Positions 1 to 31,254 of a DNA stretch of 31,254 nucleotides are shown in pieces (position 1 is the stretch's first letter; every line of letters starts with the position of its first letter). The position numbers and the translations under genes were made by a program. The notes under the pieces are model-generated. The model was not told the DNA's origin and made no database searches. It saw nothing but the letters and a program-made list of their open reading frames with translations. This DNA is from an uncultured Deinococcales bacterium (GTDB taxonomy: Bacteria > Deinococcota > Deinococci > Deinococcales > JAAFIG01): assembly GCA_964247135.1 (NCBI GenBank), contig CAXTTL010000029.1:1-31254 (forward strand). The letters are read 5' to 3'.

Positions 1-145
1 TGCAAAAAATGTTGTTTCGCACGAGTCTCATGTCATTTTGATTCTCGAGCGTCCCGTCATGCAAGGCACAGTCGGGTTTGCATTGGACTGGTAGGCTAGA
101 GATCAAGATTCCCCTCTTCGCCCTCTTGCAAACAAGGATGGTGCA

Positions 146-1561
146 ATGAAAGCCTCAACCCTCTTAGAACTCAAAGCCTCTGGTTATCGCGCCCGCAGCG
201 TGCAAGACGAAGTCCGCGAAAACCTGATCAAAAAAATCAAAGCCGGCGAACAAATCTTTCCAGGTGTGGTCGGTTACGAAGACACCGTCACGCCACAAGT
301 GGTGAATGCACTTTTAGCACGCCAGAATTTCATTTTGCTGGGTTTGCGCGGACAAGCCAAATCCAGAATTTTGCGTGCGATCACCGAACTCTTGGACCCA
401 GAAGTGCCATACATTCTGGGCACAGAACTCCATGATGACCCGCTCAACCCCATCTCGAGCGAAGCCAAACGCATTCTCGAGCGCGACGGCGACGCGACCA
501 AAATTGGTTGGTTGCCCCGCGCCCACCGTTACGTCGAAAAACTTGCCACGCCAGATGTGACCGTTGCCGACATGATCGGCGACGTTGACCCGATCAAAGC
601 CGCCCGCATGGGCGAAAGCCTGGGCAACGAATTGACGATCCATTACGGTTTGCTGCCCCGAGCCAACCGAGGCATTTTTGCCGTCAACGAACTCGCTGAC
701 CTTGCGCCAAAAGTTCAGGTCGGTCTGTTCAACATCATGCAAGAAGGCGATGTGCAAATCAAAGGCTACCCCATCAGGCTCGAGCTTGACGTGATGCTGG
801 TCTTCAGCGCCAACCCTGAAGATTACACAGCCAGGGGTAAGATTGTCACGCCCTTAAAAGACCGCATCGGTTCGGAAATTCGCACGCACTATCCGAGCGA
901 CATTGCCCGAGGCATGGAAATCACGCGCCAAGAAACCGATGTCAGTTCTCGAGCCGACATTCCAGGTTTTGTTGCCGAGATCATTGAAGAAGTTGCTTTT
1001 CAAGCCCGCGACGACAACCGCGTGGACAAGCAATCGGGTGTCTCACAGCGCTTGCCAATCAGTTTGATCGAACTGGTCGCCAGCAACGCCGAACGCCGTT
1101 CATTCCTCGAGAATGCTGACGCCGTTGCAAGACCGCTCGACTTGTACGCTGGACTTCCCGCCATCACGGGCAAGATGGAACTCGAGTACGAAGGCGAGTT
1201 AAAAGGCGCGGACACCATCGCCAAAGACATGATTCGCAAAGCTGCCGGAGCCGTCTTTTCCAGACGCGCTGGGAAACTCAACACCAAAGAACTCGAGGAT
1301 TGGTTTGAAGCGGGCAACGTTCTGAACATTCCGCAAATAGGTGGCTCGAGCGCCGCCGTGAAAACCCTCGAGAAAGTTCCGAATTTACTGCGATACGCCC
1401 GAGATTTAGCCGAAGGCTCGAGCGACGCGCACACCCTGGCTGCCGCCGAATTTATTCTGGAAGGCTTGTACGGCAAGAAGAAAGTCTCGAGAAGCGAAGA
1501 ATTTGGGTACGCGGCAGCCGAACCAGAACAAGTCCGTGGACGTGGTGGACGCTGGAATTAA
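146..1561 (+). CDS. AAA+ ATPase, Mg-chelatase ChlI/MoxR-like (Rv0958-type), partner of downstream vWA protein
   Basis: Degenerate Walker A GLRGQAKS, Walker B-like [20 protein letters not shown] motif; vWA gene 780 bp downstream. Confidence 0.85.
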
Positions 1562-1579
1562 TGATTAGGAGGGTTCAAC

Positions 1580-1801
1580 ATGAACCAAACCGTTTCACTC
1601 GATGAAGCCTTGGACGTGATCGAAAGACTTCCCAGAGAAAATTGGCAAACACCGATTGATATTGTCAATAAACGCGACCATGAACTGCGTCGAGAACAGA
1701 TCGCACAAAACATACAGGAGTCTCGAGCAGAATACCAACGCAGTGAATTGAAACCCATGAATGTTGAACAAGCCATGAAAGCACTGAACGAGTGTTATTA
1801 A
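1580..1801 (+). CDS. Small helical protein, putative antitoxin (paralog of next ORF)
   Basis: SD AGGAGG upstream; similar pattern to 1838..2065 (L..L..E.Q...I.I...R..E.RR..I.....E). Confidence 0.6.
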   Translation: MNQTVSLDEALDVIERLPRENWQTPIDIVNKRDHELRREQIAQNIQESRAEYQRSELKPMNVEQAMKALNECY

Positions 1802-1837
1802 ATTCCAAAAATAACCTTTTGATTGGAGATGATACCC

Positions 1838-2065
1838 ATGCTAATATCCACACCAGTAGATCAAGTCCTGCATAGTCTCGATTTGCTTTCTAATGAAGAT
1901 CAGGAAATTGTATTAAATATCTTGAAACAGCGACACCTTGAACGAAGACATGCAGAAATTATTGCTGAAGCAAAAGAAACCAGCGCAGCAAATCTTCGTG
2001 GCGAGCTAAAAACGCAATCGGTTGCCGATTTTATACGAGAAGTAAATGCCGAGCATTCGACCTAG
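1838..2065 (+). CDS. Putative antitoxin of RelE/YafQ-type toxin
   Basis: 75 aa, overlaps toxin start; GGAG upstream of ATG 1838. Confidence 0.65.
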   Translation: MLISTPVDQVLHSLDLLSNEDQEIVLNILKQRHLERRHAEIIAEAKETSAANLRGELKTQSVADFIREVNAEHST

Positions 2066-2321
2066 TCCCGCTTTTAAGCGAGCTTATAAGTTTTATGTTT
2101 CTAAGCACCCAGAATCAATTGATCAAATCAACGAAACCTTGTTACAACTTGAGTTAGACCCTCGAGCAACATCACTTAAAACGCACAAATTACAAGGTGA
2201 ATTAAAAGGATATTTGGCTTGTAGTGCAGGGTACGATTTACGTATTGTTTTTGAGGAAAATAAAACTGAGGATTATATCGTACTTATTACAATTGGCACG
2301 CATGACGAAGTGTACAGATAA
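2046..2321 (+). CDS. Type II TA toxin, RelE/YafQ family mRNA interferase
   Basis: SPAFKRAYK...[26 protein letters not shown]...IGTHDEVY, typical of the RelE/YafQ superfamily. Confidence 0.88.
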
Positions 2322-2341
2322 GCTCGAGAGTGAGGTCTTTT

Positions 2342-3571
2342 ATGCCAACCACAACCCGCTCGACCCGTTATTCCAAATACGAATCCACCCTCGACGACAT
2401 CGACACCTCGAGCATCATGGAAATGATCCGCGATTCGATCATTGGCTCTGCGTTCAACAATCCTTACGACCCAGACCCGAACTCTGGGCAGAGCATGGAC
2501 GAGTTGCGCGAAGCGATTTTGCAGGCGTTGATGGAACGCGATTTGATTCCTGACGACATGCTCAAAGAGGCGCAAAGCACCAAGGATTTTGACAAAACGC
2601 GCCTTTCGCAAGAAATTTCCAAAATGATTCAACGCATGAAAGACGAGGGGTACATTCGCGTCGATGATCCCGCCCCGAGCGAAGCCAGCGGGCAAGGCGG
2701 TGCGGGCGACCCAGGGCAGGCGCAATTTCAACTGACCGACAAAAGCATTGACTTTCTGGGCTACAAAACCTTGCGCGATTTGCTCGGCGGTTTGGGCAAG
2801 TCCAGCATGGGACGGCACGACACCAAAGAGTACGCCTCGGGTGTCGAAATGACGGGCGACCTGAAGGATTACGAATTTGGCGATACACTCAATTTGGACA
2901 TTGGCGCAACCCTGACCAACACGATGGCAAAAGGACTTGAGAACCTCGAGGAATCCGATTTGGTCGTGCGTCAAGCCGAGTACAAAAGCAGCGCCGCAAC
3001 GATTGTGATGCTGGACTGTTCGCACAGCATGATCTTGTACGGCGAGGACAGGTTCACACCCGCCAAGCAAGTCGCACTCGCGCTGGCGCACATGATTCGC
3101 ACGCAATATGCGGGAGACACGATCAAGTTTGTGTTGTTTCACGATTCTGCCGAAGAAATCCCTTTGGGCAAACTCGCACAATGCCAAGTTGGTCCGTACC
3201 ACACCAACACCGCAGGCGGCTTAAGGCTCGCGCAACAACTCTTGAAGCGTGAGAACAAAGACATGAAGCAAATCATCATGATTACCGACGGCAAACCCTC
3301 GGCATTAACCTTGCCCGACGGCAGAATTTACAAAAACGCTTGGGGTTTAGACCCATTCGTGCTGGGCGAGACCATCCGCGAGGTGGCGCAATGCAGGCGT
3401 TCGGGTATTCAAATCAACACCTTCATGCTGGCTCGAGACCCCGATTTGATTGCGTTCGTAAAAAAAGTTGCCGAGATGACGCATGGTAAGGCGTATTTCA
3501 CCACGCCGCACAATGTAGGGCAGTATGTGTTGATGGATTACGTGAACAAACGCGTTAAAACCGTGAATTGA
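2342..3571 (+). CDS. vWA domain protein (Rv0959-like)
   Basis: MIDAS DCSHSM, MITDGKP; GAGG upstream of ATG 2342; paired with AAA+ ATPase. Confidence 0.88.
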
Positions 3572-3583
3572 GGTAAAACTTAG

Positions 3584-3620
3584 GAATCTCGAGCTTGATT
3601 TAGAGGCTCGAGATTCTTTT
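3584..3620 (+). terminator. Intrinsic terminator between convergent genes
   Basis: GAATCTCGAGC (3584-3594)/GCTCGAGATTC (3606-3616) perfect 11-bp stem followed by T-run. Confidence 0.7.
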
Positions 3621-3813
3621 ATTTATCAATGGTTTTATGATTTTCAAAAGTTTTCCAAATTTTTTCATAAACCACTTCAATTTCTGTCCTACTTTTTACG
3701 CCAACACGAATATTTATATCGCTTGAAGGATCATGTATTACTTCTCTAAGACAATCTAAAACCAGTGATAAATCATTTAACGTGATCTCGAATTGAACTA
3801 TTTTGTTTTGCAT
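3619..3813 (-). CDS. Small AT-rich hypothetical protein (orphan immunity-like)
   Basis: 64 aa ORF with GAGAGAGGA SD; low GC versus flanks. Confidence 0.55.
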   Translation of the reverse strand: MQNKIVQFEITLNDLSLVLDCLREVIHDPSSDINIRVGVKSRTEIEVVYEKIWKTFENHKTIDK

Positions 3814-3860
3814 AAATCCTCTCTCAATAATATTGCTCTAAAAACTTCCATACCTCGTCC

Positions 3861-3911
3861 TCAGACCTCAATTTCACAACCGCACTCGAGATTCAATTGT
3901 ACATGTGATTC
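3861..3911 (-). repeat. Relict duplicate of the Uma2 gene 3' end
   Basis: Translates ESHVQLNLECGCEIEV* versus ESPVKLNLECGCEIEV* at 4614-4664. Confidence 0.85.
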
Positions 3912-3947
3912 GCGCAAAAAACCGATTCAATCGTGTACAATCTAGCT

Positions 3948-4178
3948 ATGGAAATCGCATTGTCAAAAGATGCGCTCAGACGCATTGAAAAACTGCAAAA
4001 CAGCCTAAAAACCACCAGTGCGGACGTGATTGAACAAGCACTGGTCGAACTCGAGCGTCGAGCCGATAATTTTCGGGCAATTCTCGAGGATGATGCTGTC
4101 AATCATGATTTGTCCGAAGAGGATGGAATGTTGTTGGCACTCGAGGCGCAACGTGCTGTGCGGGATGCTCGAGGTTAG
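3948..4178 (+). CDS. Putative antitoxin (RHH/CopG-like), leaderless
   Basis: TACAAT(3936-3941)-N6-ATG; stop overlaps PIN gene start. Confidence 0.7.
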   Translation: MEIALSKDALRRIEKLQNSLKTTSADVIEQALVELERRADNFRAILEDDAVNHDLSEEDGMLLALEAQRAVRDARG

Positions 4179-4609
4179 TGTTAAAAGTTGTTTTGGATAC
4201 GAATGTTTTTATCAGTGCGATGCTTCACCCAGATGGCGTTTGTGGAAATATCATTCGAGCTTGGGAACACCGCGCTTTTGTGGTGTTGTATAACTTTGAG
4301 TTGCTCGAGGAAATCAAATTGGTTTGCGCTTACCCACGTTTGAAAAAGCGTTTGAAACGCAATCGGATTGGTGCGCTTGTCAATCAATTGCACTCGGACG
4401 GCTTGTACATTAAAGGCAACCGAACCTGGAGGGAATCCAAAGACCCAAAGGACAATTTCTTAATCGCTATTGTCGAACAAGGTCATGCCGATGCTTTGGT
4501 GAGCAGCGATAACATTGGCGTTTTGGAATTGAAAACGCTTGGAGAAGCTGTTATTTTGACTCCAGCCGAGTTCTTAAATTTTTTGCGATTGCGTCAATTG
4601 ATTGACTAA
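4178..4609 (+). CDS. PIN-domain toxin (PIN_3/VapC-like)
   Basis: VVLDTNVFISA, LEE, DPKDNFL, ADALVSSD acidic PIN motifs. Confidence 0.88.
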   Translation: MLKVVLDTNVFISAMLHPDGVCGNIIRAWEHRAFVVLYNFELLEEIKLVCAYPRLKKRLKRNRIGALVNQLHSDGLYIKGNRTWRESKDPKDNFLIAIVEQGHADALVSSDNIGVLELKTLGEAVILTPAEFLNFLRLRQLID

Positions 4610-4613
4610 ATCC

Positions 4614-5114
4614 TTAAACCTCAATTTCACAACCACACTCGAGATTTAATTTCACGGGTGACTCGAGCCGTATCTTAAAGTCTTTTCTGTGATGGTACAC
4701 GATTTTAAGCCGTGGCTCGAGAATCAAAACATCTTTCACGCCCAAGCCAAGGTAAAAACTGGGGGCAACCTCGAGGTCTTTGTACTCGTAACCTTCGGAA
4801 ATCACTTCAACCACGGCTTCGGGGATAATCTCGAGGGCGCTGTAAAGTTGTTCGGGTTTTAATTCTTGGCAGAGAATCGCAATGTCTGGACGTTTGAGTG
4901 AACCTTCGCCAAACTTAAAAAGCGTGTCCGAAAGGTGCGTGCAGGCACAAGCTCGAGAATCATCTTTTGGTTTAATGCTCTCTCGAATTCGGTCAATCTC
5001 GAGTTGATGCCCTGCGACTGGACTGGCTTCCCACAGTGGAACACCACGCACAAACTCGAGCCGCACATTCATGTTGGCAGCATCAAGAATCATTTGCTCG
5101 GGTGTTATTGCCAT
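4614..5114 (-). CDS. Uma2 family (PD-(D/E)xK) putative endonuclease, leaderless
   Basis: RLEFVRG...SP...H, KRPDIA, PEAVVEVIS, KD...Y...GV; TAAACT-N6-ATG. Confidence 0.85.
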   Translation of the reverse strand: MAITPEQMILDAANMNVRLEFVRGVPLWEASPVAGHQLEIDRIRESIKPKDDSRACACTHLSDTLFKFGEGSLKRPDIAILCQELKPEQLYSALEIIPEAVVEVISEGYEYKDLEVAPSFYLGLGVKDVLILEPRLKIVYHHRKDFKIRLESPVKLNLECGCEIEV

Positions 5115-5144
5115 GCGCCAAGTTTAGCACCAGTGCGTGAAAAA

Positions 5145-5291
5145 TCACTTTTTCTTCTGGGTTTTAACCCGTTTCTCGAGCTTGGTTTTTAACCACGCAA
5201 TTAAAGACTCGAAAGTTTCGGGTTGCGGATGCTCGAGTTGCAGTTTTAAGGTGCGTGCAAGCATAATTTTGCGGTGTTCGGTTAAGGTCAT
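5145..5291 (-). CDS. Unannotated 48-aa basic small protein MTLTEHRKIMLARTLKLQLEHPQPETFESLIAWLKTKLEKRVKTQKKK
   Basis: ATG overlaps GNAT stop (ATGA); fills the gap to the Uma2 promoter; in-frame CTCGAG (LE) like host genes. Confidence 0.6.
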   Translation of the reverse strand: MTLTEHRKIMLARTLKLQLEHPQPETFESLIAWLKTKLEKRVKTQKKK

Positions 5292-5734
5292 GGGCGCAAT
5301 TGAAGAAGCATCTCGAGTGGCTGACCAAGTTGATGTTCTGTACTTTTAGGAACAAAACCAAATTGCTCAAAAAAACCAATTGCGGCTGTTGGTGTGTTAA
5401 GCATGACTGTGCGAACAATTGCAGTTTCGCGCAACCAATTCAGACGGTACTCGAGCAAGGCAGAGCCTATGCCTGTGCGGTGGTAGGCTCGAGCAACCAT
5501 GCCCCAATTCAGACTGGCAAGAATTGCGCCTGGAAAAATGTAGACGCCGCCACAGGCGATCAAGTGCTTGCTGTGATTCTCGAGCACAAAAAAGGTGTGA
5601 CCTGGGCTGTCAATTTCGTCGAGGTAATCGGTGAAGTCGTCTCGGGTTTCGGGCGGGAAGAAGCCTGGAATGTTGGAATCGAGCACCCGCAGACACGCCA
5701 GGCGGTCTTTGCGGGTGTATTCTCGAATTTCCAT
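5288..5734 (-). CDS. GNAT family N-acetyltransferase, leaderless
   Basis: IREY...D, V...YHRTGIGSALL motif A, GFFEQFGF; TACGCT-N6-ATG at 5734. Confidence 0.85.
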   Translation of the reverse strand: MEIREYTRKDRLACLRVLDSNIPGFFPPETRDDFTDYLDEIDSPGHTFFVLENHSKHLIACGGVYIFPGAILASLNWGMVARAYHRTGIGSALLEYRLNWLRETAIVRTVMLNTPTAAIGFFEQFGFVPKSTEHQLGQPLEMLLQLRP

Positions 5735-5792
5735 GCCTCTAGCGTACCAAGCTTGCACGCTTGGCGTGCAAGAATCAAGTTATGCTGAATTC

Positions 5793-6455
5793 GTGAAAAA
5801 ATTCTTGTTGATCGGCTTTCTTGGTTTGTCGTTGGCGCAAGCTGGGGACATCACGCATTTTGATTTGATTGGTTTCTCAAAGAGCGGCGCGTATGTGGCG
5901 TTTGGTCAAGCCGCAATCGGTGACGGCACTGGTTTTCCGTATGCTGGCATTGATGTGATCGACGTTGCCAAGAACACTTTGGTCGCCAGTGCCAATGTCG
6001 ATACCCAAACCGATAACTCGAGCACGGCAGAGGTGCGTGCGGCGGTACTTTCCAAGGCTGCGCCGATGTTGAAAAAGTACGGTATTCAAATGGGCAACCA
6101 GGGTCGCTTTGTGGCGGGTGGCTTGGGTGGCGCTCAGGGTGCGGCGGTGGACAACTCGCTCGAGTTTAATGCAAAAGGCATTTCGTACCGTCTCGAGCTT
6201 TCGATGCGTGACAGCGGTGCCCAAACGGACTGTGATGGTCACGCGCCGCAACTCTTAAAAGTGACTCTGGCTGGAAAAACCACCAGGGTTTTGCAAAACG
6301 ATACCAAACTCCCCGCCAGCCGTCATTGCGCATCCGATTACAGAATGCACAGTGTTTTTGTTTCCAACTCGAGTTTGGTCGTGTTTGTTTCGGTCAGCAG
6401 TGACGGGTTTGAAGGTCCCAACATCAAGTTTATGGCGGTGACGGCTAAACTGTAA
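5793..6455 (+). CDS. Secreted protein, DUF2259-like, leaderless
   Basis: Signal peptide (V)KKFLLIGFLGLSLAQA; GFS..G.YVAFGQ..I.DGTGFPYA; LP.SR.C; GFEGP; TATGCT-N6-GTG. Confidence 0.75.
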   Translation: MKKFLLIGFLGLSLAQAGDITHFDLIGFSKSGAYVAFGQAAIGDGTGFPYAGIDVIDVAKNTLVASANVDTQTDNSSTAEVRAAVLSKAAPMLKKYGIQMGNQGRFVAGGLGGAQGAAVDNSLEFNAKGISYRLELSMRDSGAQTDCDGHAPQLLKVTLAGKTTRVLQNDTKLPASRHCASDYRMHSVFVSNSSLVVFVSVSSDGFEGPNIKFMAVTAKL

Positions 6456-6953
6456 TCACTTTGGGAAAATGGGGATGTTGAGGGCACTCAAGCTCGAGTA
6501 AATCACTTTCCAACCGGCTTTTTGATCGGCAACCAATTGGGCGTTACCCGTTTTGGTAACGCTCAAACCATTTTTGAGGGTCACGGTCAGTTTGAATTTG
6601 ACGTTTGCAACGTTGCTCGAGACTGTAGCGCTCACGACTGGCAAGCCAAAACTTTTTAATGGGTCGCTGGCGATCAGGGCACGAAGCGAGTCTGGCGCGT
6701 TTTGAATGAAGCGCAACGTCCAGTTTGGATCGGCGCATTTCACACCTTCAAAAACCTGCCTGAAGGCGTTCGCGGCGGTGCTGGCGTTTTGAGCTGGAGT
6801 GACCGAAGTTTCGCCCGAGATTTGATTGATGGCTTCAACCGCCCAGTGACAGCTTGGCACATCCACAAACGCAGTCTGAGCCGTAATTTGTGTGCCAAGA
6901 CCGCCAAAAACCAACAGGCTCGAGAGACCGAAGAACGCAAGTTTATTTCGCAT
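6456..6953 (-). CDS. Secreted protein with SLH-like motif
   Basis: GGAGG SD, signal peptide, FVDVPSCHWAVEAINQI resembles the S-layer homology motif. Confidence 0.65.
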   Translation of the reverse strand: MRNKLAFFGLSSLLVFGGLGTQITAQTAFVDVPSCHWAVEAINQISGETSVTPAQNASTAANAFRQVFEGVKCADPNWTLRFIQNAPDSLRALIASDPLKSFGLPVVSATVSSNVANVKFKLTVTLKNGLSVTKTGNAQLVADQKAGWKVIYSSLSALNIPIFPK

Positions 6954-7055
6954 AAAACCTCCAAGAACGCTCGAGCCATTTAGTGACTCGAGCATAGTCC
7001 TCGAATCGCAAAATGGCTGTGTCGCGGCTCACTCAAATCGAATTGGAACTTTAGA

Positions 7056-7085
7056 TTGAAAAGCTGACTCAAACCTGGGTATACT
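7056..7085 (+). promoter_or_regulatory. Sigma70-type promoter for the Fur-aat-PSP1 operon
   Basis: TTGAAA-18-TATACT. Confidence 0.5.
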
Positions 7086-7113
7086 CCGATTCTCGAGACG
7101 CTCGAGGTCATCT

Positions 7114-7500
7114 ATGGCAATCATTCGTTTTACCCGTCAACGTCAAGCCGTGCTCGAGGTGGTGCAAGCCTCCAGAGAACACCCTGACGCTGCCCGCGTG
7201 TTTGAAACCGTGCGTGAAACCGTGCCCAACATTTCCTTGGGAACGGTTTACAGGTCGCTCGAGGCACTGGCGCTCGAGGGGCATTTGATTCGGATTCAAC
7301 AACCTGGTCAAGCCACGCGTTACGACGCGAGGTTGGACGGGCATTATCATTTTATCTGCGATTCTTGCGCCCAGGTTTTTGATGTGATGCTCGAGCTTCC
7401 CGATTTGAATGGGATTGCCTCCAAAGCCCTGAATGGTTTTAGGGTCCAAAAAGCCAAAGTCGAATTTCATGGCATCTGTCAATCTTGTCAGAAGAATTAA
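7114..7500 (+). CDS. Fur family transcriptional regulator (PerR-like)
   Basis: TRQRQAV, HPDA, ISLGTVYRSL, HYHFICDSC, GICQSC. Confidence 0.9.
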   Translation: MAIIRFTRQRQAVLEVVQASREHPDAARVFETVRETVPNISLGTVYRSLEALALEGHLIRIQQPGQATRYDARLDGHYHFICDSCAQVFDVMLELPDLNGIASKALNGFRVQKAKVEFHGICQSCQKN

Positions 7501-7506
7501 AGCTCG

Positions 7507-8091
7507 ATGCTCGATGTGACCACGATCATTCAAGCGTATAAAGAGGGTTATTTTTTGATGGACAACGGCGAGGGTTTGGGTTGGTACTCGAGTCGCCGCC
7601 ACGCGCTGATCCCATTGGATGAACGCTTTCACGTGCCGACCAGTTTGCGCCGTGCGCTAAACTCTGGACGCTTTGAAACCAGAATCAATTCCGATTTTAT
7701 CGGCGTAGTGAACGGTTGCGCCTCACGGGAAGAAACCTGGATCACGCCCGAACTTAAACAGATTTACCTCGAGTTAAACCGCGCCGGTTTTGCTTTTAGT
7801 TTTGAAACTTGGTTTGAAAGCGAACTGGCGGCTGGCATTTTGGGCATTGTGATTGGCGGGGCATTCATTGGCGAAACCATGTTTTATGCCGTACCTGAAG
7901 CCTCCAAGGTGGCAATGGTGCGTCTGGTCGAACACCTTCGCGCCCGAGGTTTCATGCTGTTCGATGCGCAAATTCAAAACCCGCACCTCGAGCGTTTTGG
8001 GGCGTTTGAAATTCGGGAGCGGGAGTACAAACCACTGCTCGAGAAAGCGATTCGGACACCCGTAACTTTTCTGGACTTGCGCGAGATGTAA
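7507..8091 (+). CDS. aat: Leucyl/phenylalanyl-tRNA--protein transferase
   Basis: AY..GYF.M, TWIT, FIGETMF, ASKVA, LFDAQIQNPHLERFGA. Confidence 0.92.
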   Translation: MLDVTTIIQAYKEGYFLMDNGEGLGWYSSRRHALIPLDERFHVPTSLRRALNSGRFETRINSDFIGVVNGCASREETWITPELKQIYLELNRAGFAFSFETWFESELAAGILGIVIGGAFIGETMFYAVPEASKVAMVRLVEHLRARGFMLFDAQIQNPHLERFGAFEIREREYKPLLEKAIRTPVTFLDLREM

Positions 8092-8105
8092 ACTGAACCC
8101 ATGAA

Positions 8106-8912
8106 TTGGAGTACTTCATGACCACCCAAGGGATTCGTTTTGACAACGGACCAAAACTGTACGCCTTCGAGAATCCATTGCCAGAAATTATCATCGATAC
8201 CCGCGTGGTGGTGCAATCCAGACGCGGTTTGGAAGTCGCCACGGTTCGGACCAAGGACAACAGTCCGCAAACCCTCACGGCTGGGCGGATTGAGCGCATT
8301 GCAACGCCCGAAGACTTGGCGCAGCACGCCAAGCTCGAGGTGGAAGCGGGCGACCTGAAATGGTTTTTGCGTGCCAAAGCCAGGGAGCGCAGGTTGAACG
8401 TCAAAATTATTTGCGTCGAAATTACGCTGGACGGCACGAGTTTGACCGTCAGCTACTCGAGCGAGGAACGCATCGAATTGCGCGGTTTGGTACAGGATTT
8501 GAACACCAAAACCAGCGCTCAAATTCATTTTCATGCGGTTGGCGCTCGGGATCAGGCGCGGATCATGGGCGTGCTGGGCGTGTGCGGCACGGAAAATTGC
8601 TCGAGCCAACATTTGCAAGAGTTCACGCCGGTCACGATCAGGATGTCCAGGGATCAGCAGTTGCCCTTAAACCCAGAAAAAATTTCTGGTCCTTGCGGGC
8701 GCTTGCTGTGCTGCCTACAGTACGAGCATGAGATGTACATTGAACTCTTGAAGGATTTGCCGCGCAAGGGTGCGAAGGTGTGCAGCCACAACGACTCGAG
8801 TTTGGTGGGCAAGGTCGTGAAACTCAACCCGTTAAAGGGCACGGTGGATGTGCGCACCGATGAGGGGCAGTATTTTGAGGCTCGAGGGGAAGAGTTAAAA
8901 GCGGTCCGCTAA
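8106..8912 (+). CDS. PSP1 domain protein (YaaT/RicT-like)
   Basis: GVCG...CS, RDQQLPLNPEKISGPCGRLLCCLQYE signature. Confidence 0.88.
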   Translation: MEYFMTTQGIRFDNGPKLYAFENPLPEIIIDTRVVVQSRRGLEVATVRTKDNSPQTLTAGRIERIATPEDLAQHAKLEVEAGDLKWFLRAKARERRLNVKIICVEITLDGTSLTVSYSSEERIELRGLVQDLNTKTSAQIHFHAVGARDQARIMGVLGVCGTENCSSQHLQEFTPVTIRMSRDQQLPLNPEKISGPCGRLLCCLQYEHEMYIELLKDLPRKGAKVCSHNDSSLVGKVVKLNPLKGTVDVRTDEGQYFEARGEELKAVR

Positions 8913-8924
8913 AGGATTTTTGAG

Positions 8925-8954
8925 GCTCGAGGCGCGGTTGCCTTGGGCTTTTTT
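8925..8954 (+). terminator. Probable intrinsic terminator after PSP1 gene
   Basis: GCTCGAGGC/GCCTTGGGC stem with G-U pairs, then TTTTTT. Confidence 0.5.
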
Positions 8955-9085
8955 ATTGCTCAAGCCTCAAAAAGAATGAAATCCATTGACCCAAATCAAG
9001 AACACACGTCAGCATTTTAAACTCGAGACGCTGAACGGAACTTTTGCGCCATTCACATCGTGTCAATGGATTTCAAGGAGGCTTT

Positions 9086-9796
9086 ATGAAAAAACTTGCT
9101 TTTCTCTTCAGCACACTCTTCTTGGGCGTTGCCCTGGCTCAAACCGTGATCGCCCCAAAAACCCTGGCGTTGCTCGAGAAAGCCAAAATCACCCAGGGCG
9201 GGCAGGCGCTCGAGAATTTGAAAACCTACCAGGAAAAGGCAAACCTGACCATCTATCAAAATGGCGTTGTGGCTGGCGCATTGGACGGTCTTTCACTGGT
9301 CGATTTTGGCAAACAACAGGTGCGCCTCGAATTGAGCGCGGCGGGCAATTTGGCTCAGATCATTCAGGTCGATCCAAACGAAGCTTGGACTTGGACCGAG
9401 GCATCTGGCACGGTCAAACTGCCGGCAGCCCAGGCAAAACCAATTCGAGATTCTCTGTATCAAGGTATTTTTGCGCTGCGCTTTGGCACACAAGAGCTTG
9501 ATGCGGCAAGCAGCAACGGCATGGTCGAATTGCCTGGCGGCATCAAAGGTGAATCGGTCACGATCAGCGCCAAAGGGGCGGTCAGCAAACTGGTTTTTGA
9601 TACGGACGCAACAGTTGTGGGTTCTCAAGATGAGGACACCAATTCGGTTTACGGCGATTTTCGCCTGGTTGACGGTATCAAAGTCGCTTTTTCCAGCAAA
9701 CTTTATCAGGGTACAGAACTTTCCATCGAAACCACAACCTCGGGTGTTCTAATCAACCCAAGTTTCAGCGACAAAACCTTCGCCAAACCCAAGTAA
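9086..9796 (+). CDS. Secreted beta-rich protein (LolA-like/outer-membrane lipoprotein-sorting-like)
   Basis: AAGGAGG SD, signal peptide MKKLAF...ALA, GG..AL..LKTY, YGDFRLVDGIKV motif. Confidence 0.65.
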   Translation: MKKLAFLFSTLFLGVALAQTVIAPKTLALLEKAKITQGGQALENLKTYQEKANLTIYQNGVVAGALDGLSLVDFGKQQVRLELSAAGNLAQIIQVDPNEAWTWTEASGTVKLPAAQAKPIRDSLYQGIFALRFGTQELDAASSNGMVELPGGIKGESVTISAKGAVSKLVFDTDATVVGSQDEDTNSVYGDFRLVDGIKVAFSSKLYQGTELSIETTTSGVLINPSFSDKTFAKPK

Positions 9797-9814
9797 GCCA
9801 GTCTCTTCTAACCG

Positions 9815-9843
9815 CCCTCGAGCCTCAAAACTCGAGGGTTTTT
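9815..9843 (+). terminator. Intrinsic terminator
   Basis: CCCTCGAG/CTCGAGGG stem plus TTTTT. Confidence 0.65.
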
Positions 9844-9854
9844 GAATGGTGAAC

Positions 9855-10117
9855 ATGAAAAAATGATCTTCGGTTTGATGCTTGCCGCCCTCAGCCTGAG
9901 CATTTCAAGTGCCGCCACCGTGAGCGCACAAGATGTCTTTGACGAGGTGAATTACTTTCTGGTTTTGAATTACGGTGGTTTTTCGAGCGCCAACGTGCGA
10001 GGCTTTGCCGATCAGTACCAACCGAAACTCGATGCCGCCTGCAAAGACAAATCCGCTTGCCCCGCCGAAAATGCGTATCTTGTCATCGAAGCCATGCTCG
10101 AGGGTCTGAGACGTTAA
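9855..10117 (+). pseudogene. Truncated N-terminal fragment of an S41 family peptidase
   Basis: Signal peptide plus AQDVFDEVNYFL.LNYGG...LDAAC...CP...AY..IEAML resembles Deinococcota S41 N-termini; stops at ~85 aa; ATG AAA AAA TGA apparent frameshift at start. Confidence 0.55.
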
Positions 10118-10156
10118 ACTTTTCAAGCTCGAGTATGATGCGTCAAGAGGTTTCGA

Positions 10157-10783
10157 TTGACCAAGACACGGAAAATTGGTTTTTACGGCGGCAGCTTCGA
10201 CCCGATTCACTGGGGTCATTTGGGGGCTGCCATCGAATTTGGCTATCAGCTTGGGTTGGACAAAGTGCTGCTCTCCCCCACCGGCGACCCGCCGCACAAA
10301 ACCCCCAGAGCCAGCCCCGAACAACGCTTTGAAATGGTGCGCCGCGCCGCGCTCGAATACCCGCTTCTTGAAGCCACGCGCCTCGAGCTTGACTCCCCAG
10401 GTCCGCATTACACCGCAAAGACGCTCGAGCGGCTGCATGATCTCGAGCCTGATGCGCAAATTTTTTTATTAACTGGGCGTGACGCGGCATTGTCGCTTCA
10501 GGAATGGTTTCGACCCGAGACGATTTTACGCCTGGCAACCTTGGTGGTCGCAGATCGTGAAGATTCGAGCAAGAAATCCTCAGTTCATTCTGAACCAAAA
10601 TCGGGCGTTCAGACGTATACTTTACAAGCCCTGCCTTCAGGGACACTCGAGCTTCATTGGTTGGGTGTGAACGCCTCGAGCACGGTTGTCCGCGCTCGGA
10701 TTGCACAAGGAGCACCGATTGAGTACCTCGTCCCAAAAAGTGTCAACCAGTTCATCGTTGAGCAGCAACTTTACCGAAACTGA
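10157..10783 (+). CDS. nadD: Nicotinate-nucleotide adenylyltransferase
   Basis: GFYGGSFDPIHWGH, PPHK, SST.VR motifs. Confidence 0.93.
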   Translation: MTKTRKIGFYGGSFDPIHWGHLGAAIEFGYQLGLDKVLLSPTGDPPHKTPRASPEQRFEMVRRAALEYPLLEATRLELDSPGPHYTAKTLERLHDLEPDAQIFLLTGRDAALSLQEWFRPETILRLATLVVADREDSSKKSSVHSEPKSGVQTYTLQALPSGTLELHWLGVNASSTVVRARIAQGAPIEYLVPKSVNQFIVEQQLYRN

Positions 10784-11369
10784 TATTGAAGGTTCGGACA
10801 CGATTCAATTCTGGCTCGAGCGGGTGCGCAGCATGGTCAAACCCGAACGTTTTGAGCATGTTTTGCGGGTCGCGGCGCTCGCCAAGGACATTGCGCATTC
10901 CAACGGTTTGCACGAATTTAAAGCCTACCTGGCAGGAGTCTTGCACGACATTGCCAGGGATTTATCAGGCGAAGAATTGTTGCGCCTCGCGCCGCCGGAG
11001 TCCGAGATGGACGCCGCGCACCCGCTGGCGGTTCATGGGCGGGCGGGACGGGCTATTTTGGAAGGTTACGGCTTCAACGACACCGAAATTTTGGACGCCG
11101 TCGAGGATCACACCACCGCCCCCCGAGAGGACAGACTGCTGAGCATGTGCCTCTACGTTGCCGATGTCACCGAGCCAGGGCGCGGCGTCAACCACCACAT
11201 TCGGGAATTGGCATTTCGAGATTTGCCCAAAGCCTTTGCCGAGGCGGTGGCTTGCAAAGTCAGATACCTGCAAAAAAAGGGCGTGCCGGTGCATCCACGC
11301 ACCCTAGCGGCGTATGGGCGCTTGACACTCGAGGGTCAAATCCCCGACGATCTCGAGTGTGGTGATTGA
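10758..11369 (+). CDS. yqeK: HD-domain Ap4A hydrolase YqeK (start uncertain)
   Basis: RFEHVLRVA, LAGVLHDIA, HG, HTT, LYVAD..EPGR; follows nadD. Confidence 0.88.
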   Translation: MSSNFTETDIEGSDTIQFWLERVRSMVKPERFEHVLRVAALAKDIAHSNGLHEFKAYLAGVLHDIARDLSGEELLRLAPPESEMDAAHPLAVHGRAGRAILEGYGFNDTEILDAVEDHTTAPREDRLLSMCLYVADVTEPGRGVNHHIRELAFRDLPKAFAEAVACKVRYLQKKGVPVHPRTLAAYGRLTLEGQIPDDLECGD

Positions 11370-11486
11370 ACTTTTCACGGTAAGCTCATATCGTATTTTA
11401 TGATGCTGGTACCGAGCGCGATGCTCGAGAGGTTGAGAGAACCGCATGTTGAACGATTCAAAATTATTTGGTCATTCGAGGAACGC

Positions 11487-12836
11487 ATGAGTTGGCGACG
11501 GGCGTTTCAAGTCGGTGGGTTGATGGCAGCCATTTTAAGCCTCGCCTCGTATTACATTGTCGAAGCCAAACCCGAAAAACGAAGCTTGGCGACCCCCAAC
11601 TGGTACACGCCAAGCGGCGACGTTCCAACCTTTAACATGATTATTGCTGGGCGCGACATTGCCTACTGCAAACCTGGTTTTGGACCGATTGGATTGGCAG
11701 CCGAACCCTGCAAAGGTGCAGAGCGTTACAACGGACGCACCGACACGATGATGTTTGTGCGGGTTCAACCTGGACGTATGGATGTGATGTCCATTCCCAG
11801 GGATACCTTGGTCAAAGATAAATTTGGCTATCACAAAATCAACGCGAGTTTCTTTGACGGCGGTCAAGCGGCGATGCTCGAGGCTGGGTTCACGGCGCTC
11901 AAAGACCCAGGTGCCGAAGAGCCTTACCTGCAAGGCGGGGTGGCGCAATTGAAAGCCTCGGCGGAGTCGCTGCTTGGCGTGGGCATCGATTATTATGTGG
12001 TGTTTAACGTTGAACTGGTCGAGAAAGTGATCGATGCTTTGGGCGGCGTGAACGTCAATTTGCCCGAAGCCATGAAGTACACCGACCGCGCCGCCAACCT
12101 CTACATTGATCTGCCCGCCGGAAATTCGCACCTGGACGGCAAGAAGGCTGTGGGGTACTTGCGTTTTCGTCACGGCACGGGCAGCGATTACGCCCGCATG
12201 GATCGCGGCAAGGACGTGATTGGACAATTGTTGGCAAAAGTCAAAAGTCCAGCCGCCTTCGGCTTGTTGCCAACTTTAATATCAGGTTTACAAAACGATG
12301 TCGTGACCAACGTCACCCCAGATTTGGTGCAAAAAATGCTGGCTTCCGCCAGGGGTTTGACCCCGCACTTTGACACCCTGCCAACCACCGAAAACAATAT
12401 CGTTGGACAGCAAATCATTGCCGGTTCGTACCTGATTCCAAACGATGCCGAGATCAAAGCCAAACTCGAGACGGTCTTGACCCAAGCGCCAACCTCGAGC
12501 GACCTCGTGCTGCCCACCAGTCCTCCAACCGTGGTCAACCAGAGCGGTATTCCAGGTTTGGGCGAGGCAATGGCAGATTATTTACAACGCAAAGGTTGGC
12601 TCAGCGCCAACGTCATCACGCTCGAGCCGAGCAGCACCCCCACGCAGATCATGCGGCGAAGTTGGGGCGATGCGCTGAGCGCCGAATTTTACGCCAGGGT
12701 GCTGGGCGTCAGCGTCAGCACGCCCTACCGTTACCCTGATGGCGCGAAAAACATTGTGATTTTTTTGGGCAAAGATGCGGGCAGCAAGTATGCAGCCTTG
12801 GCGCTCGAGGCAAAGAATCTGGTGCCCAAACCCTGA
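11487..12836 (+). CDS. LCP (LytR-CpsA-Psr) family protein with LytR C-terminal domain
   Basis: N-terminal TM, GRTDTMM, SIPRDT, KINA, YLRFRH..SDYARMDR. Confidence 0.9.
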   Translation: MSWRRAFQVGGLMAAILSLASYYIVEAKPEKRSLATPNWYTPSGDVPTFNMIIAGRDIAYCKPGFGPIGLAAEPCKGAERYNGRTDTMMFVRVQPGRMDVMSIPRDTLVKDKFGYHKINASFFDGGQAAMLEAGFTALKDPGAEEPYLQGGVAQLKASAESLLGVGIDYYVVFNVELVEKVIDALGGVNVNLPEAMKYTDRAANLYIDLPAGNSHLDGKKAVGYLRFRHGTGSDYARMDRGKDVIGQLLAKVKSPAAFGLLPTLISGLQNDVVTNVTPDLVQKMLASARGLTPHFDTLPTTENNIVGQQIIAGSYLIPNDAEIKAKLETVLTQAPTSSDLVLPTSPPTVVNQSGIPGLGEAMADYLQRKGWLSANVITLEPSSTPTQIMRRSWGDALSAEFYARVLGVSVSTPYRYPDGAKNIVIFLGKDAGSKYAALALEAKNLVPKP

Positions 12837-12874
12837 AATCGTACTCGAGGCTGTCCAGCTCGGCGCAACGAATC

Positions 12875-12922
12875 AAAGCCCAACTCGAGGTGAGCGTCAC
12901 GGCTGTACTCGAGTTGAGCTTT
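12875..12922. terminator. Probable bidirectional terminator between convergent genes
   Basis: AAAGCCCAACTCGAG/CTCGAGTTGAGCTTT inverted repeat with 1 mismatch. Confidence 0.55.
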
Positions 12923-12936
12923 TGAAATCTTTATTT

Positions 12937-13413
12937 TTACCAGGCGAGCGCATCGCCCATGATGACATCGGGCACACCGAGGCGTCTGAGCATGTACATC
13001 AGTTGTGAGCGGTGGTGCGCCGAATGGGTGATCACATGCACGATGGTCGTGCCGTAACTGAAAGAAGTCGGTTGGTCGTCACGCACCTGCCATTTTTCGT
13101 CCAGTAGCCCGTCCGTCTGTTGGCGCTGGGAAACCTCGGCAAACTCGAGCGCCACAACCTCGAGCCGTTTGCTGAAGCCATCGAGGGTCATTGGGTCTTC
13201 GCCAAGATGTTCAAAACCGCGCCTTTGAAGACCATTCATCAGGTCTGTCCACCACTCCATGTTCTCAATGATATGGTCAATCGTGGCACGTACCGTCCGA
13301 AGACCGATGTCAAATTTCTGATCGAGTTGGTCATTGCTAAGCCCACGGCTCTGTTCGATCAGACGAGCCGTCGTCCAGGCGTTGTGGGCTAACAACCGAT
13401 CAAGGATATCCAT
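12937..13413 (-). CDS. DinB family protein
   Basis: HN.W, TIDHI, HVITHSAHHRSQL...LRRLG. Confidence 0.88.
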   Translation of the reverse strand: MDILDRLLAHNAWTTARLIEQSRGLSNDQLDQKFDIGLRTVRATIDHIIENMEWWTDLMNGLQRRGFEHLGEDPMTLDGFSKRLEVVALEFAEVSQRQQTDGLLDEKWQVRDDQPTSFSYGTTIVHVITHSAHHRSQLMYMLRRLGVPDVIMGDALAW

Positions 13414-13414
13414 A

Positions 13415-13822
13415 TTATTTTGCGATTTCCCAGATGTGACCGCCTGGGTCTTTGAAGCTGGCGGTGCGAACGCCCCAAGGTCGATCCATTGGACCATTCA
13501 GCAAGACCACACCGCGTTTTTTCAGGTCTTCGCAGCTTGCGTCCACATCTTCAACGGTGATGGTGAACACAAAACGTGACCCCGCTTCCTGGTTTGCCGC
13601 CTTCGCCGGCGCGATCAATTCGTTTGCCTGGGTGATTTTGAGCAAGTTGATCATCATGTTTTTGAAACTGAACACGGCTGAGTTCGGGTCCTCGAAGACG
13701 ATGGATAACCCAAAAACCTCTTGGTAAAACTGTTTGGTGGCAGCCAAATCCTCGACGAATAACGTCACAACGTTGATGCTCCAATCACTGACGGCACGAA
13801 GTTCACTGGCTGTATTCATCAT
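13415..13822 (-). CDS. VOC/glyoxalase family protein
   Basis: VTLFVEDL...FY..VFG, DRPWG.R...FKDPGGHIWEI; AAGGAGA SD. Confidence 0.9.
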   Translation of the reverse strand: MMNTASELRAVSDWSINVVTLFVEDLAATKQFYQEVFGLSIVFEDPNSAVFSFKNMMINLLKITQANELIAPAKAANQEAGSRFVFTITVEDVDASCEDLKKRGVVLLNGPMDRPWGVRTASFKDPGGHIWEIAK

Positions 13823-13888
13823 CAGTCTCCTTTTAGAGCAACTCGAGGAAACTTCTGTTGGCTTCCTCGAGGGTATTCAAAATGATGG

Positions 13889-15280
13889 TTACAAGACTTC
13901 AATCATGGTGTTGTTGCCAGGCTTGGAAGTTGTCGGGCGGTAACTGCGAAGGTACAAAGCCCCGCCCCAAACAACGACCAGCGCAAACACCAGCATCAAA
14001 TTGCTGAACGCCGCATGTTTTGGGACAGCACCGCTCGAGAAAAGTGAAAACGCAAACCAACCGCTGTCAAGGATTTTACCGACCAATGCCGTGCCAACCG
14101 CACCAGAGATGATGCTGACCAAATTAAACATTCCCATGCCGACACCAGTTTCGTGCGGCGCTAGGGTTTGGGAAACACTGTTGACCATTGCGGTTTGAAA
14201 CAGGGTAAAACCGATGAAGGTAAACAGCATCGCTGCGCCCACCGCGAGCGGCGATATGCCGAGCACAAACGACATCAAGACCAAACTGAAAACCAGCAGC
14301 GTCAAGCCAAGGCTCACCACAAAGTTGCTGCCGCGTTTATCGGAGAGCGTGCCCGCAATCGGACCAAAAACCACCGAACTGATCGCGCCAGGAAACAGCA
14401 CCAAACCGATCTGGTTTGTCTGGAGCTGATGAATCTGGTGGAGCATCAACGGAATTAGAAATTGAATGCCAATGACGATGGAGAACAGGCTAAAACCGAC
14501 GATCAGGCTGTTGCGAAATTTGGTGTTGGCAAAAAGCGAGGGTTCAATAAATGGATTTTTTGCCGTCCGAATCCAAACGATAAACGCCGTCAGAAAACCG
14601 ACAAACGCCAGCAGGAAATACCATTGGCTGTAATTCAGGTAAACGATCAGACCACCGACCGTCAGGGCAACCAAAGCCGCGCCAACAAGGTCAACCGTGC
14701 CCGCTCGAGGTGTCTCTTGGGGCAGTACCTTACCCAAGAATGGAATGGCAATCAGAACCGGCAAAGGAATTAAAAACAGAAAAGCCCAATGAAAACTCCC
14801 AGCGATAAAACCGCCAATCACTGGACCACAACCAATGGCTATCGAGACGATTGAGGTGATAAAGCCAAAGACCTTGCCGCGCTCTGAAACCGCGATGTGG
14901 CGTGCGATCACCACAAAAATCAGGGCGGGCAGCGCCGAACCGCCGATGCCCTGAATGGCTCGAGCCAGGATCACCATTGGGTAAGAGGATTGAAAGACAA
15001 AACCCAAGATCGAACCGAGGTTGTAAATCACAATTCCAATCACCAGCAATTTTCGCGCGCTGAAAATATCGGACAGCCTGCCGTAAATGACCGAACCGAT
15101 GCCAAAAAACACCAGAAAAATCGTCATGACCCAACTGACTCCCGAAGCGTTCAAGGAAAACTGCTCGGCGATTTTGGGCGTGGAAACGTTGAACACGGTT
15201 TCGTTGAGGACGGCAAAGAAAATCAGGTAGGTCATCCAGAGGACGATGCCGCGTTGGTTGACGGTTGGTTCGGTGTTCAT
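13889..15280 (-). CDS. MFS efflux transporter, Tet(L)/Tet(K)-like DHA2 family
   Basis: FFAVLNETVFNVSTPKIA, YGRLSD, ARAIQGIG, RGKVFG, GPVIGGFIA...HW; AGGAG SD before ATG 15280. Confidence 0.85.
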   Translation of the reverse strand: MNTEPTVNQRGIVLWMTYLIFFAVLNETVFNVSTPKIAEQFSLNASGVSWVMTIFLVFFGIGSVIYGRLSDIFSARKLLVIGIVIYNLGSILGFVFQSSYPMVILARAIQGIGGSALPALIFVVIARHIAVSERGKVFGFITSIVSIAIGCGPVIGGFIAGSFHWAFLFLIPLPVLIAIPFLGKVLPQETPRAGTVDLVGAALVALTVGGLIVYLNYSQWYFLLAFVGFLTAFIVWIRTAKNPFIEPSLFANTKFRNSLIVGFSLFSIVIGIQFLIPLMLHQIHQLQTNQIGLVLFPGAISSVVFGPIAGTLSDKRGSNFVVSLGLTLLVFSLVLMSFVLGISPLAVGAAMLFTFIGFTLFQTAMVNSVSQTLAPHETGVGMGMFNLVSIISGAVGTALVGKILDSGWFAFSLFSSGAVPKHAAFSNLMLVFALVVVWGGALYLRSYRPTTSKPGNNTMIEVL

Positions 15281-15389
15281 CGAAAACTCCTGTTCTGCGA
15301 AATCATCTTGGCAATTTGCATCTCGAGTCACCACCGGATTGTGATTTTGATATTCGGCTCAAGGGATTCTCGAGCGTTTCGTCTTAAAC

Positions 15390-15418
15390 ATAATAAGATT
15401 TTGTCAATCTGGTGTCAA
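15390..15418 (-). promoter_or_regulatory. Near-consensus sigma70 promoter for MFS-VOC-DinB
   Basis: TTGACA-17-TATTAT on minus strand. Confidence 0.75.
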
Positions 15419-15446
15419 ACGTATTTTTGCGCATGATGACTACGCC

Positions 15447-16031
15447 TCAAGTTCCCATAGAACCCAACTTAACTTCTCCGGCTCGCTTGTAATAGGCAGC
15501 AATCACTCCGCTTGGCGTCGCGGTGCTCTCTATCAAACTGAAGGCTGCCAGAATCGTACCGTCCGCAAACAACTTGTTTCCGGTGCCGAGCGTCACCGGA
15601 TGAATGAGAAGCCAGAGTTCATCCACCAAATCATGTTTAAGCAGCGTCTGCACCAAATTACCGCTGCCGTGGACTTGAAGATCAGAACCTTCCGATTGTT
15701 TGAGTTTTTTGATGTCATCCACGCTTTTCAAAAAAACTGAATTTTTCCAATCTGACTCTTCCAGGGTGCTGCTCATCACGTATTTTGTGACTTCATTAAC
15801 GCCGTGCCAGAGGTCCTCGTGTTCAGGAAAGAAGGAAGCAAAAGTCTCAAAGGTTTTTCTGCCCAAAAGTAGGTCTTTCGCCGGTTGCTTTTGTTGTTCC
15901 GCGATCTTATCAAGGGTTTCATCGTAATACGGAGCGCTCCAACCGCCATATTTGAAACCCTCCTCGGGTCCACCGGCGGCTTGCATGACGCCATCCAAGG
16001 TCATAAATGATCCGACAACTATTTTTCTCAT
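15447..16031 (-). CDS. Dihydrofolate reductase-like (RibD C-terminal) protein
   Basis: MRKIVV..FMTLDGVMQA.GG, LLLGRKTF, VHGSGNLVQTL, LVDE..L.IHPV.LG.G..LF; GGAGG SD. Confidence 0.88.
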   Translation of the reverse strand: MRKIVVGSFMTLDGVMQAAGGPEEGFKYGGWSAPYYDETLDKIAEQQKQPAKDLLLGRKTFETFASFFPEHEDLWHGVNEVTKYVMSSTLEESDWKNSVFLKSVDDIKKLKQSEGSDLQVHGSGNLVQTLLKHDLVDELWLLIHPVTLGTGNKLFADGTILAAFSLIESTATPSGVIAAYYKRAGEVKLGSMGT

Positions 16032-16309
16032 GGTTACAGCCTCCAAAGTTCAATGCCCAAAACATTCCTCACGTACTGAACTGCCCATATTGATCGTGTC
16101 GCCGAGTTTTTGAGAAGCCATCGTCCTGAAACCAGTTTGGTCGAAGTCCTTGCCATTTTTCTTGGCAACCATGTTGTTTTTTGTTTGATTGAAGTTGGCT
16201 GTCTCTGGGAGGGTAAAGTAAGTGGATGTTTTCAGTCGCTCATACAACCCTCCTTGAAAACTGCGGCTTGTTTGTGCTCACTGGGCGTGAAATCGGTACT
16301 TCGCTTACT

Positions 16310-16326
16310 TGTGTACGCTGTACACA
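16310..16326. promoter_or_regulatory. Palindromic operator, likely for the adjacent TetR
   Basis: TGTGTAC-GCT-GTACACA perfect inverted repeat next to -10-like TACTAT (16328-16333). Confidence 0.65.
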
Positions 16327-16365
16327 TTACTATGTTTTGGACAGAATAGCAAGGGGGTTGATTGT

Positions 16366-17010
16366 ATAGGTCGTAAAAAAGATCAGCCAGAGGAGCGAGA
16401 CACCTACCGCCACGGTGACTTGCACAACGCCCTGATCGGCGTTTGTCTCGACATGGCTCGAGTCGGCGGACCCGATGCCGTTATCTTGCGCGAAGCAACC
16501 AGACGCATTGGTGTCGCTCCCAATGCCGCCTACCGTCACTTCAAAGACCGTGATGCCCTGCTCGCCGCCGTCTGCTCCGCCGCCCAAGCCGAATTCGCTC
16601 GAGCCATCGAAGCCCAAATCGCACAGGTCAACCCTTCACAAGACCCAATTGAAGTGGCACGCGCCAGCTTTCATGCGGTTGGGATTGGCTACATGCGCTT
16701 CGCGCAAAACCAACCTGGATTGTTCCGCACCGCCTTCTGGCTTTCAAAAGACCTTCAAAAAGCGACCAGCTTTGAGCGGCGCGGCGAAAGCGGACGAACC
16801 CCATTTGAACTGCTCTGTGCCGCACTCGACGACTTGGTAGCCGTAGGCATCCTCGAGCCTGAGCGTCGAAAACACGCCGAGTTTCTGGCATGGTCGGCGG
16901 TACACGGGCTGGCAACATTATTGATCGACGGACCACTGGGCGAACTGGATGCAACATTTGCAGCGCAACTCGAGCAACGGCTGGTGAAAATGGTTGAGCG
17001 CGGCATGTGA
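16366..17010 (+). CDS. TetR/AcrR family regulator (WHG-type C-terminus); start uncertain (ATA 16366 or TTG 16309)
   Basis: YRHGDL, LREATRRIGV...AAYRHF, AWSAVHGLATL. Confidence 0.85.
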   Translation: MGRKKDQPEERDTYRHGDLHNALIGVCLDMARVGGPDAVILREATRRIGVAPNAAYRHFKDRDALLAAVCSAAQAEFARAIEAQIAQVNPSQDPIEVARASFHAVGIGYMRFAQNQPGLFRTAFWLSKDLQKATSFERRGESGRTPFELLCAALDDLVAVGILEPERRKHAEFLAWSAVHGLATLLIDGPLGELDATFAAQLEQRLVKMVERGM

Positions 17011-17064
17011 CCCGAATTAACCCAAGAAACTTGTCAGGTTTGAAACGGCTCTGTATACTTATTC

Positions 17065-18579
17065 ATGGGGAACGAGGGCGTTTTTAACGGTTACGCACCA
17101 AACGGGTTCTTCGATGAAATGTTTGAACCCGACGGCACGCCTCGAGCGCACTACGCAAAGGTGCTCGAGCGACTTGAGGCTTTGGGACGCCCCGAATTTG
17201 AGCGACGGCGCACCTTATCGGATTTGAGCTTCCGCAATCAAGGCATCACCTTTACCGTTTACGGCGACACCGAAGGCACCGAACGCACCTTTCCGTTTGA
17301 CCCAGTGCCGCGCATCATTCCCGCCCAAGAATGGGCGCACCTCGAGAGGGGTTTGACGCAGCGCGTGCTTGCCTTGAACGCGTTTTTGCGCGATGTTTAC
17401 GGCAAGGGCGAGATTTTGAACGACGGCGTCGTGCCCAGAGACTTGGTTTTAAGTGCCAGCCATTTCCGCCGCGAGGTTCACGGCATCAACCTGCCGCACG
17501 GTTTGTACACCCACGTGGTCGGCTCGGATTTGATTCGAGACGAAAACGGCACGTACATGGTGCTCGAGGACAATCTGCGCACACCCTCGGGCGTCAGTTA
17601 TTTGCTGGCAAACCGGGTCGCCATGACCCGCACCTTGCCCAGTTTGTTTCAAGACCAGGGCGTGCGCCCAGTCCAGCATTACACCACGGTGCTGCTCGAG
17701 TTGCTGCGCTCGCTCGCGCCCAGGAATGTCGAAGAGCCAACCATCGTCGTGCTGACCCCTGGGATGTACAACAGCGCCTATTTCGAGCACGCCTTTTTGG
17801 CGCAGCAAATGGGCGTGGAATTGGTTGAGGGCAGGGATTTGTTTGTCTCGGACGGCAAAGTTTGGATGCGCACCACATCTGGGCGCGAACAGGTGGACGT
17901 GATTTACCGCCGCGTCGATGACGATTACCTCGACCCACTGGCTTTTAATCCCAACTCGAGCCTCGGCGTGCCAGGTTTGCTCGAGGCGTACCGCAGCGGT
18001 CGTGTGGCGCTGGCAAACGCGATTGGTGCGGGCGTGGCGGACGACAAAGCGATTTACGCCTACGTGCCAAAAATGATCGAGTATTACCTCTCCGAGCGCC
18101 CAATCTTGCCGAACGTGCCAACGCTCTTGGGTTGGGACAAAGAAGGGCTTGCCGAAATGATGAACAGTCCAGAAAAACTGGTGATCAAAGCCGTCGGCGA
18201 GGCGGGCGGTTACGGCATGTTGGTCGGTACGGCATCGAGCAAAGCCGAGATTGCCGAGTTCATGAAAAAAGTGACCGCCAACCCGCGCAATTACATCGGA
18301 CAACCCACCATCGCCCTCTCGAGACACCCGACGTATTACCCCGACACAGGACAGTTTGAACCCTGCCATGTGGACTTGCGCCCGTACATTCTGGTCGGCG
18401 AAAAGATCACAATTGTGCCAGGCGGCTTAACCCGAGTTGCCTTAAAACGCGGCAGTCTGGTGGTCAACTCCAGTCAGGGCGGCGGCAGCAAAGACACCTG
18501 GGTGCTCGAGGACACGCACTCGGGACAAAGCCAATCCCAATCGCAGAGTCAATCGCAAAACATGGGCGGTGATGATTAA
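17065..18579 (+). CDS. Circularly permuted type 2 ATP-grasp protein
   Basis: [58 protein letters not shown]. Confidence 0.92.
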
Positions 18580-19508
18580 TGCTCTCTCGGGTTGCCGAAA
18601 GTTTATTCTGGATTGCGCGGTACATCGAACGCGCCGAAAACATTGCCAGGCTCTTGGACGTGAACTACTACGCCACGCTCGAGGGGGCAGGACTGGTCAC
18701 CCAGCAATGGTCACCCCTGCTGGCGATTACAGGCTCACAAGAGGAGTTCAAAGCCAAGGGTTACCGCGCCGACGCAAGAACCGTACCAAACTGGTTGGCG
18801 TTCGATCCCAGCAATCCCTCGAGCATCCGCAGTTGCATCGCTCAAGCCCGCGAGAACGCCCGAGCGCTGCGCGACCGAATCTCGAGCGAAATGTGGGAGT
18901 GCATCAACAGCGCCTATCACAAACTTTGCTTTGGCACCGAACACGTTTTGCCCAACGACGAGTTGCACCAATACTGCGTGACCGTGCGCGACGCCAGCCA
19001 CCTGTTTTTCGGCATTGCCTTCGCCACCTTGCCGCGCGATCAGGGCTGGCAATTTTTGCAGGCGGGACAACACCTCGAGCGCGGCGATGCCCTGTTGCGG
19101 CTCTTGCAAGTCAGGTACAAAAACACGGGCGGAGCAGCCGTCGCCGAAGCTTTAGAGAATCACCGTTGGATGGCAGTCCTGAAAACCGCCAGCGCCTACG
19201 AGGCTTACCGCAAAAGCAAAGCCCGCCTCGAGCCTAGGGGTATCGCCGAATTTTTGCTGCTCGAACCAGACTTTCCGCGCAGCGTCCGCTACTGCGCCGA
19301 AACCCTCTGCGCCGCCCTCGAACTGATCGCCGAAGCCAACCGCAGCGGCAAACGCGACGCCCTGCGCGAAGTCGGTTGGCTCGCCGCGAAACTCGAGTAC
19401 GCGCAAATCGATCAGATTTTAGACCTTGAAAACCCCAGTCTCGAGCAATTGCTGGGCGATTTTAACGCGGTGGGTGCGGCGGTCTACCGAGCCTATTTTA
19501 GCAATTAG
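18579..19508 (+). CDS. Alpha-E domain protein
   Basis: [41 protein letters not shown]. Confidence 0.92.
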   Translation: MLSRVAESLFWIARYIERAENIARLLDVNYYATLEGAGLVTQQWSPLLAITGSQEEFKAKGYRADARTVPNWLAFDPSNPSSIRSCIAQARENARALRDRISSEMWECINSAYHKLCFGTEHVLPNDELHQYCVTVRDASHLFFGIAFATLPRDQGWQFLQAGQHLERGDALLRLLQVRYKNTGGAAVAEALENHRWMAVLKTASAYEAYRKSKARLEPRGIAEFLLLEPDFPRSVRYCAETLCAALELIAEANRSGKRDALREVGWLAAKLEYAQIDQILDLENPSLEQLLGDFNAVGAAVYRAYFSN

Positions 19509-19588
19509 CAAACCCAGCTTCTTTGGGTACGAGAAAATGATTTTGGCTTATCGCTTAAAGCTTGGAGCTTAGAGCCAAAGGGGTTTCA

Positions 19589-20416
19589 GTGCGAGCCAAC
19601 ATCCATCACATCACCGAATACCGTTACCCCGAACCCGCCTTCGATTCGTTTAACGAACTGCGCCTGAAACCGATTGAAGACTCGAGACAGAGCGTGCTGT
19701 CATTTCAGTTGCGACTCGAGCCGAACGTGCCCGTTTACTCGCACCTGGATTATTACGGCACGACCCTGCATCACTTTCATGTGCTCGAGAAGCACACCAT
19801 CTTGAGGATTGAAACTAAAGCGTTGGTCGTCACGCACGCCATGACCCAACCGATTGGGCAACCCGCCAGCGTCCTCGAGCCGCACCGAATACCGAACATT
19901 GAATACCTGACCACCAGCCCTCGCGTGCCGCTCGAGTTTGACTGGGCGATCATTTTGGGCTGGCACAAGCTTGGGACAGCGGAAGATTATGTCGCGTACC
20001 TGGACGGTCTGAACTCGCATTTACACTCGAGATTTACCTATCAATCTGGGTTCACAAAAGTGGACACGCCCTTGCTCGAGTTTGTGCAGGGTGGCATTGG
20101 CGTCTGCCAAGATTACGCCCACGCCATGCTCGCCGTGGCGCGAAGCAACGGCATTCCAGCGCGGTACGTCAGCGGTTACGTTTACGCTGGCAGCGATTTT
20201 GTTGGCGCGGAAGCCACCCATGCTTGGCTCGAGTGTTTGATTCCAGGTTACGGCTGGCTTGGCTTTGACCCGACCAACAACACCCGCATCAACGAATCGC
20301 ACATCAAAATTGGGCATGGACGCGATTACGACGATGTACCACCCTTGCGCGGATTGCGGCGCGGTGGGGGCATAGAATCGATTGGGGTTGAGGTTTCGGT
20401 GGATGTTCAACAGTAA
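19589..20416 (+). CDS. Transglutaminase-like protein (Bact_transglu_N plus catalytic core)
   Basis: H.TEY.Y, GVCQDYAH, IPARYVSGY, HAW.E, GFDPTN, GRDY.DV.P. Confidence 0.92.
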   Translation: MRANIHHITEYRYPEPAFDSFNELRLKPIEDSRQSVLSFQLRLEPNVPVYSHLDYYGTTLHHFHVLEKHTILRIETKALVVTHAMTQPIGQPASVLEPHRIPNIEYLTTSPRVPLEFDWAIILGWHKLGTAEDYVAYLDGLNSHLHSRFTYQSGFTKVDTPLLEFVQGGIGVCQDYAHAMLAVARSNGIPARYVSGYVYAGSDFVGAEATHAWLECLIPGYGWLGFDPTNNTRINESHIKIGHGRDYDDVPPLRGLRRGGGIESIGVEVSVDVQQ

Positions 20417-20430
20417 TCAGAGTCTCGAGT

Positions 20431-20859
20431 TTAAAGAATACCCAATCGCTGCCGCATTGGATGATCTTCACTGAACTCGAGCAAATCCCAGAGGTTGCCG
20501 TACAAATCCTTAAAAACTGCAACCGTGCCGTATTCATCGGTTTTTGGTTCGCGCACAAACTCAATTCCCTTGGCAAGAAACGCTCGATAATCACGCCAAA
20601 AATCATCGGTGGCGAGAAACAAGAAAACGCGCCCACCCGCCTGATGACCAACAAATTTTTCCTGCTCTGGTTTGGACGCTCGAGCCAGCAACAAGGTCGC
20701 GCCGCCCGATTCGGCTGGAGCGATCACCACCCAGCGTTTATCCTGCGCGGGTTGATAGGTGTCCTCGAACAGCACAAAGCCGAGTTTTTGCGTGTAAAAA
20801 GCGATGGCTTCGTCGTAATCACGAACCACCAAAGCCATGTGCGCGATGCCACGTTTCAT
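20431..20859 (-). CDS. VOC/glyoxalase family protein, leaderless
   Basis: ALVVRDYDEAIAFY, KRWV, YGTVAVFKDLYGNLWDL; TATCAT-N6-ATG. Confidence 0.9.
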   Translation of the reverse strand: MKRGIAHMALVVRDYDEAIAFYTQKLGFVLFEDTYQPAQDKRWVVIAPAESGGATLLLARASKPEQEKFVGHQAGGRVFLFLATDDFWRDYRAFLAKGIEFVREPKTDEYGTVAVFKDLYGNLWDLLEFSEDHPMRQRLGIL

Positions 20860-20912
20860 GGATTGATGATACCTGACTCGAGGACTTGGGATTTGATGTT
20901 GGGCTAAAAAAG

Positions 20913-20988
20913 TGGTGCGCCCAACGGGACTCGAACCCGTAATCGTCGGCTTATAAGACCGATGCTCTAACCATTGAGCTATGGGCGC
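20913..20988 (-). tRNA. tRNA-Ile with anticodon UAU
   Basis: Cloverleaf GCGCCCA/TGGGCGC, D-stem GCTC/GAGC, anticodon loop CT-TAT-AA, T-loop TTCGAGT, A73, encoded CCA; 76 nt. Confidence 0.9.
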
Positions 20989-21128
20989 AATGGAAAGGTA
21001 TTCGGTGTAAGTCGAGTTTCACAGTCAGAAAATATCACGTTTCTCGAGAAACCACAAACAGAATTTTCGGGCGCATCTCGAGGACGTAAGTGACGGTGCG
21101 CATGGCGCACCCTACAAATCTCGAGCGA

Positions 21129-21731
21129 TCACAACCAACCCTTTTCCCTGGCAATTCTTGCCGCCTCGATACGGTTGTTCGCGCCAAGTTTGGCGATGGC
21201 TTCGGACAAATAATTGCGGATTGTTCCCTCAGAAAGTTTCAAACTGCCCGCAATCTCGAGGCTGCTTTGACCCTCACTGGCATAGCGCAAGACTTGGCGT
21301 TCACGGTCTGTCAGCGGATCGGCTTCGCTCCAGGCTTCAAGCGCCAAACTTGGGTCTATCGCTCGAGCGCCCGCATGAACGCGGCGCACGGCGTCGGCAA
21401 GGTCGGCGGCGGGAGCATCCTTCAGGAGATATCCCGTCGCGCCAGCCTCGAGCGCACGGCGCAAGTAACCCGCTCGGGCGAAGGTCGTGACGATCACGAC
21501 TTTGGTTTTGAGGTTGTGTTTTTTGACCTCGAGCGCGAGTTCCAAACCCGTCATTTTGGGCATTTCGATGTCGGTCAGCAGAACATCGGGTTGGAGTTTT
21601 TGGGTTTGCTCGAGGGCTTCAAGACCGTTCTGGGCTTGGAAGATCACCTCAATGTCACCTTCAAGCTCGAGCAGTGCAGACAGTGCACCACGCACCAAGG
21701 CTTGGTCTTCGGCGAGGATCACCCGAATCAT
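21129..21731 (-). CDS. NarL/LuxR family response regulator (DesR/YvfU-like)
   Basis: LAEDQ, TDIEMP, GYLLK, LTDRE, LSEGTIRNYLS HTH. Confidence 0.92.
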   Translation of the reverse strand: MIRVILAEDQALVRGALSALLELEGDIEVIFQAQNGLEALEQTQKLQPDVLLTDIEMPKMTGLELALEVKKHNLKTKVVIVTTFARAGYLRRALEAGATGYLLKDAPAADLADAVRRVHAGARAIDPSLALEAWSEADPLTDRERQVLRYASEGQSSLEIAGSLKLSEGTIRNYLSEAIAKLGANNRIEAARIAREKGWL

Positions 21732-21777
21732 GGTGACCCAAAAAGAATTTTGGTTGAAAGTTTAAAATATTCGATCA

Positions 21778-22917
21778 TCAAAGCACCTCGAGTTGCGCAG
21801 GATTTGGATTGGATTCGGTGGCACCGCTTAAGGCAAGCTTCACGCTGATGCCCCGTTTGCCGCTCGAGGTGATAAGGGCAAACTCACCTGCCAGGGCTGC
21901 GACCCGTTCTCGCATTCCGGCAATGCCGTTGCCTTCGGTTAGCTCGAGTTGCGTATCGTCATAAATCTCGAGCATCACGAATTGATTTTTTTGCTCCAAG
22001 CTGACAAAACAGGTTTTGGCATGGCTGTGCCTCACCACGTTGGTGATCGCCTCGCGCAAAATAAACGCCAGGGTTTGCTCGGTCGCCCATTCCAATTCGA
22101 GCGGCACGATGAACGGCTCGAGCTTGATTTGTGCCGCCTCGAGCGCCAAGGAAATGTTGGCGAGTTCGGCTTCGAGTCCACTCGAGCGGTACCCGCGCAC
22201 GGCGCTACGGACTTCGGACAGGGCTTCGCGGCTGATCCGTTCGACATCACGGATTTCGGCGATGGCTTTGGCAGGATTTTTTTCGGCGAGCTTGCTGGCG
22301 AGTTCGGACTTTAAGACGATCACCGAAAGCGTGTGCCCGAGCAAATCGTGAAGGTCACGCGCAATCCGTTCGCGTTCGGCAACTTTGGCAATGCGTGAAA
22401 CCTCATCTTGCGAGCGCCTGAGTTTTCGCTTGGTCATCATTTCTTGATAACCCATGTGGTTGCCCAAAGCCGCAATGATGGTCGAGATTGGAATGCTCCA
22501 GATCAACCAACCAGAACCAGCCAGTGCGAAATACAGTGTCGCAACAAAAGCAATGGCAATGCTGACCAGAGCGGGTCGAATGCTTTTTTGAAAACCTGCG
22601 AACGAACCCGCGTAAACCAAAAACCCCATACTGTCACCCTGAACGACCAGCCACAACAAACCCAGAATGACGTAACTCGAGATCATGCCAATCAAACTTG
22701 GCATCTGATACGGTTGCTCGAGGTTGATGTCCGAGCGACGAACCCAAAAAAACGCCCAGAGGAAAATCGCAATAAAAACAACGATCCAAAAAAAACTGTA
22801 AAAATACTGGAGCAGCGGTCGTGGTTGATTGACCAAAGCTACGATTGGGAAGCTCAAAAACACCAACCACACCAACGGAAACCAACGTGTCAAGGTATTG
22901 GGATTTGGGTTTGTCAT
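21778..22917 (-). CDS. HisKA_3 sensor histidine kinase (DesK/YvfT-like)
   Basis: Several TM segments, ERERIARDLHDLLGHTLS, REAITNVVRHS, GNGIAGMRER. Confidence 0.92.
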   Translation of the reverse strand: MTNPNPNTLTRWFPLVWLVFLSFPIVALVNQPRPLLQYFYSFFWIVVFIAIFLWAFFWVRRSDINLEQPYQMPSLIGMISSYVILGLLWLVVQGDSMGFLVYAGSFAGFQKSIRPALVSIAIAFVATLYFALAGSGWLIWSIPISTIIAALGNHMGYQEMMTKRKLRRSQDEVSRIAKVAERERIARDLHDLLGHTLSVIVLKSELASKLAEKNPAKAIAEIRDVERISREALSEVRSAVRGYRSSGLEAELANISLALEAAQIKLEPFIVPLELEWATEQTLAFILREAITNVVRHSHAKTCFVSLEQKNQFVMLEIYDDTQLELTEGNGIAGMRERVAALAGEFALITSSGKRGISVKLALSGATESNPNPAQLEVL

Positions 22918-22938
22918 GATTCCTTCTCGAGAAACAGT

Positions 22939-23742
22939 TTAACCGTACTGCTTGGCTTCGTCACGTTTGTACGCCCAGACCGCCAACGCCAAAAACAGCA
23001 CGGTAAAACCCAAATTCCACATGATGTGCGAGTTGAGGCTGGCGCTGTCACCCGCGCCCAAAGTGTGCCAAGCCAGTTGACCGCTGTGATAGGCGGGCAG
23101 GTACGGCGCGATGTCTTGGACAAACTGTGGCAGGTTCTTGATCGGCAAAAAGATGCCTGAGGCGAACGACATCGGTAAGAAAATCAGTTGCGTGATCGGC
23201 GTGGCACTTTGTGGGTTGCCAAGATAACCAATGAACAAGCCCAGCGCCACGAAGGGCATCATGCCGAGCATGATTCTGGCGGTCAGCAACAACCAAGTCT
23301 CGAGTGGGAGTGAAATGTGCGCGACCAGAATTCCAAAAATAAACAATGCCCCAAGTGTGAATAAGCCCGACAGCATCGCCGTGATAATTTTCGCGCTGAA
23401 GTACATGATTGGGTGCATCGGTGTTGCGCGGGTCAAACGATTCCAGCCCAAACCGCGCTCGGCGGCAATGCCGACCCCGAAACCGAACAGGGCTGCCGAA
23501 AGCATTCCATAAGTCCCATATGAAGCCAGCAAATACGCGCCGAGCTTAACCCCATTGCCAATGTTTTCTTTGGCGTTGGGCAAACCAAAGAGCGTAAAGA
23601 ACATGATCGGGAACAAAACGGTGGGAATCAAAAAACCTGGGTTGCGCAGCAAACGAATGACCTCGCAGTACAACTGATAGCCCAGCGGTTTGAACGGATT
23701 GTAAGCTCGAGCAGGCATATTTTTGGGGTTCAGAACAGTCAT
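22939..23742 (-). CDS. ABC-2 type permease (YvfS-like)
   Basis: Multiple TM segments, ERGLGW.RL.RATP, LPAYH. Confidence 0.88.
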   Translation of the reverse strand: MTVLNPKNMPARAYNPFKPLGYQLYCEVIRLLRNPGFLIPTVLFPIMFFTLFGLPNAKENIGNGVKLGAYLLASYGTYGMLSAALFGFGVGIAAERGLGWNRLTRATPMHPIMYFSAKIITAMLSGLFTLGALFIFGILVAHISLPLETWLLLTARIMLGMMPFVALGLFIGYLGNPQSATPITQLIFLPMSFASGIFLPIKNLPQFVQDIAPYLPAYHSGQLAWHTLGAGDSASLNSHIMWNLGFTVLFLALAVWAYKRDEAKQYG

Positions 23743-24632
23743 TGTTTTGCTCCTTGTTCGGTGATTTCCATGAAGGCTTCCTCGAGTCCGGCACCCGTCA
23801 CGCTAAGGTTTGAAATCTGCAAGCCAGAAGCGAAAATTTCTTGCAAAACTTTTTCCGGCTCGAGCGTGTACAAGTTCACAGTGTCGGCGGTCTGATTGAA
23901 ACGTTGCACATTCGCCAGTTGTTCGATTGTGCCCACATTTCCAACCTCGAGTTTGAACGAAACGTTCTTGCCACCGACCCGAGATTTGATTTGCGCGGGG
24001 CTGCCCTGCGCCACGATCTCGCCTTTGTTGATGACAATGATTCGGTTTGCCAGCGCGTCGGCTTCCTCGAGGTAATGCGTGGTCAGGATCACGGTTTTGC
24101 CCGTTTTGGCAAAGATTGAGATTTCTTGCCAGAACGCGCGACGCGATTCGACATCGAGTGCCACGCTGGGTTCGTCCAGAAACAAGACATCGGGATTGCC
24201 GCAAATGGCGAGTGCAAAATACAGGCGTTGCTTCTGCCCACCCGAAAGCGTGGAGGCGATGGCATTGGTTTTCTCGGTCAAATTTGCCATCTCGAGCACC
24301 TTGGAAACCATCAAGGGCGCGTTGTAAAACTGGGTGAACAACTGAATCAACTCGCGCACCTTCAACAATCCTGGCACGCCCGATTCTTGCAGCATCACCC
24401 CGATTCGCGCACGGTTTTTGGGTTCTCGAGGGTTCTGCCCAAAAATTCTGGCATTGCCGCTCGAGGGTGAACGCAAACCAAGCATGATGCTGATGGCGGT
24501 GGTTTTTCCCGCGCCGTTCGGTCCGAGAAACGCGACGACCTCACCCGAATCAACTTTGATTGACACGTTGCGAAGTGCTTGAACACTTCCAAAAGATTTA
24601 CTGGCATTCTCGAGTTCAACCGCCAAAGTCAT
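23739..24632 (-). CDS. ABC transporter ATP-binding protein (YvfR-like)
   Basis: GPNGAGKTT, LSGGQKQR, LFLDEP, TTHYLEEA; AGGAGG SD before ATG 24632. Confidence 0.92.
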   Translation of the reverse strand: MTLAVELENASKSFGSVQALRNVSIKVDSGEVVAFLGPNGAGKTTAISIMLGLRSPSSGNARIFGQNPREPKNRARIGVMLQESGVPGLLKVRELIQLFTQFYNAPLMVSKVLEMANLTEKTNAIASTLSGGQKQRLYFALAICGNPDVLFLDEPSVALDVESRRAFWQEISIFAKTGKTVILTTHYLEEADALANRIIVINKGEIVAQGSPAQIKSRVGGKNVSFKLEVGNVGTIEQLANVQRFNQTADTVNLYTLEPEKVLQEIFASGLQISNLSVTGAGLEEAFMEITEQGAKQ

Positions 24633-24679
24633 AAAATATCCTCCTGCGGTTATTCTCGAGCGTGCCGCATTTTTTAGAC

Positions 24680-24716
24680 AGTGCAGGCTGTCAGAAGCCA
24701 GACATGACAAAAGTCA
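24680..24716 (-). promoter_or_regulatory. Probable DesR/YvfU-type response regulator box
   Basis: TGAC-AAAA-GTCA palindrome (24705-24716) plus degenerate second site TGACAGCCTGCACT upstream of the ABC-TCS operon. Confidence 0.55.
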
Positions 24717-25487
24717 GGTTTGGGCTTCAATCCAAGGCAGCATCTCGAGCAATTGTTTGACCTCGAGCGTGGCGATTGCCGTGCGCGGTTTGAACCCGCG
24801 ATCCAGCCAAACCGTTTTGATGCCCGCGTTGATGCCGCCCTGAACGTCGCGGGCAGCATTGTCGCCCACCATGATGCAAGCCTCGAGCGGTACGTTTAAT
24901 TCGTGCGCAATCCATTCAAAAATTTCTGGGTTGGGTTTACCCACACCAAGTTCCCCAGAGATTGCCACCGCATCAAACCAGGGCGCGAGTCCGCAACCGT
25001 GCCATTTCTGGCGTTGCAAACCAGCCACGCCGTTGGTCACAATTCCCAGTTTGTAGTTTAATTTTAACTGTACCAGCAACTCGTCCGCATCTGGGTAAAG
25101 TGGATACCTGGCACGCAAACCCTGCCAGAGTTGTTCTAAAGCTCGAGCATCGGCGGTTAAACTGCAATCGGTCAGCGCCGCATTCCAGGTTTCAAAACGG
25201 TAATCAACAATGTGCGCCTCGAGCAAAGCCTCAAACTCGAGTTTCGGATCGTAAACCGCCCACAAGCCCTCAAGCGCACTGTGACCAATTCGGGTGGCGT
25301 ACTCGAGGGCTGGGACTGGCAGGGTTTGCCATAAACGCTTCGCATGATGCTCCGCCGATAGCGCGAGTTTCTGGGCTTGTCTTGCATCTCGAGTCACGCT
25401 GAGCGCCACAATCCGAAACGCGTGACTCGATACGGCTTCGTCAAGAATCAAGGTTTCGTCGAGGTCAAACAACACTGCTTTAATCAT
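24714..25487 (-). CDS. HAD family hydrolase
   Basis: LFDLDETL, IVTNG, GKPNPEIF, MVGDN..RDV.GG. Confidence 0.9.
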   Translation of the reverse strand: MIKAVLFDLDETLILDEAVSSHAFRIVALSVTRDARQAQKLALSAEHHAKRLWQTLPVPALEYATRIGHSALEGLWAVYDPKLEFEALLEAHIVDYRFETWNAALTDCSLTADARALEQLWQGLRARYPLYPDADELLVQLKLNYKLGIVTNGVAGLQRQKWHGCGLAPWFDAVAISGELGVGKPNPEIFEWIAHELNVPLEACIMVGDNAARDVQGGINAGIKTVWLDRGFKPRTAIATLEVKQLLEMLPWIEAQT

Positions 25488-25574
25488 TCATTACAGTCTA
25501 CCGATTTTTGAAACTCGAGATTCGATCACGAGGAACATGGCAAGTATTTTCTCAACTCGAGGTAAACTGACTGC

Positions 25575-28445
25575 ATTAAAACGCTGCCTCGAGAAACCAA
25601 TACTTTAGGGCGCTTAAGGGCGCTCGGAAATGTACGGCTCGAGCCGTTTGGGTTCTCTCAAGCCAAGCCGCTGGTGTTGTTGGTGTATGTGGCGCTCGAG
25701 GGTGAGCAGAACCGCGATCATTTGCGCGAGTTGTTCTTCCCGAATGCGAGCGACGCGGCGGGCAGTTTGCGCAGCACCATCAACCGCGTGCGGCAAATTC
25801 TGCCGACGGCGTTTGAGGGTTCAGGCTCGAGGTTGAAAGCCGGCGTGGCGTGTGATGCGGCAGAGGTCTTGTTTGCGCTCGAGCATCAGGATTTGGAACG
25901 GGCGGTCGAACTGTATACCGCGCCGTTTCTCGAGCATTTGGAAATTTCGGAGGTTCACGCCGAGTTGCTCGAGTGGGTTGAATCGATGCGGGCGTATTTG
26001 GCTCGAGGGGTGATCGAGGCGCATTTGACGCTGGCAGAACGAAGCATTGAACGTTCAATTCGAGAAGGGCATCTCGAGGCGGCACGGAACGTTTCTGGTT
26101 TTGAAAATCTCGAGCCAGCCTGGTTGCAACGAATCAAAACGCTCGAAAGCCTCAACCTCGAGGTCACAAAACCTTTGGCAATTCCAAACAACCTCTCGCA
26201 AAGCTCAACCAGTTTTATCGGACGCGCCCGAGAGTCGGCGCACGTGCTCGAGTTGCTGCAAGAGGAAGCCCGCTTGGTGACCCTGGTCGGACCTGGCGGC
26301 GTGGGCAAAACCCGTTTGGCGCTCGAGATTGCACGGCAAAGTTTGCAACTCGAGGGTTTCAGCAACGGTGTGTTCATGGTCATGCTCGAGGCGGTCAATG
26401 ACCTTGAAGCCCTGCTGTCCAGAATCGTTCAAGTTTTGAAATTGAGCCTGAAACCCGACGCACCCGTGCTCGAACAAATCATTGAAGGCATCGGGCAACA
26501 CCAAATCTTGTTGGTGCTCGATAATTTCGAGCACCTGACCGAACACGGTTTTCACCTGACGCTGCTGCTCGAGCGTTGCCCAAACTTGCGCCTGATCGTG
26601 ACCTCCAGAGAACGCCTGAATTTGAACAGCGAATGGATCACGCCGCTCGAAGGTTTAAGTGCAAGCTCCGATCAAGATGCGGCGCTCGAGTTGTTCTTGG
26701 ATCGTGCCGCCAGAATTGGAATGCCCGTTCAGACTCCAGAAGACCGCCAAGATGCCCTCGAGATTTGCAAACTCGTGCACGGTTTTCCGCTGGCGATTGA
26801 ACTTGCCGTGCCGCTGTTACGCGCCCTGGACTTGAGCGAACTGCGTGAAGATTTAAGCCGCAACCTCGACCTTTTGGACAACACTTTGCGCGACACGCCC
26901 GAACGTCACCGCAGCATCCGCGCCGTGTTCGAGCATTCTTGGAAGATGCTGACCCCACCCGAGCAACATGCCCTGGCGCAACTCGCTGTGTTCAGGGGCG
27001 GCGCAACCCGAGAAGCCATTGGCGCAATCAACGCCACCAAATTGCAAACCCTGGCAAACCTGACCGACAAGAGTTTGGTGCAACGCGACGAAACCAATCG
27101 TTTTGGCATTCACCCACTTTTGTACCAATTCACGCTTGAAAAACTGCTCGAGCTTGCCGATTTTGCCAGCAGTTTTGAACGTCACAGCGATTATTATTTA
27201 ACCAAACTCGAGCGAGACACCGCCCAAATTCGCGGGTCTGAAGCCGCGAGTGCCATGCGCAACATCGAAACCGAACTCGAGAATATTCGGGCGGCATGGT
27301 CGCACGCGATTCAAAACCATCAAGCCCCAAGGCTCGAGAAAGTGCAAGATTTGGTGGTGTTTTTCGATCAACGCTCGAGGTACGCCGAGGGTTTGATTTG
27401 GTTTGAAGAAGCGATTACCAAACTCGAGTTGGACATGACCGCACCGCTTGCCCTGGCTGGAATGCTGGTCGGTGCGGCGTGGTTGCATTACCGATTGCGG
27501 CAAAGCCAAGAAGCGGAACAGAAAGCCCAACGTGCGGCAGATTTGGCTCGAGCGATGGGTGAAAGTGCTGAGGAGATTTTGTCCAAGGCTTTAAATACAC
27601 TTGGAAGCATCGCATTGTTTATGCACAATTATCAGAATGCCGTGCTCTTTGGAGAAGAAGCTTTAGAACTTACCAAAAAAAGTGGTGATTCCGCTCGAGA
27701 GGCAATTTGCCTTATCAATTTGGCAAATGCGGAAAAAATGCTTAAATTATTCCATAACGCAAAAAAGCGGTATGAAGAAGCTTTATTGATTTCTCAAGAT
27801 GGTAAAAATGATCGTGTCAGCATTCTTGCACATGTCAATTTGACCAATTTACTTATCTTTGATACGAGTGAAAAAGACTATTCGCGAATAATCTTTTTAG
27901 CAAAAAATGGTTTGGATTTGGCAGAAAAAAACAATGATACTTTGGCGATTATTCATCTCCGTTGGCAGTTGAGCTTGGCTTATTTTAATATTTCAGATTT
28001 TGAAGAGTCTAAAAAAATTGCTGAAACAATCTACGTAGAAGCAGTAAAATCAAATGTACCTGATTTTCAAGTTTTAGTTTTAAACATTCAAGGTCGAATT
28101 GCACTAGCGTATGGAAAAGCTGAAGAAGCAAAAACTTTTCTTATTGCTGGGTTAAAACTTGCACATAACATTGACGAGATTCCTAGGGTTTTAGACACAC
28201 TTATCTACTTTGCAGACCTTGAGAGTCGTTATGGTAAAATTTCTCGAGCAATTCGATATCTTCAAACCGTTATACACCACCCGCTTTTACATGATGCACA
28301 AATCAAAGAAAACCAAGCGATTTTTGATCGCTTGGTTATTGAGAAACCTATTTTGTCTCGAGGTGTGCATCCAGAATATTCTATTCAAGACATTGTGCAT
28401 GAAATATTACTTGAGGATACTACCGAATCAACCGTAGTGATTTAA
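25575..28445 (+). CDS. SARP/BTAD-NB-ARC(STAND)-TPR regulator; ORF-track GTG 25674 start is probably internal
   Basis: N-terminal LRALG.VRLE...KPLVLLVYVALEG...R.HL.ELFFP; Walker A GPGGVGKT; Walker B LLVLDNFEH; VTSRE; GFPLAIELA; IHPLL; C-terminal TPR-like repeats (ALNTLG, CLINLA, VLNIQG). Confidence 0.85.
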   Translation: MKTLPRETNTLGRLRALGNVRLEPFGFSQAKPLVLLVYVALEGEQNRDHLRELFFPNASDAAGSLRSTINRVRQILPTAFEGSGSRLKAGVACDAAEVLFALEHQDLERAVELYTAPFLEHLEISEVHAELLEWVESMRAYLARGVIEAHLTLAERSIERSIREGHLEAARNVSGFENLEPAWLQRIKTLESLNLEVTKPLAIPNNLSQSSTSFIGRARESAHVLELLQEEARLVTLVGPGGVGKTRLALEIARQSLQLEGFSNGVFMVMLEAVNDLEALLSRIVQVLKLSLKPDAPVLEQIIEGIGQHQILLVLDNFEHLTEHGFHLTLLLERCPNLRLIVTSRERLNLNSEWITPLEGLSASSDQDAALELFLDRAARIGMPVQTPEDRQDALEICKLVHGFPLAIELAVPLLRALDLSELREDLSRNLDLLDNTLRDTPERHRSIRAVFEHSWKMLTPPEQHALAQLAVFRGGATREAIGAINATKLQTLANLTDKSLVQRDETNRFGIHPLLYQFTLEKLLELADFASSFERHSDYYLTKLERDTAQIRGSEAASAMRNIETELENIRAAWSHAIQNHQAPRLEKVQDLVVFFDQRSRYAEGLIWFEEAITKLELDMTAPLALAGMLVGAAWLHYRLRQSQEAEQKAQRAADLARAMGESAEEILSKALNTLGSIALFMHNYQNAVLFGEEALELTKKSGDSAREAICLINLANAEKMLKLFHNAKKRYEEALLISQDGKNDRVSILAHVNLTNLLIFDTSEKDYSRIIFLAKNGLDLAEKNNDTLAIIHLRWQLSLAYFNISDFEESKKIAETIYVEAVKSNVPDFQVLVLNIQGRIALAYGKAEEAKTFLIAGLKLAHNIDEIPRVLDTLIYFADLESRYGKISRAIRYLQTVIHHPLLHDAQIKENQAIFDRLVIEKPILSRGVHPEYSIQDIVHEILLEDTTESTVVI

Positions 28446-28573
28446 GGTCCACCATTCACTGTACTAGGACCATTTGGTGCAATTGGCGGTGTAATTATGC
28501 CTTTTTGCACGCCAGCCATCACTCCCAAGCCCAGTACCGCAAACACCGCAAGCACTCTTGATAGTTTTTTCAT
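28442..28573 (-). CDS. Unannotated 43-aa secreted peptide precursor MKKLSRVLAVFAVLGLGVMAGVQKGIITPPIAPNGPSTVNGGP
   Basis: SD AAGGAGGTG 6 nt upstream; Sec signal (KK.SR, hydrophobic core, VMA cleavage); stop overlaps the STAND stop in TTAA. Confidence 0.8.
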   Translation of the reverse strand: MKKLSRVLAVFAVLGLGVMAGVQKGIITPPIAPNGPSTVNGGP

Positions 28574-28653
28574 TCAATTCACCTCCTTCAAATTTAAATA
28601 TTAGGGTTCAGGCTTTTGTAGATTTAAACAATCTCAAACAAAGTTGCTCGAGA

Positions 28654-28687
28654 CTTGGAATGAACAGCCTTATTTATTCGTTCCAAG
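28654..28687. promoter_or_regulatory. Inverted repeat between COG4315-like gene and peptide gene (terminator or operator)
   Basis: CTTGGAATGAA/TTCGTTCCAAG, 1 mismatch (G-U). Confidence 0.45.
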
Positions 28688-28751
28688 CAAATTTTAATTC
28701 AAAAAAAAAAATACAATACCCCAAATCATGTACGCATTACTTTAGCAATGA

Positions 28752-29201
28752 TTAAGGTCCACTATTAAGTGAGGTAGGTCCACCAATATCATCTGGGTCA
28801 TCCGCACCAGCAATTGATACCCCTACCCGTAATGGCGCAATATTTGGTGAAACCAGTTGAAACAACTTCGGAACTTCATGGATCGAATCGGCAGTGGCGC
28901 TGGGGTAAAAGTACAACCACCAACCACGGTAACTGATTTGCGTTAAACCCTCGTCGGGTGGACCATCGCGGTCAAAGTCGCTCAGGTCTTCTTGCTTGAC
29001 GCCTGCCCCCGCTTTGGGCGCTCCAATCAACGGACTCCAGGTGGCAATAAACTCGAGCAGGTACGGTGGGAAGTTTCCGCCCCAGGGAATGTACAAATGG
29101 TCGGGGTCGGATTTCATGGGGACAAAACGGTAGATGGTTCTGCCGTCGCCCGTGACCAGGTGCTTGCCGTCCTTGGATACTTGGATGATAACATCTGCCA
29201 T
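28752..29201 (-). CDS. COG4315/Lipoprotein_15-like protein without signal peptide, with C-terminal GPTSLNSGP tail
   Basis: HLVTGDGRTIYRF, WSPL, AGAGV...L..F.R.., QISYRGWWLYFY; AAGGAG SD before ATG 29201. Confidence 0.7.
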   Translation of the reverse strand: MADVIIQVSKDGKHLVTGDGRTIYRFVPMKSDPDHLYIPWGGNFPPYLLEFIATWSPLIGAPKAGAGVKQEDLSDFDRDGPPDEGLTQISYRGWWLYFYPSATADSIHEVPKLFQLVSPNIAPLRVGVSIAGADDPDDIGGPTSLNSGP

Positions 29202-29358
29202 GCGTGCTCCTTTTGAAGCATTGATTTTGTAAAGCAACTCGAGCATAACATGCGTGTTCATTCTTGTTGGTCAAGTCAAAACACTAAAATCTCGAGCTTT
29301 GGTTGGCAATTGGAATCTGGCTCGAGTTTGAAAATGGGGCTTGTCGTATTCTGAATTT

Positions 29359-30333
29359 ATGATCGATTCAAAATCCTCGGGCAAGATCACAGAATCAGAA
29401 CCTCGAGCGAGCGACACCAACGAAGACCTTGGCATTGGGCAGGTGGCGGCAGAAAAAAGCACGGCGCGGTTTGTCAATCAGGATGGGTCGTTTAACACCA
29501 GGCGTTTGGGTTTGGGGTTCCTCTCGAGTCAGAATGCGTTTTACGGGTTGATTACCTTGCAGCCTGCTTTGTTTTTCGTTTTTTTGGCAGCCACATTTTT
29601 TTTGCTCAACCTGTTGTTCGCCAGTTTGTACTGGCTTTGTGGCAACGATGCACTGCAATCTGGTTCCAATGTGGTGCTCGAGAATCGGTTTTGGCGAGGG
29701 TTTTTCTTTAGCGTGCAAACGCTGTCCACGATTGGTTACGGGCATGTCGCGCCTGCCAGTGTCGCGGCGAACATTGTGGCGACCGTCGAGGCTTTTGTGG
29801 GTTTGTTGGCTGTGGCTTTGGCAACGGGCTTGTTGTTTGCCAGGTTTTCCAAACCGATGACCCGAATCTTGTTTTCCAAAAACATGTTGTTCGCACCGTA
29901 TCAAGACGGTACGGCTTGGATGATACGGGTGGTGAATGGTTTACAAAATGAAGTGCTTGACATCGAAGCCCTGGTGACACTTTCCTGGTACGAAAACGTC
30001 AACGGTGCTCGGGTCCGTAAGTTCCGTCAGTTAAAACTCGAGCGCCAGAAGGTCGCGTTTTTCAATTTGTCTTGGACGGTGGTGCATCCCATCACTCAGG
30101 ACAGTCCGTTGTGGGGTGTGACTGAAAACATGTTGCTCGAATCTGATGCCGAGTTCTTGATTGTGCTTCAGGGTGTGGACGATGTTTTGTTTCAGCGCGT
30201 TCATGCCAGGGGTTCGTACAAAGCCACCGAAGCGGTTTGGAACGCCAAATTCGCCGACATTTACGCGCCAGCCAGTTTGGGGTATGTGGCGGTGGATACG
30301 ACCAAGCTCAGCAATTACGAAAAACTGGGTTGA
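29359..30333 (+). CDS. Inward-rectifier (KirBac-like) potassium channel, leaderless
   Basis: R.VNQDGSFN, FFFSVQTLSTIGYG filter, GLLFARFS, SWTVVHPI..DSPL; TATTCT-N6-ATG. Confidence 0.9.
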   Translation: MIDSKSSGKITESEPRASDTNEDLGIGQVAAEKSTARFVNQDGSFNTRRLGLGFLSSQNAFYGLITLQPALFFVFLAATFFLLNLLFASLYWLCGNDALQSGSNVVLENRFWRGFFFSVQTLSTIGYGHVAPASVAANIVATVEAFVGLLAVALATGLLFARFSKPMTRILFSKNMLFAPYQDGTAWMIRVVNGLQNEVLDIEALVTLSWYENVNGARVRKFRQLKLERQKVAFFNLSWTVVHPITQDSPLWGVTENMLLESDAEFLIVLQGVDDVLFQRVHARGSYKATEAVWNAKFADIYAPASLGYVAVDTTKLSNYEKLG

Positions 30334-31201
30334 TCTTCTTTTGCAAAACTGCGAATCGGTTGTTGAAATGATTTCAGTCTCTCGGGTAAAGAGAACTTTA
30401 AAACCAGATTTTAGTCTTAAGGTTTTCTTTAACTTTTATCCCTCTCGAGGTAGTTCAATTCTCGAAGCATGTTGTGAGGGGTTAAGAAAAGCTTTTTCTG
30501 GAGACTCAAGAAGTCTGTGTCTCACCGTATTTTTTGAATTCTTGGTTTTCTCGAGGCAAAATCAGAAATTTCTCAAATCACCACCAATCGCTCGAGTCTC
30601 AAATCGAAAGCCCAAAATAGGGTTGCTCGAGTTCAAAAACAGGTTTTCGTTTTCAAGACCGCTCGAGAAGTCAATTGAATTCAAGTTGTGGTTCACAACT
30701 GAATTGAGCATCGTCGAGTGTTTAAAAACGGCTTGGCTCGAGGTAAGCAAGTTTTGACGTTTAATTTTAAACCTGGCTTAAATCCCGATACTTCACTTAT
30801 CGAAGCATTCTTTCAACCTCGAGAATGAGTGATTGCAAAGGGTTTTTCTGGTATTTTTAGATTTTGGAATTTCTTTGGCAATCGGCTTTTAACCTGTGAA
30901 CACCGTGGTCATTCTCTCGAGCAGGTCTTTTAGCGTATCACAACTGCGGATGTTTTTCAGCATCAAATACTGCCTTGGGCTGGGGATAAACAGCTTTTTT
31001 GACGTTTACAAAAACCTCAATTTTACCGATAAGAAAGGCGTTTATTGATGTTTTTTCTATTTGCATTCTTGACCTCGAGCACCCTCAGAGCTGTCCTCGT
31101 GGGGTTGTTCATGTAAAAGCCCGCGTTGGGAAATTTGCACTTTTTTGTGAAATTTGTGCTAACGTGTTTTACGGAATAAAAATTCCAAAAGGAGAACTAT
31201 C

Positions 31202-31254
31202 ATGGCAGAGAAAAAAGTTGCAGCAAAACCAGCCGCCAAGAAACCAGCCGCCAA
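31202..31254 (+). CDS. Partial (5' end) Ala/Lys/Pro-rich protein MAEKKVAAKPAAKKPAA..., likely HU-type histone-like protein
   Basis: AAGGAGA SD; PAAKK repeats as in the Deinococcus HU N-terminal extension; truncated by window end. Confidence 0.5.
   Translation, partial: MAEKKVAAKPAAKKPAA

Follow-up and report, generated by a model that had tools for sequence, protein, structure and literature searches.

Receptors and peptides of the RRNPP systems vary together between strains and form pherotypes. In these systems, which include Rap-Phr, NprR-NprX, PlcR-PapR and AimR-AimP, a cytoplasmic TPR receptor adjoins the gene of an exported pre-peptide of about 40-50 aa, in which the signal part is conserved and the C-terminal part is both active and variable (PMC10075063, PMC9765709). 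Word searches of the available text of these two papers returned no mention of Deinococc* or of NB-ARC. The locus described here lies in the window, the whole analysed stretch of 31,254 nucleotides from an uncultured Deinococcales bacterium, and a sequence-only reading had compared it to RRNPP systems. Like these it combines a cytoplasmic TPR receptor (Pfam matches to TPR_12, TPR_2 and TPR_MalT) with an adjacent small gene for a putative exported pro-peptide, the latter in 3 of 26 loci. The analogy holds to this extent, but membership of the RRNPP group was rejected because an NB-ARC ATPase (residues 194-389) separates the DNA-binding head from the TPR part, whereas RRNPP heads are fused directly without an NTPase. 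Further differences are a SARP-like head in place of an XRE-type HTH, the occurrence in the phylum Deinococcota, a peptide gene that is convergent and optional, and a constant partner which is a cytoplasmic protein bearing the same tail. As matches of the TPR part, moreover, LGN and kinesin light chain outscore Rap and NprR.

In its domain order of SARP, NB-ARC and TPR the regulator resembles AfsR, a large SARP of Streptomyces, and like AfsR it is adjoined by a small, fast-evolving gene. The neighbour of afsR, afsS, is located downstream in the same direction, is a target of AfsR and encodes internal repeats without a GGP tail; phosphorylation modulates AfsR itself, whose natural signal is unknown (10.64898/2026.09.02.748808). 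The available text of this preprint gives no account of a replaced sensor cassette. Unlike afsS, the neighbouring gene p169 is convergent with the regulator and its product is GGP-tailed. Large SARPs bind direct repeats in the promoters of their targets and recruit RNA polymerase there; what the present locus shows in this respect is a conserved p169 leader. The STAND activator MalT is controlled by the protein anti-activators MalY, MalK and Aes, which would be a parallel for an action of p169 on the regulator. In MalT-type activators binding of the inducer to the C-terminal repeat sensor frees the NOD switch (PMC4381067), and a similar logic of inducer on repeat sensor is proposed below. However, the MalT inducer is a sugar, the output domain is a LuxR-type HTH, and there is neither a tail-bearing partner nor a cassette polymorphism.

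An AfsR-like STAND regulator

The features of the locus are collected in Table 1. The regulator matches the Pfam families NB-ARC (1.1e-9) and TPR_12 (4.2e-11), and the best PDB sequence match of its profile is to the NB-ARC domain of AfsR (2.6e-23). A Pfam search of the N-terminus gave no match to Trans_reg_C or BTAD even at E values up to 10, and an N-terminal profile search against the PDB found no relative. The predicted structure of this part (pLDDT 80.8) gave AfsR (8k60/8hvr; E 1.1e-3, probability 1.0) and EmbR (2ff4/2fez; TM 0.54-0.57) as its six best Foldseek matches, none of them below E 0.001. On the evidence of this model the N-terminus has a SARP fold, composed of a winged helix and a helical BTAD, and the NLR-like receptor claimed by the sequence-only reading is borne out by both the Pfam and the fold matches. 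The start had been placed at 25575, where the frame is indeed open, as it is from 25566, but the codon at 25575 is ATT. Candidate starts are this ATT, CTG 25584, which aligns with the ATG of orthologues in a second genus (g5), and GTG 25674, the first ATG/GTG/TTG in the frame. No signal peptide is apparent by eye.

The TPR part resembles peptide-binding TPRs, namely those of LGN/Pins, kinesin light chain, the PH0952 STAND sensor and Rap/NprR. A profile built from alignment A2 matches LGN (6.8e-22), kinesin light chain (4e-12), Rap3T (2.1e-8), RapF (4e-6) and NprR (1.5e-5), and K674 and N677 (959-aa numbering) are invariant or nearly so in the same alignment.

Table 1. Features of the regulator-p169 locus, with positions numbered along the window
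Feature	Position	Strand	Remarks
AfsR-like STAND regulator	25566..28445	+	SARP-like winged helix and BTAD-like helices, NB-ARC, arm, TPR sensor to stop
SARP-like winged helix and BTAD-like helices	about 25600-26130	+	part of regulator
NB-ARC domain	about 26254-26840	+	regulator residues 194-389
Replaced (allelic) cassette	27420..28800	.	low GC; TPR sensor coding part, small ORF, spacer, last ~16 p169 codons
Terminator-like hairpin	28311..28337	-	11-bp stem then T-run; antisense inside regulator coding sequence; 105 nt downstream of small ORF
Small ORF, 43 aa	28442..28573	-	ATG start; signal-like N-terminus; tail ending GGP
AT-rich spacer, p169 to small ORF	28574..28751	-	unique in genome
Shine-Dalgarno sequence AAGGAGGTG of small ORF	28580..28588	-	6 nt before ATG at 28573-28571
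p169, 149-aa cytoplasmic protein	28752..29201	-	COG4315/Lipoprotein_15-like domain; tail acidic and disordered, with the end ...GGPTSLNSGP
Leader and promoter region of p169	29202..29340	-	conserved (alignment of five same-genus loci); common with divergent Kir-like channel gene

A convergent partner with a GGP tail

p169 lies within the region covered by the sequence-only reading but was left unmentioned there. In 26 Deinococcales loci it faces the regulator in convergent orientation, and in 19 of these the two stops are -119 to +25 nt apart. Among relatives, a full-tailed p169 homologue faces a STAND homologue in 14 loci, and the same arrangement was found in all 12 further Deinococcaceae loci that were examined. 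Judged by this gene order, the regulator and its tail-to-tail neighbour p169 are a conserved pair in Deinococcales.

The start of p169 was set at 29201 and not at 29261 by comparison with homologues, including the five-locus same-genus alignment. Its match to Lipoprotein_15 scores 25.8-26.3 bits against a curated cut-off of 24.4 and is confined to one 19-residue stretch, and a profile search with the family also returns multi-repeat proteins. p169 does not have the make-up of a tandem-repeat secreted lipoprotein, as it consists of a single unit and no signal peptide was seen by eye in 21 of 22 family representatives or in the loci.

The C-terminus of the family is always x-G-P and mostly GGP. 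The last two residues are GP in each of the 15 rows of alignment A1, in all 22 representatives with less than 50% mutual identity (17 of them with GGP) and in all 12 Deinococcaceae homologues (nine with GGP). The 4-6 residues preceding this end vary even inside clusters of 90% identity, and the tail is disordered in the predicted model. TPR domains that clamp a free C-terminus are known from Hop, which binds EEVD, and from PEX5, which binds PTS1. The pattern suggested here, an invariant extreme C-terminus with variable specificity residues read by a TPR, would be alike.

An occasional small ORF with a copy of the tail

The 43-aa ORF claimed by the sequence-only reading, together with its Shine-Dalgarno sequence, was confirmed by the ORF list and the sequence. 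So was the interlocked stop: the stop codon of the small ORF (complement of 28442-28444) and the regulator TAA (28443-28445) overlap in the palindrome TTAA at 28442-28445. The claimed Sec-like signal was also recognised by eye, with K2, K3 and R6 followed by a 15-residue hydrophobic stretch and by V-M-A before G. The tail of the small ORF is a copy of the p169 tail, and TTAAGGTCCAC occurs at both 28442 and 28752. In NLR-associated amyloid signalling pairs of the HET-s/NWD2 type a short motif is common to the C-terminus of the partner and the N-terminus of the NLR. Such a pairing was rejected, since inspection of alignment A3 showed no Gly/Pro tail-like motif in the regulator N-termini and the common motif belongs to p169 and the small ORF.

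By its length alone the small ORF is no more than expected by chance, because 91 ORFs of at least 30 aa are listed in 7.2 kb. Its combined features exceed chance: only six of 68,323 ORFs of at least 25 aa across the genome end in GGP, of which the small ORF is one and adjoins a GGP-ending gene family; three metagenome proteins match it, each exactly 43 aa long and 81-86% identical; and it has a positional counterpart in the second genus, g5. In the four 43-aa versions (window and three metagenome proteins) the signal part is conserved and the tail variable, with 1-3 changes in residues 1-27 and 5-6 in residues 28-43. GAAGGAGGTG, an identical Shine-Dalgarno sequence, precedes the small ORFs of g5, and over all cassette types that carry it the ORF is 43-46 aa long.

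Between the g5 loci G012 and G014 the small ORF has a dS of 0.71 and a dN of 0.14, while the spacer upstream of it barely aligns. In the 34 codons outside the regulator overlap, 12 changes are synonymous and 9 non-synonymous (binomial P=0.0012). The changes are distributed 8/3/10 over the three codon positions, and this frame scores best of the six, with three others at P 0.01-0.04. This comparison, which comprises 21 nucleotide differences, shows coding-type selection on the small ORF in genus g5.

Intact copies are present in 3 of 26 loci from two genera (G000, the locus of the window, G012 and G014), with a remnant in G017. Given this rarity and the decay in G017, the small ORF is on present comparisons an occasional add-on that is dispensable for the regulator-p169 pair. 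Signal-peptide ORFs in the 3' flanks of homologous regulators, as the sequence-only reading anticipated, were thus found in a second genus but are far from general. Likewise, the coding-type constraint in g5 agrees with the peptide being a partner of the receptor, but the universal partner is the convergent, GGP-tailed p169.

A search for a promoter-like site near the small ORF and in the spacer found none. Terminator-like hairpins number two against 1.3 expected, the one listed in Table 1 having a z of -3.3. In g5 the Shine-Dalgarno sequence and AUG of the small ORF lie within a perfect 20-bp hairpin, which may instead be the terminator of the regulator.

Replacement of sensor and tail

Pherotype cassettes such as comQXP and agrBDC are polymorphic blocks that span the signal and the sensing part of the receptor, with sharp recombination boundaries and a history incongruent with the flanks. 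The present locus likewise contains a sharply bounded polymorphic block of sensor and tail that is incongruent with its flanks, although its receptor is a cytoplasmic STAND protein and not a membrane histidine kinase responding to a modified peptide. Among orthologues this cassette, about 1.3 kb long, takes in the TPR sensor, the spacer, in which the small ORF may be present or absent, and 11-16 codons at the 3' end of p169. Overall, identity within it is 17-54%, against 83-98% in the flanks, where dS is about 0.45. Its GC content is 0.45 and 0.40, compared with 0.52-0.57 elsewhere.

The DNA of the window is 83-98% identical to that of the orthologous loci G001 and G005 up to about 27415 and 78-100% identical from about 28820 to 29240, whereas between about 27480 and 28800 identity is mostly 0-58%, with two edge bins reaching 72%. 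When G002 and G003 are included, identity per 50-aa segment is 58-100% across regulator residues 1-640, in most segments 84-98% (residues 310-640: 86-92%), with a dS of 0.43-0.66, and residues 660-950 are 22-54% identical with a dS of 1.3 to infinity; the p169 body has a dS of 0.40-0.56. Synonymous divergence is therefore saturated within the cassette and lies at 0.40-0.66 outside it. The loci G012 and G018 are 73-94% identical (mostly 80-94%) up to nt 3189 of L011, 14-53% over nt 3190-4498 and 81-96% from nt 4499, and because of the boundary at nt 4498/4499 the last ~11 p169 codons fall inside the cassette.

The regulator heads of G012 and G018 are 83-87% identical and their sensors 17-21%. 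The heads of G013 and G018 are 45-65% identical and their sensors 52-62%, the last nine tail residues being the same and the small ORF absent in both. One sensor type (61-76% identity) is found in G012, G014 and G017, along with a tail of the DPT..GGP type and the small ORF, of which G017 has a remnant. From these alignments, the cassette type disagrees with the relationships of the regulator backbone, and one cassette, made up of TPR sensor, intergenic piece and p169 tail, is replaced as a whole. Covariation of tail and sensor, as read from the same sequences, is nevertheless imperfect: G002 and G001 have similar tails (PPWILGGP and PPWVYGGP) yet sensors that are 22-33% identical, and G000 and G003 have a common sensor type (47-54%) yet different tails. 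The replacement and strong divergence of the TPR sensor agree with the sequence-only reading. Since the tail sits at the edge of the cassette, its variability could stem from linkage alone.

Proposed mechanism and alternative explanations

We tentatively favour a Deinococcales-specific sensing module of two to three genes, in which the TPR sensor reads the free GGP tail, with the exported peptide as a further, optional ligand. The TPR superhelix would bind the tail with the invariant C-terminus as anchor and the variable residues as determinants of specificity, and p169 would act inside the cell as the resident ligand or as an anti-activator of the NB-ARC switch. Outside the cell, the same tail would be present on the cleaved, exported product (about 20 aa) of the small gene where this gene exists. 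Once taken up by one of many peptide ABC importers, made plausible by 26 SBP_bac_5 matches in the genome, it could compete with or replace p169 at the sensor and so add an input of density or kin, much as the sequence-only reading proposed. Recombination between the two direct tail repeats would remove the small gene, and loss by this route may explain its patchy presence.

A rival account, doubtful but the best placed of the four considered, is that the neighbouring genes represent output and not input: the transcription unit of p169 (and of the peptide) would be activated by the regulator as afsS is by AfsR, the inducer would be something else, and the tail, having a role unrelated to the TPR, would vary because it adjoins the fast-diverging 3' end of the regulator gene. 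AfsR does bind the promoter of the adjacent small gene afsS, its natural upstream signal being unknown (10.64898/2026.09.02.748808), and both the strong conservation of the p169 leader and promoter region within the genus and the imperfect covariation fit this account. It sits less well with convergent genes whose 3' ends abut or overlap in 19 of the 26 loci, so that the sensor-coding end lies beside the tail-coding end. The cassette boundary moreover falls inside p169, 11-16 codons before the stop, in both genera and not at the gene end, and the tails of G013 and G018 are identical despite the divergence of their sensors and heads.

It is unlikely that the GGP tail is a tag for a third factor such as a protease, chaperone or processing enzyme, with p169 and the exported peptide as substrates and the regulator controlling them or being controlled indirectly. 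The invariance of the extreme C-terminus across a diverse family would suit a tag; in 2 of 26 loci a homologue of glutamine cyclotransferase, a peptide-modifying enzyme family, takes the position of the small ORF, and in g5 an M20 peptidase gene is divergent from p169. However, no such factor is conserved beside the pair, whose flanking genes differ between genera, and a common tag needs no variable residues that are swapped along with the sensor.

That the small ORF of the window is a functionless by-product, left as a chance open frame by duplication of the p169 3' end and insertion of AT-rich DNA, is improbable. The repeated TTAAGGTCCAC, the likeness of the tails, the uniqueness of the spacer and the failure to find a small-ORF homologue in four same-genus orthologous loci are compatible with such an origin; but the signal part is nearly invariant among the four 43-aa versions while p169 of the same lineages is 10-15% diverged, and the arrangement, Shine-Dalgarno sequence and coding-type constraint recur in a second genus. 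Very unlikely, finally, is an immune-type NLR whose TPR diversifies in an arms race with phage or foreign proteins and for which p169 is a guarded host protein or a decoy with a tail mimicking a foreign target, for although the sensor diversity, saturated dS and sharp boundaries resemble immune receptor loci and this genome, with 13 matches, has an expanded regulator family, the output domain has a SARP (AfsR/EmbR) fold and is not a nuclease, protease or pore, and the locus lies in an ordinary chromosomal context that is syntenic across the genus, no defence or mobile genes being seen next to it.

Significance of the regulator-p169 pair

Full-text searches returned no description of the pair, although supplements of RRNPP and STAND surveys might list such loci. 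For AfsR-type (large SARP) regulators the natural signals are unknown, and the available text of the AfsR preprint states that the "natural upstream signal" is still to be found (10.64898/2026.09.02.748808). The locus offers a candidate ligand for a regulator of this type, a short C-terminal tail whose codons lie a few bases from the coding end of the sensor, and its cassette types A and B represent natural cognate and non-cognate pairs. Free C-terminal tails of the form ...x4-GGP could even be the natural ligands for one clade among the AfsR-type bacterial NLR transcription factors, with sensor, tail and in some cases the exported copy exchanged between lineages as a specificity cassette of ~1.3 kb, but this broader view is speculative and we regard it as rather doubtful.

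If the exported peptide is sensed, cytoplasmic TPR-peptide signalling would take in a STAND receptor and reach a new phylum, and the locus would illustrate how a circuit can originate by duplication of the tail of an intracellular ligand onto a signal peptide. Should the GGP tail indeed be the ligand, lineages that have the small gene would possess peptide-based cell-cell or kin signalling through a STAND receptor, built upon an intracellular ligand-receptor pair. Neither Deinococcota nor any group beyond the RRNPP families would have yielded such a system before.

Conserved gene pair

The AfsR-like STAND regulator is accompanied by a convergent gene for a second protein, p169, which was absent from the sequence-only reading and is encoded on the same strand as the small ORF. 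p169 has no signal peptide, is present in a single copy in the genome, and gives one weak Lipoprotein_15/COG4315 match, just over the cut-off. Foldseek comparison of its model (pLDDT only 64) with the PDB returned nothing at E 0.001 or better. A 169-aa version starting further upstream was rejected, as its extension is shifted by a 1-nt indel in the related genome G003 and is not conserved as protein; more distant homologues also have a stop just upstream.

The pair is conserved. Among the genomes of 40 relatives, recorded as uncultured Deinococcales, 14 loci contain a p169 homologue facing a regulator homologue, and the convergent regulator homologue is found at all 12 further Deinococcaceae loci (L097-L108, the new loci among 30 returned; L109-L112, whose matches end before the tail, were left out). 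At 19 of the 26 loci the distance between the two stop codons is -119 to +25 nt. The pair is flanked by a Kir-like channel and a HAD hydrolase gene in the window, by M20 peptidase and T2SSE ATPase genes in the Deinococcales genus g5, and by CDF transporter and acyl-CoA dehydrogenase genes in genus g3. Since the flanking genes vary between genera, p169 and the regulator together constitute the unit.

The Kir-like potassium channel gene (IRK_C and Ion_trans_2) is divergent from p169 and keeps its position in the related genome G005, and the 139-nt intergenic region separating the two is strongly conserved. Genes for a HisKA_3 histidine kinase, an ABC-2 permease and an ABC ATPase, in this order, lie upstream of the HAD and regulator genes, a context kept within the genus only. 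At two distantly related loci (L062, a second copy in G012, and L055 of G027) the regulator and the p169-like gene are separated by a gene for a glutamine cyclotransferase homologue (Glu_cyclase_2), cytoplasmic and without a signal peptide, at the position of the window's small ORF. Two Glu_cyclase_2 homologues are encoded elsewhere in the window's genome (contigs C171 and C109).

Coordinates of features in the window and at related loci
Feature	Location	Strand	Remark
PIN_3 gene, tail-to-tail with Uma2-family endonuclease-like gene	window 4178-5114		GC 0.44-0.46 (lower)
ATP-grasp, Alpha-E and transglutaminase-like genes	window 17065-20416	+	three genes
HisKA_3 kinase, ABC-2 permease, ABC ATPase	window 21778-24710	-	
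Regulator	window 25566-28445	+	open frame, 959 codons
ATT codon	window 25575	+	in regulator frame
CTG codon	window 25584	+	aligned with ATG of g5 orthologues
GTG codon	window 25674	+	first canonical start
Left cassette edge	window ~27420-27600		identity to G001/G005 falls
Right cassette edge	window ~28800-28820		identity to G001/G005 recovers
Small ORF	window 28442-28573	-	43 aa
Palindrome TTAA	window 28442-28445		small ORF stop and regulator TAA
SD of small ORF	window 28580-28588	-	AAGGAGGTG, 6 nt ahead of ATG
p169	window 28752-29201	-	149 aa
Rejected p169 start	window 29261	-	169-aa version
Kir-like channel	window 29341-30333	+	
g5 inverted repeat	L011 4366-4405; L012 4345-4384	-	perfect, 20 bp
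g5 replaced block	L011 3190-4498		
Glu_cyclase_2 homologues	L062 1893-2729; L055 2052-2903	+	
Tandem small ORFs	L002 (C109 of window's genome) 1243-1449, 1486-1626	-	Cys/Gly-rich C-termini

Regulator architecture

The regulator frame is conserved from its first position in three same-genus genomes. Its first canonical start lies inside a predicted winged helix, upstream of which the frame holds no ATG, GTG or TTG, and the start codon is likely non-canonical, with an ATT and a CTG present in this stretch. Pfam detects NB-ARC (1.1e-9) and TPR_12 (4.2e-11) and matches neither BTAD nor Trans_reg_C, even with the cut-off relaxed to E 10. Modelled by AlphaFold (pLDDT 80.8), the first 190 residues have AfsR (E 1.1e-3, probability 1.0) and EmbR (TM 0.54-0.57) as their six best PDB fold matches, and a profile of 12 regulators matches AfsR best (2.6e-23). 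Together with the NB-ARC and TPR matches, this makes the initial label SARP-NB-ARC-TPR valid at the fold level, and the regulator protein belongs with the large, AfsR-type SARPs. The likeness to RRNPP systems that had been drawn from the receptor and its small secreted peptide holds in outline and fails at the architecture, which differs by an inserted NB-ARC and a SARP-like head; in profile searches LGN and kinesin light chain match the TPR part more closely than Rap or NprR do. Full-text literature searches and word searches, limited to main texts, found neither the pair nor its GGP tail nor the cassette described.

Small ORF

The proposed 43-aa ORF was recovered together with its SD and the stop codon that interlocks with that of the regulator. 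The Sec signal assigned to it stands as a signal-like N-terminus, judged by eye, in which K2, K3 and R6 are followed by 15 hydrophobic residues and V-M-A before G. A promoter scan gave no sigma-70-like site, and an Rfam search of 28200-29450 gave a single hit, below threshold. The reading of the spacer as a repeat or mobile element was rejected, the genome containing no second copy of it. Among sequencing runs one DNA run (0.05 share) and no RNA run came up; in the DNA run short pieces of relatives fell on p169, with nothing usable on the small ORF.

The distribution of this signal-peptide ORF with its p169-like tail is sporadic. A direct tblastn-type search of the 40 relatives with the window peptide returned no homologue; three same-genus orthologous loci leave no space for the ORF (gaps of -22 to +2 nt) and a fourth, in G002, has an unrelated 154-nt spacer in its place. 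The Deinococcus loci of the Deinococcaceae set carry the pair but not the small ORF. A search of 5.8 billion proteins gave two of 43 aa (86% and 81% identity to the window peptide), with a third homologue of this length inside their clusters. These differ by 1-3 changes in residues 1-27 versus 5-6 in residues 28-43, and the p169 proteins of their lineages are 10-15% diverged. Metagenome contigs scanned with the p169 alignment gave 133 pattern matches, of which 0 were confirmed.

Scanning the flanks of regulator homologues for small signal-peptide ORFs, as the sequence-only reading had suggested, did yield a g5 counterpart that matches the window's ORF in place and strand; the tblastn-type search had missed these ORFs, which were seen only on reading the intergenic gaps. 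The g5 counterpart encodes 46 aa with a signal-like N-terminus, is preceded by the same GAAGGAGGTG and terminates in DPTNYGGGP (G012) or DPTGYNGGP (G014), and G017 retains a remnant without the SD and the first codons. Between G012 and G014 the ORF shows a dS of 0.71 and a dN of 0.14, with 12 synonymous and 9 non-synonymous changes over the 34 codons outside the regulator overlap (P=0.0012, the strongest result among the six frames, on only 21 differences) and 8/3/10 changes at the three codon positions, while the spacer upstream is barely alignable. The dN and dS values are those of this g5 pair. Overall, the small ORF is quite probably a real gene.

In g5 the SD and AUG of the small ORF are held within a perfect inverted repeat, whose hairpin has an MFE of about -39 kcal/mol over a 91-nt stretch (z -9.5 and -7.8) and a loop that is inverted between G012 and G014; it has no equivalent in the window. 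The hairpin may be an SD-sequestering (anti-SD) structure or the terminator of the regulator transcript.

Elsewhere in the window's genome two tandem small ORFs lie downstream of a gene for a 367-aa helical protein. Their signal parts resemble that of the window peptide (MKKVLRVL...; 46% identity over 39 residues, E 0.1), and they may represent a further family of small exported peptides.

Replaced cassette and GGP tail

The TPR sensor and the p169 tail are replaced jointly. Over residues 1-640 the same-genus regulators reach 58-100% identity in 50-aa windows, most of them at 84-98% (86-92% for residues 310-640), with a dS of 0.43-0.66 and a dN of 0.05-0.11. The sensor (residues 660-950) drops to 22-54% identity with a dS of 1.3 to infinity, and dS returns to 0.40-0.56 in the body of p169. 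The right boundary in the window lies at least 16 codons ahead of the p169 stop, and GC is 0.45 and 0.40 in the cassette versus 0.52-0.57 elsewhere. Boundaries are sharper in g5, where the DNA identity of G012 and G018 is 73-94% up to nt 3189 of L011, 14-53% across the replaced block and 81-96% from nt 4499, 11 codons ahead of the p169 stop.

Cassette type is incongruent with the backbone. G012 and G018 have heads 83-87% identical and sensors 17-21% identical; G013 and G018 have heads 45-65% and sensors 52-62% identical, share the last nine tail residues and both lack the small ORF. Common to G012, G014 and G017 are one type of sensor (61-76%), tails of the form DPT..GGP and the small ORF (a remnant in G017). 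An origin of the window's TPR cassette by gene conversion from a paralogue was rejected: across 19 family genomes its closest non-self match is the G003 orthologue, at 48-51%. The cassette looks like old allelic diversity traded by recombination, and not simply like fast evolution. In G003 the break between contigs C219 and C205 divides the orthologous regulator inside the variable TPR cassette, which fits strain-level polymorphism interrupting the assembly.

The free C-terminus of p169 is invariant: all family members examined terminate in x-G-P. A GP end is found in 15 of 15 rows of the family alignment and in 12 of 12 Deinococcaceae homologues (GGP in nine). When 1.84 billion representatives were searched with a profile, 201 matched at E 0.001 or better. 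From the 150 listed, 22 high-ranking short proteins with a single stretch were fetched (P0066, P0067, P0071 and lower rows were skipped), and all 22 have a GP end, which is GGP in 17. The tail, disordered in the model, usually follows an acidic run (e.g. DDPDDVGGP), with 4-6 residues before the final GGP that vary even within 90%-identity clusters. The small ORF ends in NGPSTVNGGP and the window's p169 in GGPTSLNSGP, and the 3' ends of the two genes share TTAAGGTCCAC. As only 6 of 68,323 ORFs of at least 25 aa in the window's genome end in GGP, the shared sequence and the alike tails indicate that the peptide tail is a copy of the p169 tail.

Other features of the genome

The window is an entire contig of 31,254 bases from a metagenome-assembled genome of 5.09 Mb in 386 contigs that is 84% complete. 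The contig also carries genes for a circularly permuted ATP-grasp, an Alpha-E domain protein and a transglutaminase-like protein, a triad known to be conserved, with an unclear function and no link to the finding, as well as the PIN_3 and Uma2-family genes.

Proposed roles of p169 and the peptide

By analogy with AfsR-afsS (10.64898/2026.09.02.748808), the neighbours of the regulator may be its targets rather than its ligands. Complex prediction for the TPR part (residues 585-959) with p169 scored 0.01, which carries no weight either way. The variability of the tail could also be mere linkage to the cassette edge. By eye, peptide and p169 tails of one cassette type are alike, though a tail's closest match is not in every case its cognate. 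Against a matching of sensor and tail, the G002 tail resembles that of G001, yet their sensors differ, and the window's genome and G003 have the same sensor type with different tails.

In the proposed reading the tail would be bound by the TPR sensor, with p169 acting as a resident intracellular ligand or anti-activator. The small gene may be lost through recombination between the two tail repeats. The exported peptide would be an optional second ligand, sensed after uptake, for which the genome holds 26 SBP_bac_5 matches.

Follow-up and report, generated by a model that had tools for sequence, protein, structure and literature searches.

A COG4315-like protein with a variable Gly-Pro tail and its STAND partner: a candidate ligand-receptor cassette in Deinococcales

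Genes at the locus

The window analysed here is a 31,254-nt stretch of DNA from an uncultured Deinococcales bacterium (GCA_964247135.1, CAXTTL010000029.1:1-31254). The gene at 28752..29201 (minus strand) encodes a leaderless, Cys-free, single-unit COG4315-like protein of 149 residues, a candidate carrier or precursor, as judged from its ORF and translation, its match to PF03640 and an AlphaFold2 model; AAGGAG stands 5 nt before its ATG at 29201. The protein constitutes one unit of the COG4315/PF03640 repeat: PF03640 (Lipoprotein_15) matches at 26.3 bits against a cut-off of 24.4, over residues 9-27 only, and the protein's atlas neighbours have PF03640. Generic members of COG4315/PF03640 are secreted proteins or lipoproteins that often contain several repeats; they have a Cys pair and do not end in Gly-Pro, whereas the 149-aa protein is devoid of the usual signal peptide or lipobox, Cys pair and motif Asp. 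These absences had been pointed out in the initial annotation and withstood closer scrutiny: an alternative 20-aa N-terminal extension from 29261 is not hydrophobic, the translation contains no Cys anywhere, and Met or Ala occupies the place of the Asp at both Y-x-aromatic-x-x positions, which we take, from the COG description, to correspond to the Y-x-aromatic-x-x-D motif. The acidic linker (ADDPDD) described as preceding the tail is likewise present. Literature searches found no paper on COG4315.

An AlphaFold2 model built from a 45-sequence alignment (mean pLDDT 85.1, pTM 0.77) predicts that residues 1-122 of the 149-aa protein are folded and that residues 126-149 are disordered, with pLDDT <50 from residue 126 on; an earlier model from a 12-sequence alignment was unusable (pLDDT 39.9) and is superseded. 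No fold match to the domain was obtained by Foldseek against the PDB at E<=0.001 or by a wide VIA-align search at Z>=2, and a profile search of PDB sequences with the domain returned chance-level matches only.

Convergent with this gene lies an AfsR-like STAND regulator at 25674..28445 (plus strand), 923 aa long when read from a GTG and recognized through its Pfam matches to NB-ARC (1.1e-9, residues 194-389), TPR_12 (4.2e-11, from residue 638) and NACHT (6.7e-7). The output domain is less readily recognized by profile: BTAD (PF03704) finds no match in the window's STAND at E<=1 and matches the orthologue in L003 weakly (0.012), and it is clear in the relatives L042, L046 and L048 (1e-18 to 1e-7). 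PF00486 gave no match at E<=1, and adding the in-frame extension upstream did not change this. This extension is an observation in its own right: in the STAND frame, the stretch before the first ATG/GTG/TTG (25566-25673) is free of stops and conserved, and it matches the N-terminus of the L003 protein. The extension starts at about 25566-25584, and the true start is probably a CTG (25584) or an ATT (25575), or else the annotated start is too short.

Between these two genes lies a third, at 28442..28573 (minus strand), defined from its ORF and homologues. Its 43-aa product consists of a Sec-type signal peptide, a brief pro-region and a terminal heptapeptide that is of one type with the tail of the 149-aa protein. 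The sequence GGAGGTG is found 6 nt upstream of its ATG, its stop codon overlaps that of the STAND gene, and it is situated 179 nt downstream of the 149-aa gene. An 11-nt inverted repeat with a 12-nt loop and no T-run (28654-28687, pair I6) occupies the interval between the 149-aa stop and the 43-aa start.

The Gly-Pro tail as a family hallmark

Comparisons at the genus and family levels delineate the tail of the 149-aa protein (28752..28802, minus strand) as an acidic linker, a small-residue-plus-Pro junction and a variable heptapeptide ending in Gly-Pro, followed directly by the stop codon. All 11 close homologues, whose bodies are 83-90% identical apart from two more distant members, end in Gly-Pro after an acidic linker, and the intervening residues vary between proteins. 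Across the genus-level clade the contrast between body and tail is pronounced, with a mean body identity of 92% (minimum 86%) against 26% at four variable tail positions, and among 46 distinct proteins of this clade the terminal heptapeptide takes 20 forms. Across all 86 distinct tails the closing two residues show no variation; Gly is third from the end in 61 of them, and Pro is the commonest residue at positions -8 and -7.

This ending distinguishes the family from its relatives. Gly-Pro closes 112 of 121 short family proteins (<=260 aa, a redundant set that includes close kin) versus none of 61 long, secreted multi-repeat relatives, and none of 80 generic COG4315 ORFs from other phyla end in this way. 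In loci L001-L035 it closes all 38 complete ORF matches, a 39th being cut by a contig end. A profile search for the tail family gave matches in 59 of 363 genomes of the order (a tally that counts one weak match in the unpublished genome G324, which is used for no other result), distributed over families f1 (12/18), f2 (21/125), f3 (0/23), f4 (2/68) and f5 (23/128). Among 1.84 billion cluster representatives, only 111 proteins reach E<=0.001, and scans of metagenome contigs with the tail protein found no relative.

Six Gly-Pro-tailed proteins (P0026, P0032, P0033, P0043, P0049 and P0099) nonetheless possess an N-terminal signal peptide or lipobox and the Cys pair. The tails of the first five have Asn at position -4, as do both ends in the window; P0099 is not in the alignment. 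Genome searches for these five members and for P0037 located none of them, and one search for the signal-peptide-bearing members gave generic COG4315 genes only, none of which ended in Gly-Pro.

A conserved STAND partner

Context was examined in 20 further, wider loci, of which L041, ending inside the gene, was left out. In 19 of the 19 informative loci the tail gene is followed by a convergent ORF of 744-1027 aa; 15 of these ORFs have NB-ARC, AAA, TPR or BTAD matches at E<=1e-5, and the other four align to them. The arrangement extends to L005, where a tail gene and STAND pair is found at 44% identity in a different gene context. The initial annotation had reasoned that homologs without the tail, or unlinked to STAND/peptide loci, would speak against its reading; what was found instead is a tail present throughout the family and a STAND partner in every informative locus. 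It is the STAND regulator, and not the 43-aa gene, that is the conserved partner of the tail gene.

Beyond the pair, conservation of the surroundings is confined to close relatives. A KirBac-like potassium channel gene at 29341..30333 (plus strand; Pfam IRK_C 1.8e-13, Ion_trans_2 2.4e-11) diverges from the 149-aa gene and is a neighbour at the genus level only, being found in L001-L004 and not in L005 or other genera. On the far side, an operon divergent from the STAND gene (21129..25487, minus strand) encodes, by Pfam, a HAD hydrolase, an ABC ATPase, an ABC-2 permease, a HisKA_3 kinase and a LuxR-type response regulator; its synteny is kept in L001 and L003 and lost in distant loci, and it is a putative target or exporter for the pair. 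Loci L001-L004 have the gene order of the window, i.e. channel gene, tail gene, convergent STAND, HAD hydrolase and ABC transporter. The stop codon of the tail gene abuts or overlaps that of the STAND gene in L001, L003 and L004, and the two lie 155 nt apart in L002; no second Gly-Pro-ended ORF is present in these four loci.

Origin of the shared C-terminal motif

The observation with which the initial annotation began, that the 149-aa and 43-aa proteins have closely similar C-termini, was reproduced in full. The ends GPTSLNSGP-stop and GPSTVNGGP-stop can be read exactly from the ORFs at 28752-29201 and 28442-28573 (both minus strand), and 24 of 31 nt are identical between 28752-28782 and 28442-28472, a similarity also recovered as repeat family D2 (77%). 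In the whole assembly (5.09 Mb, 386 contigs), only two of 99,158 stop-to-stop ORFs of at least 30 aa have a terminal GP preceded by another GP 2-8 residues before it, and these two are the 149-aa and 43-aa genes, 179 nt apart, which excludes a chance origin of the shared protein end. At the DNA level the best local alignment of the two genes reaches a score of 28, whereas 200 shuffles average 17.8 (sd 2.4) and never exceed 26. An extended duplication was considered as the source of the motif and rejected, because the DNA similarity ends at the tail.

The 43-aa gene is far more restricted in distribution than the tail. Three homologues (P0122-P0124), 81-86% identical, preserve the signal peptide almost without change and differ near the C-terminus. 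The other five genomes of the genus, four of which are represented by loci L001-L004, do not have the gene, and neither do L005 and the 18 remaining genomes of the family; a blastn search of these 18 with positions 28400-28780 gave chance-level matches only (best E 0.0027 over 30 nt), and scans of metagenome contigs with the 43-aa protein found no relative. As the 43-aa gene is absent from relatives in the genus and family while the Gly-Pro tail is family-wide, the tail is ancestral, and it is the 43-aa gene that is derived. The initial description of the tail as a copy or mimic of the secreted peptide therefore has the direction reversed, and the alternative of a recent accidental fusion to a decaying copy of the peptide gene is refuted. 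What survives of the tether or mimic idea is its connection to the neighbouring STAND: the pairing kept in all informative loci, together with the hypervariability that both partners display, supports a functional tie between the tail and the TPR sensor.

Comparison of the two gene types marks the 43-aa gene as a second, lineage-specific origin of this kind of heptapeptide. In the 43-aa protein P0123 the last eight residues are identical to those of the tail protein P0002, and those of the 43-aa protein P0122 to those of the tail protein P0146, indicating that the same peptide repertoire serves both gene types. Contig counts and lengths, the one basis for assigning these proteins to common loci, give the candidate pairings P0122 with P0002 (one contig of 14,964 nt each), P0124 with P0152 (four contigs each, the longest of 24,266 nt) and P0123 with P0146 (four contigs, the longest of 4,328 nt, for the former and one of 4,328 nt for the latter). 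If the proteins are paired in this way, this suggests that the two ends at a given locus differ and that two loci hold the same two heptapeptides with their positions swapped. In the window the 43-aa gene sits beside the STAND stop codon, the place that the tail occupies in other loci. A separate route to two tails per receptor is seen in L032-L035 (genus g8), where two Gly-Pro-tailed genes with different tails stand in tandem before one convergent STAND.

These data also bear on the null view, in which a fast-evolving disordered tail has no function, its neighbourhood is coincidental and the motif of the 43-aa gene stems from a small local duplication. The confinement of the similarity to 31 nt fits such an origin. 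The view nevertheless seems very improbable given an invariant terminal Gly-Pro in all 86 distinct tails across an order, a gene pair kept at 44% identity and below in different contexts, a conserved 43-aa ORF whose signal peptide hardly varies, and reading frames that remain intact in AT-rich DNA.

A low-GC hypervariable cassette

GC content and identity delimit a hypervariable, low-GC cassette at about 27500..28790, which takes in the C-terminal third of the TPR sensor of the STAND, the 43-aa gene and the codons for the tail of the 149-aa protein. GC content is 0.33-0.41 in windows over 27600-28949 versus 0.51-0.59 up to 27599, and the DNA of the cassette is about 45% identical to that of genus relatives versus about 90% in the flanks. 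In comparison with L001, L002 and L003, DNA identity runs at 77-98% as far as ~27380, falls to ~25-55% over 27625-28630 (L002 staying near 70% until ~27620) and returns to 70-100% from ~28752-28870. On the side of the tail gene, variation is restricted to the tail codons. The STAND proteins of the same three loci follow a parallel course, with identities of 85-95% for residues 1-590, ~50% for residues 590-690 and 16-33% for residues 690-923.

This pattern is not peculiar to the window. In each of three genus-level groups (g1; L045/L047/L049; L053 versus L055) the NB-ARC domains are 79-91% identical and the TPR ends 21-47%; the values are 79-84% and 25-28% among L045, L047 and L049, and 83% and 24% between L053 and L055. 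In 20 of 21 loci, GC content drops from the first 62% of the STAND gene to its last quarter, and in 12 loci the difference amounts to 10 points or more; the ORFs nevertheless stay open although the cassettes are AT-rich.

Comparison of tail types with TPR ends showed covariation in a sister genus, g3, and a mixed picture in the window's own genus. In g3, L036, L037 and L038 have one tail type in common and TPR ends 62-72% identical, and L039 and L040 have an identical eight-residue tail and TPR ends 55% identical, whereas the TPR ends are only 16-19% identical between the two sets. NB-ARC identity, in contrast, crosses the tail groups (88% for L037-L040, 63% for L039-L040). That tail type follows TPR type against the NB-ARC phylogeny shows that the cassette is exchanged as a unit in this genus. 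Within the window's genus, similar tails go with the most similar TPR ends (47%) in L001 and L003, yet L002 and L003 also have similar tails with TPR ends only 23% identical, and the TPR end of the window is nearest to the one in L004 (34-64% across the final 161 aligned residues) despite unlike tails. Co-inheritance of tail and TPR end could reflect linkage alone, because the two abut on the DNA; that the variable block has such abrupt boundaries favours selection acting on the pair, short of proof.

A hypervariable, low-GC sensor on a STAND NTPase also invites comparison with immunity. Bacterial STANDs that sense phage proteins are known, as described in the available text of one paper (PMC13581612), and the TPR end might by this account vary through an arms race with phages, the tail protein acting as a guard, decoy or inhibitor. 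The output domain, however, is, as seen in relatives, of the SARP/BTAD transcription-factor type, with no killing effector. For the STAND, PADLOC gave nothing beyond a generic TPR model (6.4e-11) and weak P-loop matches, with no match for the 149-aa or 43-aa protein, and the neighbours are ordinary chromosomal genes in conserved synteny, so that the context speaks against a defence island. Moreover, variation extends to the tail of the partner, something that phage sensing by itself would not lead one to expect, and an immune role for the pair strikes us as scarcely credible.

Glutaminyl cyclase and the case for cleavage

Evidence that the tail may be released from its carrier comes from one sub-clade of the family (alignment A5), in which position -7 is Gln in six of eight tails and Glu in the other two. 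At two of the three A5 loci with context (L042 and L048), a gene for a glutaminyl cyclase without a signal peptide is inserted between the tail gene and the STAND gene, following the tail gene on the same strand (L042:1517-2419 and L048:1409-2269). These enzymes are extra, divergent paralogues that score 157 and 140 bits versus ~300 for the housekeeping copy, which is present in five of five genomes tested. The third locus, L046, has Gln at -7 and no adjacent cyclase, and the 21 other loci all lack both a cyclase and a Gln or Glu at -7. Glutaminyl cyclase acts on N-terminal Gln or Glu. The conjunction of a dedicated cyclase with Gln or Glu at -7 implies that cleavage makes a new N-terminus in this sub-clade, i.e. 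that the tail is cut off there to free a heptapeptide. For the clade of the window, we infer by analogy only that cleavage would follow the acidic linker and Pro junction. Across loci, conservation with the pair does not extend to any protease, exporter or importer, and no modifying enzyme lies within the window, whose genome has two ordinary glutaminyl cyclase genes elsewhere (C171 and C109).

Alternatively, the tail might never be cut, the COG4315-like domain sensing a cue and then showing or hiding its Gly-Pro end to the STAND TPR. TPR domains do bind C-terminal peptides, as Hop does with EEVD and PEX5 with PTS1, and a tethered arrangement would accommodate the conserved and jointly hypervariable gene pair, the lack of a protease conserved nearby and the retention of a folded domain 92% identical within the genus, which is costly for a mere leader. 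Against this, the cytoplasmic cyclase and the Gln or Glu at -7 make sense only with an N-terminus made by cleavage, the same heptapeptides are found on a Sec-exported 43-aa minigene product without any attached domain, and a purely internal pair offers no obvious reason for diversification at the strain level. A tether of this sort is rather unlikely in our estimation. A complex prediction for STAND residues 540-923 with the 149-aa protein scored 0.01 and weighs neither way.

The cyclase genes (found in L042 and L048) might also be read as a sign of natural-product biosynthesis, the domain being the large leader of a ribosomally synthesized precursor (RiPP), the variable end its core and the STAND a pathway regulator like the SARPs. 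The layout of a conserved leader (92%) and a hypervariable core (26%) is present, Pro and aromatic residues often abound in the tails, and by NCBIfam the STAND weakly matches a RiPP-cluster TPR protein (54 bits versus a cut-off of 1125). Yet the pair is not accompanied by any conserved modifying enzyme, protease or exporter, none is present in the window, and the covariation of the regulator's sensor end with the core is left unexplained, making a precursor of this kind improbable.

A proposed ligand-receptor pair and its relation to known systems

The reading we prefer, with a little more confidence than doubt, is that the two genes form a ligand-receptor cassette in which a Gly-Pro peptide cut from a folded carrier is recognized by the TPR domain of a STAND transcription factor. 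In this scheme the 149-aa protein would be a folded cytoplasmic carrier whose disordered C-terminal end presents 6-8 variable residues closed by the invariant Gly-Pro. This end would be the specificity determinant, recognized by the equally variable C-terminal TPR repeats of the convergent STAND. The tail would most likely be cut off after the conserved acidic linker and Pro junction, to yield a short oligopeptide protected from exopeptidases and bearing, in one sub-clade, an N-terminal pyroglutamate. Binding of the cognate peptide would then switch the STAND ATPase and hence its DNA-binding output. Tail and TPR end would diversify and be exchanged together as one low-GC cassette, to which the 43-aa gene would add a lineage-specific second source of such a heptapeptide through the Sec pathway. 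We infer the binding, the cleavage in the window's clade, the export and the transcriptional output of the pair from this combination of features.

Several known systems resemble parts of this arrangement, and none is matched in every defining feature. A first parallel is with the RRNPP systems (Rap/Phr, NprR/NprX, PlcR/PapR and AimR/AimP), in which a cytoplasmic TPR receptor is encoded next to a gene with a variable C-terminal specificity peptide of 5-8 residues and cassettes diversify into types; the 43-aa gene of the window, with its signal peptide and C-terminal peptide, has the classical form, and it is absent from L001-L005 and the 18 other genomes of the family. The receptor here, in contrast, is a STAND/NLR-type NTPase with a SARP-like output rather than a plain HTH-TPR protein. 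The NB-ARC/NACHT ATPase between the N-terminal domain and the TPR of the window's STAND sets it apart from RRNPP receptors, which join an HTH or phosphatase domain straight to the TPR without an NTPase and bind a mature peptide that has been taken back into the cell. The usual precursor at these loci is also different, being a folded, leaderless 149-aa protein with an invariant Gly-Pro end, and the host is a member of the Deinococcota and not of the Firmicutes; literature searches found no relevant paper joining RRNPP and Deinococcus.

A second parallel is AfsR-AfsS of Streptomyces, which likewise consists of a SARP-NOD-TPR-type regulator with a small partner gene adjoining. The available text of one study reports that AfsS, the product of the gene next to afsR, binds AfsR (PMC10832544). 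According to the available portion of a preprint, the natural activating signal of AfsR is still unidentified and is engineered around, and the OmpR-type DNA-binding domain PF00486 is defining for AfsR-like large SARPs (bioRxiv 10.64898/2026.09.02.748808). The window's STAND has the NB-ARC-type ATPase followed by TPRs, and its sequence gives no detectable PF00486. Unlike the tail protein, AfsS belongs to a 63-aa-class of repeat proteins unrelated to COG4315, and no hypervariable tail or covarying TPR end is reported for AfsR-AfsS in the source texts at hand.

In layout, the polymorphic block recalls the pherotype cassettes, with which it has no homologous component. Pherotype cassettes such as comQXP of Bacillus and agr of staphylococci are contiguous polymorphic blocks of signal and receptor-sensing region with conserved flanks that are exchanged between strains; their receptors are membrane histidine kinases, and their peptides are chemically modified by dedicated enzymes. 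Searches of the literature found nothing describing the module of tail and STAND.

These comparisons invite a broader and more tentative proposal, possible though doubtful at present, that the Deinococcota have a peptide communication of their own, built on an AfsR-type STAND receptor, a 6-8-residue Gly-Pro peptide released from a folded cytoplasmic carrier, swappable cassettes and, in the window's strain, a Sec-exported second heptapeptide drawn from the same repertoire but unlike the tail of its own locus. The contig pairings above hint at reciprocal pairs in other strains. If this were true, the exported second heptapeptide would permit cross-talk or interference between strains. More immediately, the question of what ligand the TPR sensor of AfsR-like NLR transcription factors binds becomes testable, with a genome-encoded short peptide as candidate, whose specificity would be written in 4-5 residues and for which natural cognate and non-cognate pairs exist. 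Confirmation would extend signalling by peptides and TPR receptors beyond the Firmicutes and their phages, add the folded leaderless domain as a new type of precursor and give a function to an unannotated family.

Other features of the window

The remainder of the window holds several further features. At 17065-20413, 5 kb from the STAND gene, an operon encodes circularly permuted ATP-grasp, Alpha-E domain and transglutaminase-like proteins, a conserved trio. A gene for a PIN-domain protein and one for a putative endonuclease of the Uma2 family lie tail to tail at 4178-5114, and the DNA downstream of the channel gene (30300-31254) is low in GC once more (0.38-0.41), with no long ORF.

The hexamer CTCGAG is the commonest of genome G000, with 33,925 copies or 25x the expectation from base composition, and GAGCTC (0), GGGCCC (1), CGGCCG (3) and AGGCCT (4) are almost absent from the same genome. 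CTCGAG looks like a highly iterated palindrome, found alongside restriction-site avoidance. The window has 216 of these sites, or ~7 per kb, and they are thinner within the cassette, where 4 occur between 27600 and 28800.
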